Source: a virus
DNA length: 64,000 nucleotides
Strand: one strand, 5' to 3'
Virus record (IMG/VR): IMGVR_UViG_3300050496_000069
In this document: positions 1 to 64,000 of the stretch, in pieces
Numbering within the stretch: the stretch's first letter is position 1
How the letters are laid out: every line of letters starts with the position of its first letter
Notes under the pieces: generated by a model
What the model was told of the DNA's origin: nothing
Databases searched by the model: none
What the model saw: the letters and a program-made list of their open reading frames with translations, nothing else
Translations under genes and position numbers: made by a program

Positions 1-269
1 ACTCCGCATTGACGCATGTCTCCCAAAAGCGGGAATCGGTTTTGGGATAACGTCACGCGCAAAAAGATCAGCAAGGCACGTCGCGATTCCCGAGATTCGC
101 CGCGTTTCACGCTCTCATTTTGGCGCATGCCATTGCCGCAAAACGATTTCACCCGTTTGCCAGACATGTCTGAAGCCGCTTTTATCCCCAGCCGCCCCCT
201 CTCTCCAATCACCTTTTCGGGGGTGCGACAAAAAAAACCGGATTGATTGTAGAAAGCGCTTTTTTTGGG

Positions 270-298
270 TTGACCGAACGGATCGCTCTACCTATGTT
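270..298 (+). promoter_or_regulatory. sigma70-type promoter of host tRNA-Lys
   Basis: TTGACC (270-275), 17 nt, TATGTT (293-298), about 40 nt upstream of the tRNA. Confidence 0.6.
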
Positions 299-335
299 CC
301 GCGCACTTCCGAAGGGCATCCCAGCCCCGACACGG

Positions 336-411
336 GAGAGCGTAGCTCAGCCGGTAGAGCAACTGACTTTTAATCAGTAGGTCCAGGGTTCGAATCCCTG
401 CGCTCTCACCA
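336..411 (+). tRNA. tRNA-Lys (anticodon TTT); probable prophage integration target (attL side)
   Basis: Cloverleaf: GAGAGCG/CGCTCTC acceptor stem, GCTC/GAGC D stem, ACTGA-CTTTTAA-TCAGT anticodon arm, CAGGG-TTCGAAT-CCCTG T arm, encoded CCA. Confidence 0.97.
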
Positions 412-469
412 CCTAACCACCTGAAATCATTGATAAAACCGGCATATTAGCGAGCGCTTGCGTACATCG

Positions 470-498
470 CAGTTTGCGTATTTTGCTGTCAGTTTGCA
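470..498. repeat. Short direct repeats CAGTTTGC(G/A); candidate integrase arm-type sites
   Basis: CAGTTTGCG at 470-478 and CAGTTTGCA at 490-498, just inside the putative attL. Confidence 0.35.
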
Positions 499-646
499 AA
501 AATCGTTCTGCGGACGTTCTGGTGGTGCAACTTATGCGGAGCAAAGAAAAACACCGCCGTGGTTAGTGGCGGGGTTTCTGTCTACACAATTAGAATGATC
601 CACTCAACGTGATCGTCGGCCATTCAGTTATGATGGAAACCTTTAA

Positions 647-1552
647 TCATATTCCCGATCCACCTTCTGGAGAGGCAGCGGATCTGACATCCTGTTCTTC
701 CATGGCAATTCTCGCAATCTCATGCAGCTTCTCTAGACCGAAATGTATGTCATGCGTTCTGTAGGTGACTGCAAGACTTTCGTACGCCGGTGAACAAGAT
801 CGTGTGAGCGCAGACAGGCGGGCGAACAACTTACGGAAGTACTCCCAGCTTTCATTGTTCACAAAGCTGATGCGTTCAAATGGGTTAGCCTTCAAGGAAT
901 CTGTGTGTTTCTTGATCTTGTTAGCGATCATGTTGAAAAAATCGTAATCATCGGCTTTCTGAGAATGTTGACCCGAGATGAGGAGGCTGTGTGTTCCGTT
1001 CCCCAAGAGCGTAAGATGAACGCCGAATTCTCGTTCGTAATTCATCAGTTCAAGCCGTGCGCGATAAAGCGTCTTGTCGAATTCGTCGTCCGCTAGGCGG
1101 AGATTGTGCTGCTGAGTAAGAAGATTTGTCTGGGCTGTTAAAAGAGCGGTAGAAGCGATTGTCTCTTTAACCTGCTCCCTCGCCACCGCGAGTTGCGCGG
1201 TCATAACAGCTTGCGTCTCGTTGATTTCATGACGCTGCGATGCGAGTTCAAACGCTTGGATGATGAGGGCTCCCGCCAGGAATATGAATGCGAGTGGTGC
1301 GAAAGCACCACCAAGTGAATCTCCGATTTCGTTGACGTTCAGTTTCGATACGCAGTCCTCAAAAAACGTGAGTCCCGTTTTGTTCTTGCATGCATCCGTC
1401 AGGCTTAAAATGTGGAGATAATAAGCGACATAAGCAACCCCAATTAGGAATACGAGAGTTACAATCGCCCCGCTGGGTATCTTCATCCACCACGGCTTTG
1501 TCGGCAGATCCTGGATCCTAGTTGTCTCTCCTGAAATTCCAATACCCGTCAT
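647..1552 (-). CDS. Accessory membrane protein (2 N-terminal TM segments, coiled coil, soluble C-terminus), function unknown
   Basis: 301 aa; hydrophobic IVTLVFLIGVAYVAYYL and GGAFAPLAFIFLAGALII followed by Q/E-rich heptads; AT-richer than core genes. Confidence 0.7.
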   Translation of the reverse strand: MTGIGISGETTRIQDLPTKPWWMKIPSGAIVTLVFLIGVAYVAYYLHILSLTDACKNKTGLTFFEDCVSKLNVNEIGDSLGGAFAPLAFIFLAGALIIQAFELASQRHEINETQAVMTAQLAVAREQVKETIASTALLTAQTNLLTQQHNLRLADDEFDKTLYRARLELMNYEREFGVHLTLLGNGTHSLLISGQHSQKADDYDFFNMIANKIKKHTDSLKANPFERISFVNNESWEYFRKLFARLSALTRSCSPAYESLAVTYRTHDIHFGLEKLHEIARIAMEEQDVRSAASPEGGSGI

Positions 1553-1729
1553 CCGTTTACCCTTTTAGCCAACCTACTGGTCTCTTTGACATCACGAACC
1601 AAAAAGTTGCAAGCCTCCCCGTAACACACCTACAGCCAATTCCATTGCCGCATTCGGTGATTTGGGTGCATGATTAACAAAGAGACCATGCCCAGCGGGC
1701 TCTAGGTGTCCGGCCTTCTGGGAGCTGGA

Positions 1730-2482
1730 TTATGCGGCGACAGCCACATTTTTGAGCAGCACATTGTCAAGCAGCTGTTGCAAGCGATCAATTCCGTGAG
1801 TGTTGCGGATCTCCATGTCCGGCACCCCGCACCCCGCCTCACTCTCATGACCGCCGGCAATGCCGCCACGACCGACAAGCTGCCAGACCACGCCACCGAG
1901 CTTGCGAACCTCGTCGGCCTCATTGGGGAAACGGCAGTCATCCACGACTACGCAGCCACCTGCGGCGATGATGAGATTTACACGGCGCACCCACAACTCA
2001 ATCCAGAAAGACGGCCCAATGCAGACGCGTCCCCATTGTGTGCCCAAGGTTTGCATTGCATGACGCGGCGTAGCCCCCTGAAGCCAGGCGCATGGCTCTT
2101 CCTTCAGTTCGCCTTCAATCTGCGCTTCACTCAAACCTATCGCCCGCAGCATGTCCTTCAACGGCCCTGCAAACTTCACCAGCTGATAGCCGTTCTTTTC
2201 GACCAGGTACTTGCTGGCCGTGCTCTTGCCGCTGCCAGCAAGGCCGGTCAGCGCGATGACGGGTGGCAGGATGGCTGTGCTGGCCTTTCCAATCGCCGCG
2301 CCGAGTGCACGCAGCTCAGCGGGGACGTTATCATTCGCCGGTACGGCTGTGAGGCAGCCGGTATCTTTGGATGTAATGGTGTCGCCCAGCGTGAAGTTTC
2401 TACGAAAGTCTTCCATGGCAGCCTCGTAAACAATTGACGATTTCGCGATTACCGCGTTCATTCGGTTGATCAGGTCGCTCAT
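1730..2482 (-). CDS. Deoxynucleoside monophosphate kinase (T4 gp1-like)
   Basis: Walker A GLAGSGKST, FAGPLK, TPRHAMQTLGTQWGR and VVVDDCRFPNE motifs. Confidence 0.85.
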   Translation of the reverse strand: MSDLINRMNAVIAKSSIVYEAAMEDFRRNFTLGDTITSKDTGCLTAVPANDNVPAELRALGAAIGKASTAILPPVIALTGLAGSGKSTASKYLVEKNGYQLVKFAGPLKDMLRAIGLSEAQIEGELKEEPCAWLQGATPRHAMQTLGTQWGRVCIGPSFWIELWVRRVNLIIAAGGCVVVDDCRFPNEADEVRKLGGVVWQLVGRGGIAGGHESEAGCGVPDMEIRNTHGIDRLQQLLDNVLLKNVAVAA

Positions 2483-2757
2483 ACCGTCTCCTCAATATTC
2501 TTCTTGTTCTCCACCGAAGGCTTCACAACCGGCCTAAACCGCCACGCCGCAAATGGTGGATCCTCTTCACCGAACTGGGGGCAGACACCGCGGTTCACAC
2601 CCGCCAGGCGGATGCCGGCGTAGTCACCGCCAAGATATGTTCGGCACATGCCCACCCACGTCGCAGTGTAGGTCTCCCCGGCACGAATGCCGAGGTATTG
2701 CTCTGGGAGGGTGGTATCGTCGATGCAGACGACTTCGTCGCCGGATTTGATGGTCAT
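2479..2757 (-). CDS. Phage hypothetical protein
   Basis: Start reassigned to MTIKSG (RBS GGAGG); stop overlaps the next start. Confidence 0.65.
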   Translation of the reverse strand: MTIKSGDEVVCIDDTTLPEQYLGIRAGETYTATWVGMCRTYLGGDYAGIRLAGVNRGVCPQFGEEDPPFAAWRFRPVVKPSVENKKNIEETV

Positions 2758-2926
2758 GTGGCCTCCGGTTTCGCTGCATAGTCCAGTACGGCGCAGACGT
2801 GCTGAGCGAATTGATACCACTCGCGCAAACCAAGACCATTTGGCCGGTCAATTTCTCGCGTCCTTAATGAAGATTCGCCATCGTAAATGCGCCCGATATT
2901 CATGTCGTCGAATGACCATCGCCACA

Positions 2927-3361
2927 TTATGCCGCCTCCTTCATCTCAGCCCGTTCGCGGATCGCGCCCATGATGTCCTTCACGGTCGTCCACGGCACGA
3001 CGACGGTGCGGGTACACTCCTCGCCGTCTGCGTCACGATCTTCGACGCCAAAGCTGAACTCGCCGATGTACGCCGCCTTGGTCGCGCCGCTCGGCGCCAG
3101 CGCCTCCTGCAATCGCTCGACCTTCCCCCGCAAATGCGCCAGAGAAAGATCGTGGAAGCACTCGTTGGTGAACTCCGGCGCCACATCAAGCGGGATGGCG
3201 TAGCTGTCGCGCTCCTTCGGCGTGTACCTCTCCTTGATAGGAATGCCGTGGCTGGTGAACTCTTCGGCGAGCCACCGCCCCGCCTTGTTTCGAATGCCGG
3301 TGTAGCCTTTGTGGCCTGGGCATTCGTACAGGTCTCGTTTCAGAAGCACGTACAGGGTCAT
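2927..3361 (-). CDS. Phage hypothetical protein
   Basis: 144 aa, ATGA-coupled to the HD gene. Confidence 0.65.
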   Translation of the reverse strand: MTLYVLLKRDLYECPGHKGYTGIRNKAGRWLAEEFTSHGIPIKERYTPKERDSYAIPLDVAPEFTNECFHDLSLAHLRGKVERLQEALAPSGATKAAYIGEFSFGVEDRDADGEECTRTVVVPWTTVKDIMGAIRERAEMKEAA

Positions 3362-3996
3362 GCCACCCTCCCCGCCGTCAACGCATCAAACGTCGCCAGG
3401 AACTCCAGCTCCGCTTCCTCCGGTGACCAGTACCGCAGCTTCACGCCCAGCGGCCTATCGTGCTTGGCGCGCCACGGCATGTCACGCAGGTTAACCAGTT
3501 CGTCGGCGATAATGCGGTTGTCCGCATCATGTACCTCGCGTGGCAACTCCCGGTCCAGCTGAAACCGGGCCGCGATAGCCAGCCAGTTGTCCTGCTCGAT
3601 GGCTCGGTAGTTCGTCAGGTACGGCTTCAGCGGCCGCGGAATGTCCACGCAGTAGGCTTCAGGTGCATCATGCATAAGGCCAGCCAAAGCGACCTCAGGC
3701 GCGCGTGTCGCCGCGAGGTGACGTGCGATAAGGACAGAGTGCTCGGCGACGCTATAGAACTTGATGCAGTGACCTGCGTAGCGGCATTGCAGGCTCAGCG
3801 AGTGCGCGATGTCCTCGATGTAGATTTCGTGCGGGCGCGGGTCCATCGGCCAGTATTTGCGGCCTGTGAAGGTCTGCATGAAGTCGCCGACGCGGGATGG
3901 CATGTTATCGTTGGCGGCCACGTACTTGTCCAGCGGGCCGAAGGTGGTTGGGGCGAGTTCTGCCGGTACGGCTTCTTCTCTTCGCATGAACATCAC
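3358..3996 (-). CDS. HD-domain phosphohydrolase (YfdR/YfbR-like 5'-deoxynucleotidase)
   Basis: IEDIAHSLSLQCRYAGH, FYSVAEHS and GLMHDAPEAYCVDIPRPLK motifs. Confidence 0.85.
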   Translation of the reverse strand: MMFMRREEAVPAELAPTTFGPLDKYVAANDNMPSRVGDFMQTFTGRKYWPMDPRPHEIYIEDIAHSLSLQCRYAGHCIKFYSVAEHSVLIARHLAATRAPEVALAGLMHDAPEAYCVDIPRPLKPYLTNYRAIEQDNWLAIAARFQLDRELPREVHDADNRIIADELVNLRDMPWRAKHDRPLGVKLRYWSPEEAELEFLATFDALTAGRVA

Positions 3997-4703
3997 GCAC
4001 CCTCCTTCAATTCACGAATTGTCGGACCTTTGATCTCGATCGTTGAGACCGGACCTCCGGCCACATCGTCATCAAAAACGCCGATAACAAGCCTGCCTGT
4101 GTACCAAGCCAGTGTATCGAAGTTGCTCCGACCACGTAGCAACAGAGGACCGTCCTCATGCTGATGATGCCCGTGCACAACGTGAAGGTCGCCGTAGCCG
4201 TCTTCGGCGCCGTCTGGGTAAAGCATCCACGTATTCTTTTGGGCGTCCTGCTCGTCGAGCGGCACGCCGTCCTGAACGCCAGCATGCACAAAGACGCGCT
4301 TGCCATCATTGTGGGTGATTGGAAGGCCAGCCATCCACTGTAGATGGGCAAGCTCTACAACGCTGACATCAATAGCCGCGCCCACCTCGTGCCCGTAGGA
4401 CATCAGCGTTGCGCCGCCGCCGTTTGGAATCCACCACGAGCTTGCCAGACCGGGGGCGTAGCACGCCGCCATCATGATTTCTTCGTGGTTTCCTTGCAGG
4501 CAAATCCACTTCCATCGAGACGGATCGGTGGGCCCAGCCATCAGCGTCTCAATAACCTGCCGGCTTGCCGGACCGCGATCGACGTAGTCGCCAGTAAATA
4601 CAATCGTCCCGCCGCTATGGCTGGATTGCTCAATACGCTTGATTGCGGCGACAAGCAGATCATGTCTGCCGTGAAGGTCCGCTATAATGAATGTTTTGGT
4701 CAA
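3993..4703 (-). CDS. Metallophosphoesterase, Ser/Thr phosphatase family (lambda NinI/PrpA-like)
   Basis: ADLHG, GDYVDRG, LQGNHE and FVHAG motifs; TTG start after RBS GAGGAG. Confidence 0.85.
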   Translation of the reverse strand: MTKTFIIADLHGRHDLLVAAIKRIEQSSHSGGTIVFTGDYVDRGPASRQVIETLMAGPTDPSRWKWICLQGNHEEIMMAACYAPGLASSWWIPNGGGATLMSYGHEVGAAIDVSVVELAHLQWMAGLPITHNDGKRVFVHAGVQDGVPLDEQDAQKNTWMLYPDGAEDGYGDLHVVHGHHQHEDGPLLLRGRSNFDTLAWYTGRLVIGVFDDDVAGGPVSTIEIKGPTIRELKEGA

Positions 4704-4892
4704 CTGTTTCTCCTCAGTGGTGTGGTGGTTGACCTCCAGTTGGTGGCTGGCGGCCATGGTGCAGTTGGGTGTCAATTTAATTTTTTATACGAAATTGAAA
4801 TATTTAAATGGAAAACCTTTAATTCAGTATAGTAATATTAGTTATTGAGTTTTCAATGACTTATACCATAATATTAAAGAAAGAACATAAAG

Positions 4893-4988
4893 ATGAATAT
4901 ACTAATCCGTGAATTCCTACGAACATTATTGCTGTTTGTGCTTGATGAAGTTTGGGAGATGATTAAGCGTTGGTGGGATGGCGATTAA
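4893..4988 (+). CDS. Candidate 31-aa hydrophobic/amphipathic peptide MNILIREFLRTLLLFVLDEVWEMIKRWWDGD
   Basis: ORF read by eye downstream of a very AT-rich patch; stop overlaps the stop of the minus-strand gene. Confidence 0.4.
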   Translation: MNILIREFLRTLLLFVLDEVWEMIKRWWDGD

Positions 4989-6244
4989 GCCACCCCACCC
5001 CGCTTAAGTTGCTCGTTATCATTCGCAGCCGCATATCGCCCGGCTACCATCTCCGGACGCAGCGTGGAGCGCGCCACTTCGCCATATCGGCGCGAGTATG
5101 TGATGACCTTGGCAGACCGACCCGACAGCCAACCGCCGCCAGCGGCATAAGCATCCGGCGCGGCAAGCGTTTCGTGGCGCTCGACATACATCAGCGCGGA
5201 CTTGCGGCCCTCATCGCTGTGCAGGTGGCCGGCATGAGCGAAGGCATATTTCGAAGCGCCGAACATCTCGCGGAACATACCAGCCAGCGTCGCATCGACC
5301 TGAGCCACGCCGCGCTTGTGTCCGTGATGGTAGAACAGCGCCGTGTCGCCCCACTTGTAGGCGTAGTAGAGCATCGGGCTGGTATCGACGGTTACTCTCG
5401 GCTCATTCTCATAGATCGTGGCCAACAACTCGCGCACCCATACCGATGAGGCCGGATCGTGATTGCCAGAAGCCATGACGATGTGAACGTGCTTGTGCTT
5501 CTGTAGAAGCATGTCGATGACAAGGCGCAATGTGCGGATAACGACGCGAACAACCTTATGCAGGCGAGAATCGGCATCAAGGACGTGCTTGTGCGCAGGT
5601 GTGACACTCTCGAGAGCGTCATGGTGTAAAAGGTCGCCGAGCTGCGCGAGAACGGCCGTGTGCGCCTGCGGAGCGCCTGCCACAGCGGCGGCGAACCAAT
5701 CCAGCAACAACTGCTCTGCCAGCCTTAGATCGTAGTCCGCGCCGGTTTCCTCACGATGCGCCAACATACCGAAATGGCTGTCGGTCACAACGAACTGGTT
5801 GAGCAAATCTTCTTCGACGTGCTGCGGCGCGGGCATGATGGTAATGCGCGGCAGGTCTTCCTTGAGGCCGTCGACCATCGCCTTGAAAACGGCAAGCTGG
5901 CCCTCCGCTTCCACAGCCGTCTTTTGCCACTGCTGGATAACGCGCCCCTCACCATCGACGAGGGCCGACACGCCTTTGACCACGTGGCCATTGGGGATGG
6001 CGAATTTTTCGCCGCGCTCCGGAGCCTGCTGAATGAATGTGCCGCTCGGCGTGTTGCTGATGCGGCTGATGCGGAATCCTGGGAGGACAGGATCTGTGCC
6101 AAGCAGGCCAGCCTCAGCTGCCCGTTTGAGGCTTTCAGCAAGCGCCGACTTGCCGATACCAAGTGCTGCGGCCGCTTTGATCAGCGTGCCGTGCTCTCGG
6201 TAGGCGTAGGCTCTTCGGCGGAGTTCTTCGGTGGGTAGAGGCAT
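4985..6244 (-). CDS. Calcineurin-like metallophosphoesterase/nuclease with N-terminal HTH-like segment
   Basis: TDSHFG, LGDLLHHD, SGNHD, YHHGH and GHLH motifs. Confidence 0.75.
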   Translation of the reverse strand: MPLPTEELRRRAYAYREHGTLIKAAAALGIGKSALAESLKRAAEAGLLGTDPVLPGFRISRISNTPSGTFIQQAPERGEKFAIPNGHVVKGVSALVDGEGRVIQQWQKTAVEAEGQLAVFKAMVDGLKEDLPRITIMPAPQHVEEDLLNQFVVTDSHFGMLAHREETGADYDLRLAEQLLLDWFAAAVAGAPQAHTAVLAQLGDLLHHDALESVTPAHKHVLDADSRLHKVVRVVIRTLRLVIDMLLQKHKHVHIVMASGNHDPASSVWVRELLATIYENEPRVTVDTSPMLYYAYKWGDTALFYHHGHKRGVAQVDATLAGMFREMFGASKYAFAHAGHLHSDEGRKSALMYVERHETLAAPDAYAAGGGWLSGRSAKVITYSRRYGEVARSTLRPEMVAGRYAAANDNEQLKRGGVA

Positions 6245-6304
6245 GCAGTCTCCTCGATGTGGTGGTGCTTTTGGTGAAAAAGCAAGCTGGTTAGGCCGAT
6301 AATC

Positions 6305-6334
6305 AAGCTAAACTGTTTTTACAAATTTGTCAAG
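6305..6334 (-). promoter_or_regulatory. Repeated early promoter-operator, copy 1
   Basis: Minus strand TTGACA-17 nt-TAGCTT with palindrome ACAAATTTGT (6321-6330); near-identical copies at 46878 and 59090. Confidence 0.8.
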
Positions 6335-6454
6335 AATCAGTGAGTAATGTATGGGTATGCGACTTGCTGTTTATGTACAAAGATACCGCACGAAAAATTC
6401 CAGCCGAGTGTTTCATGTGCTAACAAGCAATGCCCACTAGCGAAAGGAAGCTAG

Positions 6455-7594
6455 GTGAAGACGGAATACTGTACTCGGACGCAGTCAAGCGATTCAGCAC
6501 CAAAGCCAAAAGTTGGAGAGATTCGTGCGCTGACTGGCCTGCGAGGCGTTGCGGCTACAGATGTTGCGCTGCTCCATATCGGTGGCGTTGCACCGTTAAG
6601 TTTATTTGCATTCCACAATCAGGCCGTCGATATCTTCTTTTGTTTAAGCGGTTTCACGCTATCTCTCGCCTATCGTATAGAATCGGCTCGGCATTTGAAT
6701 TGGAAAGCTTTTTTTGCTGCTAGGTTTGCGAGGGTCTATCCGCTTTGTGCAATAGCGCTGATTTTATGTACGATTTATAGCGCTTTTTGGAACTTAAACA
6801 ATTTTTCGGCCTATGGACCAATAGAATTCATTGGTGACTTCGTGCGCCAACTGCTCATGATAAATGCCCTTCCTGTAATCGGTTCCAGCGTTCACTGGAT
6901 AGCGCCGATGTGGTCGCTCTCAATTGAGGCATTTTGCTATGTTGCAATTTTCCCCATCTTGTTCGCCATAACAATGCCAGCTGGATCTTTGAGCCCAAAA
7001 TGGCGTTTGGCAATTATTCTTATGCTCAGCGGTTTCACCTACGCATTCTATGTACTTTTCATGAATCCGGGGGTTTATTCACATCTTGTTCCGCCGGCAA
7101 CAGGGCCTTGGATACATTGGGTCGCGATAGTGCGGGGAATCTGCATGTTCACCTGTGGCTGGCTGGTTTATACCCTCTATACCAATGCACCCGCAATTTT
7201 GAATGGCGCAATCGAGATGGTTGACATTGTAGTGTTTGTCGCTGCGCTTATTCTAGTTGGCCGGATGTTTGGTGTGGTTGATGTCGCCCTCATCGTACCC
7301 TTAGCGCCCTTTTTAGTTCTTGGCATTTCCAGCGGAGATTCCCTGACATCCCGAATTCTATCAGGTAACACACTGCATTATCTCGGGAAAATTTCCTATT
7401 CTCTCTACATCCTGCATTGGCCTGTAAAAGAATTATACGACTTGCTGGGTGGCAGCTCACAGCCAGAAATAAGGCTCGCCGCAATATTTATCGCATCGTT
7501 GGCCTTATCTGGCTTATCATATTCATATTTAGAAACGCCAATGCGAATATTTTTGTTTAAAAAAATCACGCAAAAACTTAGCAAGCATGGCTAA
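6455..7594 (+). CDS. Acyltransferase-3 family membrane O-acyltransferase (OafA/OatA-like)
   Basis: ALTGLRGVAA, AVDIFFCLSGF, RFARVYP, WSLSIEAFCY and LGKISYSLYILHWP motifs; many TM segments; AT-rich. Confidence 0.9.
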   Translation: MKTEYCTRTQSSDSAPKPKVGEIRALTGLRGVAATDVALLHIGGVAPLSLFAFHNQAVDIFFCLSGFTLSLAYRIESARHLNWKAFFAARFARVYPLCAIALILCTIYSAFWNLNNFSAYGPIEFIGDFVRQLLMINALPVIGSSVHWIAPMWSLSIEAFCYVAIFPILFAITMPAGSLSPKWRLAIILMLSGFTYAFYVLFMNPGVYSHLVPPATGPWIHWVAIVRGICMFTCGWLVYTLYTNAPAILNGAIEMVDIVVFVAALILVGRMFGVVDVALIVPLAPFLVLGISSGDSLTSRILSGNTLHYLGKISYSLYILHWPVKELYDLLGGSSQPEIRLAAIFIASLALSGLSYSYLETPMRIFLFKKITQKLSKHG

Positions 7595-7669
7595 GCCACG
7601 CACGTTTCCAACTACTCGCCGCCCTGTATAGTCCGATGCAAGACTCCGCTTGACTCCTCTCTAAAATGA

Positions 7670-7684
7670 GAACATTTGTAGAAC
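7670..7684 (+). promoter_or_regulatory. Alphaproteobacterial LexA (SOS) box
   Basis: GAAC-ATTTGTA-GAAC matches the GAAC-N7-GAAC consensus; TTGACT at 7650-7655; 18 nt upstream of the cassette containing SRAP. Confidence 0.75.
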
Positions 7685-7702
7685 AGACGAGGAGTACGCA
7701 AC

Positions 7703-7942
7703 ATGGCCGATGAAGAAAAAATCATCGTAGTGCAGTTCAAAAACAGCCGTGGCGGTGTTGTGCCGGGTGAAATGAGACCCGCAACCAGCCAAGCATCCGC
7801 GGAAAAAATGGCAGGCGCAATGGCATCGCGCCACATCGGCGTGGCGGCGTACGCTGTCACTGTAGATGATGAAAGTGGCGCTATGGCCAACCCGCGCCTG
7901 CTAGTTTCACATGGGCAGATTTCGGACTTGATGCCAGACTGA
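7703..7942 (+). CDS. Hypothetical protein, first gene of putative SOS cassette
   Basis: 79 aa, RBS GAGGAG. Confidence 0.7.
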   Translation: MADEEKIIVVQFKNSRGGVVPGEMRPATSQASAEKMAGAMASRHIGVAAYAVTVDDESGAMANPRLLVSHGQISDLMPD

Positions 7943-8015
7943 TTTACCGGCGCGCGGGCGCGCGCCTTTTCATGACAAGGGAAGCTTTGCGGCTCTGAAA
8001 AAGGAGAATGAGGAC

Positions 8016-8216
8016 GTGCGCCCAGAATTCCAAAGGTCGGAAGTTGATCCGGTAGACCACATCATCGCATGGCATGATGGCGATAGTCGCGCCGCCATTG
8101 AGACGCTCATGGGGGACATTCTGCATCTGAAGATGCAACTCGCTCTGGCGACGGCTGCGATGGGCACGGGATTTACGAGAGGATGGAAGCCGGACGCTGA
8201 TCGAGATGCCAGGTAA
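8016..8216 (+). CDS. Hypothetical protein
   Basis: 66 aa, GTG start after GAGGA, overlaps the next gene. Confidence 0.6.
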   Translation: MRPEFQRSEVDPVDHIIAWHDGDSRAAIETLMGDILHLKMQLALATAAMGTGFTRGWKPDADRDAR

Positions 8217-8682
8217 AGGAGTTTATTTGCTGTCGGATTACGGCGGCGAGCCTGTGGGAGTTTTATGCGAGGACTGCGAGCTTCTCAAATTCATCTGCAC
8301 TGCTGAACTAATGATCGAGTTTGGCGACTTACAAATGCCGACTTTGCTCGAAAAAATTTCGCAGGAGGTCCTCAAGTGCCCAAAGCCGATGAAGGGTTTC
8401 TCGGGACGATGCAGGCTCCGATACCACACTCGCTCCGGCAGCATTATGGAAGCATTGAAACAAGCGCCGCCTTCGCCCGTTAAGGTCAAGGAAATACGGA
8501 ACTGGGAGATTGTCGTTGCCAAGTGCAACTACTGCGGTCACGTTTCGAATATCCAGCATTGGCAGCTGAACTGCGTGGCTAAAACCGATACCACCGTCGA
8601 CGATATTGCCAAGCGGCTAAAGTGCAAAAGGTGCAACACCAAGGGTGACGTCAAAATCACCATAGCCAAGATGCCGAGGTGA
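8206..8682 (+). CDS. Putative zinc-binding protein (two Cys-cluster repeats)
   Basis: CEDC..CPK..RC and CNYCGH..CKRCN motifs. Confidence 0.65.
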   Translation: MPGKGVYLLSDYGGEPVGVLCEDCELLKFICTAELMIEFGDLQMPTLLEKISQEVLKCPKPMKGFSGRCRLRYHTRSGSIMEALKQAPPSPVKVKEIRNWEIVVAKCNYCGHVSNIQHWQLNCVAKTDTTVDDIAKRLKCKRCNTKGDVKITIAKMPR

Positions 8683-8684
8683 GC

Positions 8685-9347
8685 ATGTGTAATTTGTACC
8701 GTGTGAAGACCAATCAGGAATCTATCCGCGACATCGTGGGCATCATGCAGGAGCGGCTTAATCTGGAGCCAGACATTGAGGTCTATCCAGATCGGCCGGC
8801 GCCGGTGGTGCGCAACGGTGAGAGCGGCCGGGAGTTGGTCGGCCTGACGTGGGGTATGCCCTCGCCGCAGTTCGTCACGCAAGGCAAGCCTGACACCGGC
8901 GTGACCAACATCCGCAACGTCACGTCACCGCATTGGCGGCGGTGGCTTCGGGTAGAGAACCGGTGCGTGGTTCCGTGGACGACCTTTTGCGAATGGGAAG
9001 ATACCAAACCCCGGAAGACGAAGCGCTGGTTTGCTATCAACGAGGAAACGCCCCTCGCCTTCTTCGCCGGCATCTGGACGGACTGGCATGGCGTTCGGGG
9101 ATCTACGAAGAACCCGCGCGAAGGCGATCATCAGCTTTTTGCATTCCTGACGACCGACCCTAACGGCATTGTGAAGCCGATCCACCCGAAGGCTATGCCG
9201 GTCATTCTGACAAATAAGGATGAAGTGGAAACATGGCTGACCGCACCATGGGAAGAAGCGAAAGCGCTTCAGCGGCCACTGCCTGATGACGGCCTGGTGC
9301 TACTGCCTGTTGAGGAGGAGAGCAAGCCAGCCGATCTTTTTGGATGA
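8685..9347 (+). CDS. yedK: SOS response-associated peptidase SRAP (YedK/HMCES family, abasic-site protection)
   Basis: N-terminal M-C-N-L-Y (catalytic Cys2), NIRNV, RCVVP..FCEW, FFAGIW and IHPKAMPVIL motifs. Confidence 0.9.
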   Translation: MCNLYRVKTNQESIRDIVGIMQERLNLEPDIEVYPDRPAPVVRNGESGRELVGLTWGMPSPQFVTQGKPDTGVTNIRNVTSPHWRRWLRVENRCVVPWTTFCEWEDTKPRKTKRWFAINEETPLAFFAGIWTDWHGVRGSTKNPREGDHQLFAFLTTDPNGIVKPIHPKAMPVILTNKDEVETWLTAPWEEAKALQRPLPDDGLVLLPVEEESKPADLFG

Positions 9348-9763
9348 GGGAGGAGAGAATGCTTCTGAAACCCAACGTGCTTGAAGAACGTGGCATAAGC
9401 GTAACTGACCAGCCAGCCGACGGTGATTACATGGACGTCGACCAAGTGGAGCTATCCACTATCGATCGGCGTCTCATTGATAAGGCGTTGGCCATACCAG
9501 ATTTTAAAGAGGTCTACGCCTATGCAGGGCCGGAGAGGTTTTGGGCCGATCCTGACCGGACATCTGGCGCATCCATTCAGATGCTTTACAGCGATGACCT
9601 CAAGCAAGCCCTGATTCTCTATTTAGACCCTGCCCTGTCAGATGTGGTTATCGGTTCCGTTTCAGCGGACGATCCTGCCGAAGCTCTGCATGAGTGGTCG
9701 ATACAGTATCACGCCCGTGGGGGATCCCCGGTGATTGGTGCGGATGCGCCGCCAGAAGTTTGA
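9344..9763 (+). CDS. Hypothetical acidic protein
   Basis: 139 aa, ATGA overlap with SRAP. Confidence 0.55.
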   Translation: MREERMLLKPNVLEERGISVTDQPADGDYMDVDQVELSTIDRRLIDKALAIPDFKEVYAYAGPERFWADPDRTSGASIQMLYSDDLKQALILYLDPALSDVVIGSVSADDPAEALHEWSIQYHARGGSPVIGADAPPEV

Positions 9764-9774
9764 AGGTAGGAATA

Positions 9775-9936
9775 ATGAGCGACCAATCCAAAAATAGCGA
9801 CGGCATTCACGAGAATCACTATTGCGAGCATCCTGGCTGCAAGAAATGGGGCGGCTTCGGGTATTCTCGATCGAAGGCCGAGAAATCCACCTGGCATTGC
9901 TGGGCGCATTATCCGCATAAGGAGACACTACAATGA
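9775..9936 (+). CDS. Small Cys/His protein
   Basis: HYCEHPGCKKWG..WHCWAH; start reassigned to MSDQ. Confidence 0.55.
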   Translation: MSDQSKNSDGIHENHYCEHPGCKKWGGFGYSRSKAEKSTWHCWAHYPHKETLQ

Positions 9937-10148
9937 TAACCCGCATTTCCCGCCAGAAGAACGCGGAACAACGGTTGGCAATGGCCCTTCGCCAGTTAAA
10001 CGATGCGATCAAAGAAGTTCACAAGACAGGCCTCGACGTCGATATCAGCACCCTGACGATGCATACATCTCGTGGCCCAATGACGCAGGTAAATTTAAAG
10101 ACGTTCAGAGCTGAAGGTGCGCCGCCGGTGCTGCGTGTGGTGGAATAG
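9933..10148 (+). CDS. Hypothetical protein
   Basis: 71 aa, ATGA overlap. Confidence 0.6.
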   Translation: MITRISRQKNAEQRLAMALRQLNDAIKEVHKTGLDVDISTLTMHTSRGPMTQVNLKTFRAEGAPPVLRVVE

Positions 10149-10253
10149 CTAATTTGTTCGGAACCGAGTTTAAGGTCGCGAGTTTTTAAGGTCGGACGGA
10201 CCCTTTCCCCCCCTCCGCCCATTGCTCCTAGTGCCCTTTAGTTGGCACTATTA

Positions 10254-10282
10254 GAACCCTCCCCGCCGGAGGGTTTCTTTTT
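10254..10282 (+). terminator. Rho-independent terminator
   Basis: AACCCTCC-CCGCC-GGAGGGTT stem-loop followed by TCTTTTT. Confidence 0.7.
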
Positions 10283-10367
10283 GTCTGCCCTTTACCAGCC
10301 GTTTACATTGCTATGGCACGCTGAAGCCAAGCGCGAAATGTGTTCAGTACGCGCGGTTTTTCCCAAC

Positions 10368-10397
10368 TAGCCCGCCACACTCGGCGGGTTTTGTTTT
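10368..10397 (+). terminator. Second Rho-independent terminator
   Basis: CCCGCC-ACACTC-GGCGGG followed by TTTTGTTTT. Confidence 0.65.
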
Positions 10398-10412
10398 GCT
10401 CTCGCAACAAAT

Positions 10413-10444
10413 AAAAAACCCGCCTACCTCTCGGCAAGCGGGCT
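10413..10444 (-). terminator. Probable terminator of the late (lysis) operon
   Basis: CCCGC..GCGGG stem with AAAAAA on the plus strand (U tract on minus), right after the last lysis gene. Confidence 0.5.
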
Positions 10445-10447
10445 AAA

Positions 10448-10792
10448 TTAGGAAGCCCGCGTCGCGCGCGGCTTTGATTGATTTTCGACGATGCGATCCA
10501 CGCGCAACGTCATCTTGTCGACGGCGTCCTTCACGGCGCCGATGGCGCCCATGATCTGCTCAGTCTGTTCGCGAAGGCCGGACTTTGAGACGTAGGTTTC
10601 CGCCACATGCAGGCGGTGAGCCGCGAGCTCTTCCCTCGCAAGGGACGCCATTGCCGAAGCCGCAGATGCGGCGCCAGACGCCTCCATCTTTGCGGCACTG
10701 ATCTTCGCGTCGACGTACTTCCAGAGACCGAAGAGGAAACCGAACAGCAGCACGAAGAACCCGCCGACAGCCATGATCTCGGGGCCGGTCAT
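10448..10792 (-). CDS. Single-TM coiled-coil lysis-module protein (holin-like candidate)
   Basis: N-terminal TM MAVGGFFVLLFGFLFGLW; coupled to the o-spanin stop. Confidence 0.55.
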   Translation of the reverse strand: MTGPEIMAVGGFFVLLFGFLFGLWKYVDAKISAAKMEASGAASAASAMASLAREELAAHRLHVAETYVSKSGLREQTEQIMGAIGAVKDAVDKMTLRVDRIVENQSKPRATRAS

Positions 10793-10980
10793 GGCTTCAC
10801 CCCGCACAGCTCGTGAAGCTTTGTGTTTTCAATGAGGATTTGCCGCTGCGTTTCCGGCGTCATGGTATCGTCCGTTGACGGCCGCACCGGTCGCGCGATG
10901 TCGCAGTAATTACCGCTTGTCGCGCATCCACTGAGTAAGACGACGATCAACATCATTGTCGCCAAGATTTTTGATTTCAT
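10789..10980 (-). CDS. Outer-membrane spanin (Rz1-like lipoprotein)
   Basis: MKSK..VVLLSGC lipobox; overlaps the 3' end of the i-spanin gene in another frame. Confidence 0.75.
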   Translation of the reverse strand: MKSKILATMMLIVVLLSGCATSGNYCDIARPVRPSTDDTMTPETQRQILIENTKLHELCGVKP

Positions 10981-11146
10981 GCTCGACGTCCCCGGCCTTC
11001 TTGATAGCCTTGGCATTCGCCGCAGCCTGCTCGTCCTTCGCCGCGGTGCGCCCTGCCCGCTGGCCATACAAAAAGACGCCCGCGAGGATCGCGAGCGCCG
11101 TGCCCATTGCGGCTAGGTAGCCTTTAAGCTTGGCGATGATCATCAA
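10910..11146 (-). CDS. Inner-membrane spanin (Rz-like)
   Basis: N-terminal TM followed by an Ala/Lys helical segment; directly after the endolysin. Confidence 0.7.
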   Translation of the reverse strand: MMIIAKLKGYLAAMGTALAILAGVFLYGQRAGRTAAKDEQAAANAKAIKKAGDVEHEIKNLGDNDVDRRLTQWMRDKR

Positions 11147-12066
11147 ACCACCACCTCCTTGCCGCGCCAGCTATTCCACCGGCGTGCGATCACGTCGCGG
11201 TTGCGATAGGCGACATAGCCGACAACCGCCACAAGCACGCCTGCGGCGATCCAGCCCCATGGAAGGCCCGCGGTGAAGGCAAGCATTCCAGAACCGGCCG
11301 CAGAGCTTGCGCCCTTTGCCACCACGTCCTTGGCCGCGCCTGCGTCGCGACGAAGCTGTGCGATGGTGGCAGGACCGATGATGCCGTCGGCGACAAGGTG
11401 CGGGTGTGCCTTCTGATAGGCGATTACGGCAGCCTTGGTCTTTTCACCCATCCAACCGTCGATAGCGCCGGGATTGAGGCCAGCAGTCGTGAGCAGCTCC
11501 TGCGCTTCCTTCACAACTGGATCCGGTGGCACCGGCGGAGCCGCCGTCACGTCTTTCGTCACGCCAACGCCGGTATAGAAGCCCTTCTCGAATAGAAGCG
11601 CCTCTTCCTTGCGGCGGCGTACGAGGCCGGGCAGTTTCTTGCCTTTCGCAGTGTTGTAATTGCTTGCGAGATGAGCGGCGGCCTTCTTGATCTGGCCCTT
11701 GCGCCACAGCTCAGCCCACGTCCAGTTCATCGCGCCGACGCCGAGATTGAACGTCACAGATGCAGCAGCGTCCAGCTCATGCTGTTTGCGATTCTCGGGC
11801 GAACCAGCAACGACTGCAGGCACGTACTCGGCAGCAAGAACAGCGTCGAGGATAACATCGCTCTGCGCTGCGGTGATCTTGGTCTTTCCTGGCACAAGCT
11901 TCGCAATGCCGATTTTTGCGAGCTCACGACGAACGGAATCGCTGCCCATTGTGAAGCCCGTACCGATCGTCGGAATGCCGACTGGGTCGAGATAGCAGGT
12001 AAGTGGATTGCCCTCGTGCAGGCGCACAAAAGCCCTCCCCTGTGTGGAGATTTTGGTGATTGGCAT
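11143..12066 (-). CDS. Endolysin: GH24 lysozyme, peptidoglycan-binding domain and C-terminal TM helix
   Basis: HEG..YLD..GIPTIG (E-D-T triad), GLVRRRKEE, DGWMGEKT..AVIAYQ..ADGIIGPAT, C-terminal WIAAGVLVAVVGYVAY. Confidence 0.9.
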   Translation of the reverse strand: MPITKISTQGRAFVRLHEGNPLTCYLDPVGIPTIGTGFTMGSDSVRRELAKIGIAKLVPGKTKITAAQSDVILDAVLAAEYVPAVVAGSPENRKQHELDAAASVTFNLGVGAMNWTWAELWRKGQIKKAAAHLASNYNTAKGKKLPGLVRRRKEEALLFEKGFYTGVGVTKDVTAAPPVPPDPVVKEAQELLTTAGLNPGAIDGWMGEKTKAAVIAYQKAHPHLVADGIIGPATIAQLRRDAGAAKDVVAKGASSAAGSGMLAFTAGLPWGWIAAGVLVAVVGYVAYRNRDVIARRWNSWRGKEVVV

Positions 12067-12116
12067 TTGGGAGTCCTTATGGGTGCCGGGTTACGCTACC
12101 GGCCAAGCGATGATCA

Positions 12117-12689
12117 CTACGCAGATGGCGCGAGGATTTCCGTTGCGCGTTCGGCGCCGAAAAGTGTTGTGGCGATCTGCAGCAGGAGCGGCCACAGCTC
12201 ATGGTCACTGCGGTATGAGTTGGCACTTTCGAAGATTTTGCGGGTGCGGATTGGTTGGGTTTCCATAGAGGAAAGCACCTGCGCAACCTCGCCGCCATTG
12301 CCATCTTCGCCACCGTCGAGACGCGTCCAGAAATCGACGGCATAAACGGTAGTGACCGGGTCTGTCACAACAGGAGCTTGAAACTCGCCGCCCACCAAAA
12401 GCCAGCCGAGTTGCGGTACCGGTTCGCCGGCTTCAACCTCGATCAGCTCGAATTGAGACGGCAGCGAAAGCATGGACACATCGGCGCTGATGCAAACCGC
12501 AACCCCGTTCACGACAGCTACCTTGGTCGTTCCCGATGTGTCAGCACCAGCCGCAAACTCGTAAAATAGCCAGCTCCATGCGTAGAGGTCTGCGCCATCT
12601 GACTGTCGCTGCCAGAACAAGGCGTTGACAGGCATACCGAACGGTATTTCGTCGGGAACATAGCTTTCCCATACACCGCGATTTTTCAT
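12117..12689 (-). CDS. Tail fibre assembly-type protein
   Basis: Follows the tail fibre gene; WQRQSDGADLY motif typical of fibre chaperone neighbours. Confidence 0.55.
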   Translation of the reverse strand: MKNRGVWESYVPDEIPFGMPVNALFWQRQSDGADLYAWSWLFYEFAAGADTSGTTKVAVVNGVAVCISADVSMLSLPSQFELIEVEAGEPVPQLGWLLVGGEFQAPVVTDPVTTVYAVDFWTRLDGGEDGNGGEVAQVLSSMETQPIRTRKIFESANSYRSDHELWPLLLQIATTLFGAERATEILAPSA

Positions 12690-12699
12690 GAGATTACCC

Positions 12700-14241
12700 T
12701 TAAACCTGCGCTACAGTTACCCAATTCCCGCTAACGTCTGTTTGCTGGACGGCGCGATAGGCAACTTCTCGGGCGGCGTAGATGCCATCCGACCTAATTG
12801 CCGTAAGGAATGATCCTGACGGAGCTATTGTCCACTGATCAATAACGGTCGTAGCGACACCCTGAGCGCCAAGACGAACTTGCCTGGCTGCGGACGGGAC
12901 CACATCCATAACCGTTCGTGCTTGCGCCGCCGTGAGGTCCTGCACATCGCCCGTTCCCGTGGCAACACGCCCTTTGATTGTGGCCGTGGCTACGTTAGAC
13001 AGCAGCGCGTTCGTAACAACGCTATTCGGTGCTGCCTTCAAGACTTTTCCGCTTGTCCCACTGGAAACAACCAGACCATTATCTACCGATGAAGCAGGGC
13101 CGGTAACATTGCCTTCAGTGAGGTCCCAAGCGCCCCAAGTCCAGTCAACGCTTGCACTGGCCCGGTTGCCAACTCGCTTGTACGTAACCCCGGTTGTTGT
13201 CCGCCAGATTTGGGTGACATGCGTCGAGTATCGCGGGTAAATTTCGACATAACCTGCATGGGTCGCGGGGTTCCCAAGCGGGCCACTCGCATAGCTGCCG
13301 GTCGTGGTGTACACACCGCCGACAGTCAGAGTGTTGAAATCGCCGTCCGTTAGTCCAACGCCAGCCGCCGAGGGTGTTGGTATCGTCCCACCAAAGACAG
13401 GACCAAGTGAGGCCAACGCCTCAAGCGTGGTGAGCGCCTTGGTCAGAAAACCGCTCGTACCGCTGAAACCAACGAAGGAGTTGGCAACCACCGCTGCGCC
13501 GGGACCGGAAAGGTCGCCGTCCATGCGCTTCCATGAACCCCATGAGTTGGCGTTTCTGGCTCGACGCCATACGTTGCCATTGGACGCTCTTATGTATTTC
13601 TGTATCGCCCCCGTAGTGGTGCTGTACATGCCGACTGAGAGCATACCTGCTGCCGCTTCGGGAATGCCTGCAGTTCCAGACGTCACGGCATAGTTGCCAT
13701 TTGTCAGGACCGTATCCGCGTCCGCGATTGCTGGCGACAATTCCCGCAGCCGTGTCGGCAACTGCCCGTTCGGGACTTCCCCCAAGGTACCGTATGCGGC
13801 CGAGCTATTGAGAGCGGCAATCAGCGACTTTCCGAGTGGAGATAGATCAGCAAGAGCTGCCGAGCCATTCTCATCAATCGTCAAGGCTTTGTTCGGCACG
13901 GCGGTGAGCTGCGATAAACCGTAAAGAATACCACCAGACAAAGAACCGAGAACCCTTCGCATAGCCTCAACGGCTATGACGTCGGGGCTGGTCAGTTCGA
14001 TCTTGTAAGCCGCATTCGTTTGCGCTGGACCTGGCCAATTATCCTCAAGGGTCAACTGCGTGTTGCTGTCGACCGAAGCGATGATGATTGGCCGTCCGAC
14101 ATGAATGCCAAACTTGTCACCAGCCTTGATTGCCGTCAGTCCACCGACGACAGAAAGCCAGTTCGTGCCGGTACCGGTCACAGTCTTGGAGTTGACTGCA
14201 ACCGTCGCCGTACCGGTGTTGTAGTAAGCAACGCCCGCCAT
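12700..14241 (-). CDS. Tail fibre / receptor-binding protein
   Basis: YNTGTATVAVNSKTVTGTGTNW N-terminus; two knob-like repeats (DADTVLTNGNY..WGSWK; DFNTLTVGGVY..WGAW). Confidence 0.85.
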   Translation of the reverse strand: MAGVAYYNTGTATVAVNSKTVTGTGTNWLSVVGGLTAIKAGDKFGIHVGRPIIIASVDSNTQLTLEDNWPGPAQTNAAYKIELTSPDVIAVEAMRRVLGSLSGGILYGLSQLTAVPNKALTIDENGSAALADLSPLGKSLIAALNSSAAYGTLGEVPNGQLPTRLRELSPAIADADTVLTNGNYAVTSGTAGIPEAAAGMLSVGMYSTTTGAIQKYIRASNGNVWRRARNANSWGSWKRMDGDLSGPGAAVVANSFVGFSGTSGFLTKALTTLEALASLGPVFGGTIPTPSAAGVGLTDGDFNTLTVGGVYTTTGSYASGPLGNPATHAGYVEIYPRYSTHVTQIWRTTTGVTYKRVGNRASASVDWTWGAWDLTEGNVTGPASSVDNGLVVSSGTSGKVLKAAPNSVVTNALLSNVATATIKGRVATGTGDVQDLTAAQARTVMDVVPSAARQVRLGAQGVATTVIDQWTIAPSGSFLTAIRSDGIYAAREVAYRAVQQTDVSGNWVTVAQV

Positions 14242-14459
14242 TATTCGGTTTCTCCGTCGATGGTATCGCCGTCACCGCGCGCAACACGCAGATCGGCTTC
14301 GAGGCCGGTGATTTTATCGAGAAGCACTTTGTTCTCTGCATTCTGCATAGCGAGGTGCTGAGCGAGAAACAGATTGCGCTGTTTGAAGAACTCTTCGCGC
14401 GCGTTCGCTTCTTGCAGAGCGACCAGAGGGTCAATCTGCATGGTGTTGCCGGTTGTCAT
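14241..14459 (-). CDS. Small coiled-coil tail-module protein
   Basis: 72 aa, coupled to the fibre start. Confidence 0.6.
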   Translation of the reverse strand: MTTGNTMQIDPLVALQEANAREEFFKQRNLFLAQHLAMQNAENKVLLDKITGLEADLRVARGDGDTIDGETE

Positions 14460-14468
14460 GGGATTTCC

Positions 14469-17400
14469 TTAGCGCTTGAAGGTGGATGCTATCAAAATCG
14501 TCCTATCCACCGAACCGATGAACGGACCGCCAGAAACGGTGACTCTGAACGTAGTGGAAGATTGACCGGACGCAGGCGTATAGAGAACGATATCGCTCCC
14601 AACGTAGCGGAACCCGCTGGCATCATCCGTCGAGTTGAAGATGCAGAAGTTGCTCACTTCGCCACCGTTGGTGATGTTTTGCGTAACGATCTGGGACTTT
14701 CCGTTGACCGTTCCGCCAGATATCAGCTTGCTAACTATATCAAGGCGCACAGTCGGAGATCCTTGGCCGTGACTCACCGTGACATCAAACGTACCAGTGC
14801 CAGTTCTCGCGTTGGCGTCGACCCTCGTGATTGCGCCTGGCTCGATGTTAGAGGTTCCAACCTGAAGGTTGCCAACAATGGCGTTCTCAATGTTGACATT
14901 TCCCAACTCACCAGACAGCGCCGAAAGGCTGTTGACGCGGACGTCATCCAGGTAAAGCACGCCGCCCTGATAGACGAAGGGTCGCTTCAGGGAAGACGGG
15001 TCAGTCCCGAACATCAGGATTTGGTCGGCCTGCATCAGGATGCGCGTTGGCAATGAAGGACTGGAAGGAGCATCCATCATAAATGATGCTGCTCTTGTCG
15101 AGCCGTCATTAACTACGGTCACGATGCTAAAACGCGCATCGTATCCCGCTGGGCCTGCACTGGCCTCCCATTTCACTCTAACTTGGGCAGAATTGCCGCC
15201 CAGTGCCGCCGTTAGCGTGTCTGTCCGCGTTGCCAGTGCAGATGTTGCATTGGCGACCACAAGTATGTCCGAAGACAAACTTGCCGTCGCGGCGCCAAAC
15301 TCAACCTCAATCTCGTCCACCCTGCCTGCGAGCGCTTGATTGGCGTCAGCAACGGCTATGACCTGGCTAGTGAGACTTGCGATAGACCCGTTAAAGGATA
15401 CGCCAAGTTCTTCAACTTTGAGCGCAACAGCGGATGTTGCGCTGACGGCAACCTCGATCTTCTCGTTATAATCAGCGCGAGCGTCGCCAAGCGCCAAAGA
15501 AAGACTGCGGCGGATGGACTCGCTGTGCTCCATGCCAGCGGCGGACATTTCCAACTGCGCAGCGATCAGACCCTGAATTTTGTCTTTTGCTGACCTAGCG
15601 CTATCGTTCAGCCATGCGAGGCCTTGTTCAATACCACTCAGATCAATGTCGACATAAACATCAAGGTCGGAAAGCAGCACGTTCGGCGTAGTGACCGGGA
15701 TAAATCCCGACCACAAAACCGGCCTGTCGCCACCTGGTATGTAGCGACCACGAGCAACATAACTCTCGTTCGGCAGAAGGCTCTGCGAGATCAGCATTGA
15801 GCCGACTTGCGGCTGGTCGGTACGGCCCTCGCTTACCTTTTCAAGCGTGGCTTGAAGCCGGACCTCATACTCAATGCCAATGACATCATCGAGGCGACCG
15901 TCGCTATTATCCCACGTCAGCCGGATGGCAGGTCGCCTATCGTCACCCGCCGCGTCTTTGATTGTGGCCGGTTCAGCGAACCAGTCGACAATCGCCTGCG
16001 GCGTCGGTCGAATGACCCCAATCTGCCCGTCAACAGGAGGCTTGAAATCGGCGTTCGTGTTCCAGTCGTAATCGGCTGGATCAACCTCAGTGATGTCGAC
16101 CATCACATCGAGGTTGGCGCGATCGGCCACGCCATCGAGGCGCATGAGCTTGGCGACGTAGCCGTTACGCTCTGACGTCCACGAGAACACCGTCCCCGGC
16201 GTCGCGTAGGCCCAGAAGCGCGGAGGCAGTACAATCGTGTGCCTGCGGAAGCGTCGGGCCTCTTCGAGCGCCGACCTCATCAGCCGCTGCACCTGCTCCG
16301 CATACGGAACAAAGTTCAAATCGACGTCGGCCATAAGACGACGGTTACCGTCGATCGCTTCAAGGTCAGTCCGATAGAGCGGCGGCGCAGTCTTTGATAC
16401 CCAGCCGTCTTGCGGAGAAGGATAGTTAGCCGAAACACCGTTGATAGTGTCTGCCAAACCAAGGAACGGCGTGAATTCCTGCTCTTCAGTGGACAGGATA
16501 TCATCGTCGGTGAATGCAATAACAGGAGCATCCGGAGCACCAGAATGCAGGTAGTAGACGCCACCAACTTCCGAAATCTTGCCTTGGCAGGCCGTGAGCA
16601 ACGCCTCAACAGCAGACGTCAGCGGAGCCTCGACCTGGACTTCGCCGCCGCTTCGGTAGGTGTTTACCCATCCAGTCGATTCTAGCGTACCGGCGCGGTG
16701 CTTTTCGATCTGGGCAATCCACGCCAAAGCAGGAAGGCGCGCCGCCGCCATGTTCTGCAGGCCGTAGAACCATTGGCCGTTATAGGTTATGCCGCGCAGC
16801 AGATTGTAAATCTGTACCGCTGGCAGGAAGTCGCCATCCCCACCCCAAGTTGCCGGATCGGCATAGCGATGAATGCCGACGCCGCCGACAGTGCTGTCGC
16901 GCGACGGGTCATAAAGGCGCATGCCTTCAAGGACAAACTTGAAGGACGGCACACCCGAGAACATGTTCTTCGACACGCGCGCCGTGACGATAGCGTAAGC
17001 AACTCCTCGCCCGATGCGATCGGGGTTCCACCATCTGTTGCCATTCGATACCGACGTGAACAGGAAGCTATCAGCCGTCGTCTGCGTGCCGTCGTAGAAC
17101 TTGACCCAGAGGCTGTCCGGATATTCGTTGACGGCATAGCCGCGATCCGTCAGCCCGCCGAGCGTTACGCGCTCGCCATTGACCCAGACTTCAGCAAGGC
17201 CACGGATCGGCATATCCGACAGCGCAATGACCTGCGTCAGGTAGGCGTTCGGCGTGTCGCCATCCTGTCCCCACGTGTTGACAAAAACAAGCGAGCCAGC
17301 TGTGGCAGTACGACCGAGGATAAAGGAGCGCGAGATATCGCCTCCGCCTTGCAGTGTGCCGTTGATGGAGAAAATCGGGTCTTTGGTTTTGCCAGCGAGC

Positions 17401-17528
17401 GACTGGGCGAGCAGGCTGACGCCGACGCCTACAGCCGTTTTTAGCAGGAAAGAGCCTACAACACCGAGGCCGCCAATAAAGGTCGACACAGCGGAGAACG
17501 CCGCTGCGACCGCGCTGAAAAATGGCAT
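14469..17528 (-). CDS. Tail tip / host-specificity protein (lambda J-like central tail hub)
   Basis: 1019 aa; GRGVAYAIV, FVLEGMRLYDPSRDS, fibronectin-like region and coiled-coil C-terminus. Confidence 0.85.
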   Translation of the reverse strand: MPFFSAVAAAFSAVSTFIGGLGVVGSFLLKTAVGVGVSLLAQSLAGKTKDPIFSINGTLQGGGDISRSFILGRTATAGSLVFVNTWGQDGDTPNAYLTQVIALSDMPIRGLAEVWVNGERVTLGGLTDRGYAVNEYPDSLWVKFYDGTQTTADSFLFTSVSNGNRWWNPDRIGRGVAYAIVTARVSKNMFSGVPSFKFVLEGMRLYDPSRDSTVGGVGIHRYADPATWGGDGDFLPAVQIYNLLRGITYNGQWFYGLQNMAAARLPALAWIAQIEKHRAGTLESTGWVNTYRSGGEVQVEAPLTSAVEALLTACQGKISEVGGVYYLHSGAPDAPVIAFTDDDILSTEEQEFTPFLGLADTINGVSANYPSPQDGWVSKTAPPLYRTDLEAIDGNRRLMADVDLNFVPYAEQVQRLMRSALEEARRFRRHTIVLPPRFWAYATPGTVFSWTSERNGYVAKLMRLDGVADRANLDVMVDITEVDPADYDWNTNADFKPPVDGQIGVIRPTPQAIVDWFAEPATIKDAAGDDRRPAIRLTWDNSDGRLDDVIGIEYEVRLQATLEKVSEGRTDQPQVGSMLISQSLLPNESYVARGRYIPGGDRPVLWSGFIPVTTPNVLLSDLDVYVDIDLSGIEQGLAWLNDSARSAKDKIQGLIAAQLEMSAAGMEHSESIRRSLSLALGDARADYNEKIEVAVSATSAVALKVEELGVSFNGSIASLTSQVIAVADANQALAGRVDEIEVEFGAATASLSSDILVVANATSALATRTDTLTAALGGNSAQVRVKWEASAGPAGYDARFSIVTVVNDGSTRAASFMMDAPSSPSLPTRILMQADQILMFGTDPSSLKRPFVYQGGVLYLDDVRVNSLSALSGELGNVNIENAIVGNLQVGTSNIEPGAITRVDANARTGTGTFDVTVSHGQGSPTVRLDIVSKLISGGTVNGKSQIVTQNITNGGEVSNFCIFNSTDDASGFRYVGSDIVLYTPASGQSSTTFRVTVSGGPFIGSVDRTILIASTFKR

Positions 17529-17535
17529 AGTTACC

Positions 17536-17973
17536 TCAGATTTTCTTGATGTGTCTTACGTCCGACCGGGCATACCCAAGGCCACGCAACGCTCTCGTCA
17601 TGGCTTCCGGCCTAATGCCCTCCTGCGCGGACATCTGGCAGAATTGGCAGCCCGCCTCTTTTGCCCACCGCTCGTATTCCGTCACGAAGGTATTCAGAGC
17701 GCCATTTCGAGTAGCTGGAGTTGCCCATATCAGGAACTCGTCGGCCACCCTTACCGGTGCTATTTGGCTGACGCCGTACTGAGCCATAAACATCGCACTG
17801 ACGGGGCTTCCCGACACCAGGCAGAGCTTATTGTTACCGGAGATGAAGTCTGCCACCGTTACGCTGAAATGCTCGGCGCTGAACGGGAATGGAAAGTCGT
17901 GCGACTTATGGAATTGCTTGGCCAAGGCAACAATTGCGGGGATATCCCTGACAGACGCTCGCCTGACGTCCAT
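17536..17973 (-). CDS. GNAT-family acetyltransferase in the tail module
   Basis: VRRASVRDIPAIV start; YERWAKEAGC..LRGLGYA motif. Confidence 0.65.
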   Translation of the reverse strand: MDVRRASVRDIPAIVALAKQFHKSHDFPFPFSAEHFSVTVADFISGNNKLCLVSGSPVSAMFMAQYGVSQIAPVRVADEFLIWATPATRNGALNTFVTEYERWAKEAGCQFCQMSAQEGIRPEAMTRALRGLGYARSDVRHIKKI

Positions 17974-18638
17974 CAGAAGATTCCTAAAAACTTTTTCCGC
18001 TTCGGCTGCGTCGCGACCTTGCCCTTTTCAGAGCCCCAGAAGAACTCCCACTCGGACGAGGTGTCAGCATCGGTGTAGAATGCATCACCGGCCTGTCGCA
18101 GCACCTGTGTGGCGTGGCTTCGTGTTGACGGATTGGAGCGTGTCATCTCCTGCGTGTGGCTGGCGCAAACCATCGTCACGCTTCCCTCTTCGTTCTCAGA
18201 GGGTGTGTTGATCGTAATGGTATCGACGAAGCCAACAAAGCGGCATTCGGCCGGCGCGACCATCTGCCGACTGTCCGGATCAAATAGGCCTCGGTAAATC
18301 TCGACACGTGCCTGCTTGCAATCGTACTGCCGTACCAGCGTCTGGACGTGCTCGCTCACCTGTGACAGGCGGATGTTGACGTTCTGAACCGACAGGTTGG
18401 CAACCAGAGGAATGTCATCGATCTGAACAAGAGTGCCGGAGCCATACCAGTCACGCGTAACCGGCAGGCCCGTATCCGGGTGCACGATGGCTGCCGACAC
18501 ATTGCCGACGTCCGACCACATGCCATCGGTGACCGGCGCACCAGTTGCTCGGTCACGCGCGACAAACCAGAGGAAGTCACGCGCCACCAGCTGCCGCGCC
18601 TCAAGCGCAGCAAGGTTTTCTGCTGAGATGTTTCTCAT
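17973..18638 (-). CDS. Tail tip / baseplate hub protein
   Basis: Position between distal tail and tip genes; ARVEIYRG..FVGFVD motif. Confidence 0.7.
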   Translation of the reverse strand: MRNISAENLAALEARQLVARDFLWFVARDRATGAPVTDGMWSDVGNVSAAIVHPDTGLPVTRDWYGSGTLVQIDDIPLVANLSVQNVNIRLSQVSEHVQTLVRQYDCKQARVEIYRGLFDPDSRQMVAPAECRFVGFVDTITINTPSENEEGSVTMVCASHTQEMTRSNPSTRSHATQVLRQAGDAFYTDADTSSEWEFFWGSEKGKVATQPKRKKFLGIF

Positions 18639-18646
18639 GATACCCC

Positions 18647-19291
18647 TTAGCGGGCTTCAATCGCCTGAAACGTGACCGTGCCGCGACCCGTTGCCATGTC
18701 GGCAGTTGTGGAAATTGAGCCAGGCACGATCGCCATGATGCAGGAAGGCTTGACCAGCGTAGCGGCGACAGGCGCCACCACCCCCGGCCACAGATGCGGG
18801 CGAACCTCAAACTGCGTTGTCACGCCGCTGCCACTGGCCGTCACGGGTTCCATGACCATGTGCAGGTCTTTGTCGCCGATCTGGATGTAATCGCCGACTG
18901 AGACCTTGTAGCCAGCTGGCAGGCCCGAGAGAGAAATAGCCTTGCGGTTACTCGCAATCGTGGCCACCTGCCCCACGCCACTGAACGCACCGCCGGTTGG
19001 CCAGCTGCCGTTCGGATAGGCAACCGGAAAACATCGCGATTTCGGGAAGGCGCGGAAGGTCTTAAGCCCGTTTTCCAAGCTCGTGAGTCGCGCACGCCAA
19101 TAGTCAAGTTCGTTCGGCTTCATCGAGCGCGACTGCGCCGTCATCTGCCAGAGCGGAGAGCCAAGGTCTTTGACGACGGTCTGCCCCCCTGCCGTGCGCG
19201 ACTGTTCTTGCCGCCAAAGCAACTGAAAGTCGGTCGACCAGCCTGGGAACTCGTCGAAAAACGAAGTTGGGAGCGGGTATGTGATTGTCAT
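18647..19291 (-). CDS. Distal tail protein
   Basis: Start reassigned to MTITYPL; QEQSRTAGG..LGSPLW..WRARL motif; downstream of the tape measure gene. Confidence 0.7.
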   Translation of the reverse strand: MTITYPLPTSFFDEFPGWSTDFQLLWRQEQSRTAGGQTVVKDLGSPLWQMTAQSRSMKPNELDYWRARLTSLENGLKTFRAFPKSRCFPVAYPNGSWPTGGAFSGVGQVATIASNRKAISLSGLPAGYKVSVGDYIQIGDKDLHMVMEPVTASGSGVTTQFEVRPHLWPGVVAPVAATLVKPSCIMAIVPGSISTTADMATGRGTVTFQAIEAR

Positions 19292-19319
19292 TGTGGATTC
19301 CGCCGTTTGGGGACGCAAA

Positions 19320-19344
19320 GGAACAAAGGCCGCAACCGCGCATT
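19320..19344 (+). promoter_or_regulatory. EcfG/RpoE2-type general-stress promoter of yciF-like gene
   Basis: GGAAC-N16-CATT (fits GGAAC-N18-TT). Confidence 0.55.
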
Positions 19345-19375
19345 TTCCCGCAGCAATCAACCACCGGAGGAACCC

Positions 19376-19870
19376 ATGAAAACGCTTGCGGAAATTTTTG
19401 AGCACACGTTGCAGGACGTCTATTACGCCGAGAATGCGATCACGAAGGCTTTGCCAAAGGTCGCTAAAGCCGCAAAAAGCGCCGACCTGAAGAAGGCCGC
19501 CGAAGATCACCTCGCGGAGACGAAGGATCAGATCAAGAAGCTCGATCAGGTCTTCAAGTCCATCGGCAAAAAGGCGTCAGGCGAAAAATGCGATGCCATC
19601 GAGGGCTTGATCAAGGAGGCCGATGGCCTGATGGAAGAAGCCGAGGGAACCGCGCTCGACGCAGGCCTCCTTGCCGCTTGCCAGGCCGTAGAGCATTATG
19701 AAATCGCCCGTTACGGGTCGCTGCGCGAATGGGCTAAGGATCTCGGCCACGATGAAGCACACAAAATCCTGAGCGAAATCCTCGATCAGGAGAAGGCCAC
19801 CAACAACAAGCTGACGAACCTCGCCGTTACGTCAATTAACAAGACGTCGGCTGCGAAGAAAGCGGCGTAA
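19376..19870 (+). CDS. yciF: Ferritin-like DUF892/YciF stress protein (moron)
   Basis: LQDVYYAENAITKAL, HLAETKDQI, CDAIEGLIKE, QAVEHYEIARYG motifs; RBS GGAGG. Confidence 0.9.
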   Translation: MKTLAEIFEHTLQDVYYAENAITKALPKVAKAAKSADLKKAAEDHLAETKDQIKKLDQVFKSIGKKASGEKCDAIEGLIKEADGLMEEAEGTALDAGLLAACQAVEHYEIARYGSLREWAKDLGHDEAHKILSEILDQEKATNNKLTNLAVTSINKTSAAKKAA

Positions 19871-19876
19871 GTAAAG

Positions 19877-19902
19877 AGGCCTCCCTAATCGGGAGGCCTT
19901 TT
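19877..19902 (+). terminator. Terminator after yciF-like gene (possibly bidirectional)
   Basis: AGGCCTCCC-TAATC-GGGAGGCCT followed by TTT. Confidence 0.8.
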
Positions 19903-19931
19903 CTTATACACTTTGCCTGCTTCACACGGCT

Positions 19932-20234
19932 TCAGCAGAGGTCCACGAATTTCGCCAAAAGTGCCTTGACGCGGGCCCGGCCCATTTCGCTGATTTCCTT
20001 CAGGGATCTCTCGCTGAGGTCCTCGCCGCGCAATTGGATCACAATCTCTGCGGTTTCGTAGACATCGGCGTTTTCATCCAAAGCTCTCGCATCGAAAGTC
20101 AGGTGATACCAGTTCTCGTCAACCTGCTCTATCGACTCAAATTTTACTCCGCTTTCGTCATGTGTATTATCTTCGTCCATCATCGTCTCCATGGGTGAGA
20201 ATCGCGTCACATTAGAGTTGTTCGCGCCCATCAC
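19932..20234 (-). CDS. Acidic hypothetical protein
   Basis: 100-aa ORF after the tape measure gene; true start uncertain. Confidence 0.5.
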   Translation of the reverse strand: MMGANNSNVTRFSPMETMMDEDNTHDESGVKFESIEQVDENWYHLTFDARALDENADVYETAEIVIQLRGEDLSERSLKEISEMGRARVKALLAKFVDLC

Positions 20235-22603
20235 CGCAACTTAATGTTTTTACCTGGTGCATCGCGAACAGTGCTGAGGATGGTTGCCTTCAGGTCGCGT
20301 TGTGTACGCTGAAGGCTCGCATCAATTCTTGCAACTGCCGCTGCGTCAGCGCCTCGCGCATCAATGACTGGTGCGTAATTGATGACGGAAGCTTGGCTCG
20401 CGCCGCCCATCGACCTCAAACTCGGCACGCTTGGCACCGAAATCCCCACCGGCCCGCCGTTGGCGTAGCCTTTGAGATTGCGGCGCATGGCTTCCATCGC
20501 TCCAGGACCGCCGGCAGCCTTAACTGCCGCCTGATCAAAGACGTATTCGCCTTTGTGCACGACGCCCGCAGGCTGGTACTTTCCGCCGTCGCCGGTGTAG
20601 CCGCCGTCGGAGAAGCCGGGTCTCGCGATAGGAACCGGCCCCGTCATTGGAAGAGAAGAAAACCCGCCACCACCAAACAGGCCGAGGAAGCTACTCAGGA
20701 GACCGCCACCGCCACCCGCTGCGCTGTTTACCTTGAACAAGCTGGCGAGCACATCGTCGAGAAGCGCATCTGCAATGCGGCTTAGCGCGCCAGCAAATGC
20801 GTCCGCGGCACTCTCGCCATGAATCAGGTCGTCGATAAAGCCACGCGTCGCATCTCTCGCGACGTTATTCCATTCATTCAGCTTCTGCTGTTGCTCTTGC
20901 GCTTGCCTAAGCGCCTCAGACTGCCGCGCGTATGCCGCAGATTCCTGCTCGATTGCGGCAATCTTGTCGGGCGAAAGCGTGATGCTTTCCAGATCCTTCT
21001 CGCCCTTCTTGCGTGCCTCTTCTCGAAGGTCAGCGAGTGCCCTTTGCTCTAGGTCAAGAGCAGTGCGGCGCTTGGTCTGAGCCTCGTTGGACAGGCCTAT
21101 TAGGCTCATCTCCTGGCGAAGCGCTTCGGTTCGATCGCGAACTGCCTGAAGGTCTTCAGCGAAGCGATCGGATGCGGTCTTTTGCGGAGTTCTCGCCCGC
21201 TTTGGTGCACCAAACCCTCTATTTTTGTCCGTATCCAGGTCAGATGGGCGGCGTTCTGGTGTGGGGCCATTATCCGGTAGAGGAAACTGCGTTCCTTGGA
21301 TGGTGGCATCAGCGCCGAATTGAGAGTCCTGCTGGCCTGCTCCGCGCCACGTCCTTGGATCGTTTATCCTGGAGGTCGCGACGGAGGTAACCTCATTGAC
21401 CTTTTGAACGCTATCCGCAGCGGTCAGCGCGGCCGCCGACAGTGTGGAGAAGTATTTCGCGAATTCAGCGAGCGCCGGAATGCCAGTGCTGTTGATTGCC
21501 GCACTTAGGGCGGCCTGCACTCGGTCGACATCTTCAGTCTGCGCCTTGCCTTCTTCGGCAGCCTTCGCAAAGTCATTGAATGCCGACTGGAGGTTCTTGA
21601 TAACGTCAGCTTCTTCACCGGCCGACTGCAGCTGCGAAACCAGGTCAGCAATCGTAGCGCGCGTGCTTTCGACTTCCTTGCGGACGTCGGCAAGCGTACT
21701 CGTGTTTACGATGTCTGCGCCCTTGGTGAGGTCGGCGTTGTCCTGCGCACGCTTCAACTGATCAGCGTAATCGCGCAAGGCAGGCACTGCATCGCCCCAC
21801 CGCTCGGCTACGGCAGCAATCAGCGCAGCCTGCTCTTTGAGCACCTCGGCGGACTTATCGCCTTCGCTCATTATGGTGGAAAAGTACTGAAATGCCGCCG
21901 TACCAGCGGCAATGACACCGATTGTCACCAAAGACAGCGGAGATATTACGGAAGCAAAAGCGGCTGCAAGACCTTGCCCAACCCCCTGCCCGCTATCCTT
22001 TATCTGCTGTAGAACGGCCGAAAGCTGCGTGCCTTGCTGCAAAGCGATCTGGATAGGCGACATGCCCATCGCTGCCGTTACGCCGATGTCCTGAAACTGG
22101 GCGGCGATGTTCGCTGTGTTGAAGCTGTTGCCGCTACTCGTTGTAACTGTAGCCTTCAGTGCGGCGTTACGGCCTTTGATGGCTGCAGTCGACGCAAGGG
22201 CGGCCTGTCGCTCTCGTTGAATTGCCGAGGCCATCTCATTAGCAGAAATGGCGCCGGCAGCATGTGCCTGCCGGATCTCGGCGACGGCGTTTTTATAATT
22301 CGAAATGGTAGCGAACAACGGACTGTATTTGGTGCGGAGGCGATCAAGCTCTTTCTGCTGATCAGCGAGAACCCCGTTCCATTCTTTTGCTGCCGTCGTC
22401 CCAATACCCACCATACTGTTGATGCGATCCTGCATCGACGTGGTGAGCGAATTGTTGATCGATTTCCCAGTCGCGGCAAAACGTTTCTCGATGCCACTGG
22501 ATGCCGCGCCTACGTCCGACACCAGCCTGTTTAGGGCACGCTTTACGGTTGCAAGGTCGGTGCTGATTGAGATAATCAGATCATCACTATTATTACCGGC
22601 CAA
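20231..22603 (-). CDS. Tail tape measure protein
   Basis: 790 aa, Ala-rich helical; TANIAAQFQDIG..IALQQGTQL and FSDGGYTG..PAGVVHKGEYV motifs. Confidence 0.92.
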   Translation of the reverse strand: MAGNNSDDLIISISTDLATVKRALNRLVSDVGAASSGIEKRFAATGKSINNSLTTSMQDRINSMVGIGTTAAKEWNGVLADQQKELDRLRTKYSPLFATISNYKNAVAEIRQAHAAGAISANEMASAIQRERQAALASTAAIKGRNAALKATVTTSSGNSFNTANIAAQFQDIGVTAAMGMSPIQIALQQGTQLSAVLQQIKDSGQGVGQGLAAAFASVISPLSLVTIGVIAAGTAAFQYFSTIMSEGDKSAEVLKEQAALIAAVAERWGDAVPALRDYADQLKRAQDNADLTKGADIVNTSTLADVRKEVESTRATIADLVSQLQSAGEEADVIKNLQSAFNDFAKAAEEGKAQTEDVDRVQAALSAAINSTGIPALAEFAKYFSTLSAAALTAADSVQKVNEVTSVATSRINDPRTWRGAGQQDSQFGADATIQGTQFPLPDNGPTPERRPSDLDTDKNRGFGAPKRARTPQKTASDRFAEDLQAVRDRTEALRQEMSLIGLSNEAQTKRRTALDLEQRALADLREEARKKGEKDLESITLSPDKIAAIEQESAAYARQSEALRQAQEQQQKLNEWNNVARDATRGFIDDLIHGESAADAFAGALSRIADALLDDVLASLFKVNSAAGGGGGLLSSFLGLFGGGGFSSLPMTGPVPIARPGFSDGGYTGDGGKYQPAGVVHKGEYVFDQAAVKAAGGPGAMEAMRRNLKGYANGGPVGISVPSVPSLRSMGGASQASVINYAPVIDARGADAAAVARIDASLQRTQRDLKATILSTVRDAPGKNIKLR

Positions 22604-22650
22604 GTCGGTGTCCTAACGTGAAAAGGCCCGCCAGGAGCGAGCCGAAAGGG

Positions 22651-23103
22651 ATGGATATGCCCAAGTGCAAACGGTGCGGTTCGGACTATTATCTGGGCGG
22701 TAAGGACGGTCACTGCGTTGACTGCGAGGAAGTGCTCGCGAAGAGCGATGGCGACGCAAAAAAGCAGTCAATTATCATGACGACTTCAATTGACGTGCCA
22801 AATCGGCAGGTCGAGAGCGTCATATCGATAGTCGCGTCGGAAGCCGCCTTGGGCATGAGCGTTTTCAAAGACGTGGCCAATAATTGGCGGGATTTTGTGG
22901 GTGGTCGGGCGAACGCTTCCCAAGCCTCACTAAAGGAGGCACGTCTCGCATGTTTGGATGGCCTTAGGTCAGAAGCCTTTGAGGTCGGAGCGGACGCCGT
23001 AATCTCTGTTGACCTGGATTACAATCAACTGGCGACCGGCGGCACCGGAGGCATACTCTTTGTCGCGGCGACGGGTACGGCGGTTAAGCTGAAGCCAGCA
23101 TAA
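22651..23103 (+). CDS. YbjQ/UPF0145-family protein with N-terminal zinc ribbon (moron)
   Basis: CKRC..CVDC followed by IIMTTS..RDFVGGR..LKEAR..GADAVISVDLDY..ATGTAV. Confidence 0.8.
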   Translation: MDMPKCKRCGSDYYLGGKDGHCVDCEEVLAKSDGDAKKQSIIMTTSIDVPNRQVESVISIVASEAALGMSVFKDVANNWRDFVGGRANASQASLKEARLACLDGLRSEAFEVGADAVISVDLDYNQLATGGTGGILFVAATGTAVKLKPA

Positions 23104-23119
23104 TATCTTTGGGGGTACG

Positions 23120-23452
23120 ATGAAAATATCGGTGGCAATGGCGGCTTCAATGGTCGCGGTCCTTACGGGCTGCACCAAAATGGAGCAGTACTATCCAAAC
23201 GGACAAGTCGTTGAGATCGACGGCATTGAATTTTCCGTCTCCCCTATGGGCAACAAGGCTGGCTCCTACAAGGCGATGCCGAACAATCCAAAAGACCAGT
23301 CATTCCTGATGCTCGATCCGATGGTTTGGGTTCGGAACACTAAAGCGATCGAAAAGGCCACCGGATGCAGCGTCTATCGCGAAAGCGTGAAGAATCATGA
23401 GAACACGACTTTCGCCGCGGTAGACTGCTCAGCTAAGCCGAACCCGGCTTAG
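23120..23452 (+). CDS. Putative lipoprotein (moron)
   Basis: MKIS..VAVLTGC lipobox. Confidence 0.7.
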   Translation: MKISVAMAASMVAVLTGCTKMEQYYPNGQVVEIDGIEFSVSPMGNKAGSYKAMPNNPKDQSFLMLDPMVWVRNTKAIEKATGCSVYRESVKNHENTTFAAVDCSAKPNPA

Positions 23453-23453
23453 C

Positions 23454-23687
23454 CTAACCACCATACGTCTTGATCAATTCATCCATCTCTTCGTCAGATG
23501 GTGGAGCGACAGACTTTTTGGTGCCGTTTGCTTCAGCCTTGCCTTTCACCGCGAGAGTGAACTCGGTCAAGCTGGACGACCAGAATATTCCGGGTGTCCA
23601 TCCAAGGCCGCCAAAAGCGATCTTTTGCCAGTCGCGCCAGGGGAACGGTTCTTCTATGCCGCCTTTTGAGCGGCTTCCCCGTTTCCC
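23454..23687 (-). CDS. Tail assembly chaperone T segment, reached by -1 frameshift
   Basis: Open -1 frame from slippery GGGAAAC: ..PFPWRDWQKIAFGGLGWTPGIFWSSSLTEF..; stop at 23454. Confidence 0.7.
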   Translation of the reverse strand, partial: GKRGSRSKGGIEEPFPWRDWQKIAFGGLGWTPGIFWSSSLTEFTLAVKGKAEANGTKKSVAPPSDEEMDELIKTYGG

Positions 23688-24013
23688 TCGTCTTCCTCAT
23701 CAAAATGATGGGACAACGCCTCAGAGATCGCCTTGGCAACAGCGCCGAAGTGCTTCAGCTTCAATGCGCCAATTGCCTTCACCTTGTCGCCCCGCACGGT
23801 AAGCAGATCGAGCGCGGCCACTGTGGCGGCCGGCTCGACGCCGGAAAGGCGAAGGAACAAATCGGACATGCTCTTGCAAGAGAGACGCGTAGACACGGCA
23901 GTAAGTCCGCCCATCTCCGCGACGATGACCAGCGGTTCCTTGCCGACCCACAGGCCGACCTCACCGCGAGCTCCGTTCACTTCCAACGGAAAAGGCTTTT
24001 CAGCATCAGCCAA
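23654..24013 (-). CDS. Tail assembly chaperone G
   Basis: TTG start after GGAGG; lies between major tail and tape measure genes. Confidence 0.75.
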   Translation of the reverse strand: MADAEKPFPLEVNGARGEVGLWVGKEPLVIVAEMGGLTAVSTRLSCKSMSDLFLRLSGVEPAATVAALDLLTVRGDKVKAIGALKLKHFGAVAKAISEALSHHFDEEDEGNGEAAQKAA

Positions 24014-24014
24014 A

Positions 24015-24446
24015 TTACACCTCCGCAACAAACGTCAGAACGCCAGCGGCGACGAACGTGGCAGTGAATTCCATGTTGCCTTCCATCTCGCCGCTGAACT
24101 CGAATTCAGAAACGAACCAAGGGCCGGTGTAAGTTCCGAGGCCAGGCACGATCACCTTGGCATTGAACTTCGTGGCATCGTTGACGTGCGTCATGAACGC
24201 GGTGTTGGAAGCGCTCTTAACGAACTTGCCGGAACCAGAGAACGTACGGTTCTTGATGCCCGGCTCTGCCGTTTTCTGCGGCGTGTTTTCGGGATTGACG
24301 CAGTCCGTGATAGTCGTGTCGACTTCATTTGCGGACATATTGAAGCTGCGGGTCGTCAGACCGCACAGGTTCGAAAAGACTTCAGGAGTTTCGCCGTCAC
24401 CAATCTGGATGAGCAGCGTACGACCAATCTGTTGACCGTCGGCCAT
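24015..24446 (-). CDS. Major tail tube protein
   Basis: FSNLCGLTTRSFNMSANEVDTT..TFSGSG..YTGPWFVSEFE motif. Confidence 0.85.
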   Translation of the reverse strand: MADGQQIGRTLLIQIGDGETPEVFSNLCGLTTRSFNMSANEVDTTITDCVNPENTPQKTAEPGIKNRTFSGSGKFVKSASNTAFMTHVNDATKFNAKVIVPGLGTYTGPWFVSEFEFSGEMEGNMEFTATFVAAGVLTFVAEV

Positions 24447-24480
24447 TTGTAAACCTCAAAAACTAGGGGTTGGTGGCCAA

Positions 24481-24891
24481 TCAGGCCGGTGTCTCGACGC
24501 GCGCAACGAACTCGACGACGCCATGCGTCGTAACTTCATCCGGGTCTTTGAAATGACGGGTGTCTTGCCGAGTAATCGATATCAATCGATGCGAGGGCAG
24601 CACTAAGGGCGCCTCATCCAGAGCCTCGACGACCTCGTGAATGATTTCCTTGAGCTCCTTGAAGCCGCCTGAGTATTGCGACCAAACGTGGATCGTCACA
24701 TAGATGAGGTTCGACTTCAGACAGTCGACATCATCCCTGATGACTTGGCTTTCCCCGTATTCGACGTATGGAAACGGTGCGTTGGTCGGCGGTCTGTCAT
24801 AAATCCTTTGGGCCACCTTCGACGTCAGACCGGCTCGCGCCTTCAGCCTGGCAACGATGGCACCCTGCAATTCGAGATCTGGGTTGGCCAT
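24481..24891 (-). CDS. Tail terminator (DUF3168-like)
   Basis: RIYDRPP..FPYV..TIHVWS motif; position. Confidence 0.8.
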   Translation of the reverse strand: MANPDLELQGAIVARLKARAGLTSKVAQRIYDRPPTNAPFPYVEYGESQVIRDDVDCLKSNLIYVTIHVWSQYSGGFKELKEIIHEVVEALDEAPLVLPSHRLISITRQDTRHFKDPDEVTTHGVVEFVARVETPA

Positions 24892-25385
24892 TACTTTTTC
24901 ATGGCCTCCCTCACGCCTCGCCAGACGGCGTCGTTGATCCGCTTTTTCGCCTTAGCCCTGAACGCGCGCCATGTCGGGAAAATATGCGGTTGCGCCCGCG
25001 TGCCAGGGTGCATCTTTGCGCCTGCCGCCTGTTTCTTGCCGGCAACCGTACCGCCACCCTTCGCAACGTTATGCGGCCGCGTTCCGAACTCCAAAAAGTG
25101 CCAGATCCACGCGGCGAAAACGCCCGTCGCATCCGGATCTTTGCTGGCCGTTGCACCGACTAGCGCCTTTGCGCTCGGCCGGTCAGAAATCTTGCCGCCC
25201 TGTATCGAAGCAGCGTAGTCGCCAGCAGTTGCGCTGTTGCTTATCGGCGCTCGGTCGGAGATTTTATCGGCGGCTTCGGTAGCAATCTGAAGTTTCGCTT
25301 CGGCGGCGTATTTGTTGGCGAGCGGAGCGACCTGATTGAGCTTTTTTGTCAGCGCCTCGCGGCCCAGAACCTTTGCCTTGATCAC
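24891..25385 (-). CDS. HK97 gp10-like neck/tail completion protein
   Basis: WHFLEFGT..HPGTRAQPHIFP motif; GTG start. Confidence 0.8.
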   Translation of the reverse strand: MIKAKVLGREALTKKLNQVAPLANKYAAEAKLQIATEAADKISDRAPISNSATAGDYAASIQGGKISDRPSAKALVGATASKDPDATGVFAAWIWHFLEFGTRPHNVAKGGGTVAGKKQAAGAKMHPGTRAQPHIFPTWRAFRAKAKKRINDAVWRGVREAMKK

Positions 25386-25738
25386 GACGCCTCCCCCTGC
25401 ACCACAAGCAGCTCGATCCACTGGTTGCGCTCGTCGATGTTGACCCCAGCCTTCATCGCGTAGAGCACACCGGTGCGCTTGTTGCGCGCCCTCCACGCTG
25501 GCGTGATGGTGCGCGTGCGTTCGTTGCTGCGGACGGTCATGGTGAAGGGCTGGACGCCTTGCAGGCGGCTGGCGATGACAGTCGCACTGCCGACACGCGG
25601 TTCAAGCCTGGCTGGCTCCTCGAATTGCTCCGCGAACCCGACCACAACACCGCCATACCCATCGTCGCCCTCAACCTCGGCCTCAAAGCCGATGCGCTCA
25701 CTCAGCGAGCCTGCGCCCGCCCTCTTGCGTTTTGGCAT
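25382..25738 (-). CDS. Head closure protein
   Basis: AGSLSERIGF start; position. Confidence 0.75.
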   Translation of the reverse strand: MPKRKRAGAGSLSERIGFEAEVEGDDGYGGVVVGFAEQFEEPARLEPRVGSATVIASRLQGVQPFTMTVRSNERTRTITPAWRARNKRTGVLYAMKAGVNIDERNQWIELLVVQGEAS

Positions 25739-25883
25739 TCGGTCGATCCTTGGTGGGTTCGGCAGCCCGAGCCGCTATCGCAGCCGCGGCGCACTTGCGC
25801 GTGACGTTGTAGAGGCCCGGCTGATAGGCGATGGTGAAGCTTGGCTGGCGCCAGTCGAACGGTTCATGGAAGCGGAGCCACAT
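25698..25883 (-). CDS. Small hypothetical neck-region protein
   Basis: MWLRFHEPFDW..; lies between connector and closure genes. Confidence 0.5.
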   Translation of the reverse strand: MWLRFHEPFDWRQPSFTIAYQPGLYNVTRKCAAAAIAARAAEPTKDRPNAKTQEGGRRLAE

Positions 25884-26211
25884 AGTCGTCCGCCACTGTT
25901 CGCCAGACACGCCACGGCGCCAAAAGCATCCGCACTGCACGCGGAAGGACTGCGTCGCCCGTTGCCTTGGGGTCAGGCTCGCGCACCTCGTAGAGGTCTC
26001 CTGTCACAAGAAGGATCGCCGACACGATTGCGGGCGTTGCCTCAATGCCATCAGCAGCCGTAGGCGTTTCACCGGCAGCTACGACTTCGCGATCAAGATG
26101 TTGCGCCACGATGCTTTCAGCAGCGTCGCGATATAGGCCGATCTCCGTATCTTCATCTTCATGAAAGACACGGAGATGCTTCTTGACGGTTTCGAGATCG
26201 ACGATCGCCAT
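25864..26211 (-). CDS. Head-tail connector (HK97 gp6-like)
   Basis: VDLETVKKHLRV..AILLVTGDLYEVRE..LLAPWR. Confidence 0.85.
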   Translation of the reverse strand: MAIVDLETVKKHLRVFHEDEDTEIGLYRDAAESIVAQHLDREVVAAGETPTAADGIEATPAIVSAILLVTGDLYEVREPDPKATGDAVLPRAVRMLLAPWRVWRTVADDYVAPLP

Positions 26212-26212
26212 A

Positions 26213-26554
26213 TCAGGCAGCCACTACTGCGGACGTGGGCGCGCTTGTGACCGGCACACTGCCCTTGTCATTTGTGGCTGTGACGCGAACCGTGATGGCC
26301 TTACCAACGTCACCCACAACGGGAACGTAAGTCGCGGCCGTAGCGCCAGAAATCGCGACGCCATCAGCAAACCACTGCCGGGCGTAAGTCGGGGAGCCAG
26401 ACCATGTGCCTGTGGTCGATGTCAGCGTCTGGCCGACCTGAGCCGTGCCCGTGATGGCAGGTGCAACAGAATTCACCGGCGAGCCGATACCGTTGACGAT
26501 ACCGGCGCCGATATAGGACGCGACCCTGCGCTTACGAACCTTCGTTGACAGCAT
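26213..26554 (-). CDS. Ig-like small virion protein
   Basis: APAITGTAQVGQTLT..TYARQWFADG..ITVRVTA motif. Confidence 0.6.
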   Translation of the reverse strand: MLSTKVRKRRVASYIGAGIVNGIGSPVNSVAPAITGTAQVGQTLTSTTGTWSGSPTYARQWFADGVAISGATAATYVPVVGDVGKAITVRVTATNDKGSVPVTSAPTSAVVAA

Positions 26555-26798
26555 CGGGTTTGTCCTTCTTCTTCGTCGAGCGAGCAGAGGAGATCACCGG
26601 CTTGTCATCTGATTCATCCGCGGCGTCGTCTTCAACGGCTGCCTTTGCCTCGCCGACGATGTCGACCAGCCCCTGCGCCTCGAGCTGCTTTGCCTCGCCT
26701 GCCTCGACCTTGAACGGATCGCTCTTTTTAGTCTTCAGTTCTTTGCCAACGGCGAACGTGCGCTTGGCCTTCACTTCCAGAAAATCGGTCATGCTCAT
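26532..26798 (-). CDS. Hypothetical head-associated protein
   Basis: 88 aa after the capsid gene. Confidence 0.6.
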   Translation of the reverse strand: MSMTDFLEVKAKRTFAVGKELKTKKSDPFKVEAGEAKQLEAQGLVDIVGEAKAAVEDDAADESDDKPVISSARSTKKKDKPDAVNEGS

Positions 26799-26839
26799 TC
26801 CCTTTCAAGGAAGGGGAGCCGAAGCTCCCCTTAGTTCAA

Positions 26840-28042
26840 TCAGGCGCCTTCGACATCGCCAGTCACAAAGGACTCGGGGCGATAGACTGCGAATGCCAGG
26901 CGCTCTTCAGCGCGGATCGTGAACATGTTCTTCTCGAAGTCGTCGACGTTCTCGCTGGACAACAGAACCTCGATTTCCATGCGGTCGAAGATCTGGGCTG
27001 CGAAGCTGAACGCGCCGGTGAGGAACTCGCCTGCGGCCATGGCCTGCGTCGAAACCACCGGCAGGTTCCAGAGCGTCGGAGTGAGCGAGCCCTGCGGATT
27101 GCCGATGATGTAGTTGCCGCCGGCGTCCTTGGTCAGCTCGATCTTCGCCCAGTCGATCGGGTTCAGAACGAACGCGGTCGCCGGATACTCAGCGAGAACG
27201 ACCTGCAGAACAGCCAGACGGAGACGGTCGATGCCTGTTTCGTCTGCGGCAGCGAATGCCGGGTTGAATGCGGTTGCCTGCGGAACCAGACCGTGGATGT
27301 TCTGGCCGGTGCCAGAGCCATTCAACAGCTGATTTTCCTCGGCGAAACGGAGACCGTAGCGAGCGCGGCCGTCGATGTAGGAGCGAAGCGCAGGCGCGTC
27401 GTCCAGGATCTGACGGGAGGCCTTGAAGAGGTGCGCGATTGTGCGGACCGGCGCGGACGTCATGTCGAACGTCAGATCCGAATAAGGCTTCGCAGTCGTT
27501 TCAGCGACCGGTGCAGCGTTGTTCGTGTAGCCGGTTTCCTTGACGTATTCGATCGAGCTCGAAGCAGTCTGGCCGGGCAGAACCAGGTCGCGGATCGTCA
27601 GCTGGCGCTCAGGCAGACCAAAGATACCAGGAACGCGCGCGCCGGGAACCAGAGAGGTACCCTGAGATCGGCCGGCGCCGACAGTGGTATTGGCCGAGGT
27701 GATGGCAGCGCGGTCGGCCTTGACGCGGATGGATCCACGAGAAGCGCCGGTGAGCATACCAGCCTTAAACTCAGAGGAATCGATGACGAGGTCACCGAGG
27801 GACTTTTGCTCGTCTTCGCCGTTTTCCCGCTCACGCGCGGCGCGCTTCTCCATCTCGCCGAGGCGGGTCGTAACGTCGCCAAGTTCAGACAGAGCCTTGT
27901 CGGTCTTTTCCTTCAGCTCCGCCGAAACTTCGCCGTTGGCGGCAAGCTTCGAGGTGAAGTCGGTGGCGAGATTGCCCACCTGCTCCTTGATGGATGCGAG
28001 GGAGGCGCCAAGTTCGCCAATTTTTTCTGCAAGTTCGGCCAT
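26840..28042 (-). CDS. HK97-fold major capsid protein
   Basis: Start MAELAEK; coiled-coil delta domain; TIAHLFKASRQILDDA and TIRAEERLAFAVYRPESFV. Confidence 0.95.
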   Translation of the reverse strand: MAELAEKIGELGASLASIKEQVGNLATDFTSKLAANGEVSAELKEKTDKALSELGDVTTRLGEMEKRAARERENGEDEQKSLGDLVIDSSEFKAGMLTGASRGSIRVKADRAAITSANTTVGAGRSQGTSLVPGARVPGIFGLPERQLTIRDLVLPGQTASSSIEYVKETGYTNNAAPVAETTAKPYSDLTFDMTSAPVRTIAHLFKASRQILDDAPALRSYIDGRARYGLRFAEENQLLNGSGTGQNIHGLVPQATAFNPAFAAADETGIDRLRLAVLQVVLAEYPATAFVLNPIDWAKIELTKDAGGNYIIGNPQGSLTPTLWNLPVVSTQAMAAGEFLTGAFSFAAQIFDRMEIEVLLSSENVDDFEKNMFTIRAEERLAFAVYRPESFVTGDVEGA

Positions 28043-28052
28043 GAGTGGCTCC

Positions 28053-29171
28053 TTATTGAATGAGGGGTGTTTTTGCTTCGGCCAAAAGCCGTTCAATGGC
28101 TGCCAAAGCAGCAGCATCCGTCTCGACGTCAGGAGCCCCCTGACCATCCTTGAGGTAGAGCCGAGCGGCCCGCTCTGCCTCAGAGCCCGACAACCCCATC
28201 AGTCCCCTGATGCCGTTTTCGAACTCGCGTTTTGTGATTTGCTCGCCGGCGGACATCTTCGCAACCAGCGTCTGTGCGGCCTCAGCCTTCGCGGCGTTCG
28301 CGGCCTTGATGCGCTTTACCGGCGCAGGTTCCGCGTCCGCGCCGTAGCGGGCCAAGGTCTCGTCAAGCGTGGCAATTCGGTCGACCATGCCGCGGTCCAT
28401 GAGCGCTTCTGCGTAAAACACGCGCCCCTGACCGTAGCCGTCCTCAACCTTACTGACCGTCACACCGCGCCCTTCGGCGACAGCTGCGACAAAGCGATTG
28501 TAAGAGCGGTTCACGCCATCCTGGACGTGGGCCAAGGTATCCTTGCCAAGCGCCTCGGTTTCGTTGCCCTCGACCTTGTGCTTGCCGGCTGAAATGTATG
28601 TGCGCTTTATGCCTCGCTGCTCAAGAGCGGCGGATAGGTCATCATGGGCGGTGTAAACGCCGATCGAACCCGCGCGCCCGGAAGGCGTGACGACAATTTC
28701 GTCGGTCGACGCCGCGATCCAGTAAGCCGCGCTCGCTGCCAAGCTGTTGACCTGAGCAATGATCGGCTTCTCGCCGCCGCGTAGCTTGCGGATCTCCGTT
28801 GCGAGCTCATCGGTGCCAGGTACCGTGCCGCCTGGGCTGTCGATGTCGAGAACGACGGCCTTGATGTCCGCGTTCGAAAGCGCCTTGTGCAGCGTTTTCT
28901 TGATGCCAGCATAGGAAGTGCCCCCGCTCATCGCGGAAAAAACATCCATTTTGTCGGCCAAGACCCCGTAAACCGGGATTACTGCCACGCTGCCGGACGT
29001 TTCTGCAATTTCCTTGGCGCGCGCATCGTCGATCGATGCGGCGAACTCGGACGAAAACAGCTTCTCACCTTCGGCCCGCGCCACCAAAACATCAGCCAAA
29101 ACGCCCAGTTTTTCGCGCTGAATAGCCCAAGGCTCGGCCAAAAAGGCCGAAATCAGGTGTTCAAACTTCAT
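28053..29171 (-). CDS. Prohead protease, S49/ClpP-like
   Basis: LDIDSPGG, AASAAYWIA and GSIGV motifs. Confidence 0.9.
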   Translation of the reverse strand: MKFEHLISAFLAEPWAIQREKLGVLADVLVARAEGEKLFSSEFAASIDDARAKEIAETSGSVAVIPVYGVLADKMDVFSAMSGGTSYAGIKKTLHKALSNADIKAVVLDIDSPGGTVPGTDELATEIRKLRGGEKPIIAQVNSLAASAAYWIAASTDEIVVTPSGRAGSIGVYTAHDDLSAALEQRGIKRTYISAGKHKVEGNETEALGKDTLAHVQDGVNRSYNRFVAAVAEGRGVTVSKVEDGYGQGRVFYAEALMDRGMVDRIATLDETLARYGADAEPAPVKRIKAANAAKAEAAQTLVAKMSAGEQITKREFENGIRGLMGLSGSEAERAARLYLKDGQGAPDVETDAAALAAIERLLAEAKTPLIQ

Positions 29172-29180
29172 GATTTTCCC

Positions 29181-30410
29181 TTATGCAGCGCGCGCTGCTG
29201 GCGTTGGCGCCGGAGTTTCGGTCTTGCCCAGCGTATCGAGGCGCGTCATCGTGCCGTTCACGATGGCCTTGTTGCCGCCGTCTACTGGCGCCTTGTCTTC
29301 GTACGAGCGAGCCTCATCGACGAGGTAAATGCCGTTCGTGACCATCTTCGACAGGAATTCCGCCCGCGCCGTGCTGTCGCCGCGCAAGAGTTCTTCCATG
29401 TTGAATTTCACCTTCGTAGTCTTCCTGGTCTTTGCGTCCAGCAAGTCACGATAGATTGCCGCTTCGATGCGCTTGAGCATCGGCCGCATGCAGGTCTTGG
29501 TGAATTGGAGGATCAGCTGCTCGATGCCGCTGCCCCAGGTCGTGGTGCCGTTTGCCGCGTGACCAATCATCACGGGAGGAACGCCGAAAATGCGGCAGAT
29601 CTGCTCAACGCTGTACTGCCGGGCCTCAAGGAACTGAGCATCTTTAGGGTTGATCGACATCGGATACGGCTTGAAGCCAGCCTCCAATACCGTCACCCCA
29701 CCAGCCTTCTCCGCACCGGCGAATTGCGTCAGCGTGTCGGATATCTGCTTGCGCTGATCTGCTTTGAGAATTTGGTCAGAGCTGACAATGAGCGAAGAAA
29801 GCAGGCCGTTCTTGAACATGCGGCCGGCGACCTTCTCGCCCGCCAATGCACTCCCGACCGTATTGCGCACCACACCGATCGGCGACATGCCGCGATCACA
29901 GCCAGGCAAACGGACGCCGCGGACGTGAAACATCTTGCCTTCTGGCACTCGGCGCTTTTTGCCGTCTTCCGTCACCTCGTAGTAGCGCGTGTTCCGCCCA
30001 TCTTTGGAGCGACACACGTCCACGTTCAAAGGGTGAAGCGGATTAAGTGCAACGAGGCGCTCGCCGTTCATCTTCTTTTCGGCGAAGAAATTGCCGTCGA
30101 GCAGCAGGCACATCGCCGCCATCGACCAGAACTCTGGCGCAGTGTCGTCCATGTTCGGCATGTCGTGCAGAAGCTCGTATAGCGGAGCGTTCTTATCGAC
30201 CGTGACGCCGTCCTCGCCGTAAACGATGCAAGGAAGCGTTCCGGCCGCGTTTTGCACTAAGTTGACGCATGCCCAAACCGCATCAAGCGAAAGGGCGCTC
30301 TCAATCGTGACTGTCTCCCCGGACGTGGTGCCGAGGCCGAAGAAGCCTCGCCAGAACTCGCCGTCGGTGAGCTTGATAGGCCTTCCGACCCATCTCTCAA
30401 AAAAGCCCAT
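29181..30410 (-). CDS. HK97-type portal protein
   Basis: AVWACVNLV, LLDGNFF, GMSPI and ICRIFGVPP motifs. Confidence 0.95.
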   Translation of the reverse strand: MGFFERWVGRPIKLTDGEFWRGFFGLGTTSGETVTIESALSLDAVWACVNLVQNAAGTLPCIVYGEDGVTVDKNAPLYELLHDMPNMDDTAPEFWSMAAMCLLLDGNFFAEKKMNGERLVALNPLHPLNVDVCRSKDGRNTRYYEVTEDGKKRRVPEGKMFHVRGVRLPGCDRGMSPIGVVRNTVGSALAGEKVAGRMFKNGLLSSLIVSSDQILKADQRKQISDTLTQFAGAEKAGGVTVLEAGFKPYPMSINPKDAQFLEARQYSVEQICRIFGVPPVMIGHAANGTTTWGSGIEQLILQFTKTCMRPMLKRIEAAIYRDLLDAKTRKTTKVKFNMEELLRGDSTARAEFLSKMVTNGIYLVDEARSYEDKAPVDGGNKAIVNGTMTRLDTLGKTETPAPTPAARAA

Positions 30411-30434
30411 CAGGCCTCACCACTAGGTTGCCCG

Positions 30435-32099
30435 TCACCAGGTGACAGAAATGATATTGTTGACGAAGTCGTCCAAGTCACCGCTGTCGCCGCCCTCGTA
30501 GGTGCCAGCCATCGCCGTTGCCATTGCCAAGGCGACCGCGCCGTCGATGCGGCGTTCGCGGTTGTGTTTGACGAGCTTTCGATTGCCGGCAGGATCCGCT
30601 TTGACGGTGGCATTCATCATGCACATCGTCAGCACTGGATGGTCGCCGTGGGCCAGATTGCCATTCAGGATGATGCTTTCTAGCTCGCGGAGAGCTGGCG
30701 ACATCGACTGAAACCCTTGCCCAAAAGGCTGGAAAACAGCGTCATCGCCTTCGAGCTGATCATCAGTAAAGCCAGCCTTTTGCAGCCATGGCTTCAGATG
30801 TCGGAAGTTCCATCGGTCGAACGCGATCTTGCGGATATCCATCTCTTCGAAGCGGTCTCGCAGGTAATGCGCGACAAACTCGTAGTCGACAGTTCTGCCT
30901 GGGGCGGCTTCGAGATGCCCATCTTTATGCCACACATCGTACGGCACGCGGTCGGCTTTTGCCTTCGCGCGTATCCCGTCGCCGGGCAGCCAGAACGTCG
31001 GCTTTACGTGCCAGGTGGTCTTTCCGTCCTGCTCTTTCGGCGCCATGAGCACCAGAGCAGTCAAGTCGCTCACCTCAGAAAGGTCGAGCCCACCAAACAC
31101 AGGGAGACCATCAAAGTCCACAACTCGAGCGTTACACGCTCGCCAAATAGCCGGAGACACAAACGGTGCATTGGCATCGATCCTTTGGTTGAGATGGAGC
31201 CAACGGAAGCTGGCCTCCTCAGTCGGCATACGTGCCGCGCGCTCAGCGTCGTCGCGAACCGATGAAACGGACTTGAACTTGCCAAGCGCAGGGTTCGCGG
31301 CCTGCCACGCTTCCTCGTCGAGGACGTCGCAATCAGCCGGAGCCGTGTAAAGGTGCGAAACCGTTCGTGGTGCTTTTGATGTCTCGGCATCGTCCAGCCA
31401 TCGCGAAAAGAGGTCGCCGTCAGTCGCTGCCTGCGTCGAGATAGCGAAGATCATCGCCTTATCGCCGTAAGCGCCTTGCGACGTCACGATCGCTTCGACG
31501 AAGTCGTCGTGCGGGCCTTTGATCTGGCCGACCTCGTCGAGGATGGCGACCAGTGGCGACCCACCGTGCGCGCTCTTGGCTTCCGCCGAGCTGGCTTGAT
31601 ATTCAACTGCTTTGCTCAAGCCAACGATGGTTTTACTGGACGGCACAAGCCTGTATTTTTTGTTGAGCTCAGGAGACAGCAGAAGCATCTTGCTGGCGTA
31701 ATTGTAGACCTCTGCCGCTTGTTTGCGCGACCGAGCACCTGACATCATACGACTGTTTGGAAACGCCTCCGGGCCCACGATATGAGCTAACAGAAGACAT
31801 GCTATTGTTGCCGTCTTTGAATTCTTACGTGCAATCGACAGGTAAGCCCTGCCCGTTCCGTGGGGGTTGTCGTAGACCGCCAGGATGAAGCACTCTTGAA
31901 AGTCAAGAAGCCTGATAGGTTGGCCGACGAGATCCCCCTCCGGGACAACCAAAAAGCCCTCGATAAATCGGCATACCTTTTCGCCTCTCGTAAGCTCGCT
32001 GACCGGAAGTCTGCGCCAGTCCCGCCTTAGTGGGGTGGGACCGCTCTTAATCGCCTCCAAAACACTTGGCGGCCAACTCAGATTTTGGCCGTTCATCAT
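30435..32099 (-). CDS. terL: Terminase large subunit
   Basis: IARKNSKT Walker A, ILDE Walker B, GGLDLSEVSDLT and RIDGAVAL nuclease motifs. Confidence 0.95.
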   Translation of the reverse strand: MMNGQNLSWPPSVLEAIKSGPTPLRRDWRRLPVSELTRGEKVCRFIEGFLVVPEGDLVGQPIRLLDFQECFILAVYDNPHGTGRAYLSIARKNSKTATIACLLLAHIVGPEAFPNSRMMSGARSRKQAAEVYNYASKMLLLSPELNKKYRLVPSSKTIVGLSKAVEYQASSAEAKSAHGGSPLVAILDEVGQIKGPHDDFVEAIVTSQGAYGDKAMIFAISTQAATDGDLFSRWLDDAETSKAPRTVSHLYTAPADCDVLDEEAWQAANPALGKFKSVSSVRDDAERAARMPTEEASFRWLHLNQRIDANAPFVSPAIWRACNARVVDFDGLPVFGGLDLSEVSDLTALVLMAPKEQDGKTTWHVKPTFWLPGDGIRAKAKADRVPYDVWHKDGHLEAAPGRTVDYEFVAHYLRDRFEEMDIRKIAFDRWNFRHLKPWLQKAGFTDDQLEGDDAVFQPFGQGFQSMSPALRELESIILNGNLAHGDHPVLTMCMMNATVKADPAGNRKLVKHNRERRIDGAVALAMATAMAGTYEGGDSGDLDDFVNNIISVTW

Positions 32100-32125
32100 C
32101 CGCCCTCAAAGGGCAAGCGCGCCAT

Positions 32126-32749
32126 TCAAAGGAGGCTTGTCCTGCTGTTCTTCTTTTTGTTGTTTTCGTCGGCCCACATTGGGCGTAGGTTCGAAAGCTG
32201 GTTGAGCGCTACGACGTCCTCCAAGTTTCGGGCCGAACTTGCAGGAACGATGTGATCAACCTGCCATGCACTCATGTTGTGCCATCCCATACCCGAGTGA
32301 AATTGGCGCTCGACATGACGAACAAAGTCATCGACGGTATAACCGAGTTGTTCGAACGTCTTGGAAGTCTTGATCGCCCCAACCCTGGCGAGGGCGTGCC
32401 GGTGCAACCTGCTTAAGCGGGCCTGCATTGCAGATCTGGGATCGGACTTTCGTCGCTGCCGCTGTCTGGTTCTGTTCTCCAGCACCCTTGCGAACCGCTC
32501 ATCATCCGGAAGAGATCGTGAACGCAGTATCTCAGCAGCAACCTCCTTTTGCAGGCACCCACAGGACTTGGTCAGATGTGGAGAAGAGGTGGTAGTGGTG
32601 TTTCCACAGTCGCAAACAGCTTCCCATATTTTGTGCCTATGAACAGTTTCGCCTACACATTTGGTGAACGTCAAGCGGCCGTTTTTCGTCCCGGATCGGT
32701 CTTTGAAGCGAGTGCCATTGCCAGTTTTGCTATCCACACCTTTCGGCAA
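32126..32749 (-). CDS. Free-standing HNH homing endonuclease between terS and terL
   Basis: CDCG..SCGC N-terminus; WQVDHIVP..NLRPMWADEN HNH core. Confidence 0.75.
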   Translation of the reverse strand: MPKGVDSKTGNGTRFKDRSGTKNGRLTFTKCVGETVHRHKIWEAVCDCGNTTTTSSPHLTKSCGCLQKEVAAEILRSRSLPDDERFARVLENRTRQRQRRKSDPRSAMQARLSRLHRHALARVGAIKTSKTFEQLGYTVDDFVRHVERQFHSGMGWHNMSAWQVDHIVPASSARNLEDVVALNQLSNLRPMWADENNKKKNSRTSLL

Positions 32750-32758
32750 ACGAAACTC

Positions 32759-33214
32759 CTACGCAAGCAAATCGCTATCTGATCTGACGCCTGCCTCGAT
32801 CTCCTTGGCTTGGTCTCGCCGCTTAGCCGCGTCCCTCGCCTCGCCTTGTACGGCGCGCGCATGCAGCGCCAGTGATCGGCGAAACGAAAGGATGGAAGAA
32901 GCGTGCATCTGGACGACGGATTTCCGTGGGTTGGCTACGGGCGTCCCTTTTTCCGTAACGGCGACCGAGCCCTCAGTACGGAGCAGGTCCTGCTCCCTCA
33001 CGAGGTCGGCCATAGTGCGGGCGAGCATTGCGGCAATCTCAAGCTGGTGCGCCGACCAGTCGGCGCGCGCGTATTCGGCAATGACATTCTTGAAAAATGG
33101 GACGTCGCCGTCGTCGAGCGGCACGTTTTCAGGAAACTGGATCTCCTCAGAAGCCACAGAGGCAATCCTCACGGCTTCATCAACGCTGTCGACGCGGCTT
33201 TTCTTATCAGACAT
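32759..33214 (-). CDS. terS: Terminase small subunit (P27-like)
   Basis: TEKGTPVANPRK..FRRSLAL motif; start MSDKK. Confidence 0.8.
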   Translation of the reverse strand: MSDKKSRVDSVDEAVRIASVASEEIQFPENVPLDDGDVPFFKNVIAEYARADWSAHQLEIAAMLARTMADLVREQDLLRTEGSVAVTEKGTPVANPRKSVVQMHASSILSFRRSLALHARAVQGEARDAAKRRDQAKEIEAGVRSDSDLLA

Positions 33215-33441
33215 GCGGAATCCCCTCGCGCACGCGCGCTTGCGCACGCGCTAGGCAAAAATCTGTGTTTGCATTTGAATTGCGTTACCCCGGCGGTCCT
33301 TGGCCGGGTCGACCGTCGACTTTTCGACCACCCCCCCGGTCGGGCAAAACCATCCATTATGTCACGGATCGAGAAAATTGTCAAGCATAAAATGTGATTT
33401 TATTAAATAAAATCAACAATTTTTCGACATTTCTTCAACCA

Positions 33442-33759
33442 TCACATCATCTCGATAGGATATCCATCAACGCCAATGACCACCGCCTGCTGGCCTCGCT
33501 CGAGGCGAGCCTTCAGCTTGTCGTGGCATGGAGCGCAAAGTGATTGCAGGTTGCTCGGGTCGTAGAACAAAGCCTCGTCGCCCTTGTGCGGCTTGACGTG
33601 GTCACACACTCTGGCCTCCGTCACATCCTCGACAGCTAGGCAGAACCGACATAGCGGCTCGGCAGCAAGCTGCGCCTCACGTAAGCGCTGCCATCGTGCA
33701 GTCTTATACATACGGCGGTAGAGAGCAGCTTCGGTTGAACGGCCGTAGAGTTTGGTCAT
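33442..33759 (-). CDS. Packaging-associated HNH endonuclease (HK97 gp74-like)
   Basis: RWQRLR..PLCRFC..CDHVKPHKGD..NLQSLCAPCH; upstream of terS. Confidence 0.9.
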   Translation of the reverse strand: MTKLYGRSTEAALYRRMYKTARWQRLREAQLAAEPLCRFCLAVEDVTEARVCDHVKPHKGDEALFYDPSNLQSLCAPCHDKLKARLERGQQAVVIGVDGYPIEMM

Positions 33760-33822
33760 TGCGCCACACCCTTATGACGTGCATTCTGACTAAGCGCGCA
33801 AGGATAAATTGGGAGTGTCAAG

Positions 33823-34845
33823 TTGGCAGAAGATCATCTGGATAAAGAAATAAGCGTCGGAGCCTCACTCACCGAAAGTGGTGTAGAGGCTAAGGCGAAC
33901 TCAAGAACGTTGGCCGCGCTTGATCGATTAGGGGGAAACCTTGTCGAATTCGGGAACGTGTATCTCGAAAAAGGACTTTCCAGGAAAAGAGCCACTATTG
34001 AAGGCGAGAAGCAAATTATCGCGGCGGTGGCGGCAAAGGCGGTTGAGGTCATCGGAAGCGATAACGCCTTTGCCGCGAGAGCGATTGCGGCCCACTTCGG
34101 GGAAGCGGCGCGAAAACAACTTAATAAAGACGGTGTGCTAGAAAAAGCCCTTGAAGACTTGCGGCACGCACCCCCTAGTCCTGAAGATGCAGGCACGGGT
34201 CCGGACACATTGGCTGATGAGTTCGTAACTCGAATAGAGCATTACTCATCTGAGGCAACCACTGAAGAACTGCGCGAACGATGGGGACGCGTTCTAGCTG
34301 CTGAAATTAGACGGCCTGGCACATTCTCAAGGGGCGTTCTCCGCGCCATAGACGAATTAGACGCCGATGCAGCTAGAATTTTCGAACAGGTCTGTCAGAA
34401 TCGCATCAGAAGAAGTCTCCCTAAAACTTTGACCGGAGAACTAAGTTTCAACACCGTTGCAAAGCTTGTGGAAGCGGGTTTATTGCTTGACCCTGGCACC
34501 GGGCATACTCTTAGTTTCTCCGAAAAATCGGACTCTGAAGGCAAAAAAGTTTGGTTTCTTAACCTCGGAAATTTTGGTGTTTCCTTCGACGCAGACAAAA
34601 GTCTAGTACTTATCGGTAGCGATCCTATCGGTGTGGACGGCAACGTTCCATATATCAAGGTCTATGTCCTCACTGAGGTGGGACACGCTGTAAGCTCGAT
34701 TTTACCTGACCATTCTGATGCCGCAGCAAAAAGGCTCATTGCATCGATTGTAAAGTTTTACCCCGACGTCTCCGTTTACTTTCAAAATAAGGCCACGAAC
34801 ACATATCGATATCTTGACCCATCATCGTTCGTGGATGCCCAATAG
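33823..34845 (+). CDS. DUF2806-like protein (moron)
   Basis: SSEATTEELRERWGRVLAAEIRRPGTFS motif; antisense to the late operon; AT-richer. Confidence 0.7.
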   Translation: MAEDHLDKEISVGASLTESGVEAKANSRTLAALDRLGGNLVEFGNVYLEKGLSRKRATIEGEKQIIAAVAAKAVEVIGSDNAFAARAIAAHFGEAARKQLNKDGVLEKALEDLRHAPPSPEDAGTGPDTLADEFVTRIEHYSSEATTEELRERWGRVLAAEIRRPGTFSRGVLRAIDELDADAARIFEQVCQNRIRRSLPKTLTGELSFNTVAKLVEAGLLLDPGTGHTLSFSEKSDSEGKKVWFLNLGNFGVSFDADKSLVLIGSDPIGVDGNVPYIKVYVLTEVGHAVSSILPDHSDAAAKRLIASIVKFYPDVSVYFQNKATNTYRYLDPSSFVDAQ

Positions 34846-35182
34846 GCATTATGCGCAGAAGCCCAACATATTTTTGGTAATCACGCCGCAATACTTTGCG
34901 CGAGAAGGCCTTTTCAATCCTTGCGAGGGCGGATAGTGCCCCCCCGATTTTTCAGGAGATCAGCGAATGCAAAGCCGACATCTAGACAACCTCGCTCTTC
35001 TTTCGGGAGCGCAACGATAGAGAGGTTTGCAAACGCCTAGCAGTACCGAGACGAGTGTACCATAACCACGCCATCTGACTTTTGCGCCCATCCTCTAAGG
35101 AGAATAACAAAAGCGGCCCGCTCAACCACTTAAGGGAACGGGCCGCATGAACCCACGCTGCGGAGGAGAACGCGCATGGGAT

Positions 35183-35259
35183 TGGTTGCGGAGGTGAGAT
35201 TTGAACTCACGGCCTCCAGCTTATGAGGCTGGCGAGCTACCGGGCTGCTCTACTCCACG
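35183..35259 (-). tRNA. Phage tRNA-Met (CAT), initiator-like
   Basis: C1:A72 mismatch, GAGC-AGCCCGGTA-GCTC D arm, CCAGC-CTCATAA-GCTGG anticodon arm, GTGAG-TTCAAAT-CTCAC T arm, encoded CCA; 77 nt. Confidence 0.9.
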
Positions 35260-35403
35260 TGATAGTTACCCAAAGCTCAGAGGCTGCAACGAGTGCAGCA
35301 TGGCGATGGGTCCGACGCTTAGAGCGCTCGGAGTGTGGTGGGGTTCGCAACTACGTTGCGCCACCCCTTCACATTACTCTCTCCGAGATCGCGGAAAGGG
35401 ACG

Positions 35404-36309
35404 TTATGACGCCGCCTTTCGTAGTGCAGCCATCAATTTGTCGTTCGCGGCCATCAGTCGACGTTTTCCTTGTCGTTCGGCCTGCTTGCCTGAGTATCCG
35501 GCCTTGGTCCCGAGATCGGACATGTTCCTCGCTGACCGCGCGGCTTCAAGCGTCGCTCTGTCTTCGTCTTTCAACTCATCAACCGCATCGAACCACTCCT
35601 TGCGATCCGCCATTGCGGCTACGATATCCTGCCACATCATCGAGCCGCCGCCGGCGCATGTGGTCTTTTGCATTCCTAGAAAGCTATCTGCGATCTTGGC
35701 GGAGCCACACGGCAGTCCATCAGGGCAGCGGGTGAATGTAACCTTGCTCATGTCGGTGTTGGCATAAGCCCTGGCCAACTGCGCCTTGGCTTCGTCGTGG
35801 CTTAGATTGATGCGAATACCCTTGTGCCTGCGCCCCGTGACGTATCTGGGCTTCTTGGTGTCCAGCATCTCGGCGAAGTAGTTGTTGCTCTCTATCACCT
35901 CACGTGGGTTTTCGTCACCGCCAAGCGCAACGTCAACCTTGTCCCGTGAACCAAGCATCGCACCTGCTGGCATCCTTGCCGCATATTCCTCAACGCCTCC
36001 GTCGATCTTAAGCCTGAACGCTCTTTCGGTCTGGCTCCCGTCACTGAACCGCAGCTTTCCGATCCGGACAACCTGCCCTGCTGGGTTCCGCTCGACGTCA
36101 CCCGTAGCAACGTTCTTCATGATCTCGGCGACAGATGGCGTTACCAGCCTTTTGCGATCGTGCTTTAGGTCTTCGATTTCGTCGGGGTTGTTGTCGTTTG
36201 CTGGGACGACAGACCAGTTAGTTTGTAGCGGCTCCGGCTGATGATCTGGTTCGGCGGCGAAGCGGCGGACCGCTGCCAGCTGCTCTGCAAGTGATCCATG
36301 TCTAGCCAT
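35404..36309 (-). CDS. Phage protein, candidate late-transcription regulator
   Basis: 301 aa just upstream of the tRNA and packaging genes; C-terminal helical HTH-like segment; function inferred from position. Confidence 0.55.
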   Translation of the reverse strand: MARHGSLAEQLAAVRRFAAEPDHQPEPLQTNWSVVPANDNNPDEIEDLKHDRKRLVTPSVAEIMKNVATGDVERNPAGQVVRIGKLRFSDGSQTERAFRLKIDGGVEEYAARMPAGAMLGSRDKVDVALGGDENPREVIESNNYFAEMLDTKKPRYVTGRRHKGIRINLSHDEAKAQLARAYANTDMSKVTFTRCPDGLPCGSAKIADSFLGMQKTTCAGGGSMMWQDIVAAMADRKEWFDAVDELKDEDRATLEAARSARNMSDLGTKAGYSGKQAERQGKRRLMAANDKLMAALRKAAS

Positions 36310-36348
36310 TCTCGTCTCCCCTGTGGTGAAGGCGCTTGGTGGGCGCCG

Positions 36349-36825
36349 TTACTGCTGCCTGGTGTTGTCGTTATCGGCCAGCCAGCTTTTGACGAGCGAC
36401 ACGGCCTTGCTTGCCGCTTCCCCTGTGGACGTGAACCGCACCACCTCGACCGGATGCCCCAGTCTGACGAGCGATGCGTGGCGCTCGACCTGCGCAGGAG
36501 ATAGCCGGCCTTTACCAACCTTGTTCTCGATCATCCGCAGCTTGCCGCCCTTGAGGTAAATCCGTAGATCGGCTTCGCCTGGCGTCAACCCGGTGGCTAT
36601 AGCATCAGCTTGGGCACGTGGTCCGCGCTTGGCTGAATTCATGTCACCCGCGAGCAGGAACTGCCGTCCATACTCTGGCAAGGCGCGCAGCGCGCGCACC
36701 TGAGCCGCCTGCCCTTCGCTTTCCTTGATGGGTGCGTCAGCGACACTCACCTTGCCCTTGGCGCTCGTGCGGATGACCACGCGCTTCCCGTTGACGCGGG
36801 TGGTTTGGGTGGTGGCTTTTCCCAT
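36349..36825 (-). CDS. VRR-NUC domain nuclease
   Basis: GLTPGEADL..IENKVGKGRLSPAQVERH motif. Confidence 0.8.
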   Translation of the reverse strand: MGKATTQTTRVNGKRVVIRTSAKGKVSVADAPIKESEGQAAQVRALRALPEYGRQFLLAGDMNSAKRGPRAQADAIATGLTPGEADLRIYLKGGKLRMIENKVGKGRLSPAQVERHASLVRLGHPVEVVRFTSTGEAASKAVSLVKSWLADNDNTRQQ

Positions 36826-36932
36826 GGCTGTCTCCTCGTGTGGTGGCTCGCCAGTGGCGGTGGCGACACACATACTTTCCGAGAGAGGAGCGAAAACGGG
36901 TAGTCGATTTGTGAAATATTTTTTGCGCAAAC

Positions 36933-36963
36933 AAAAAGACCGGCTGAACGCCGGCCTTTTTTT
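36933..36963. terminator. Bidirectional terminator
   Basis: AAAAAGACCGGC-TGAAC-GCCGGCCTTTTTT. Confidence 0.7.
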
Positions 36964-37123
36964 AGTGCTCGTCACCGCGATGCGGACATCGCTTCATCAG
37001 CTTCTTGATCGTCCGTCGATCTCCGCCGAACCGATCCATGACCTCAACGGCCTTTGGCAGGCTGACCGAATATTCCTGTTGCAGTTGCTCGACGGTGTAT
37101 GGCTGCGTTTCGTTGTCTGGCAT
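36962..37123 (-). CDS. Small hypothetical protein with EcfG-type promoter
   Basis: MPDNETQPY..; RBS GAAGGAGG; GGAAC-N17-CATT upstream. Confidence 0.6.
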   Translation of the reverse strand: MPDNETQPYTVEQLQQEYSVSLPKAVEVMDRFGGDRRTIKKLMKRCPHRGDEH

Positions 37124-37145
37124 GGCGCCCTCCTTCAGACCCGCA

Positions 37146-37171
37146 AATGCGACCACCCCGATTCGAGTTCC
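37146..37171 (-). promoter_or_regulatory. EcfG/RpoE2-type promoter candidate
   Basis: Minus strand GGAAC (37171-37167), N17, CATT (37149-37146). Confidence 0.5.
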
Positions 37172-37186
37172 AGTCAAAATGCAGGT

Positions 37187-37374
37187 TGCACCCGGACCGC
37201 CCTTCTGCCCGCTGCACGTTGCCCAGATAAATCATCATCAGAACCGTGCGCGCGGCACACCGCCCTGCACGGTTGCACGTGTAGGGGTATATATAAATAT
37301 ATACCCTACTAAACGTGCACCAACCGGGCAGCGCTGTGCGGGTGTCTCCGCCCGTATGTGCACAGTTAGTGCAC
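37187..37374. repeat. TGCAC repeat cluster with central AT-rich palindrome; candidate replication origin
   Basis: Seven TGCAC copies; GTAGGGGTATATAT-AA-ATATATACCCTAC inverted repeat at 37281-37309. Confidence 0.5.
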
Positions 37375-37442
37375 GGATAGAAAAGTAGCTATCCGGGCAA
37401 ACTTTTAGTTGTAATCATGTTGGGTAATAGGTTGCATTAACA

Positions 37443-38519
37443 TCAGACTTTTCCGAGGACAACGTCTCTGAAAAACTGTGTCCTCGTTGCCAACGCCACG
37501 TCCTTTGAGACATTTTTTCGCCGGTAGTTTGAAATTTTTGTTTGTCGGCCGGAGGACTTTGAAAGCTTGAAACACTCGAACGCGCTATTACCGGGGCCTA
37601 ACGCCTGGCACGAAAACTTATATAGATACTTGCTGTCCTCTCCTACGAAGTCACCTGCGTCGTCAACCGTCCAGCTACCGCAGAATGATAACTTCTCGAG
37701 GTCGCGGCGCATTGCCAGAGCGGACTGGTATCTCTTTGCCGGATTGGGATCTATCGACTTCAAGATGGTGGACCTCAACGCAAGCGGCACATAGTCTGGA
37801 AAATCCTTCTTGGTAATCAATTTTCCGTTCGCCACCGCGCCTTCATAGCCAGCTTCCCCTAAGTCGCACATTTTGCTCTCGAGAACTCCAAGGCCCACAA
37901 GAAGACGAAAGAAAGTTAAGCCAGCTTGGAAGATGTCGGTCTTGGCTTCGATACCTAGTCCCTGGCCGATCTCTGGAGCGGCGTGGAGTTTGTACCAAGC
38001 GGATGGAGCTACCGCTTCGCCGTTTTTCGATGATCCAACAATACCGTAGTCGCTCAATTTTGCTTGGCCTTGGTCACCGAGCAGTATGTTTTGCGGCTTG
38101 ATGTCGTTGTGGTAGAAATTGTGAATATGCAGGTGCTCGAGGCCGCGAAGGAAATCGATTGTTGCCCGAAGCGCAAGATTGAGCGGAATGAAATTAGCAC
38201 AGTTGGCGAGGTTGGTTACCGACCCCTTCTGGAAATAATCCATAGCGATCAGAACCATCCCGTCTGATGTTACGTCAGCCTGATGGACGCGAACCAGATT
38301 GTTATGCGAGAATTGGTGCCCTACACGGGCCTCGATCAGTTTCGCATCTATTGAGGCGCTAGGCATCAGTATTTTAAGTGCGAACTCATGACTAAGCGCC
38401 ATGTCGTGAGCTAACCAAACTTCACCAAACGATCCGCTGCCGATCTTTTCTTTAAGGACGTACTTGTTGAGGTAGGTAGTACCGTTGGTGAGAGGAGATA
38501 TCGCCAGATTGTTCGGCAT
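37443..38519 (-). CDS. Hanks-type Ser/Thr protein kinase (non-RD)
   Basis: IGSGSFGEV, ALK, HNDIKPQN, SDYG, APE and TDIF subdomains; start MPNN in TAATG overlap. Confidence 0.92.
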   Translation of the reverse strand: MPNNLAISPLTNGTTYLNKYVLKEKIGSGSFGEVWLAHDMALSHEFALKILMPSASIDAKLIEARVGHQFSHNNLVRVHQADVTSDGMVLIAMDYFQKGSVTNLANCANFIPLNLALRATIDFLRGLEHLHIHNFYHNDIKPQNILLGDQGQAKLSDYGIVGSSKNGEAVAPSAWYKLHAAPEIGQGLGIEAKTDIFQAGLTFFRLLVGLGVLESKMCDLGEAGYEGAVANGKLITKKDFPDYVPLALRSTILKSIDPNPAKRYQSALAMRRDLEKLSFCGSWTVDDAGDFVGEDSKYLYKFSCQALGPGNSAFECFKLSKSSGRQTKISNYRRKNVSKDVALATRTQFFRDVVLGKV

Positions 38520-38980
38520 TATCCCTTCTCCGACCACCAAGCCGCGATCACCGCGTCGGCCATCTTCGCGTCCCAATATTTTGCTGTTTTTCCGACGCGA
38601 GCTTCGGCATGTTGCTTCACTTGCGAGGAGTTTGTTGAAAGAGATGCGTAAATCTTATTAGCGACAGGTATACCTTTCAGCGCGCAGAATAGAAGAACTG
38701 TCGCTTCCTGATACGAGGCTAGCCGCTTTGCGTTGTTGTCGCCGGCAGTGAATTCACCCTTCTTTACGACAACCTTCGCGATATCTGGATGCTTGTGCAG
38801 TAGGCGATCGAGTTCATTGTACAACCATGAAATTTTATGCTCGTCTGCTTGGGCACCTGCCGGAAACACAAGCTTTGTTTCGTCGTCTGCATTCACCAAC
38901 ACGAGTGCGTCATCTTTTGTCCGCGAGACAATGGCATATCTCGGATTTTTCGGATCGCTTCTAAAACCCAGCGTTGTCAT
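38519..38980 (-). CDS. RNase H/RuvC-like fold protein coupled to the kinase
   Basis: TTLGFRSD-RYAIV strands, helix WLYNELDRLL, strand VVVK, C-terminal MADAVIAAW; pattern resembles RuvC, assigned by eye. Confidence 0.6.
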   Translation of the reverse strand: MTTLGFRSDPKNPRYAIVSRTKDDALVLVNADDETKLVFPAGAQADEHKISWLYNELDRLLHKHPDIAKVVVKKGEFTAGDNNAKRLASYQEATVLLFCALKGIPVANKIYASLSTNSSQVKQHAEARVGKTAKYWDAKMADAVIAAWWSEKG

Positions 38981-39072
38981 ACGGTTTAGTCCCTGCGGTT
39001 GATTTAGCGAATCACATTCAACTACTAATCACCCGCAAAATCTACTAGAGATAAGCGTATCAACAATTTGGA

Positions 39073-39285
39073 GTGGTGGGACAAGTGTTCAAAATTCGTA
39101 AACCCAGCATCAAAAAGAGCATAGCTGCCCGGACATCTGGAAAACGGATTGTGAAGAACGCGCTCGGACTAAAAGCCCCCAAGGGCGCAGGGTGGATCAC
39201 AAACCCCAAGAAAGCAGCATACAACCGATCCTACAACAAGAGAACGGTTAGCATTTGGTCTATAATTCGGCGTCTTTTCAAATAG
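39073..39285 (+). CDS. Small basic phage protein
   Basis: KPSIKKSIAART..GAGWITNPKKAAYNR; K/R-rich. Confidence 0.65.
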   Translation: MVGQVFKIRKPSIKKSIAARTSGKRIVKNALGLKAPKGAGWITNPKKAAYNRSYNKRTVSIWSIIRRLFK

Positions 39286-39456
39286 CAAACCAACAAAAAA
39301 GGCCGGGCATCTCTGCTCCAGCCTTCATGTCGCTTGTCATCTTCTGCCAGTACATCCGTGGTCAGTGCGCAAGCTACTTGGGTGAATAATGCGCGCCAAC
39401 GGCATTGGTTCCCCAAAATGCCGCCAGCCATCTTTGACCAGCGGCCTTGCATTGCA

Positions 39457-39660
39457 TTACCAACCCTGACGACCATACCAGTCGTCAATGTCTTTCTTGG
39501 TCTGTTCCTTCGCATAGCCATAGCGCTCCTGGATCTTGCCTTCCAACTGCTCGCGCTTGCCATTGATGACGTCAAGGTCGTCGTCGGTGAGTTTGCCCCA
39601 CTGCTCCTTAACCTTGCCCTTCATCTGCTTCCAGTTACCTTCTACGCGGTTCCAATCCAT
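39457..39660 (-). CDS. csbD: CsbD-family general stress protein
   Basis: MDWNRVEGNWKQMKGKVKEQWGKLTDDDL..REQLEGKIQERYG. Confidence 0.93.
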   Translation of the reverse strand: MDWNRVEGNWKQMKGKVKEQWGKLTDDDLDVINGKREQLEGKIQERYGYAKEQTKKDIDDWYGRQGW

Positions 39661-39692
39661 TGATATGTCTCCTCTTTGTTGTGTGGGGAGAA

Positions 39693-39717
39693 AACGCAAG
39701 GTGTCGCCAAAGGTTCC
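39693..39717 (-). promoter_or_regulatory. EcfG/RpoE2/SigT promoter of csbD
   Basis: Exact GGAAC-N16-CGTT on the minus strand. Confidence 0.8.
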
Positions 39718-39801
39718 GCGATAAGTGAGAACGGCGATCAAAGCCGCCGCAGACGAAACAAAAAACCGCCAGCCCTGCAAAGCTGACGGTTCTATTTTTT
39801 T

Positions 39802-39853
39802 ACCACCAAAATGGTGGTTTTCGCTTGCGCAACCACCAAAATGGTGGCATAAA
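39802..39853 (+). promoter_or_regulatory. Tandem palindromic operators overlapping a promoter
   Basis: ACCACCAAAATGGTGG at 39802-39817 and 39832-39847; TTGCGC-17 nt-CATAAA. Confidence 0.7.
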
Positions 39854-39900
39854 GAAATCACCGAAGCAAACCCGCTTCGGCAACCCGACTGGAGGATACC

Positions 39901-39969
39901 ATGAGCATCAAGCTCACCGTCCAAGTCCGGTTCGGCAAGTGGAGAGTAACGATCTCCATCGGCCGTTAA
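39901..39969 (+). CDS. 22-aa peptide MSIKLTVQVRFGKWRVTISIGR
   Basis: Strong RBS GGAGG; followed by a 14-bp stem-loop and an XRE gene. Confidence 0.6.
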   Translation: MSIKLTVQVRFGKWRVTISIGR

Positions 39970-40035
39970 ACTGGGGGCCGGAGAGGCTGCAACCTCTCCG
40001 GTTCCCCAAGATAGCAAAAGGGAGTGTGGAATTCA

Positions 40036-40278
40036 ATGTTAGACCTTAAAGGCCTTCGCACTGGCGCAGCCTTGACCCAAGCAGAATTTGCGGAGGCCAT
40101 GGGCGTTCCTTTGCGCACCTACGAGAACCTAGAGAGCGGAAGGGTGGAGGTTCGTGCGGTTCACTTGAACGCTGCGTACTGGGGACTCATCACGTTGGCT
40201 GCGAAATCCGGACGCGGCCTCGGCTTCCTCCCCTTCGAGGTCGGCGAAATCGTGCGAAAAGTCGCTGGCGGCATTTAA
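40036..40278 (+). CDS. XRE-family HTH regulator
   Basis: LRTGAALTQAEFAEAMGVPLRTYENLESG. Confidence 0.85.
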   Translation: MLDLKGLRTGAALTQAEFAEAMGVPLRTYENLESGRVEVRAVHLNAAYWGLITLAAKSGRGLGFLPFEVGEIVRKVAGGI

Positions 40279-42515
40279 GCCGCCCTGACAAACACCGCCA
40301 GTTCCCGCCGCACAGGATCGCGCTCCTCCCTCTCGACGAGCGCTCCTTCACGCATCAGCGCCGTCACAAGGCTGGAGGCGCGCTTGCGCTGGACATTGTC
40401 GTCCAGATCCAGCCCCACAGCGTACGCTACAGCGGTTCCAACCCAGTTCTTGGCCTTCGGTGACTTCTTGTAGTCGGACGCGCTCACGGCCGCCAGAATC
40501 GACGCTCGCTGGTCCTCCGTGAGGTCTACCGCCACATCCTCGGCGCTCGGCCAATGCCATTCCGTCACCACCGGCGCGAAGTCCTGCGGTTGCGCAAGGC
40601 CGGTTCCGTTGCCAAGCGGTGTCGAGACCAGATGGCGCCATTCTGCCTTGTGTGAGAGCGGCGTCAGGTTGGACTTGCCATAGGTGGTGTAGAAGTATCC
40701 AAAACGATCTTCCTTGTTGATACCCGCCTCACCTGCTTGCTCTTCCGACATGCGGTTTAGGACGCGCACCGAGCGCGCCGCGCCGATCAGCGACACCGCA
40801 CCTCTAGCGTCTTCGACGGTAGCCTCTCGGTCCGCCACCTTCCGCAGATGGTGCACGATATCGATCGAACAATTGGTGTAGTCGGCGATCTGCGCCCAGA
40901 GCTTCGCCACTTTGTCGATCGCGCCGTTGTCATTTTCGTTTACGCCGTGTGTGGACACGAATGGGTCCACGATCATGACATCAATGCCATATCGCTCGAT
41001 CTGCTCGACCACCGCCTCAACGATCGGCTGCTGGATGCGAACGCCAGCCTTCTTGTCTTCGATGGCGACGACCAGCTCCTGTTCGCGGCCGCTATCCAGG
41101 AAGAGATGTCCCTCGAGGTCGGCAGGCTTCAGCTTATAGTGGATGCAAGCCGCCATGATGCGCCGCTCCATTTCGTCACGCGGGTCTTCGGCATTGAATA
41201 TCCACGTGCGCAAGCGCTTGGGTGGTTTGATACCGAGCAGCGCCCTGCCCGACACCATAGCAAGGCCCTCGGCGATGCTGGCTGACGTCTTACCCAGGCC
41301 GCCCGGCGATACCGTGACGGAAACATACTTGCGGATGAAATGCGAGCCGTAGGCAAACTCACGGCGCGGCAATGTCTTTGGGTCTATCCACTTGAATGCC
41401 GTAGCGACAATGGGTGATTGCTGTTCTGTAGGCAAAGGCACGTTGTCGTTGGCGGGCTCGATGTCTCCGTCAGGTGATATGGCTTCCTGCTCGGGAATAT
41501 CCGCGCCGTTTTGCGGCACTTCTTCCTGTACGGTAAGGTCTGCATCGACCCGTGCTGCCTGCTCGCGCAGCCTGCCCTTCTCCAACCCTCGATGGATCAT
41601 GCGCGTGATATCGACCAAGCGCGTGTTGTCGTGCGCAGGGAAGTCCGGCTCCGGGATGTGGCGCGGGTTCTGGATACCAGCCTTCAAGCCGTTCTCAATC
41701 GTCTTGCAGCAGCGTGACCAGTCCCTGCCCCAGCCTCGTGCGACGTCTTGCAGCAGTGCGCGTGCCTCGGCCTCGCTCAGCGCGCCAGCGCCCACTATAG
41801 TGCCGATCGAGAATGCAGCGTCGTTGAGCGCATTGTTGCGCGTACCCATAGGCGCGCCAGCAAGGTCCGCCAGTTCGCGATCAACGGCGGCATCCACATA
41901 GGCGTTGTTGGTTGCGGCCGACAGACTGTACTGCGTGTGAGCGGGCGCCGACTTCGGCAGCAACAGGTCGAGCAGCCATGCCGGCGCATCCGCGATCTCG
42001 CGCGTGTCCGTTTCCCACTTGTAGGAGCGGCCGTTGGCCATCGTGCTGCCAGCAGCGAGCACGTAGCCGCCTTCGGAGCGAATATCCACGCCAGCGCCAA
42101 GCGCTCCGCGGTTGCGCGTGCCCACTACATACTTGAAGTAAATATGTAGGCCGCCGTTCGGGCTCGTCACGCGTGCTGTGTCGGGCATCGGGCCGTGTTC
42201 GGCCTCCATCTCCGTCAGCCAGTCAAAGCCGTTCGCACCGCCCGGCTTGTTGTCGATGTCCAGCGCGAAGAAGCCGGTCTTCTCGCCAGTCGGCAGGCCG
42301 ACGGCCGCATCTGGCCAGTCCGACCACCATCTCTCGATGATGCGCGGAAAGCGCGTTGCGCCCTTGAAACCATTGGGGGTCAATGGCGTCTTCTCGCCGA
42401 GCGTGATGACCTCGCCAGTCGCTTGGTCGACATTCTCCTCGGCGTGCGAGCGGCAGGGAAATACCGGCCAGCCTTGGGCGACGTAGTGTTGCGCTAGTTC
42501 AAGCGGCGTTTGCAA
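40275..42515 (-). CDS. Bifunctional primase-polymerase plus AAA (RepA-like) helicase
   Basis: GWPVFPC, ALDIDNK and SPNGGLHIYF Prim-Pol motifs; SPGGLGKT Walker A; IVDP Walker B. Confidence 0.9.
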   Translation of the reverse strand: MQTPLELAQHYVAQGWPVFPCRSHAEENVDQATGEVITLGEKTPLTPNGFKGATRFPRIIERWWSDWPDAAVGLPTGEKTGFFALDIDNKPGGANGFDWLTEMEAEHGPMPDTARVTSPNGGLHIYFKYVVGTRNRGALGAGVDIRSEGGYVLAAGSTMANGRSYKWETDTREIADAPAWLLDLLLPKSAPAHTQYSLSAATNNAYVDAAVDRELADLAGAPMGTRNNALNDAAFSIGTIVGAGALSEAEARALLQDVARGWGRDWSRCCKTIENGLKAGIQNPRHIPEPDFPAHDNTRLVDITRMIHRGLEKGRLREQAARVDADLTVQEEVPQNGADIPEQEAISPDGDIEPANDNVPLPTEQQSPIVATAFKWIDPKTLPRREFAYGSHFIRKYVSVTVSPGGLGKTSASIAEGLAMVSGRALLGIKPPKRLRTWIFNAEDPRDEMERRIMAACIHYKLKPADLEGHLFLDSGREQELVVAIEDKKAGVRIQQPIVEAVVEQIERYGIDVMIVDPFVSTHGVNENDNGAIDKVAKLWAQIADYTNCSIDIVHHLRKVADREATVEDARGAVSLIGAARSVRVLNRMSEEQAGEAGINKEDRFGYFYTTYGKSNLTPLSHKAEWRHLVSTPLGNGTGLAQPQDFAPVVTEWHWPSAEDVAVDLTEDQRASILAAVSASDYKKSPKAKNWVGTAVAYAVGLDLDDNVQRKRASSLVTALMREGALVEREERDPVRRELAVFVRAA

Positions 42516-42592
42516 TCGGGGTCTCCTTGGCTTGATATGGCGAGCCAGCGGCTGCTACACAACGCAGGCACGCATTTTGGCTAGGGGTGGCT

Positions 42593-43414
42593 ATGTCCTG
42601 GGGATTCGATAAAGGTCGCATTTACAACAGACGCGCGAGCATTCACGCGCCGTTCGGCGGTCAGCAGCAGGGTGGCATCATCACCCCTAAGAAACATAAT
42701 CTCGTGATTATCGTCACAGGCGAAGAAGGTCACGAACATGGCTACAATGACACGTGGTCTCCAGATGGAAGGTTCGATTACTTTGGCGAGGGCCAAGTCG
42801 GCGACATGAAGATGGAGAAGGGCAATCTCGGTATTGCCAGCCATTCCGCCCGCGGCAAAAGCCTCTTACTCTTCACTAAACTGAAGACAGGCCTAAGGTT
42901 CGAAGGCGAGATGGTTTATGAGGGCCACAAGATCGTTAGAGCTCCAGACCGATTAGGGGATATGCGTGACGCCATAGTTTTTACCCTTCGCCCGATCGAC
43001 ACGGTGTTCGAGCAGGTCGAAACTATGCCCGTCGCTTCTCCACAGACAGCCAAGTCCTTGGATGAACTCAAGAAGCGCGCCTTTGCCGCATCTGTCCAGA
43101 AACCGACTAAAAATCAGGTGACTACGAGCGTCTTTGACAGAAGTCGTGACGTGCGAGATTACGTGGTTGCACGCTCTCTCGGCAAGTGCGAGGGCTGCGG
43201 TAATGACGCGCCTTTCACCAGGCCCAACGGCGTCCCCTACCTCGAGCCTCATCACATCCGCCGTCTCACGGATGGCGGGCCAGACGACCCGAGATTTGTC
43301 ATTGCGCTGTGCCCCAACTGTCATCGACGCGTTCATTCTGGAAGTGATGGTGCCGATTACAACGGCACCCTCCTCCACAAGATGAAAAGTATCGAGGCGG
43401 GCATTCTCACCTAA
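42593..43414 (+). CDS. SRA-like plus HNH endonuclease, candidate modification-dependent (type IV) restriction enzyme
   Basis: YNRRASIHAPFGGQQQGGI..GYND..YFGEGQVGDM..GN N-domain; CEGC..YLEPHHI..ALCPNCHRRVH. Confidence 0.75.
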   Translation: MSWGFDKGRIYNRRASIHAPFGGQQQGGIITPKKHNLVIIVTGEEGHEHGYNDTWSPDGRFDYFGEGQVGDMKMEKGNLGIASHSARGKSLLLFTKLKTGLRFEGEMVYEGHKIVRAPDRLGDMRDAIVFTLRPIDTVFEQVETMPVASPQTAKSLDELKKRAFAASVQKPTKNQVTTSVFDRSRDVRDYVVARSLGKCEGCGNDAPFTRPNGVPYLEPHHIRRLTDGGPDDPRFVIALCPNCHRRVHSGSDGADYNGTLLHKMKSIEAGILT

Positions 43415-43419
43415 CCGGC

Positions 43420-43794
43420 TCAAAAAGGCGCCTCACTCAAAGCCGCCCTTAGGCCTCTGGCACAGCCCTCCCACGCAGCCTTGACCATCATCCGCTGCAT
43501 GAGCTCGTCGAAGTGCGCGAGGTCAGTCACGCCATGCTTGGCGATGTACTCGCCGACGGCATCAACGCCGGCATCCAAGGCGCGCAGCTCGTAGTCGTCG
43601 AGCCGGTCGATCTTTTTGTAATTGTCGATGCCCACGGCGCACCTCCGGCAGATGTAATGAGGGTCCTTCTCTCGGCCGTTGGCGTTCACCCCGATTCCGA
43701 AGGCGTGCATGCCGCAGACAAAGCAGGTGGTCGGGTTATGATCGGCGTCTACAGTCGGAGTGTGCTGGCGGGGAGTGGTTGGGAGTTTGGTCAT
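43420..43794 (-). CDS. Phage hypothetical protein with Cys pairs
   Basis: CFVC..CRRC; ATGA coupled. Confidence 0.65.
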   Translation of the reverse strand: MTKLPTTPRQHTPTVDADHNPTTCFVCGMHAFGIGVNANGREKDPHYICRRCAVGIDNYKKIDRLDDYELRALDAGVDAVGEYIAKHGVTDLAHFDELMQRMMVKAAWEGCARGLRAALSEAPF

Positions 43795-44024
43795 GCTTGT
43801 GCCTCCGCCCATTTGATCCACGCCAAGAGCTTCTTTGCAGGAAAGCTACGCAGTCGGCTGCCGTCATCCTTGACCTGCAGCAGGTATCCACGCGGAAACT
43901 TCTCCGGTGGCTTGAAGCCCTGAGGCAAAACCAAAGCGACGCTAGCCTTGCTCTCTTCTAGACCTAGTTCGCGCGCACCTGTGAGGCTTGCGTTGCAGGC
44001 TTCTTTCATTTCGGCGGGGGTCAT
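43791..44024 (-). CDS. Phage hypothetical protein
   Basis: 77 aa, ATGA coupled on both sides. Confidence 0.65.
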   Translation of the reverse strand: MTPAEMKEACNASLTGARELGLEESKASVALVLPQGFKPPEKFPRGYLLQVKDDGSRLRSFPAKKLLAWIKWAEAQA

Positions 44025-45277
44025 GCTGCCACTCCAAACAAATCAGCACGCCGATTGTCATTTGCCGGTACCGCAGCGGGTTCGTCATCCTTGCTAGTCG
44101 CTCCAATCGCCCACGCAATTCGAGCAGTGGCGATAGGTATGTATTCGTCCTCACGCTCGCAGCCGATAAAATGAAAGCCCTCGAAAACAGCCGCCTTGCC
44201 TGTGCTCCCTGAGCCCATGAAAGGATCAAGAATTACGCCGCCGGGTGGCGTGATAAGGCGGCAGAGCCACTGCATAAGCGTGGTGGGCTTTACGGTTGGG
44301 TGGGTGTTGGCGCGGAGCGTTTTGCCTCGCTGATAGGCATTATCCGCAGCGACGGCCGGGCCGTCGCTCGTTGTCGACTTCGTTGCGCTTTCCAGACCAG
44401 CGTCTCTGTCGGCGCGGCTGGCCTTGGCGCAGTAGAAGAAGCGGGCTGCAGATTTGTCTAGTTCGATACGTGGCGCGAAGTGCTCTCGTGCGCCAAAGTC
44501 TCCGTAGACTCCTCGGCTTTCCTTCTTGCCGTGCTCTGGCCCAACGGCACGCTGCTGCCCTGGAGCATCAGGAAACGCTGCCAGCACCTCGTCGCTACCG
44601 TCGTGGATGATGTTGGCGGGCCAGCGGCCAATTGCTACCCGACCGTCGTCTTCTGCGCCCTTAAACTGTCCATAAATTTCATTGCGGCTTGCAGACGGGT
44701 TAAAACGCTCCTCATCTCCAACCCGACAACCATCCACATTGATCGCACCCACGCCCCACTCAGCAAGGTTAGCAGCGACGGTGCCAGTCAAAGGTTTTCG
44801 CGCTAGAGCAATAGGCTCCCATGCTGGCTTGAGTGCGGTACCCCAGCCCTCCCAATCGCCATGCTGGTTGTGAGACTTCGGAAAGCCCGACCCATAAACC
44901 CAGCCAAGTTGATCGCGGATCTCAAATCCAGCATCTTCGATCGCAACAGCCATACGGTGATAGGTTCGCGTGCCAGAGAATGCCACCACGTGGCCGCCTG
45001 GCTTCAAAGCGCGCAGAACTTCGGCCCAGAACTCCTCTGAGAATGCGACCTCTCCTGTATCCCACTGCTTGCCCATGAAACCGGCAGCCCCGCGACCATA
45101 AACGTCTTTGGCCGGGGCGGAACCCGGCTTTCCGAAACGCTTCTGGATCGAGACCAGCGCATAAGGCGGGTCGGTAACGACACTGTCGATCGAGTTGTCG
45201 GCAAGGCCGCGCAACACGTCGCGGCAATCGTTTTGGTGCAGCACGACTCTTCCGTCGTGCATCGAGGTGATGCTCAC
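44021..45277 (-). CDS. DNA amino-methyltransferase (N6-A/N4-C, beta-class order), orphan
   Basis: VVTDPPY catalytic motif precedes HPTVKP and LDPFMGSGSTG SAM-binding motif. Confidence 0.92.
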   Translation of the reverse strand: MSITSMHDGRVVLHQNDCRDVLRGLADNSIDSVVTDPPYALVSIQKRFGKPGSAPAKDVYGRGAAGFMGKQWDTGEVAFSEEFWAEVLRALKPGGHVVAFSGTRTYHRMAVAIEDAGFEIRDQLGWVYGSGFPKSHNQHGDWEGWGTALKPAWEPIALARKPLTGTVAANLAEWGVGAINVDGCRVGDEERFNPSASRNEIYGQFKGAEDDGRVAIGRWPANIIHDGSDEVLAAFPDAPGQQRAVGPEHGKKESRGVYGDFGAREHFAPRIELDKSAARFFYCAKASRADRDAGLESATKSTTSDGPAVAADNAYQRGKTLRANTHPTVKPTTLMQWLCRLITPPGGVILDPFMGSGSTGKAAVFEGFHFIGCEREDEYIPIATARIAWAIGATSKDDEPAAVPANDNRRADLFGVAA

Positions 45278-45386
45278 GTTGGTTTGTCTCCTCAGACTGT
45301 GGTGTTCCCGCCGAAGCGGAAGCCGCGTTGGTGGCGCAGCGGGTGGTGTGGTAGTGTCGCCGGCGGGAATCGGGGTCGGCGAAATC

Positions 45387-46115
45387 GTGGAAAATCTTAA
45401 GCGTTACTGGTGGGTAGGCGTCTGTTTGTGGGCTCTCCTCGCTTTTGTCTCATGGCACTATGACAGCACCTGCGGCATTTTTCTTTCCTCTGCATGCCTC
45501 TCCCAGTACTGGGAGGGCGTTCGGTGGATCGCCTTACTCAGATGGGTCTCTCCCTATCAGACACTCATCGCCGGCGTCTTTGCCGTAGCTGGTGGCGCGT
45601 TTGCACTGATAGCAGCTCGTCATTCAACTGCGACCGCTTTGGCCTTGGAAGATGCCAAGAATAAGAGATCAGCCGCAATAGCATGCTCGATCGTAGGCGA
45701 CGAATTCAGGGATGCCGCCTATCGAGCAAGCCAGAACTATGTGGGGGCCGGCCTAGCAATTATTGATCGCTCATCACCCTTTGTCCAAACAAACACGTTC
45801 ATCACAACTCTCCATGCGGTAGATCCAATGCTCGGGTCCATAGTTTCGGCGCAGCGTCGCGATATTGAAGAAGCGTTGTCATCAAGATCAATTCACGACC
45901 TCTATCGCACGCTCAGAGAGGCCAGGGCCAAAAGCTATGTTGTGTGGCACCTTCTGTTGAGCGTAGCAGAACAGTTAGACCAATCAGGCAGGTTCGACTT
46001 AAGCAATGGTGAAAAATTTTCTCCAGGGGATCTTCCGAACCTACTTAAGAGAGACAATGTAGACCCGAAGACTCTTGTTGGGCTTTATGGGCTTTTTGAT
46101 TGGCCCGAAACCTAA
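45387..46115 (+). CDS. Accessory membrane protein
   Basis: Two N-terminal TM segments (YQTLIAGVFAVAGGAFALIAA); antisense insertion. Confidence 0.65.
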   Translation: MENLKRYWWVGVCLWALLAFVSWHYDSTCGIFLSSACLSQYWEGVRWIALLRWVSPYQTLIAGVFAVAGGAFALIAARHSTATALALEDAKNKRSAAIACSIVGDEFRDAAYRASQNYVGAGLAIIDRSSPFVQTNTFITTLHAVDPMLGSIVSAQRRDIEEALSSRSIHDLYRTLREARAKSYVVWHLLLSVAEQLDQSGRFDLSNGEKFSPGDLPNLLKRDNVDPKTLVGLYGLFDWPET

Positions 46116-46633
46116 GCCACCCTCACCGACAGCTGCTCACCCGCCGCACCCATCTGCGCACCGCGGACCTTCTTGCCCGCCTGCAACGCTTCCTTGATGG
46201 CGGTCTTGTCCGGCGACGTAGAAACGCGCACGTAGGCCTTCGGTAACGCGGCCTCGTCAATGATCTCAACCGACGCTGCCTTCTTGCCGATGGAGATGGT
46301 CGCCTCAGCCAGCGGTACGCGCGGTACGCCGGCTGCTTTCAACAGCTTGAACATCAGACTGCGCATGGCTTCCTTGCGGCGATCGGCCCGCGACTTGCGT
46401 GCTTGTAGGTCGGAGATGCGGCCAGCCACGGCCTTGGCCAGGCTATCGGCATCGCGCTCGCCATTGACGAGGCGAGTCAGGACGGCGTGGAAGTTGGTCG
46501 CGCCTTCCAGCATGTCGGCGCGTAGCTCTTCGTCGGCCTCGAGCTCCGGATAAGCGGCCAGCATGTCGGCGAAGAGTGCTTCTAGGTTGGCGACGTCGGC
46601 GGCTAAGAAGTTGTCGTTAGCTGGTTTGGTCAT
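46112..46633 (-). CDS. Siphovirus Gp157-like protein
   Basis: VPLAEATISIGK..IIDEAALPKAY..PDKTAIKEALQAGKKVRGA. Confidence 0.85.
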   Translation of the reverse strand: MTKPANDNFLAADVANLEALFADMLAAYPELEADEELRADMLEGATNFHAVLTRLVNGERDADSLAKAVAGRISDLQARKSRADRRKEAMRSLMFKLLKAAGVPRVPLAEATISIGKKAASVEIIDEAALPKAYVRVSTSPDKTAIKEALQAGKKVRGAQMGAAGEQLSVRVA

Positions 46634-46830
46634 GCTGCGGCTCCGACTACGCGGTAGCGCGCAACATCGCGGTTATTCCTGCTGCTCCAACGAATCTCAT
46701 CGCTGTATTCTTCGTATTGCATGCCGTTTTTCAAAACGACCTCAAGCAGGACTTCATCATCGACTGGCTGGTTGCCGCCACTCCATTCGATCCATGCAGA
46801 ATCGTCCTGCGGCGATCTTCTCTCGCTCAT
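46630..46830 (-). CDS. Small phage protein
   Basis: WIEWSGGNQPV..VARYRVV; RBS GAGGAG. Confidence 0.6.
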   Translation of the reverse strand: MSERRSPQDDSAWIEWSGGNQPVDDEVLLEVVLKNGMQYEEYSDEIRWSSRNNRDVARYRVVGAAA

Positions 46831-46877
46831 TCTCATCTCCTCAATGTGGTGACGCCATTGGTGTGGCGTAGAGTATG

Positions 46878-46907
46878 AAGCTAAACCGTTTTTACAAATT
46901 TGTCAAG
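46878..46907 (-). promoter_or_regulatory. Repeated early promoter-operator, copy 2
   Basis: AAGCTAAACCGTTTTTACAAATTTGTCAAG, one mismatch to copy 1. Confidence 0.8.
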
Positions 46908-46969
46908 GTTTAAGGGTTCCTAAACTTCATGCCGGTATCTGTGCGGTCAACTAAACCGGAAACCAATTC

Positions 46970-47548
46970 ATGCTAGCAATTGTCTATCTGCTCGCGTTCG
47001 TAATTCTTGCAATATTGGTTGCAATTGCACTCCTATTCACGTTTAACTCGCCGAAATCGGGCACTGGAATATCGATTGCAAGGCCCCCAATTATCGAAAT
47101 GAAAGTGAGAGACTCGGCAATGGACCCCATTATCTTCCTCGGCGCGCTTAGCAGCATCATAACGATCGCCAGCGCGATCAGGGACAATGGCCGCCCTCTC
47201 CTGCCTCACGTGGTGAGGATTCGATACGATGAGAAGGCGGAAACACCCGGCACCATCGAGGCCAAGTTGAATGCAGACGACGAGGTGGTGGATAAGGCCA
47301 TCTCTACTGTGATCGCTATCTCTCATACAGATAGGCTTTTTCTGGACCGCATTCAGGCTAAATGCCTAAAAGCATTTAATGAAGCCATAGAAGACCACGC
47401 ATTGTCTGACGCTCGCGTCAGTCAAGCTTACGACCACGCTCGTGTTTGCGTCTGCAGCAACATTAAGACCGTGCAAAGGATGCATGGAGGCAGAGTCCCC
47501 GACGAGTTCCAAGAACTTTTCGAAAGGTACCGTTGCGACATGTTCTAA
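46970..47548 (+). CDS. Accessory protein with N-terminal TM
   Basis: 192 aa antisense insertion; start uncertain. Confidence 0.55.
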   Translation: MLAIVYLLAFVILAILVAIALLFTFNSPKSGTGISIARPPIIEMKVRDSAMDPIIFLGALSSIITIASAIRDNGRPLLPHVVRIRYDEKAETPGTIEAKLNADDEVVDKAISTVIAISHTDRLFLDRIQAKCLKAFNEAIEDHALSDARVSQAYDHARVCVCSNIKTVQRMHGGRVPDEFQELFERYRCDMF

Positions 47549-49303
47549 TCAGAACGGCACGTCATCGTCCATCAATACCCGCCAATCCTCTTCCTCTGGC
47601 ACGTTGTCATTCACCGGTGACACCCGATTGTCATTCGCAGCACCGACCGCATGGCCCACAACGTCCCAGTATTTCTGGCGCGGCTTAACCGTGATCTCGA
47701 CGGTGTCGGCCAACTCCGCCTGACGCTCGATCCATTCCAGCACAGACTTGGGAAACGGCATCTTGCCGCCATGCGCGCGCCAGTAGCGGTCGGCCTTGGA
47801 CTTCGGGAAGCCTTGGTGCTGAGGGCAGATCCACTCATTGATCGCGGTCATGCCGGACATGTAGCTGACCTTTACCGACGGCGGCTTATCGCCCTTCCCT
47901 TCGTGGTAGTAGAAACTGCGTGACGTCACTGTGCGAGGTTCTGGTTCTGCCGTCGACATGATCGGCGTGTCTGCTGCGGTCGCTGTGATCTTCGGGCTGT
48001 CATCGATGTCGAACTCATAGCCGCAGCAAGAGCACGTGCGCGCGGAGGCATGCACCTTTTCGCCACAGCCGAAGCGTCCATTCTTGTCCTCGACGTCGAA
48101 CGGGCACACCTTCACCGGCGCTTCGCCGTCGCCCTTGTTGGGCGTCTTTGGCTGCACCATGTCGACTGGTCCATGCTTGTCGACGAGACCGGCGAAATCC
48201 AGCACGAGGCACGAAGGTTTCGGACCAGCCTTGATCGCCGCTATGCGCTCTTCAGGCGTCTCAAGAGGCATGCCGGACGCGTATATGACGCGAGTGCCGC
48301 GGCCCATCATTTGCACATAGAGCGATACCGACAACGTCGGACGCAATGCCGCGATCAGGTCGACGCCCTTGTGATTGAAGCCGGTAGTGAGGACCGAGTT
48401 GTTGGTGAGCGCACGGATCTTGTAGGACTTGAAGTCCTCGATGATGCGCCGGCGCTCATCCTTCGGGGTTTCGCCGCTGATCATTTCGCATGATATGCCC
48501 CGCGATCGGATCTCATCACGCACGTGCTCGGCGTGCTCAACTCCCGAACAAAAGCAGAGCCACGACTTGCGGTCGGCGCCTTTCGCAACGATTTCATCAA
48601 CGGCGGAGCGCGTGACGTCCATCTTGTCCACGGCAGCCTGCAATGCTGACTGCTTGTAATCGCCTCCGTGCCTGCCGACGCCTTTCATGTCGAAGGTGGT
48701 TGCCGTTGCCTTGGACGAAAGTGGCGCGAGATAACCGTCGCTGACACCGTCGGCGATGCCGTAGGTGTAGACGATCTGGTCGAAGAGCCGATCGTCGCCT
48801 TCGTCCAGCCGACCTGTGTCCAGCCGGTAAGGCGTGGCGGTGAGCCCCAGGATCTTCATGTCTGGATTGATCGCGCGCAACGCCGCTATGAAGCGGCCGT
48901 ACATTGTGTTGCTGCTGGCGGGGATCAGATGGCACTCGTCCACCATCAGCACGTCGATATGCCCGATGAGCTCAGCTTTGCTGTGCACGGTCTGGATTCC
49001 CGCAAAGATGATCTGGCTACGCGCGTCACGGCGACCCAGGCCGGCGGAGAAAATGCCAGCGGGCGCAAACGGCCAAATGCCGAGCAACTCAAGATAATTC
49101 TGCTCGATCAGTTCGGCGACATGGGTAGCCACGAGGATCCGCATGTCCGGCCAGCCCTCGACCAGCCTCTTGATGAGGGAAGCCATCAGAAGGGACTTGC
49201 CGCATCCTGTTGCGAGATCGACAAGAGGATTGCCAGCCGTCGTTGACCAATAATCGAAAACGGCGTTTTCTGCCTCTTCCTGGTAGTGGCGAAGTTGGAG
49301 CAT
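47549..49303 (-). CDS. Superfamily II (DEAD/DEAH-type) helicase with zinc ribbon
   Basis: ATGCGKS, DECH, GLTATP, TTGFN and QMMGRGTR motifs; C-terminal CP..C..CSCC. Confidence 0.92.
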   Translation of the reverse strand: MLQLRHYQEEAENAVFDYWSTTAGNPLVDLATGCGKSLLMASLIKRLVEGWPDMRILVATHVAELIEQNYLELLGIWPFAPAGIFSAGLGRRDARSQIIFAGIQTVHSKAELIGHIDVLMVDECHLIPASSNTMYGRFIAALRAINPDMKILGLTATPYRLDTGRLDEGDDRLFDQIVYTYGIADGVSDGYLAPLSSKATATTFDMKGVGRHGGDYKQSALQAAVDKMDVTRSAVDEIVAKGADRKSWLCFCSGVEHAEHVRDEIRSRGISCEMISGETPKDERRRIIEDFKSYKIRALTNNSVLTTGFNHKGVDLIAALRPTLSVSLYVQMMGRGTRVIYASGMPLETPEERIAAIKAGPKPSCLVLDFAGLVDKHGPVDMVQPKTPNKGDGEAPVKVCPFDVEDKNGRFGCGEKVHASARTCSCCGYEFDIDDSPKITATAADTPIMSTAEPEPRTVTSRSFYYHEGKGDKPPSVKVSYMSGMTAINEWICPQHQGFPKSKADRYWRAHGGKMPFPKSVLEWIERQAELADTVEITVKPRQKYWDVVGHAVGAANDNRVSPVNDNVPEEEDWRVLMDDDVPF

Positions 49304-49854
49304 ACGAAATTCCAGACCTTGAGATAAACGATTGGATTGCAGGGTTATCTGCGCTCGCCGCTATTCTCGCGGCTGCTTTTGCTTTTTCGTCGGCCCGCCA
49401 AGCCAAAAGACAAGCGGACGCGGTTCTCGGAGACGTAGAGCCTGTATTCAGCGCGTATCAGATGCCAGACGACGGAGTGAATTACCGCCACAGGGCTGCA
49501 ATTGAGATAGTCAATCACAACAGGCTTCCTCTCTATGTGCTGAGTATTAGCCTCGAATTCCCTGACTGGGTGGTCGTCCACCGCGGCGCTGAGGAGGTTC
49601 GCGGTCTCGTTGCCGCGCTATACGGCGACATTATCGAAAAAAGGCGGGAGCACGTTTTTGATGTTCCCTTTCGACTTGCGGGGCGCTTTTCCAGTGATAT
49701 GCCAGCCGTTTCCACAAGCATTTTCAACGTGAACTTCATCGACCAAGATAAGCAAGGCGGATTCCATCTCGGATTTAGGATAAGTTACCGGATGCACGGA
49801 TCGAAGGATGTTCGCATTGCTTTCGCCTCGACCGGCTTCGACGTCTTGGACTAA
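49210..49854 (+). CDS. Accessory single-TM protein; start codon unclear, 5' end overlaps the helicase start
   Basis: WIAGLSALAAILAAAFAFSSARQAKRQ TM/coiled-coil; no clear ATG with RBS. Confidence 0.5.
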   Translation: MRDRQEDCQPSLTNNRKRRFLPLPGSGEVGAYEIPDLEINDWIAGLSALAAILAAAFAFSSARQAKRQADAVLGDVEPVFSAYQMPDDGVNYRHRAAIEIVNHNRLPLYVLSISLEFPDWVVVHRGAEEVRGLVAALYGDIIEKRREHVFDVPFRLAGRFSSDMPAVSTSIFNVNFIDQDKQGGFHLGFRISYRMHGSKDVRIAFASTGFDVLD

Positions 49855-50369
49855 CCCGCCTCCCGCAGCAGCCCAAGCACCCTCGCCCGCTGCTTGATGA
49901 CGATTTGGCGCACGCGCTCTTTGGTAAGGCCATGGTCATTCCCAATGGCCTCCAGCGTCTCACCCATTGCCCTACGCATCAGCATCGTGCCATTGCGGCC
50001 TTCCAGAAGAGAGACTACGCGCGACAAGTCGGTGCCCTCCTCCTGATGCGGATCGGTTGAGCCCGGCAGTTCTTCAAAGGCCGAGAGACTGCAGACTTCG
50101 GCAGAGCGCGACTTGGTGGAGTTGGTGCGAACGAACTCCTGCGCTGTCCCCCGAACGCAGAGGACGGCCCACGTCCAGAAGGTCTCAAGGCGGCATTCGC
50201 GATGCCGGCGCAACATGACGACCATCGCCGACTGAAACAGTTCATCGGCGGCGTCTTCGTTCTTCGTGATCTTTCGCGCCAGTCTCCGCAAGGCCGGCTC
50301 GTAAGCCAACAGCTTGCGGTCGAACTCGGGACTGCGCGGGTTGTTATCATTCGCCGCAATAGGTGGCAT
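49851..50369 (-). CDS. Sigma70-family (ECF-like) sigma factor
   Basis: Region 2 LRRLARKIT..ADELFQ..TFWTW; region 4 LEAIGNDHGLTKERVRQI. Confidence 0.7.
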   Translation of the reverse strand: MPPIAANDNNPRSPEFDRKLLAYEPALRRLARKITKNEDAADELFQSAMVVMLRRHRECRLETFWTWAVLCVRGTAQEFVRTNSTKSRSAEVCSLSAFEELPGSTDPHQEEGTDLSRVVSLLEGRNGTMLMRRAMGETLEAIGNDHGLTKERVRQIVIKQRARVLGLLREAG

Positions 50370-50491
50370 CGTGGTCTCCTCATGTGGTGGTTCAGGCGTT
50401 GGTGGCACCAGATTTCTCTTTGTGGATATTGATCCGTTGAGCGTTTAAACGCCCTTGGGTTGTGCTAGCGTCCCAGCAAAGTGAGGGACCC

Positions 50492-51085
50492 ATGAAAGAA
50501 GAAGAGAGCTTTTCGAACGCACTGCTGATAGCGACATCGGCGATTTACATTGCAGTCGTCGCCGCGACATTTGCGGGGTTGATGGTCACCAAAGCTACAG
50601 CTGGCCTAGCTATTTACGCATGGGCGAAAGACTTCGGATCCATTATTGCGGGTCTTCCAGTTATCATTGCGGTGGTGGTAGCAAAGCAGCAGCTAGATGC
50701 CAGCAGAGTTCAGCACGAGGCCGCGATAAAACTGCAATTCAAAGACGAATTAGAGGGTCTTCAAACAGCGGCGGAGGTTGCGTCGTCATTTAGAACTCCT
50801 AAGGTTTTTCGATCATTCCTTTTCTCATCCAGAAAAAAAATTACGGACAGTGAGGTCGAGTCTGTGTCCAAATCAGGTAGTCCTGAGGTGGTCAAGGCAT
50901 TTGCAGATCTAAAAGCAGTTGTTAATGATGGGGCAAAGTTAGCTAGACCAAAGAATCTTGCGACTTTCATATCGGGCGTCTCACAGCCCTTCGACGATGA
51001 TGAAACGGTGGCCGCCAAAGCAGTGCTTAGCGCTGTAGACAATAGAAAGAAATTCCTTCGTCAATTCCTGCCGAACCTAGTTTGA
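50492..51085 (+). CDS. Accessory membrane protein
   Basis: Two N-terminal TM segments then AKQQL coiled coil; antisense insertion. Confidence 0.65.
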   Translation: MKEEESFSNALLIATSAIYIAVVAATFAGLMVTKATAGLAIYAWAKDFGSIIAGLPVIIAVVVAKQQLDASRVQHEAAIKLQFKDELEGLQTAAEVASSFRTPKVFRSFLFSSRKKITDSEVESVSKSGSPEVVKAFADLKAVVNDGAKLARPKNLATFISGVSQPFDDDETVAAKAVLSAVDNRKKFLRQFLPNLV

Positions 51086-52003
51086 CGCACCATCAATCCA
51101 TGTCGTGCCGTCTCGCAGCACATATGTGATCGTCTCGGCTTCCTCGTCGCAATCTGTTTGCTCCCCAGGGACTAAAGCCGGGATCGTCAGATGCGTAGGG
51201 CAGCCTTCCTTTTGCTCGTCGAACGAGATCGGCTTTGCCCAACGCGCGCAGGACCAATGACCGTCACCGCCCATCTCCGGAGATGAGTGGATACAGGAGC
51301 GGCACGTGACGCGGGGCCATGCGCCCTCCTTGCAGGCAGGCTTGTGCTTGCAGAAGGTGCATTCGAACCAGTCTGGGGCTTCGTTGATACGTGACGGCGG
51401 CTCCGGCGAGTTGATGATGCGTTCTAACCGCGCCAGCAGGCGCAGGCAGAACTCAGGATCGTATTCGATGCGTTCAGCGTAGAGCGTGTCGTCATCCTTG
51501 CAACTGACGAGGTAGAGGCATCGTGACAGGCCGAAGGCGTGCATTCCCAGCTGGCACTGGCCGTAGTGGAGCGGCTTGGCTTCCTTGCAGCCCTTCTTGA
51601 CGATCTCCTTCATGCCCTTGGCGTTGCTCGACTTGAATTCGAGCAGATGCTCAGTCTTTGGCGCCTCAACGACGCCCATCGCCTTGCCGTCGCACTTACC
51701 GCGGACGTGGCCCTGCACCAGCCTGATCTTGTCTTGCTGGCCGTAGACATCGACGCCGATACGTTCGAGGTCGGCAACGAGCCTGTCTTCTTCGATGTTG
51801 CCGGTTTCGAAAAGTCGCAGCTGGCGGCCATGGTGCTTTTCGAGTGGCGATGCCCAACGGAAGGCGTACCAGAGAGCGCGATCGCATGGATTGTTCGCCT
51901 CGCCGACGGATATGCCGAGGCTATCCCATGACGAGGCCGCAGCTTCGTAGGCGGCGTAGATCGCTCTGACAGTGCTGGATTCTGCGCGGGGTAATGGGGC
52001 CAA
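51077..52003 (-). CDS. Cas4-like PD-(D/E)XK exonuclease
   Basis: CDRALWY, GKCDG, LEFKS, YGQCQLGM and C-terminal CTFC..C Fe-S-type cysteines. Confidence 0.8.
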   Translation of the reverse strand: MAPLPRAESSTVRAIYAAYEAAASSWDSLGISVGEANNPCDRALWYAFRWASPLEKHHGRQLRLFETGNIEEDRLVADLERIGVDVYGQQDKIRLVQGHVRGKCDGKAMGVVEAPKTEHLLEFKSSNAKGMKEIVKKGCKEAKPLHYGQCQLGMHAFGLSRCLYLVSCKDDDTLYAERIEYDPEFCLRLLARLERIINSPEPPSRINEAPDWFECTFCKHKPACKEGAWPRVTCRSCIHSSPEMGGDGHWSCARWAKPISFDEQKEGCPTHLTIPALVPGEQTDCDEEAETITYVLRDGTTWIDGASN

Positions 52004-52181
52004 GGTTAGAAGACCTCTTTGTTGATGATGTCTTCGGCCTTGGCATCACGCCAATGTGTCGTTTCGCCTTCGTCGTAATATCCGCTGCCATTCAAGTCGT
52101 GGCAGTAGTATCGAATGAATTCCACTTGCAGGATCAGCTTGCCACGCCAGTTTGTTCGGTAACGCGTGCGTCCGGTGAGCT

Positions 52182-52469
52182 TCATAAATCCATCTCCTTC
52201 GTAAACAGGCAGCGGGCTGGCTTGTCAGGATCCTGCGTGAAAGCCAGACACCAAGGCATGCCACCGCGGCGCACCCAGTCGTCAGGCTGGCCGCCCCATA
52301 AGGCTTGCGACCGGATGACACAGACGCCGGGAACGTTGCTGCCAAACTCGTCTTCCCAGTTCTCGCCTTCATCGCTGCGACAGTGGCGGCACCAGTTGCG
52401 CTCGAAATCCTCGCCTTCGGTGGAGTTGGCGGGCCTCCAAAGCCCGCCGTTCTGGTTCTCGGCGCCCAT
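52182..52469 (-). CDS. Small Cys-rich phage protein
   Basis: PANSTEG..WCRHC..C..WCLAF. Confidence 0.6.
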   Translation of the reverse strand: MGAENQNGGLWRPANSTEGEDFERNWCRHCRSDEGENWEDEFGSNVPGVCVIRSQALWGGQPDDWVRRGGMPWCLAFTQDPDKPARCLFTKEMDL

Positions 52470-53521
52470 CAGACCCTCATAGGCATGCAAACGAGCGTAA
52501 GCCCCTCAAAGCCATCCGACGTGATCAGCCCCGGCGTGCCGCCATCCTGCAAGGCCAGCTTGACCGGCCCAGACGGCAACACGTTCAGCACGTCGCGGAC
52601 ATAGGCGGCGTTGAAACCGATATCCATTGGCTCGCCGCTATATTCCGCCTCGACTTCGTCATTCGCCGACGCCTCGCCTGCGGCCACAGCAAGTGCGATA
52701 CTGCCAGGTGCGATGCTGAACTTCACGGCGCGCCCACGTTCAGACGAAACCGTCGACACGCGGTCGGATGCCTTCATCAGCGCATCGCGATCGACCGTAA
52801 CGACACGCTCGTTGTTCTTGGGGATAACGCGCTCGTAGTCAGGGAACGTGCCGTCGATCAGCTTCGACGTAATGCGCACGTCATCCGACACGATGCGTAT
52901 TTTCTGTTGGCTTACCGCAACCTGCACCTTGCCCTTTGGAAGCAGGCTGACGGTCTTGCGCGGCACAATAATGCCCTCGAAGGCAGGCAGATCAGGGCCG
53001 TAGTGACGGCCCAGACGATGGCCATCGGTGGCTACGGCTTCCGACTTGCCACCGCCCTTGAAGAACACGCCGTTCAGATAATAGCGGGTTTCCTCGGTCG
53101 AAATGGCGAACGACACTGGCGCGAACAATCCTGCCAGATCGATCTCGAATTCAGCGTCGAACTTGTCGTCGCCGAGCGTTGGGAAGTCACCTGCTGACAG
53201 CGTGGCAAGAGAAAAGCGCGACCGTCCGGACTTCACCAGAAGCTTGTCACCATCCAGTGTCATGGTGATGTCGCCGGTTGCCTTGCGTGCGATGTCGTTG
53301 AGCAGCTTCGCGCTGACGCAGATGTTGCCTGGCTTGCCGACCTCAGCAGGCACGCCTGCGGTGGCGATAATGTCGAGGTCAGTTGCGGTGATCGCAAGGC
53401 CCTCACCTGCGGCCGCAACTTGCACGCTCGACAGGATGGGAATGGTGGATCTTGCCTCGACGACCTTCGTTGTGGCCGCAAGCGCACGCGTCAGGTCTTC
53501 CTTGTGGATGACAAGGTGCAT
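52469..53521 (-). CDS. dnaN: DNA polymerase III beta sliding clamp (phage copy)
   Basis: ATDLD, STEETRYYLNGV, ATDGHRL, SKLIDGTFPDYERVIP and LVCMPMRV motifs. Confidence 0.95.
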   Translation of the reverse strand: MHLVIHKEDLTRALAATTKVVEARSTIPILSSVQVAAAGEGLAITATDLDIIATAGVPAEVGKPGNICVSAKLLNDIARKATGDITMTLDGDKLLVKSGRSRFSLATLSAGDFPTLGDDKFDAEFEIDLAGLFAPVSFAISTEETRYYLNGVFFKGGGKSEAVATDGHRLGRHYGPDLPAFEGIIVPRKTVSLLPKGKVQVAVSQQKIRIVSDDVRITSKLIDGTFPDYERVIPKNNERVVTVDRDALMKASDRVSTVSSERGRAVKFSIAPGSIALAVAAGEASANDEVEAEYSGEPMDIGFNAAYVRDVLNVLPSGPVKLALQDGGTPGLITSDGFEGLTLVCMPMRV

Positions 53522-53586
53522 GGATGTCTCCTCGGTGATTTGTGGTGGTGCCTGCCGTGGTGAGCGGCAGGCGTGGTCTGTGGTGG

Positions 53587-54423
53587 TTAGGCTGCGAAAG
53601 AAAACGGCGACCGCTTCTTGGGCGGCTCGTAGCCAATCGGATATCCGCAGCCATCCTCACCTTCATCGTACCGGTTCTCGTCGAACTGCTCGCCCTTCAG
53701 CTCAGCGATTTTCTTGAACAGACCAATCGCACTGCCCGGCTGCTCTTCGTTGTCGTTTGCGACCCACGCATCCTTGCCTTCTTCATCAACGGTCAACGCC
53801 GAGATTGCGGCATCGATCGAGTAAGGAGTGCCTTCCGTGCCGAGAACGACCTTCTCGCCATAAGCGCCGCCGATCTGATCTTTGAGTTCCTCCCAGGTGT
53901 CGATCTTCACCTTACGGCCAGCCAGCGCGATCTTGAGGATATCCCCCTTGCCGATCGTGTAACCGCGATCCTGATACTTGAGGACGCGTGTCGCTGACGC
54001 CAGTGGATAGCGAGTGCCAGGATGGAATCGCAGAAAGCGTTGAGAGTTGTGTTTCAGGAAGTCGTCGTGGAACGAGAATTCGTCAGTGTCGAAATCCAGT
54101 GCGCCCATCACGACGGTGAAGTCGAAAGCGTCAAAGATGTCCTGCGCTGTCGGGAAGAAATCGAAGTGCATGAACTGGATGGGAGTGCCGCCATTGTCTG
54201 TAAATGTCACGGCGCGCTTTGTCGTGGATACGCACCAGAAGCCATTCTCGTATGCGTCCGCGACAGCATATTCGAAGGCCTCACGGCTCTTGAAGTAGAC
54301 GTCGACGTCGTTGATGTCTCGATTGGTGAATACGCTCGTCACCGCTCCGCCGGCAGCGAATGCCCCGGGGATCGGGTAGCATTTCTCCGTGATCTTTCTG
54401 GCTTCCGCCTTATAGTTCGTCAT
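53587..54423 (-). CDS. Nucleotidyltransferase related to the CCA-adding/poly(A) polymerase head domain
   Basis: AGGAVTSVF..NDVDVYF (GG..DxD) and FDFTVVMGA (compare DFTINAMA). Confidence 0.6.
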   Translation of the reverse strand: MTNYKAEARKITEKCYPIPGAFAAGGAVTSVFTNRDINDVDVYFKSREAFEYAVADAYENGFWCVSTTKRAVTFTDNGGTPIQFMHFDFFPTAQDIFDAFDFTVVMGALDFDTDEFSFHDDFLKHNSQRFLRFHPGTRYPLASATRVLKYQDRGYTIGKGDILKIALAGRKVKIDTWEELKDQIGGAYGEKVVLGTEGTPYSIDAAISALTVDEEGKDAWVANDNEEQPGSAIGLFKKIAELKGEQFDENRYDEGEDGCGYPIGYEPPKKRSPFSFAA

Positions 54424-54481
54424 GAAAATCTCCTCTTATGGTGAAGTAGCGGGCCGCTGGTGAGGCAGCCCGCGTCGATGG

Positions 54482-55039
54482 TTACTTGCTGCCCCAGGGC
54501 CGGCGCGTCGTGCCTGAGGCCGCAGCGGCAGGCTTGTTGTCATTGCTGGCGGCAGTGCGGCGGTTGTCGTTGGCTGCGACTGGCTGTGGTGCGGGCTGGT
54601 TGACGTCGACAGCCGGGGCTGGGACGTTTCCTTCATCTTCGAAGAAGTAGCGCTTAATCTCGGCGCGCGCTGGGTAGCCGTTCTGCGCCTTGCCAAGGCC
54701 GATCTTGGCAGTGAACGCCAGGAAGTGGAGCTCTTCACTGTCCTCGACCGCAGAAACACCAACGGCGCGGCAAAGGCTGGCGAACTGCTTCTGCCCGATC
54801 TCCTGGGCTTGCGGGTTGGAGTTTTCGAGATTGTAGGTCGTGAAGAGCTTGCGGCCCTTCAGGCTTTCAGGCTCGATAACAACCATAGTCGTCTTGAGGA
54901 TGGTGCCGTTGCCCGCCTTCGTCGGGCCGACGTCACTCGCCTCGATCTCGAGCTTGTAAATGCCGTTTGGAAGTTCGGCATAGTCGTTCTGCTGTGTGTC
55001 ATGTGCGGTCGCATCAAATCTTTGACCAAGTCCTGCCAT
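54482..55039 (-). CDS. DUF669-like ssDNA-binding/recombination protein
   Basis: YAELPNGIY..GRKLFTTYNL..IGQKQFASLCRAVG; follows the AAA gene. Confidence 0.75.
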   Translation of the reverse strand: MAGLGQRFDATAHDTQQNDYAELPNGIYKLEIEASDVGPTKAGNGTILKTTMVVIEPESLKGRKLFTTYNLENSNPQAQEIGQKQFASLCRAVGVSAVEDSEELHFLAFTAKIGLGKAQNGYPARAEIKRYFFEDEGNVPAPAVDVNQPAPQPVAANDNRRTAASNDNKPAAAASGTTRRPWGSK

Positions 55040-55072
55040 GCGTAGTCTCCTTCAGTGGTGGTGTGGTGGTGG

Positions 55073-55711
55073 TTAGAGAAGTCGCCCTTGCTCGCGAGCG
55101 AAGTCTAATGGGTGCTTTGCTGCCTTCCTAAGATTGCAGCGAGGGCAAAGTATCTGGAGGTTCTCTTTGCCGTTTGATCCTCCACGCGAGAGCGGCATTA
55201 TGTGGTCAACATGCCGCTCTGTGGTTTTGCGAACCGACGCGCCACATTCTGCGCATCGGTATTTCTGTCGTCGCAGTATTTCCGCTACGTCTTCTTTCGT
55301 ATGTTGCCCGGAACTCCCTCGACGCAGAGCTCTACGATTTCGGTCTGAAACAAGCCTGATCTCCTGCGCGCGTTCAGGGTTAGCCTCTACCCACCTCCTG
55401 GCTCGTCGAACGTTGTTCGCTGAGACTTCCGGCTTGGCGTTGGACCTTCTTGCATACTCACGTTTTAGGTCAGGATTGTTCTGCGCCCACTTCCTCAAGC
55501 TGGTGATCCTGCTTTCGCGCTCCTTTTCAGGATTTGATGCAGCCCACTTCCTTCGATGTTCTCGCTGGCAATCAGCGCATTGACCGGTGCTGGCGTAACG
55601 GCGAGCTACATGGCCTTTCTTACAAGGGAGGCCCGTGAAGAAATGCCTTGCACCTATCTCCCTCGCCTTCTCCTTTGAAGCAGGAAGATTGTCGTTGGCC
55701 ACATCGAGCAT
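55073..55711 (-). CDS. Free-standing HNH endonuclease
   Basis: FFTGLPCKKGH..CADC; QKYRCAEC..HVDHIMPLSRGGSN..LCPRCNLRK. Confidence 0.85.
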   Translation of the reverse strand: MLDVANDNLPASKEKAREIGARHFFTGLPCKKGHVARRYASTGQCADCQREHRRKWAASNPEKERESRITSLRKWAQNNPDLKREYARRSNAKPEVSANNVRRARRWVEANPERAQEIRLVSDRNRRALRRGSSGQHTKEDVAEILRRQKYRCAECGASVRKTTERHVDHIMPLSRGGSNGKENLQILCPRCNLRKAAKHPLDFAREQGRLL

Positions 55712-56478
55712 CAGACACCGGTGGGCGCCGGAAAGTACTTCGAGAGCTCGACGTACCCGTTGCCTTTTTTGTAGGGGATCGAATCCGGCATGCTGTATCG
55801 ATTTTTCGAATTGAAGCCCGCGCCCTCGACGAGGTGGATCTGACGTTCCTTGCCGCCTTCAGCATGAGCGACCTTCGTCTGGCGTGCGACCTCCTTCTCC
55901 TTGATGGAGATGCGGTAGTTCATGAAGGCGACGATATCCGACTTCTCGCGAACAAGGGCGTTGGCGCGCTTGTGCAGCTTCGGCTGATACCGGCTGTACG
56001 GGTCTGTGACAGGGCTGTCGAACCGGACGATTTCAGGATGGGCCAGCATCACAACGCAAATACCTCGCCGAGTAAGGGCGGAAACTGCCGCCATAAGCTC
56101 GTTCCATTCTGTATCGGTTTCAATGTAGCCACGACCGTAGCCAGGCTCCTCGATCGAGGCGACGCCGATGCGGCGGCAGGTTGCGCCCCATACAAGCGGC
56201 TCGAGGCCATCAAGGCTATCGAGAATAACCGTCTTGCGGTCGTGCTCCTCAGTGAGCAGTTCGCCGAAGACGTCGAGCAGCTCGTCGAAGCTCTCGATGG
56301 TGCCGGGCGTGACGAGTTCAACGTCAGACGGTGTGCGCTCGCCTTCTGTCGGTAGATAGAGCGCGTCAGGGAATTCGGCGGCAAGGCTGGTTTTGCCGAT
56401 ACCGTCGACGCCATAGAGCAAGATGACCGGTGGGTCCGCTCTCTTCGTCGACTTCAGGGACGAAAGTGAAATAGCCAT
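55711..56478 (-). CDS. AAA-family ATPase (Sak4-like recombination NTPase)
   Basis: YGVDGIGKTS, TVILDSLD and VMLAH motifs. Confidence 0.85.
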   Translation of the reverse strand: MAISLSSLKSTKRADPPVILLYGVDGIGKTSLAAEFPDALYLPTEGERTPSDVELVTPGTIESFDELLDVFGELLTEEHDRKTVILDSLDGLEPLVWGATCRRIGVASIEEPGYGRGYIETDTEWNELMAAVSALTRRGICVVMLAHPEIVRFDSPVTDPYSRYQPKLHKRANALVREKSDIVAFMNYRISIKEKEVARQTKVAHAEGGKERQIHLVEGAGFNSKNRYSMPDSIPYKKGNGYVELSKYFPAPTGV

Positions 56479-56567
56479 AAGGCCTCCTCAGTGTGGTGGT
56501 GCAGTGAAAATGATGGCGGCGATGTAGGCGGCGGCTGCAAAGACAATGAGCCACCGCCAATGAGTGA

Positions 56568-56795
56568 TCAGCGCGCGAACAGACGGCAAAACAGCCACCA
56601 GAAGGAGCCAAGCACGACAATCGCAACGACTGCGAACGGAAACAGCGTAATCAGGCCTATGGCCGCTGCTGCTGTAACGGCGGCGATTGCACCGCGCTTC
56701 AGGCCACGACGAACGTATTTGCGCGGCGTTGGCGTGACCGGCACGTGATCGAGCGGTGGTGCGGTGATGGATTCGGTGTACCAGGGGGACGTCAT
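56568..56795 (-). CDS. Small membrane protein
   Basis: Hydrophobic C-terminal half; ATGA coupling. Confidence 0.55.
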   Translation of the reverse strand: MTSPWYTESITAPPLDHVPVTPTPRKYVRRGLKRGAIAAVTAAAAIGLITLFPFAVVAIVVLGSFWWLFCRLFAR

Positions 56796-56995
56796 CAGAA
56801 CGCTCCCAACCAAACACCTACGCCGTGGATGATGCCGACAGGTGCGACGACGCAGCCAAAGGCCAGCAGGATCCACGCACTTGCCTGAATACAGACATAG
56901 ACGTGCGTCACCCAAGCGGCGACCGCGGCGACAACAGCGCTGAGCGGCACGAGCGTGATCAGCGTCGCGCCGAGGATTGCGAAAGCATCCTTCAT
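56795..56995 (-). CDS. Small 2-TM membrane protein
   Basis: 66 aa, RBS GAGGAG. Confidence 0.6.
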   Translation of the reverse strand: MKDAFAILGATLITLVPLSAVVAAVAAWVTHVYVCIQASAWILLAFGCVVAPVGIIHGVGVWLGAF

Positions 56996-57055
56996 AAAGG
57001 TCTCCTCAATGATGTGGTGAAGTGCGGCTGGTTGGTAGCCAGCCGCTAGCGCTGG

Positions 57056-58171
57056 TTAGGCTGCTTGCTCGAAAGCCTCGACAGCCCGCTTTGCTGATAG
57101 AAGGTCAAGACCCGCAACAGCCCGCAATTCCTTGATCGCGTCGATCTTGAGGCCCAGTGCAGCCATATTCTGCCACTTGTGGTCATAGACCGGCGCGGCT
57201 TCTTCATGCGTCGCCGTCAGCGTGAACACGCCGAACTTCTTGCCCTTGTATTTCGCGGCAAGGCGAGTGGCTTCCTTGTGCGCTGCGACTTCGGAGGTAT
57301 GGACATGCGGTGTCGAAGATGGCTTGGGCTGGCCGCTTTCGATCAGGGCGACGATGGCGGTGGTGGTGGGAGTGGTGAGCTCGAAGAACTTGGACAGCCA
57401 GCCGTTCTCGGTCGATCCGCCATCATCGCGCTTGACCTTCACGCTCTCGTATTCGCGCCCAAAGTGATCGGCGGCCACGACATATTCCTTTCCGGCAGTG
57501 AATTGTCCAGGATAGCTCTCAAGGCATTTCACCCGATCGCCAACCTTGAACTTCGGCTTGGCGTTGTCATTGCTGGGCTTCGCCACAGGCTCGTCGATCC
57601 ATTCAGCGATGAGTGGCGGAACGTCATATTCGCTGGTGCCGTCGTCGCGCCAGATGTCGCCGCCTTTAGTGAATACGCTGCTGCCGCCTTGCTGCTCCCA
57701 CGGATGCTCAACTGTCTGCGACCACCGTGACATCGGCCCGACCTTCCGGCCATCGCGGGTCTTGTAGAAGCGACCAGCCTCGATCTTGAGGGTGGCGGGC
57801 TGTTCTGGCGTTGCGGGGGCGAGGATCGGTTCGAGCTCATCAGCGCGCCAAACATAGCCACCCGCGTTGTCTCCACCCCATGTCTGCACACCGTTCCCTA
57901 CCTTGTAGGCCTCTTTGGTCACAGTGAACTCAAGACCAATGGCTGCGGACTTGTGTTGAAGTTCGGCCCGCGCAACCCGCACCCGCTCGCCGACGCGCGG
58001 CTGCCAGGGTTCGAAGCGCTTGGCAAACATCGCGGCGTCACCGCAATATATGAGGTCTTTGCGCACAGCGCTGACTTGGCAAACGTCGTCCTTCTTATAG
58101 TCCATCGGCGCACCGCGATTGTCTATGACGCGAACCCAGTCACCAACCTTAAATCTCTGCTCACCCATCAC
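57056..58171 (-). CDS. Multidomain phage protein: SH3-like repeats and C-terminal ribosomal bL12-like motif
   Basis: FKVGDWV, PRVGERV and FKVGDRV repeats; KIDAIKELRAVAGLDLLSAKRAVE. Confidence 0.6.
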   Translation of the reverse strand: MMGEQRFKVGDWVRVIDNRGAPMDYKKDDVCQVSAVRKDLIYCGDAAMFAKRFEPWQPRVGERVRVARAELQHKSAAIGLEFTVTKEAYKVGNGVQTWGGDNAGGYVWRADELEPILAPATPEQPATLKIEAGRFYKTRDGRKVGPMSRWSQTVEHPWEQQGGSSVFTKGGDIWRDDGTSEYDVPPLIAEWIDEPVAKPSNDNAKPKFKVGDRVKCLESYPGQFTAGKEYVVAADHFGREYESVKVKRDDGGSTENGWLSKFFELTTPTTTAIVALIESGQPKPSSTPHVHTSEVAAHKEATRLAAKYKGKKFGVFTLTATHEEAAPVYDHKWQNMAALGLKIDAIKELRAVAGLDLLSAKRAVEAFEQAA

Positions 58172-58449
58172 GCTGCTCCTTCCGTGTTTGTCTCGGCGGT
58201 CATCGCGCGCCGTTGTGTGAAGTCGACCTTGACGACGTTCGTGTCGTCGTCCTCTTTTGCAGGCGGCTCGCCATCCGGATCGTGCTCGATCTCAAAGCCG
58301 TGCCACCAGATCGTTGTCGCGCCGTCAGCAAGGCGCACCTGATACTCACTGCCCCAGTTGCGGTCGCCGATAACGACGCCGGTAAGATGAGGGTTTTGCC
58401 GGTTGCGGACCGGATCGCCGAAATTGAAGAAATCGCAGTCGCAGGTCAT
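58168..58449 (-). CDS. Phage hypothetical protein
   Basis: FNFGDPV SH3-like start; coupled genes. Confidence 0.6.
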   Translation of the reverse strand: MTCDCDFFNFGDPVRNRQNPHLTGVVIGDRNWGSEYQVRLADGATTIWWHGFEIEHDPDGEPPAKEDDDTNVVKVDFTQRRAMTAETNTEGAA

Positions 58450-58694
58450 TCGAGACCCTCCGGCTTGATCATCCGTGGATATGCGAAAGGATGAGCGCAA
58501 TTGTCGTCAGGGATAATGATTACAAACATATCGTCACCAAGAGTGCTGATACCTGGCATGCCGCCGTTCTCAGCGACGATGTGCTCGCGCTGGATGGTGA
58601 AAACGTCAGCCGTCGGAAAGACCCCGCGGCCTTCGTATTTCCACTTCCCGCTCTCCTTGAAATACAGGTACGTGCAGTCCTCTTGCCGGGTCAT
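58446..58694 (-). CDS. Phage hypothetical protein
   Basis: YFKESGKWKYEG motif; coupled genes. Confidence 0.65.
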   Translation of the reverse strand: MTRQEDCTYLYFKESGKWKYEGRGVFPTADVFTIQREHIVAENGGMPGISTLGDDMFVIIIPDDNCAHPFAYPRMIKPEGLE

Positions 58695-59035
58695 GCCGCC
58701 ACCCCACGCAGAGCATACTCATTGACTGCCTGCCCGGCCTGCAAGTCAGCATCGTCGATGTTGTCGTTCGCAGCGACGCGCGGCAGCGAAACTGGCATGT
58801 GGCCGGATAGCGTAGAGCAACCGCCGTTGTGCGGCGCCAAGTGCGTCACGCGGTCGGGATTGTTGTCGTTGGCCGGGATGAAGGTGCGCTGCTTCTGCAG
58901 GCCGTATGTGCGCCGCAGCCGCTGGTATGCGGCCATTGGCTTGACGTTGTGTCTGGCGGCAATATCTGCGACGCTCTCGCCGTTCTCACGGCGCGCGTGC
59001 ATATCCGCCAGCATAGTGCTGGTGATAAGCGTCAT
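58691..59035 (-). CDS. HTH protein, first gene of the main leftward early operon
   Basis: GESVADIAARHNVKPMAAYQRL. Confidence 0.65.
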   Translation of the reverse strand: MTLITSTMLADMHARRENGESVADIAARHNVKPMAAYQRLRRTYGLQKQRTFIPANDNNPDRVTHLAPHNGGCSTLSGHMPVSLPRVAANDNIDDADLQAGQAVNEYALRGVAA

Positions 59036-59089
59036 GTCGTCTCCTCTGAGTGGTGGTCGCCTTGTGGTTGACAAAGCGACAGGGTTATG

Positions 59090-59119
59090 AAACTAAACTA
59101 TTTTTACAAATTTGTCAAG
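59090..59119 (-). promoter_or_regulatory. Repeated early promoter-operator, copy 3
   Basis: AAACTAAACTATTTTTACAAATTTGTCAAG; divergent from regulator gene 59139. Confidence 0.8.
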
Positions 59120-59138
59120 ATTTCACCAAGGTGGATGG

Positions 59139-59741
59139 ATGCCTGAAGTTAAGTCGCGCCTCCTGCAATCGATACTGAAAGAACAGAAGCGGAGAGCCGT
59201 AAAGGATCGCGCTGTGTACGAAGAGCTAGGCGTGCCTCAGCAGACCTACAGCACCTGGAAGGCTGGCGTCATTCCAAGACCTAGGCAATTCCCGGCGATT
59301 GCCGCCTTCCTGGGTGTCTCCGAAGATGACGTGGCAGAGATGGCTCGCGAGGCGGCAGAAACCGCTCCTTCCATCACGCCTATAACGGTTGCCCGCACCT
59401 ACGGCAAAATCTCCGACCGCAAGGCTGGCAAGTTCAAGTTCGAGCCCATCAACGACGGCCGCAAACGCATTCCCGAAGGCCGTTACGCCATCGTCATCGA
59501 CACGAAGGTGATGGAGCCAGTCTTCCACGTTGGCGTGAAAGCTTGGCTCGACCCTTCCCGCTGGCCCGCCCTTGGTGACGACGTGCTTGCGCATTCGGGT
59601 GGGTTTGCTTGGATCGGGCGATTCGAAGGCATGAGCAACGGCGCTGTTCAACTGGGCCGCTACGATGGTTCGCAGCTTGAGGTGAAAAACGTGGAAGCTG
59701 TTCATGTCATCGTCCTTTCGGAGCGGGTGGTTACGGCGTAG
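59139..59741 (+). CDS. XRE HTH regulator with degenerate S24-like C-terminal domain
   Basis: ELGVPQQTYSTWKAG HTH; YAIVIDTKVMEP where GxSMxP is expected. Confidence 0.7.
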   Translation: MPEVKSRLLQSILKEQKRRAVKDRAVYEELGVPQQTYSTWKAGVIPRPRQFPAIAAFLGVSEDDVAEMAREAAETAPSITPITVARTYGKISDRKAGKFKFEPINDGRKRIPEGRYAIVIDTKVMEPVFHVGVKAWLDPSRWPALGDDVLAHSGGFAWIGRFEGMSNGAVQLGRYDGSQLEVKNVEAVHVIVLSERVVTA

Positions 59742-59785
59742 CGGGTTGGTTGCGTTATAAGGCATTAGGTGAAACCTTATAGCGC

Positions 59786-59819
59786 TTGACAATTCCTACA
59801 AATTTGTGTAGGAATTGTC
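59786..59819 (+). promoter_or_regulatory. 13-bp inverted repeat containing ACAAATTTGT; candidate promoter/operator
   Basis: GACAATTCCTACA-AATTTG-TGTAGGAATTGTC; TTGACA-17 nt-TAGGAA. Confidence 0.6.
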
Positions 59820-60289
59820 TGTCCGATGTGGTGTCGGATATGGAACACGCGCTTTGATCCCGCCTCACGGCGAAGGTCTCCTCGGCGTGTTAGTACGGAG
59901 AAGGGGCGGAGTTACGGGTGGTGCCGGCTCATTACGCCCCTTTTCGTTTTATGCTGCATGCACGACAACGCCGGCAGAGCTTCATGCTCCACCGGCGCTA
60001 AGTTTTCGAAGTCATTATTTGCGGTCTTTCTCATAGTCGTCTCCCCTTCTGGCATTATTGATTTTGTTATCGCCAGTTGGTTTCTGGCGCTTACGGCGGC
60101 CCGGTCACTGGCCGCCATCTTCTTCTGCGCTCGGGCGCCTCATGCACCCATCTTCTTCTCGCGGTCATCGCTTGGGTCGTTGACCGTCTTCTTTCGGAGT
60201 CTTTCATCACGCGCATTTCCCTTTCATTTGCAGTTTCGTCTTTCGGGTCTTTTGCCCTGCCGGCTTCTGTTTGGCCGCTGTTGATTTTG

Positions 60290-60330
60290 GTTCTACCGCT
60301 TTACCGGTTTAGTGTCAACTCTAAACCGGT
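60290..60330 (-). promoter_or_regulatory. Leftward promoter with operator palindrome, divergent from cI-like gene
   Basis: ACCGGTTTAG-N8-CTAAACCGGT; TTGACA (60318-60313)-17 nt-TAGAAC. Confidence 0.7.
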
Positions 60331-60366
60331 TTTATTTTTCGAAATTTTTCCGTTATACCGGTACGC

Positions 60367-61074
60367 ATGGCAAAGCTGAGTGACATCATAAGGTCTAAGC
60401 GCAAGGAAATGGGCTTAACGCAGAAGGCGTTCGGCAACCTTTTTGGTGCGCAGCAGACCACCGTCTCCGATTGGGAGAAGGGTAAAATATCGATGATGCG
60501 CAACTGGCAGAAGCTCGCTGTGTCTCTTGGCCTGCGCGAATCGGAATTTCTCGACCTTATGGCCGAGGCAACGACAGAATCAGAAAAGACAGAGCGGATG
60601 ATCCCTGCTCTGCGTCAGGCAACCGCGCCTCAAATCAGTACTGGTAGCATTATTGCCGCTCCTAAACCGCCGTCCGGGGAGCGTGACGTGCCCGTGCTGG
60701 GCAGGTCAAAAGGAGGGTCAGACGGTGAGTTTGAGTTTAATGGGCAGGTCATGGGCTGGGAGTGGAGGCCGCCACACCTGGCGGGAGTCGTTGAGGCTTA
60801 CGCGACGTATGTCGACGGCGAAAGCATGTACCCGAGGTATAAGCCGGGCGAAACGGTCTGGACAAATCCACCCAAGCCAATAGCGCGTGGCGACGATATC
60901 ATCGTGCAGCTAGCTCCAAATGAAGAGGATGGCGTTCCTCGCGGCTTCATCAAAGAGTTTGTGCGGTGGGAGCCAAGCTTTCTGGTCGTGTGCCAGTTCA
61001 ATCCTCCGATGGAAATCAAATATCCTCGCGATGACGTCGTCTCGATCCACAAAATCGACTACGCACAGAAATAA
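60367..61074 (+). CDS. CI/LexA-type phage repressor (HTH plus S24 peptidase)
   Basis: MGLTQKAFGNLFGAQQTTVSDWE HTH; VDGESMYP Ser and FIK Lys catalytic pair. Confidence 0.9.
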   Translation: MAKLSDIIRSKRKEMGLTQKAFGNLFGAQQTTVSDWEKGKISMMRNWQKLAVSLGLRESEFLDLMAEATTESEKTERMIPALRQATAPQISTGSIIAAPKPPSGERDVPVLGRSKGGSDGEFEFNGQVMGWEWRPPHLAGVVEAYATYVDGESMYPRYKPGETVWTNPPKPIARGDDIIVQLAPNEEDGVPRGFIKEFVRWEPSFLVVCQFNPPMEIKYPRDDVVSIHKIDYAQK

Positions 61075-61093
61075 CGCTTTACCGTTTTAACGG

Positions 61094-61122
61094 TTGACGA
61101 CGCACCGGTATCGTTCTATATC
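61094..61122 (+). promoter_or_regulatory. Rightward promoter with ACCGGT operator driving the xis-int operon
   Basis: TTGAC-N17-CTATAT with ACCGGT in the spacer; coordinates approximate. Confidence 0.6.
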
Positions 61123-61172
61123 TTCTCTTGTACCCAGCAAACCAAGCTGGCCACCACAAGAGGAGATACACC

Positions 61173-61526
61173 ATGTACAGACCACGTCCCGAAGAGTTTG
61201 ACGATATCGCCGTTGCCGCCCAGTCCGACGAGCCAATGAAGCGCCCGGACCACAAGGCCAAGAAGCACGGCAAGCCCAAGACGAAATATGAATACATGCG
61301 CCGCTTCCCCAAGAAGCCGCGCAACGGCGAGGAAGTCGGCGGCGGCCACTTCGTATTCCGCCGTGGCGACAGCACTGGACGCATTCGTCCCTGCATGTGG
61401 CCCTTCGAACACCCCTCCTATGATTCTGCGCTGGTCGAAGCCGCGCGCCTGCACAAAGAGCATGGCGGCATCTTTGAAGTCTTCGTTCGCGTCGGCAGCG
61501 TCGAGGCGCTTGAGGCCGGCGAATGA
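61173..61526 (+). CDS. Phage hypothetical protein
   Basis: Start MYRPRP after CACCACAAGAGGAG. Confidence 0.7.
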   Translation: MYRPRPEEFDDIAVAAQSDEPMKRPDHKAKKHGKPKTKYEYMRRFPKKPRNGEEVGGGHFVFRRGDSTGRIRPCMWPFEHPSYDSALVEAARLHKEHGGIFEVFVRVGSVEALEAGE

Positions 61527-61660
61527 GCGTGGCAGCGGCGCCCGCGCCGACCACCGTTCAGCAGATCATTCTCTCGCATCACGCCGACCTGATGAAGGAC
61601 ATCGCCGGTTTTCTGGCGCTGTCGCTCTTCATCGCGGCTCTGCTCATCTGGGCTTACTGA
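61523..61660 (+). CDS. Small membrane peptide (45 aa)
   Basis: MSVAAAP..IAGFLALSLFIAALLIWAY; ATGA overlap. Confidence 0.5.
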   Translation: MSVAAAPAPTTVQQIILSHHADLMKDIAGFLALSLFIAALLIWAY

Positions 61661-61661
61661 G

Positions 61662-61952
61662 ATGTCGACCGCTGTTAAGCCGCCCTTCATGGGCGAAGCG
61701 ATGCAGGAGTTCGTCTTCTGCATCGAGAAGTACGGCGAATACACTTTCGACAACGACCATCGCGCTCGTCTGATTGCCGAAAGCAAATCATTTGAAGAGT
61801 TGCGCGCCCTTCTCTCAGCTTTCGAAAACCTGGTCGACGGCGAGGCTAAGGAAGAGACGTTGGGCGATCTCGCTCGCCACCTTGGCACTCCAGTACCTCG
61901 GCTAGATCGCATGATGCGCTGGCCGTGGGACGAAGAATTCGAGCCAAACTGA
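61662..61952 (+). CDS. Phage hypothetical protein
   Basis: 96 aa in the rightward operon. Confidence 0.55.
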   Translation: MSTAVKPPFMGEAMQEFVFCIEKYGEYTFDNDHRARLIAESKSFEELRALLSAFENLVDGEAKEETLGDLARHLGTPVPRLDRMMRWPWDEEFEPN

Positions 61953-61990
61953 AACACCACCCACCACCACACCACATCGAGGAGACAATC

Positions 61991-62347
61991 ATGTCCAGAA
62001 GACGCGACACTACCTACACCCCTGCCCCGTATGCCGGCGACGGTCTTGAAGTCGTAGCCAACATTTCATCTGAAACCGCACCGACTACCATTCTCGTGGC
62101 GGTCGCCAAATGGCACGAGCGCAGGAAGGACGGTCGTAATCGCGTCATCGCTTCAAGCTTCGTGCTCTCGTCGCGGCGAATGATAATGGGAGGAGAAGAT
62201 GAGGACGACAGACATATTCGTGGTGGGGATTCACCGAAGGAATCGCCTGATTTCCTCGCAGACAACTGCCCGACTAGCCCACCTGCGGGTCTAAAAACCG
62301 AAGTTTTATTTTGCATAGCACTAAAGGCGCCCCAGCGCCGGGAATGA
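61991..62347 (+). CDS. Phage hypothetical protein
   Basis: Start MSRRRD after a CACCAC-rich leader and GAGGAG. Confidence 0.5.
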   Translation: MSRRRDTTYTPAPYAGDGLEVVANISSETAPTTILVAVAKWHERRKDGRNRVIASSFVLSSRRMIMGGEDEDDRHIRGGDSPKESPDFLADNCPTSPPAGLKTEVLFCIALKAPQRRE

Positions 62348-62684
62348 AGTAGCCAGTCTCTCCAGCTATGCCCAACAATTTCCCTCTGATCACGGTCGTG
62401 GGAGCTCCTCCCTTGCCGCCACCGGACAACTTACGGCCCTTGCGAGTTTCGAAGTGGAGGTAATCTACGACAGCGCCGTGATTTATAAGGACCATTGAAA
62501 TGTAATCATCGGAGTCAATATAGAGGTCTTTAGTCAATGAGCCACCATCTCCACCAAATCCTTGGTCGTTGATGATGATTTTGTCGATAAACGAGCCAAC
62601 CCGCATGGAGAGCTTACTGAAACCAGTTTGCTCGGGGAACGGCGTTCCTTTGTTCTTGCCCAACTCAAAGACATACTCAGCCAT
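62274..62684 (-). CDS. Jacalin-like (beta-prism) lectin-domain protein (moron)
   Basis: GSFIDKI, FGGDGG, VVDYLHFET..GR..GGGKGG and LLGIAG..G pattern; no signal peptide. Confidence 0.65.
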   Translation of the reverse strand: MAEYVFELGKNKGTPFPEQTGFSKLSMRVGSFIDKIIINDQGFGGDGGSLTKDLYIDSDDYISMVLINHGAVVDYLHFETRKGRKLSGGGKGGAPTTVIRGKLLGIAGETGYFIPGAGAPLVLCKIKLRFLDPQVG

Positions 62685-62880
62685 TCGCTTGCTCCCCCAT
62701 TGGAAATGCAAGTGTTGTCCGAATTTCTTTATTCTGTCCAGACCGGAGGTATCAATTGTGTGAGTTTGAAAACATCGCAGTACTACATGGAATTCTTCGG
62801 CTACACCTCTCTGGGCCGTGCGCTTTCGAAAAATGTTCGTCGTCTGTCAGCATTGCATTTGCCGCCAGGGAGAGGCGAAC

Positions 62881-63156
62881 ATGACAGGCACTACGAACGC
62901 GCCATCCAAATCTAAGGCTGCAGCCAATGACAACCCTCCTCGCCTCATCGGCCGCAAGGAGGCTGCAGAATATCTTGGCATAGCCGAGTCCACGTTCTCG
63001 ATGTGGGTGGCCACTCTCAAGATGCCGCAGCCGATCGCCGGCACCAGAAGATGGGACAAAAAGGCGATCGATGCTCGCCTTGACGAACTGAGCGGCTTGT
63101 CAGCCAATGACAACGAAGACCCATATGAGAAATGGATGAGGGAAAATGCGAGTTAA
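62881..63156 (+). CDS. xis: Excisionase / AlpA-like HTH
   Basis: LIGRKEAAEYLGIAESTF..MPQPIAGTRRWDKKAIDARL; overlaps the int start. Confidence 0.8.
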   Translation: MTGTTNAPSKSKAAANDNPPRLIGRKEAAEYLGIAESTFSMWVATLKMPQPIAGTRRWDKKAIDARLDELSGLSANDNEDPYEKWMRENAS

Positions 63157-64000
63157 GCTCAAAGGGCTGATGAAGGTCAAAAAGACCCTCGCGAGCGGCA
63201 AGACCATCTATTACTGCTACGCTTGGCGCGGCGGTCCGCTTCTCAAAACAAAGAGCGGCGAGCCAATGCAGCCGGGCGATCCCATGTTGATCAAGGCGTT
63301 TTCGGACGCGACGAAAGATCGCCACGTTGACCCGAGCGAAACGTTGGGAGCCCTCATCACCGAATACAGGGCGTCGACCGAGTTCTTATCGAAAGCCGAC
63401 AAGACACGCCGCGAATATGACCGGTACCTCGATCTAATTCGAGAGAAGTTCGGCAAGGCACCATTCTTCATGCTCCAGGATCCGCGCTACCGAGGCGAGC
63501 TCAAGAAGTGGCGCGACAGCATGGCGGACAAGCCTCGCACAGCGGATTATGCGTGGACCACCCTTGCCCGCATACTTTCTTTCGGCAAGGACCGCGGCAA
63601 GCTGTCAGTGAACATTGCTGAGAAAGGCGGCCGCCTCTATTCCGCCGACCGTACCGAAAACATCTGGACAGAAGAGCACTTGCAGAAGCTGTTCGCCGTT
63701 GCGACGAAAGAGATAAAGGCTGCAGTTATCTTCGCCCTGTGGACAGGCCAGCGCAAAGGCGACCTGCTGGTTGCCCCATGGAGCGACTACGACGGCAAGA
63801 CCATCAAGGTGAAGCAGAGCAAGACGGGCGCGCGCGTAAAAATTCCTTGCGGCAACGAACTGAAACAGATTTTGGACGCGATGCCGCGAAGGTCGACGGT
63901 GATTCTCACCAACACGAGAAAGAAGATCCCGTGGACGTCGGATGGCTTCGACACATCGTTCCAAAAAACAAAAGCAAAGGCTGGCATCGAGGATCTGACC
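63146..64000 (+). CDS. int: Tyrosine integrase, truncated by the window end
   Basis: Absent from the ORF track; read by eye: MRVKLKGL..YYCYAWRGGP..ALWTGQRKGDLL (catalytic R)..QSKTG (K)..AGIEDLT. Confidence 0.92.
   Translation, partial: MRVKLKGLMKVKKTLASGKTIYYCYAWRGGPLLKTKSGEPMQPGDPMLIKAFSDATKDRHVDPSETLGALITEYRASTEFLSKADKTRREYDRYLDLIREKFGKAPFFMLQDPRYRGELKKWRDSMADKPRTADYAWTTLARILSFGKDRGKLSVNIAEKGGRLYSADRTENIWTEEHLQKLFAVATKEIKAAVIFALWTGQRKGDLLVAPWSDYDGKTIKVKQSKTGARVKIPCGNELKQILDAMPRRSTVILTNTRKKIPWTSDGFDTSFQKTKAKAGIEDLT

Follow-up and report, generated by a model that had tools for sequence, protein, structure and literature searches.

A phage DNA methyltransferase tail that may combine a copy of the host ssrA-tag head with a clamp-motif-like hook and a degron-like end

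The DNA methyltransferase of a relative of rhizobial temperate phages ends in a short, predicted disordered tail in which three small peptide islands are conserved among homologues: a copy of the head of the host ssrA tag, a segment resembling a sliding-clamp-binding motif and a terminal Ala-Ala. We read these as three short linear motifs sharing one disordered tail (a head for SspB, a hook for the clamp and an end for ClpX), a composite reading whose chances we judge to be evenly balanced.

The window (the whole stretch of DNA analysed, 64,000 nucleotides) is a complete virus record of 64 kb, related to 16-3 and RHph_X2_25, temperate phages of rhizobia. Positions 44,021–45,277 on the minus strand encode an orphan β-class DNA amino-methyltransferase of 418 residues, recognized from its open reading frame and a match to Pfam PF01555, N6_N4_Mtase (E = 9e-30; 104.8 bits, cut-off 26.7). 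Its DPPY catalytic motif (residues 36–39) precedes an FxGxG SAM-binding motif near the C terminus, an order that together with the Pfam score places the protein in the β class; D36, P37, P38 and Y39 as well as G355 and G357 show no variation across 34 homologues. The closest solved structure is that of CcrM (6PBD), with a match spanning residues 324–397 only. An AlphaFold model, built with the 34-homologue alignment, has a confident core whose last helix comprises residues 380–395. Beyond it, residues 398–418 (44,024–44,086, minus strand), a segment that the alignment shows to be hypervariable apart from NDN, LF and AA, have pLDDT values below 50 and are modelled without secondary structure, which places the ANDN feature within a predicted disordered tail of 21 residues.

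The C terminus reads PANDNRRADLFGVAA. Given with the position of its ANDN (residues 405–408; window 44,054–44,065), the ending is ...DDEPAAVPANDNRRADLFGVAA, and ten further residues close in VAA; a preliminary description of this DNA had read the tail in the same way, and the minus-strand frame 44,021–45,277 bears it out. Three segments are of interest. P-A-N-D-N (residues 404–408; 44,054–44,068, minus strand) copies the head of the ssrA tag and is a candidate SspB-binding motif on the grounds of host-tag match, conservation and modelling. A-D-L-F (residues 411–414; 44,036–44,047, minus strand) is, from the homologue alignment, a putative β-clamp-motif core lacking the usual Gln. V-A-A at the extreme C terminus (44,024–44,032, minus strand) resembles a ClpX C-degron end, judged from the ends of homologues.

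Relatives of the methyltransferase were sampled from 80 viral and 28 bacterial loci, of which the closest bacterial copies are prophage genes from Agrobacterium burrii (...VPANDNRPADLFSEAA) and a Rhizobiales isolate (...VPANDNVRADLFGVAA). Among about 19 homologues from 16-3-like rhizobial phages, the tail that follows the last helix is hypervariable, both in its length and in its residues, bar three islands: [A/P]-A-N-D-N, [D/S]-L-F and the final A-A. NDN is conserved in at least 90% of the homologues, spelled with AAT or AAC and with GAC or GAT. Since the Asn, Asp and Phe codons of the islands vary synonymously (two codons for Phe), as do those for Leu (six), selection on the islands operates at the level of the peptide; a DNA-level motif was ruled out, only synonymous positions being variable. 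The AA end is present in 17 of the 19 tabulated homologue tails and in 38 of 71 distinct tails from the wider family. The stretch between ANDN and the final AA is 4 to 16 residues long, and the module order is changed in one homologue (L017), whose LF element stands upstream of ANDN. Because the spacing varies, the order differs in L017 and the middle has no counterpart in a tag, sequence comparison describes the tail as a set of separable modules and not as a tag copied as a unit.

The end of the methyltransferase gene also serves its neighbour. A downstream gene (43,791–44,024, minus strand; identified as an open reading frame), whose product of 77 residues gave no match in a Pfam search, is translationally coupled to it. 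The methyltransferase gene finishes TTT GGA GTG GCA GCA TGA, from which the coupling signals (44,022–44,035, minus strand) can be read directly: the Shine–Dalgarno (SD) sequence GGAG of the next gene (44,032–44,035) lies within the Gly-Val codons, and the stop codon overlaps its ATG (44,022–44,024) as ATGA. Both elements thus constrain the coding sequence at the DNA level, in the Gly-Val codons and in the GCA of the last Ala. The preliminary description had cautioned that AA or VA ends can arise from such ribosome-binding-site and ATGA coupling. This caution explains the Gly-Val codons and the last GCA but leaves the conserved Ala-Ala unaccounted for. The last Ala codon of homologues is GCA in ATGA junctions and GCG or GCC in some TAATG junctions, and the penultimate one is GCA or GCC; the gene that follows the methyltransferase varies among relatives (about eight different N termini), the AA staying constant; and in the window AA ends occur in 4 of 23 overlapping genes and 9 of 65 non-overlapping ones. 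As a full cause of the AA end, SD/ATGA coupling was ruled out, AA ends being equally frequent without overlap.

The middle of the tail is best understood from its homologues. At the position of RADLF they carry QLSLF (L008), QLDLF (L032), QLDMF (L102), QRDLF (L085) and QASLF (L084), and others have QQDLF (Pseudomonas phage Dolphis), QHDMF (Pseudomonas phage Touem01) or DLPLF (Caulobacter phage DMCA). These variants fit QL(S/D)LF, the bacterial β-clamp-binding consensus known from the C termini of clamp partners (PMC9690074). A [DSPGA][LM]F element falls in the last 20 residues of 40 of the 71 distinct tails, against 3.6% of 2,484 control ORF ends from the same loci. The window's own R-A-D-L-F has the [DS]-[LM]-F type of core, misses the Gln and sits in the disordered tail. 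On these comparisons we regard the middle as probably a clamp hook. The hook, usually with 2–4 further residues and then Ala-Ala, is found in ANDN-free phages of gamma-, beta- and other alphaproteobacteria, Pseudomonas and Caulobacter included. As homologues without ANDN already carry hook and terminal AA, the distribution of these elements marks the 'hook plus AA' tail as the older state, with ANDN inserted ahead of the hook in the rhizobial phage lineage.

A candidate partner for ADLF is encoded by the phage itself, a DNA polymerase III β sliding clamp (52,469–53,521, minus strand) in which PF00712, PF02767 and PF02768 are all found. A literature search for clamp-bound bacterial or phage DNA methyltransferases returned nothing relevant. 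The phage further encodes a second DNA-repair protein, an SRAP (abasic-site sensor) homologue (8,679–9,347, plus strand; PF02586, E = 1e-28), with the C terminus ...KPADLFG, which closes with the same pentapeptide. The clamp gene and this SRAP ending both agree with a hook in the methyltransferase tail. In the human SRAP protein HMCES, C-terminal PIP motifs contact PCNA (PMC9067407).

The hosts of the closest prophages, A. burrii and the Rhizobiales isolate, have the tmRNA tag ANDNNAKEYALAA, and two other alphaproteobacterial hosts have ANDNYAEARLAA and ANDNVRMNEVRLAA. The head PANDN has an ANDN identical to that in the SspB-binding start of the host tag, and the tail ends on V-A-A followed by a stop, that is, on a hydrophobic residue and a free terminal Ala-Ala. 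From head to end the tail is within one residue of the lengths of the host tag and the Caulobacter tag. Nothing in the tags compared corresponds to its middle, RRADLFGV, which is unlike NAKEYAL. The whole tail is encoded within the methyltransferase reading frame rather than appended by tmRNA; searches of the phage for a tmRNA gene and for an SspB-like gene found neither. The preliminary description had called the ending an almost complete ssrA tag. Of that claim the outer parts stand, as the ANDN head and VAA end are conserved and the head matches the host. The remainder does not: the middle is clamp-like, the spacing is variable, and homologues that have no ANDN show that the middle and the terminal AA came before it.

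In the same two hosts sspB adjoins ssrA, and the host SspB has nearly the same sequence as the Agrobacterium protein of PDB entry 2NYS and is homologous to Caulobacter SspB-α (2QAS/2QAZ), whose 2QAZ structure includes the tag peptide; these entries, together with a complex model, are our basis for the residue-level specificity of SspB-α. We modelled a complex of two copies of the SspB substrate-binding domain and the C-terminal 30 residues of the methyltransferase, supplying alignments for both. The complex scored 0.68 compared with 0.01 for the best control, a mark that 58 out of 80 complexes of known structure reach, as do 2 out of 110 mismatched pairs, counts that are only roughly valid here. 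Three runs agree on at least 80% of contacts, with partner pLDDT of at least 54. The modelled interface covers residues 401–411 and is tightest at P404, A405, N406, D407 and N408; the DLF and VAA residues make no contact with an expected error below 8 Å. Because a similar complex (2QAZ) is already solved, a passing model signifies likeness to a tag–SspB complex rather than proof of binding, and it may owe its score to the solved 2QAZ. Taken by itself, binding of the methyltransferase tail to host SspB seems to us slightly favoured.

Two studies in E. coli bear on how such a tail might be handled. [quoted passage not shown] A random-tag screen found that a terminal Ala-Ala is critical yet insufficient for ClpXP C-degrons, upstream residues modulating their strength (PMC10862746). 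The F-G-V-A-A end of the methyltransferase is compatible with these rules, which were derived in another species. Turnover of the methyltransferase through SspB and ClpXP is a real possibility, which we place a little short of even. The short pulse of methylation that the preliminary description proposed for an unstable enzyme would be a conjectural consequence of it. One paper reports an SspB encoded by Pseudomonas phage pf16, a matter separate from the ANDN motif.

ANDN is by no means confined to the methyltransferase. No tetrapeptide of the window is more over-represented: a crude gene set contains 13 copies where 0.13 would be expected (about 100-fold), and 2,000 shuffles gave no more than 3; chance or composition as its source was ruled out by the shuffle and k-mer tests. 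A six-frame scan of the window finds 19 copies, 18 of them within substantial open frames, and refined gene calls give 16 copies in 14 proteins. All carriers are non-structural proteins, in which the motif lies at N termini, in linkers and in C-terminal tails. Because many copies are at N termini or in linkers, ANDN is not solely one part of a C-terminal degron.

The similar ends that had been reported for two other genes recur in our calls, ...AAANDNEQLKRGGVA for the gene at 4985 and ...AANDN...NEYALRGVAA for that at 58691, and so do the earlier end counts: among the 14 ANDN proteins, 5 have AA ends and 3 have VA ends, leaving 6 with neither. An AA end is present in 13 of the 88 proteins of the window, where 1.2 would be expected, and AA or VA ends are found in 8 of the 14 ANDN proteins versus 8 of the 74 others (Fisher p = 3e-4). 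Over all loci of the clade the figures are 72 of 135 ANDN ORFs and 82 of 1,045 others, the loci being phylogenetically non-independent and the second group diluted by spurious ORFs. Phages without ANDN also have an excess of AA ends (6.5% versus 1.2% expected, about 5-fold).

The motif builds up to 4–15 copies per 10–21 kb in loci of the 16-3-like clade, all other loci having 0 or 1. Prophages of Afipia, Devosia, Methylobacterium, Sphingomonas and Mycoplana show no such accumulation (0 or 1 copy per locus), and enrichment of ANDE, looked for in enterobacterial relatives, was not seen. ANDN is a trait of one phage lineage. General mimicry of host tags across phages was ruled out, as other alphaproteobacterial phages, whose hosts share the ANDN tag and SspB, are without ANDN and enterobacterial relatives without ANDE enrichment. 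Literature searches on an ANDN motif in phages found nothing relevant, and the methyltransferase tail, if it works as read here, would offer a concrete handle on what appears to be an unpublished habit of 16-3-like rhizobial phages, that of placing ANDN in their early proteins.

Other explanations of the tail can be weighed on the same data. One would make it a single-unit imitation of the tmRNA tag, its middle a mere spacer with no role at the clamp. The run of ANDN plus ten residues to VAA, within one residue of the host and Caulobacter tag lengths, is what such an imitation would produce; the SspB complex model passes, and AA or VA ends are favoured among ANDN proteins. We nevertheless hold it unlikely, for outside the ANDN lineage no part of the tail is better conserved than the supposed spacer, which matches clamp motifs, RRADLFGV bears no resemblance to NAKEYAL, and neither the 4 to 16 residues between ANDN and AA nor the LF ahead of ANDN in L017 suits a tag taken over whole. 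At the opposite extreme, the tail could be functionless, its likeness to a tag arising from an Ala-rich composition and from the SD/ATGA junction, given that GGAG and ATGA fall within the last four codons plus the stop codon. Against this stand the roughly 100-fold enrichment of ANDN, the retention of NDN, LF and AA through synonymous changes, the persistence of AA with TAATG junctions and differing downstream genes, and the finding that overlapping genes are no richer in AA ends than others; we consider it highly improbable.

A further reading keeps the clamp hook and takes ANDN out of proteolysis: the motif would be read by something else, for instance a phage hub that gathers early proteins, or would act as a decoy that soaks up SspB, and the AA would not be a degron. 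It would account for why ANDN is limited to one phage lineage when the same host tag confronts many other phages of alphaproteobacteria, for its presence at N termini, within linkers and in proteins that lack an AA end, and for the frequency of AA ends in phages that have no ANDN; the [LM]F-x(2-4)-AA end is moreover older than ANDN. It sits poorly with the identity of ANDN to the host tag head, with a model that puts ANDN in the SspB groove while the controls are clean, with the strong statistical link between ANDN and AA or VA ends, and with the phage search that found no SspB-like gene. We regard it as doubtful, though worth keeping in mind.

Beyond the anatomy, conservation and enrichment that we observe and the SspB contact that we model, we infer clamp binding, degradation by ClpXP and the exclusion of one by the other, in the following scheme for the three-motif tail. 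P-A-N-D-N, a copy of the host tmRNA tag head, would most likely occupy the peptide groove of host SspB, as in the complex model. A-D-L-F, a degenerate clamp motif, would most likely tether the enzyme to the sliding clamp of the phage (its DnaN homologue) or of the host, and the methyltransferase would then act on newly replicated DNA. The terminal V-A-A would serve as a ClpX-type C-degron, and the ANDN head and VAA end together would make the free enzyme an SspB-assisted substrate of ClpXP. Because the hook lies between head and end, with a gap of two residues on each side, clamp binding and engagement by SspB and ClpX would be mutually exclusive.

A stricter version of this scheme is a clamp-gated degron, in which a hook seated in the clamp masks both head and end, and an enzyme off the clamp is destroyed by SspB and ClpXP. 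We think this version improbable. Were it true, methylation would be confined to replicating phage DNA, and the tail would be to bacteria what PIP degrons are to eukaryotes, a phage having made it out of a copied host ssrA-tag head. If the three-motif scheme holds, the phage would set the place and duration of methyltransferase action by means of three very short peptide elements, of which one comes from a host quality-control tag and one from the tool-belt code of the replisome, and the tail would provide a simple, testable bacterial example of interleaved degron and clamp-binding motifs. Future claims of ssrA mimicry should compare the middle of a tail with its homologues before calling it a copy of the tag.

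Several known systems resemble parts of this arrangement. CcrM, a cell-cycle-timed methyltransferase of alphaproteobacteria, is short-lived through proteolysis, which limits methylation to a window of time. The phage methyltransferase has the same β-class fold; CcrM, however, is degraded by Lon and not via an ssrA-like tail. Among eukaryotes, the PIP box of DNMT1 tethers a methyltransferase to the sliding clamp PCNA, and in PIP degrons the degradation signal and the clamp-binding motif are intertwined. The likeness to both is by analogy only, as clamp, motifs and protease all differ. Closer at hand are bacterial β-clamp-binding motifs. The phage tail shares with them a short [DS]-[LM]-F core inside a disordered C-terminal tail, has homologues with exact QLSLF or QLDLF, and belongs to a phage that carries a clamp gene. 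It departs from them in that the phage copy has no Gln and in that the tails continue for 2 to 9 residues past the motif, ending in Ala-Ala.

The remaining comparison is with the alphaproteobacterial ssrA tag that is read by SspB and ClpXP. The phage tail is encoded by a gene and not added by trans-translation, its middle is another, conserved motif, the spacing and order of its parts vary among homologues, and the phage carries the same head elsewhere too, at N termini and in linkers. In common with the tag it has the same ANDN head after Ala or Pro, an end made of a hydrophobic residue and Ala-Ala at a nearly equal distance from that head, and a head that can be modelled into the SspB groove. 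The tail is a variation on known kinds of signal and not a new category.

Five ANDN proteins terminate in [R/G]-V-A or G-V-A-A (GRVA, GGVA, VRVA, GVAA and GVAA). Their genes, all on the minus strand, lie at 3358–3993, 4985–6244, 46112–46633, 58691–59035 and 44021–45277, the last encoding the methyltransferase. A GGNGTGGC-like string, common to all five, encodes these ends; an overlap with the following gene is seen in three cases and is absent in the other two. Ala-Ala termini are also enriched in ORFs of proteobacterial phages and prophages, with no requirement for an ANDN motif: across all fetched loci lacking ANDN, 6.5% of ORFs end in this way versus 1.2% predicted by composition, an approximately fivefold excess. 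Module order in the methyltransferase tail is variable, the hook preceding the ANDN head in the homologue encoded at locus L017 (8937–9146, plus strand; tail ending TPDLFSANDNAPRAAA).

Hook-like sequence recurs in the SRAP (abasic-site cross-linking) protein (8679–9347, plus strand), which terminates in KPADLFG; the pentapeptide at this C terminus is identical to that of the methyltransferase tail, and might play the part, in bacteria or phages, that PIP motifs binding PCNA play in human HMCES.

CcrM methylates at GANTC. This site occurs 80 times in the whole window, compared with 241 expected from base composition; GATC and GCGC are both commoner than expected. On the strand opposite the methyltransferase, flanked by a primase gene and a DUF6511 gene (the second gene downstream from that for the methyltransferase), is a gene for a 273-aa protein with a C-terminal HNH nuclease domain (42593–43414, plus strand). 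Its N-terminal domain matches none of the Pfam families; a modification-dependent nuclease carried as a moron is one possible identity for the protein.

In the genomes of three Rhizobiales hosts (Agrobacterium burrii, L112/L115; L111/L116; and L110/L114), sspB is situated approximately 200–260 bases from the tmRNA gene. The Afipia sspB adjoins a second, partial tmRNA-like match that is weak (37.6 bits, below the cut-off), the full tmRNA gene being located elsewhere.

The SNF2/DEAD-type helicase (47549–49303, minus strand), with ANDN 25 residues and VNDN 17 residues from its C terminus, ends in MDDDVPF, which resembles the acidic tip of SSB proteins. The small HTH protein (58691–59035), which has two ANDN motifs, terminates in NEYALRGVAA; its NEYAL is similar to the KEYAL stretch in ANDNNAKEYALAA, the Agrobacterium-type tag, making this end tag-like in its C-terminal half too.

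Follow-up and report, generated by a model that had tools for sequence, protein, structure and literature searches.

Among the described regulators that come closest to the locus reported here, the c4 antisense RNA of the P1/P7 immI region carries two short exposed sequences that pair around or over one ribosome-binding site (RBS) and block translation of the lytic-pathway operon. The anti-Shine-Dalgarno (anti-SD) sRNAs of alphaproteobacteria repress many mRNAs at the ribosome-binding site. Leader-peptide attenuators, such as pyrBI, tnaC and his/trp, consist of a short RBS-bearing ORF with tandem regulatory codons whose end overlaps a hairpin or terminator, and in E. coli both AGA runs before a stop codon and a C-terminal Pro-Pro are established ribosome-pausing signals. 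Antitermination of the lambda N type relies on a conserved protein of ~100 aa, which carries its Arg-rich motif N-terminally, together with boxA/boxB RNA downstream of the promoter, and the distal face of Hfq binds (ARN)n triplets. A cro-type switch opens its PR operon with a gene for a DNA-binding HTH protein of ~60-80 aa. Lambda OOP and P22 sar are short antisense RNAs that run convergent with the early operon of the immunity region and act only on the overlapping transcript. Lastly, the Start-Associated Sequence (SAS) of Cluster K mycobacteriophages is a phage-specific conserved motif with an SD core that lies 3-7 nt before the starts of many non-structural genes; the host lacks it, unrelated genes retain it at their starts, and its authors left undecided whether its binding partner is an RNA or a protein (PMC3203893).

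In this study, the immunity region of an Agrobacterium prophage (IMG/VR record IMGVR_UViG_3300050496_000069) was investigated; the window is the whole stretch of 64,000 nt analysed. We consider it probable that the interval 59820-60290 holds two convergent regulatory RNA genes rather than one transcript, and a two-repressor immunity region is, on balance, the best explanation of their setting.

Organization of the locus

The purine runs, hairpins, both mini-ORFs and the opposing promoter named in a preliminary description of this DNA were all found at the coordinates it gave (Table 1), and each of them is found again in 23 related Agrobacterium/Rhizobium prophages; when viral contigs were scanned for the promoter pattern, the outcome was the same 23 contigs that the protein-based search had given. 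The public phage collection yielded a single match, of 52 nt, to phage Milano.

Table 1. Coordinates of the features discussed in the text (positions in the window)
Feature	Position	Strand	Basis or remark
Signature, first early gene: CACCAC, 3 nt, GAGGAGAC, 3 nt, ATG	59033..59058	-	motif scan
Signature copy, gene 56795-56995	57001..57019	-	motif scan
Signature copy, gene 52469-53521	53527..53550	-	motif scan
Signature copy, gene 49851-50369	50375..50389	-	motif scan
Signature copy, gene 46630-46830	46836..46851	-	motif scan
Signature copy, gene 44021-45277	45287..45304	-	motif scan
Signature copy, gene 36349-36825	36831..36845	-	motif scan
Signature copy, gene 4985-6244	6249..6267	-	motif scan
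Signature copy, gene 3993-4703	4709..4727	-	motif scan
Signature copy, gene 61173-61526	61152..61166	+	motif scan
Signature copy, gene 61991-62347	61962..61985	+	motif scan
Second copy of operator core ACAAATTTGT	59100..59121	.	overlaps TTGACA of minus-strand early promoter
HTH2, second HTH repressor-like gene	59139..59741	+	S24-like tail; Val at catalytic Ser position
sRNA promoter CTTGACA-N17-TAGGAA, inside 13+13 palindromic operator, core ACAAATTTGT	59786..59819	+	sequence
sRNA, ~130 nt, SL1-SL3	59821..59950	+	fold, covariation, covariance model
ORF2, 40 codons	59912..60034	-	SD GGGGAG at 60046-60041
Leader hairpin 4, from 1 nt past ORF1 stop	60071..60090	-	U-tract absent in window's clade
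ORF1, 41 codons, three in-frame AGA runs, end GPP-stop	60091..60216	-	reads as in the preliminary description
Leader hairpin 3 (9 bp), over last ORF1 codons	60093..60118	-	one compensatory CG/GC pair and U·G wobble
Purine runs AGAAGAAGA	60159-60151; 60126-60118	-	each directly 5' of a hairpin
Leader hairpin 2 (GGGUGC/GCGCCC)	60133..60149	-	pair 173-183: AU 6, UG 3, CG 1, GU 1
Leader hairpin 1	60186-60162	-	not conserved as such in relatives
Purine run GAAAGAAGA	60195-60187	-	directly 5' of a hairpin
PR-like early promoter	60290..60318	-	-35 TTGACA 60318-60313, 17-nt spacer, -10 TAGAAC 60295-60290
Operator palindrome ACCGGTTTAG...CTAAACCGGT	60303..60330	.	inverted-repeat search; centre is -35 of minus-strand promoter
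cI-like repressor (HTH_3 and peptidase S24)	60367..61074	+	Pfam; PHROG phrog_4

The translation of the cI-like repressor displays the G-E-S-M-x-P and Lys motifs, and its mRNA is probably leaderless because no SD precedes the ATG. The operator palindrome beside it is invariant in the 11 closest relatives and almost so in the distant ones, and a third ACCGGT lies at 60358-60363. The PR-like promoter is kept in all relatives, and the minus-strand leader would start near 60283; the -10 elements of this promoter (TAGAAC) and of the sRNA promoter (TAGGAA) are both weak. In agreement with the preliminary description, no Cro-like HTH was found in the first genes of the PR operon: neither ORF1 (41 aa) nor ORF2 (40 aa) has a Pfam or PHROG match or is conserved as a peptide, and the cro position is taken up by leader RNA. 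On the other side of the interval, HTH2, apparently a non-cleavable repressor, always lies directly 5' of the sRNA gene. The operator core is common to the sRNA promoter and the early promoter, so the sRNA may be expressed along with the early genes to time their shut-off, and not in the lysogen.

Two other candidates were rejected. A 152-aa plus-strand ORF (59826-60284) was taken as spurious, having no Pfam/PHROG match and being broken up in relatives. Type III toxin-antitoxin systems consist of ~36-nt tandem repeats followed by a toxN-type endoribonuclease gene; here, the three units of ~34 nt are degenerate, and downstream lies no toxN, only a 40-codon ORF without family match.

The plus-strand sRNA gene

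The block 59820-59950 had been taken for the 3' terminus of the minus-strand RNA; we found instead a separate and far more conserved gene on the other strand, and 59821-59950 is very probably a real structured RNA gene. The block is near-invariant even where the flanking region in relatives is only 72% identical. The same three-domain fold was obtained by RNAalifold independently in the close and the distant clade, and a covariance model built from the distant clade only recovered the window at 42.3 bits (E 5e-10). Among 18 distinct sequences, 95.8% of the pair cells are paired, as against 38-44% with the partners slid, and 19 of the 28 pairs changed on both sides, the observed score being reached by none of 500 shuffles; these values come from a model-fitted alignment that leans towards structure, and the independent RNAalifold runs agree with them. 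G·U occurs in ~80 of the 498 pair cells (~16%), which would be A×C mismatches on the opposite strand, and this points to the plus strand as the sRNA strand.

In the predicted fold, the SL1 loop reads UGUGGUG, the internal loop of SL2 exposes GUCUCCUC, and SL3 is a terminator stem bearing a small hairpin with the loop GUGGUG, followed by a U-tail on the plus strand in the window and in relatives. The 13+13 perfect palindrome at 59788-59819 was confirmed and encloses the plus-strand promoter, which the consensus scanner left unflagged because its -10 ends in A; relatives keep it as CTTGACA-N17/18-TAnnnn. Thus, by sequence, the element has what is usual for a trans-acting base-pairing sRNA, namely its own promoter and terminator and a conserved unpaired seed that covaries with putative targets.

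One sRNA copy was present in every related virus record tested. Carriers made up 7 of 48 Agrobacterium species genomes (about one in seven) and 4 of 151 Rhizobiaceae genomes, and among 151 genomes of the wider order (150 beyond the reference) the reference genome was the sole carrier. In the relatives examined, the gene and the PR operon always converge, with the exception of Milano, an isolated and sequenced virulent phage in which the unannotated sRNA sits in an intergenic gap between co-directional genes, without the cI/PR context and with none of the start sites described below; the element shifts to other contexts as a unit. The sRNA family is previously undescribed, and no Rfam family matches it. 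At gathering score there was no match in the region; at E up to 10, only chance-level matches appeared in 59400-60700; and at E up to 0.5, the nine relatives searched gave only trpB-motif (35.7 vs 59 bits) and Phe-leader (30.4 vs 55 bits). No description of the sRNA or of the start-site motif was found in the literature.

A start-site signature complementary to the sRNA

A signature, CACCAC-N(1-14)-GAGGAGAC, placed 3-6 nt before the start codon, marks about 12 phage genes, most of them early. The window has 13 occurrences of it at 11 places, where 0.03 would be expected, and an ORF follows each. Every relative retains the copy before the first early gene, including those in which a different gene stands there. 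Judged by its distribution, the signature is phage-specific: 14 of 30 matches in one 5.5-Mb host and 9 of 14 in another fall inside the prophage; the reversed-pattern control gave 9 matches in each. Downstream of cI, two plus-strand genes (61173, 61991) are also preceded by a copy, which is awkward for the sRNA as a purely lysogenic silencer of lytic genes.

The GUGGUG loops of the sRNA complement CACCAC and its GUCUCCUC bulge complements GAGGAGAC, and these motifs stand at positions predicted to be unpaired. In two other prophages, a change in the sRNA motif is matched by one in the start-site motif. In G018, the sRNA carries GUCUCUCC, and within the 20 kb examined GGAGAGAC stands at seven of the eight signature sites and occurs nine times, against one GAGGAGAC; in G022, an sRNA with AGCUCCUC faces start sites with GAGGAGC(U), and in G153 and G022 the SL1 loops contain UGGUA and the start sites bear UACCAA elements, these last two comparisons resting on few sites. 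RNAduplex of the sRNA against all start regions gave means of -39.5 kcal/mol at motif sites and -30.0 kcal/mol elsewhere, with unrealistically long loops, and was not relied on. These observations make it likely that the sRNA pairs with the signature, and repression is, by a small margin over even, the effect that we expect of such pairing.

With reference to the described systems, c4 and the present sRNA are alike as phage immunity-region sRNAs with two short exposed sequences matching sequences that flank or cover an RBS. However, c4 arises by processing of the very transcript that contains its one target, whereas a separate promoter and terminator serve the window sRNA, whose targets are apparently dispersed and number about 12; the two folds differ, and the Rfam C4 model found no match at E up to 10 (59400-60700) or, in the nine relatives, at E up to 0.5. 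The sRNA likewise resembles the rhizobial cuckoo/alpha-r14/NfeR1 and AbcR1/2 sRNAs, which expose C/U-rich anti-SD motifs. It differs from cuckoo and alpha-r14, whose models had no match in 59400-60700 or the nine relatives, in having GUCUCCUC, present once, as GUCUCCUC(C) in an internal loop, in place of CCUCCUCCC in repeated loops. Unlike in the anti-SD sRNAs, its motif extends 3' past what 16S rRNA can pair, an additional non-SD element (GUGGUG/CACCAC) lends phage specificity, and the putative targets are the phage's own genes. The SAS has another sequence and belongs to phages of another host phylum, and no partner has been described for it of the kind that the window phage encodes, a complementary and co-varying sRNA. 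In common with OOP and sar, the sRNA is short, antisense and convergent with the early operon of an immunity region, but it has dispersed sites of complementarity as well, and in Milano no overlapping partner accompanies it.

The minus-strand leader and its mini-ORFs

The preliminary view that the minus-strand RNA is structured was borne out, as the 241-nt leader folds with z = -3.1 and none of 200 shuffles folded equally well. The sense/antisense overlap with the opposing promoter also appears to be real. AGAAGAAGA occurs three times in the 64 kb, against 0.54 expected, with two copies 33 nt apart in the leader; the purine runs are invariant in relatives of 72% identity, and one AGAAGAAGA run is retained even where the relatives' cI is only 48-55% identical. 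A complementary UCUUCUUCU, sought in the sRNA as a partner for AGAAGAAGA, was absent. Hairpins 2 and 3 are kept in 11 relatives with compensatory changes, and their U·G wobbles pair on the minus strand only. A consensus scan from 60283 to 59950 found no minus-strand terminator, and at the position of hairpin 4 a terminator is present in L013/L014 and L025.

In ORF1, AGA accounts for 8 of the 12 Arg codons, compared with 8% of the Arg codons in the phage's long ORFs, where in-frame AGA-AGA pairs number only one in 15,406 codons; over the ORF1 loci it makes up 126 of 176 Arg codons, in runs of 2-4. An SD and ATG precede these runs at 23 of 23 loci, always placing them in the Arg frame and never in the GAA or AAG frame, and indels of 18 and 3 nt preserve the frame. 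At all 23 loci the stop codon is found in a GC hairpin or no more than a few nt away from one. In six of nine sequence groups (L013/14, L025, L017/22, L018/19, L023 and L020/21), and in most relatives, this hairpin has a U-tract and reads as an intrinsic terminator. In the window's clade and L015, the hairpins at the ORF1 end have no U-tract, and the window's clade thus offers no evident termination read-out; an alternative anti-terminator pairing was not identified at ORF1. L004 has a premature stop straight after its first AGA-AGA-CGA run. Against relatives at ~72% DNA identity, the ORF1 differences fall 5/4/6 over codon positions 1/2/3, in 8 non-synonymous and 5 synonymous codons; the peptide varies from 25 to 48 aa with an unconserved N-terminus, and Arg-rich runs and the GPP motif occur in all clades. 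The window holds no phage tRNA-Arg(UCU) that could serve the AGA runs, only tRNA-Lys and tRNA-Met.

When covariation was set against ORF conservation across relatives, as had been proposed beforehand, RNA pairing in hairpins 2 and 3 proved to be kept, and the ORF1 peptide sequence did not. Of the three earlier readings of the leader, the AGA-stalling attenuator fits best and the N-like Arg-rich peptide fares poorly, peptide-level conservation being absent. The RBS and ATG at every locus, the Arg-frame AGA runs, the in-frame indels and the stop at a GC hairpin are the grounds for preferring a ribosome-dependent attenuator to an N-like peptide, and a translation-dependent attenuator is put forward tentatively, at somewhat under an even chance. 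ORF1 shares with the leader-peptide attenuators a short RBS-bearing ORF, conserved except in L004, with tandem regulatory codons and an end lying over a hairpin or terminator. It departs from pyrBI, tnaC and his/trp in that no anti-terminator pairing was recognised and, in the window's clade, in the missing U-tract; moreover, its regulatory codon is a rare codon and not that for a biosynthetic end-product, and the leader occupies the cro position of a phage switch.

The start of ORF2 (ATGAGAAA and SD) is kept among relatives, and its length ranges from 10 to 49 codons. Its last 39 nt are antisense to the sRNA gene, and at its C-terminus the same conserved bases are read in different frames in different relatives, indicating that the conservation belongs to the sRNA and not to an ORF2 protein.

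Alternative explanations

With regard to the plus-strand gene, the sRNA could act in cis only, as an antisense RNA or a convergent-transcription barrier against the PR transcript, the signature complementarity being a by-product. Its constant convergence with the PR operon and its perfect complementarity to any read-through transcript agree with this, but the co-change of sRNA and start-site motifs, the predicted unpaired position of the motifs and the retention of the sRNA in Milano without the cI/PR context make it improbable, and we hold to trans pairing with the start sites. It is still harder to regard 59820-59950 as a DNA-level element, such as a protein-binding array or a recombination site, or as a minus-strand RNA. 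The block does sit between two operators and its minus strand folds well too (z = -2.2); yet the stems vary while staying paired, the G·U pairs arise on the plus strand only, the promoter and U-tailed terminator are on the plus strand and the block moves between contexts as a unit, so that we give this explanation hardly any weight.

For the leader, the most serious rival to an attenuator, though itself unlikely, is a purely non-coding structured RNA whose purine runs are protein-binding sites (Hfq distal-face (ARN)n or a sponge), ORF1 being incidental. This would suit the conservation of AGAAGAAGA at the nucleotide level, third codon positions included, the lack of any sign of selection on the ORF1 peptide, the nonsense codon in L004, the RNA-level compensation in the hairpins and the agreement of (AGA)3 with the A-R-N rule. 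Against it, the SD and ATG put the runs in the AGA frame at every locus, the indels keep that frame, the stop is always at a GC hairpin, and the A-R-N rule would allow variation, of which none is seen. A functional Arg-rich ORF1 peptide, whether it serves as the arm of an N-like antiterminator, binds RNA or acts as a small anti-repressor, is quite improbable. The Arg-rich runs and GPP motif shared by all clades speak for it, as does a boxB-like GNRA-type hairpin (GCGCC-GAAA-GGCGC) that lies within ORF1 of distant relatives, is absent from other relatives and comes with no recognised boxA; but the even spread of differences over codon positions, the 8 non-synonymous against 5 synonymous codons, the variable length and N-terminus and the lack of a family match oppose it, and peptide constraint would permit CGN where rare AGA is used. 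Compared with lambda N, a product of 25-48 aa with no third-position bias and an unconserved N-terminus is also far shorter. Lastly, the hairpins followed by UCUUCUUCU could be plus-strand terminators that insulate cI from read-through of the sRNA promoter, the minus-strand features being their mirror image. A terminator scan does flag 60095-60116 (+), and also the operator palindrome 60303-60330, which is followed by a T-run; nevertheless, the wobbles in hairpins 2 and 3, the strong terminator that the sRNA already has and the better minus-strand U-tract in distant relatives leave this very improbable.

Proposed mechanism and significance

In the scheme that we propose, an operator-controlled sigma-70 promoter would produce a stand-alone trans-acting sRNA ended by an intrinsic terminator, and its GUCUCCUC and GUGGUG loops would pair with the signature, covering the ribosome-binding site and repressing translation of the phage early genes. 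The cI-repressed PR-like promoter would yield, in place of cro, a leader whose first element is the translated mini-ORF1. The rare AGA tandems and Pro-Pro-stop of ORF1 (AGA-AGA-AGA-stop in relatives) would slow the ribosome where GC hairpins or terminators form, and translation of ORF1 would in this way set the amount of transcription continuing downstream. Read-through from the PR-like promoter would run antisense across the sRNA gene and the HTH2 gene, so that cleavage of cI, by letting PR fire, would neutralise a second immunity layer. That the leader acts as an anti-sRNA is a possibility to which we attach rather little confidence. Equally speculative, and in our judgement unlikely as a whole, is the wider proposal that CACCAC...GAGGAGAC is a private start code on the early genes, read by one dedicated sRNA, which would form an RNA-based second layer of immunity over all the early genes together, those of superinfecting relatives included, would be lifted through the antisense leader under the SOS-sensitive cI, and would serve Milano as a weapon silencing resident prophages of this family.

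Start-site motifs have been known in phages since 2011 (SAS) without a known reader, and here a candidate sRNA reader is encoded in the same genome; the co-variation of the sRNA with the motif makes the reader idea directly testable. The locus would also represent a temperate-phage switch without cro: the SOS-cleavable repressor would govern nothing but a leader RNA carrying the rare-codon mini-ORF, and this leader runs towards a second repressor, apparently non-cleavable, and the sRNA that goes with it. If the sRNA reader is real, the same logic could explain SAS-type motifs in other phages.

A predicted plus-strand small RNA gene in the immunity region

The virus record (IMG/VR; 64,189 nt), most closely related to prophages found in Agrobacterium rosae and A. 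tumefaciens, carries a gap of 625 nt between the cI-like gene and HTH2, a second repressor-like gene. The preliminary description had read 59820-60290 as one transcript in place of cro, and all the features it listed were found in the window sequence, including the inverted repeat at 59788-59819, a perfect palindrome (13+13). Its interpretation was partly supported: the leader RNA structure on the minus strand stood, whereas 59820-59950 is very probably a plus-strand sRNA gene and the peptide of ORF1, a mini-ORF of the leader, is not conserved across relatives (25-48 aa, with unrelated N-termini).

The block 59820-59950 is conserved far above all its surroundings; on the plus strand it starts a few bases 3' of CTTGACA-N17-TAGGAA and ends as a stem followed by a U-tail. 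RNAalifold gave the same architecture in the close clade and, independently, in the distant clade, and when seven distant sequences were used to build a covariance model, its match to the window scored 42.3 bits (E 5e-10). Pairing cells made up 95.8% of the alignment versus 38-44% with slid partners, double changes occurred at 19 of 28 pairs, and 0 of 500 shuffles attained the pairing score; this alignment was fitted to the covariance model, while the RNAalifold runs on the two clades were not. Since about 80 of the 498 cells are G·U, the plus strand is fixed for the sRNA. No Rfam family matched it.

Features of the immunity region and of related loci
Feature	Position	Strand	Remarks
Early genes	59035 downward	minus	
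HTH2, second HTH repressor-like gene	59139-59741	plus	S24-like tail
sRNA gene	59821-59950	plus	
SL1 (stem-loop of sRNA)		plus	loop UGUGGUG (RNAalifold)
SL2 (stem-loop of sRNA)		plus	covarying outer stem; GUCUCCUC(C) unpaired on 3' side (RNAalifold)
Terminal stem of sRNA		plus	long, covarying; encloses small hairpin CGG-GUGGUG-CCG (RNAalifold)
ORF2	59912-60034	minus	
ORF1	60091-60216	minus	
cI-like repressor	60367-61074	plus	HTH and peptidase S24
Tandem hairpin modules	L004:2000-2700, L012:2000-2720, L015:2300-2700, L025:2000-2760	minus of each locus	
320-448-aa gene	L076:1693-2655, L077:1681-2775, L074:1747-3093	minus	PHROG matches

Related virus records hold one sRNA copy each, always directly 3' of the HTH2 homologue and convergent with the operon of PR, the cI-operated early promoter, even where about 3 kb lies between sRNA and leader. 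Among Agrobacterium species genomes, 7 of 48 carried the sRNA; the figure for Rhizobiaceae was 4 of 151, and across the wider order (151 genomes searched) the sole match was the reference genome itself. The virulent Agrobacterium phage Milano (MK637516.2) has a homologue (23 bits, ~53080-53198; L082:2442-2560) in the unannotated gap between Milano_089 and Milano_090. At one prophage locus (L073; G018:C12, ~32777-35919), the sRNA and the cI-like gene lie just ~150 nt apart, so the long leader that bears ORF1 and ORF2 seems absent or much shorter there. Directly 3' of the HTH2 stop lies an inverted repeat (11+11; 59752-59785) that lacks a U-tract and is confined to the four closest relatives, with a mosaic boundary at ~59790.

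A start-site signature that co-varies with the sRNA

A repeat search revealed that the plus-strand sequence at the start region of the first early gene resembles the GUCUCCUC segment of the sRNA; the mRNA of this gene is therefore complementary to the sRNA. The start region reads CACCAC-N3-GAGGAGAC-N3-ATG, and both elements stand ahead of the first early gene in every relative, regardless of which gene occupies that place. In the window this signature is found at 11 places (0.03 expected), always 3-6 nt 5' of an ORF and mostly in the early region (36-59 kb). It is phage-specific: about half or more of the matches in two host genomes fall inside a prophage of ~55 kb, and in the remaining ~5 Mb they are no commoner than the reversed control. 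The elements are ordered as expected for antiparallel pairing, at two sites, of mRNA 5'-CACCAC...GAGGAGAC-3' with sRNA 5'-GUCUCCUC...GUGGUG-3', and the signature may be what the sRNA recognises. Near-consensus variants (such as CACCAC...AAGGAGAC or ...GGGGAGAC) stand at minus-strand start codons 56478, 55039, 54423, 36309 and 42515, so the targets may number about 15 genes instead of 11.

The strongest evidence on recognition is the co-variation of the two partners. The prophage of genome G018 has GUCUCUCC in its sRNA and GGAGAGAC at seven of eight signature sites (20 kb examined), with 8-mer counts of 9 versus 1 in favour of the changed form. In a second genome, G022, an sRNA with AGCUCCUC accompanies GAGGAGC(U) at the start sites, and in G153 and G022 UGGUA within the SL1 loop accompanies UACCAA elements in start regions, both of these cases resting on few sites. 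The ribosome does not explain the co-variation, because none of the changed bases belongs to the core pairing with 16S rRNA. Milano has zero copies of the signature in its genome, which argues for trans action of its sRNA on targets other than Milano genes.

The minus-strand leader and its mini-ORFs

The structure proposed for the hairpin-rich leader was borne out; the fold of 241 nt beats 200 of 200 shuffles (z = -3.1). Its PR-like promoter is invariant in relatives, with the -35 at 60318-60313 within the operator palindrome 60303-60330. Hairpins 2 and 3 are conserved in relatives with compensatory changes and U·G wobbles, and are minus-strand RNA structures because, read on the plus strand, these wobbles would become A×C; hairpin 1 as such showed no conservation among relatives. 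Of the three copies of AGAAGAAGA in 64 kb (0.54 expected), two lie here, 33 nt apart.

The tandem rare AGA codons noted in ORF1 were likewise confirmed: AGA supplies 8 of its 12 Arg codons versus 8% in the long ORFs of the phage, whose 15,406 codons hold only one in-frame AGA-AGA pair, and 126 of 176 Arg codons across 18 ORF1 sequences. An SD and ATG are present in 23 of 23 loci, indels of 18 nt and 3 nt keep the frame, and the purine runs read as AGA in every case. Against the 72% relatives, codon-position differences are 5/4/6, with 8 non-synonymous and 5 synonymous codons, and L004 has a nonsense codon right behind the first AGA-AGA-CGA run. ORF1 ends in GPP-stop in the window clade and L015, and in PP-AGA-AGA-AGA at or near the stop in most of the distant clade. 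Its stop codon falls inside a GC-rich hairpin or at most 3 nt 5' of one, followed by a U-tract in L013/14, L025, L017/22, L018/19, L023 and L020/21 and by none in the window clade. In E. coli, ribosomes are known to pause both at runs of rare Arg codons that precede a stop and at C-terminal Pro-Pro. ORF1 is best read as a leader ORF that would act through being translated rather than through its product: by stalling at its end, a ribosome would block formation of the neighbouring hairpin or terminator. ORF2 keeps its SD and first codons (ATGAGAAA) in relatives, ranges from 10 to 49 codons, and over the conserved block uses the same bases in different frames in different relatives; it is not a conserved protein.

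Five relatives (L004, L005, L012, L015 and L025) carry, 3' of leader hairpin 3, a tandem array of six to eight hairpin modules (~65 nt each) with variable stems and, in most loops, GGCC-N(about 10)-GAAA(A/C)CC; they have no Rfam match and are absent from the window. In relatives with modules, the PR operon has a further gene of 320-448 aa, flanked by the modules on one side and the sRNA on the other, which matches PHROGs 4285 and 2199, annotated 'transposase' (E 1e-10 to 1e-13), and no Pfam entry.

Discussion

The main result is a new family of predicted sRNAs, whose putative targets at start sites are phage-specific and co-vary with the sRNA; its gene is convergent with a leader that has a mini-ORF and no cro. 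The system would work like P1/P7 c4 RNA and the rhizobial anti-SD sRNAs; the sRNA belongs to neither family, since neither model matched it. The nearest analogue of the start signature known to us is the Start-Associated Sequences of Cluster K mycobacteriophages (PMC3203893), a motif that, according to its authors, might be bound by either an RNA or a protein.

The cI-like gene lacks an SD; in 60330-60369 a -10 (TTATAC, 60353-60358) lies 8 nt 5' of the ATG, a poor -35 adjoins the operator palindrome, and a third ACCGGT overlaps the start, a geometry similar to lambda PRM with a leaderless cI mRNA. In 23 related viral contigs and two genomes, cI homologues (48-99% identical) share the divergent promoter. 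HTH2, as read in translation, has Val at the catalytic Ser position (D-T-K-V-M-E-P versus D-G-E-S-M-Y-P in cI) and is probably incapable of self-cleavage.

The palindromic core ACAAATTTGT, overlapping TTGACA, occurs in the promoter of the sRNA as well as in the divergent HTH2/early promoter, and thus one regulator, plausibly HTH2, would govern both. The sRNA may be made in the lysogen, as an immunity factor like P1 c4, or it may be made alongside the early genes as a shut-off timer, a task that T4 RegA performs as a protein. A consensus scan from 60283 to 59950 found no minus-strand terminator, so PR transcripts could run antisense through the sRNA and HTH2 genes. Such read-through, as we hypothesize, would tie cI cleavage to loss of the second immunity layer.
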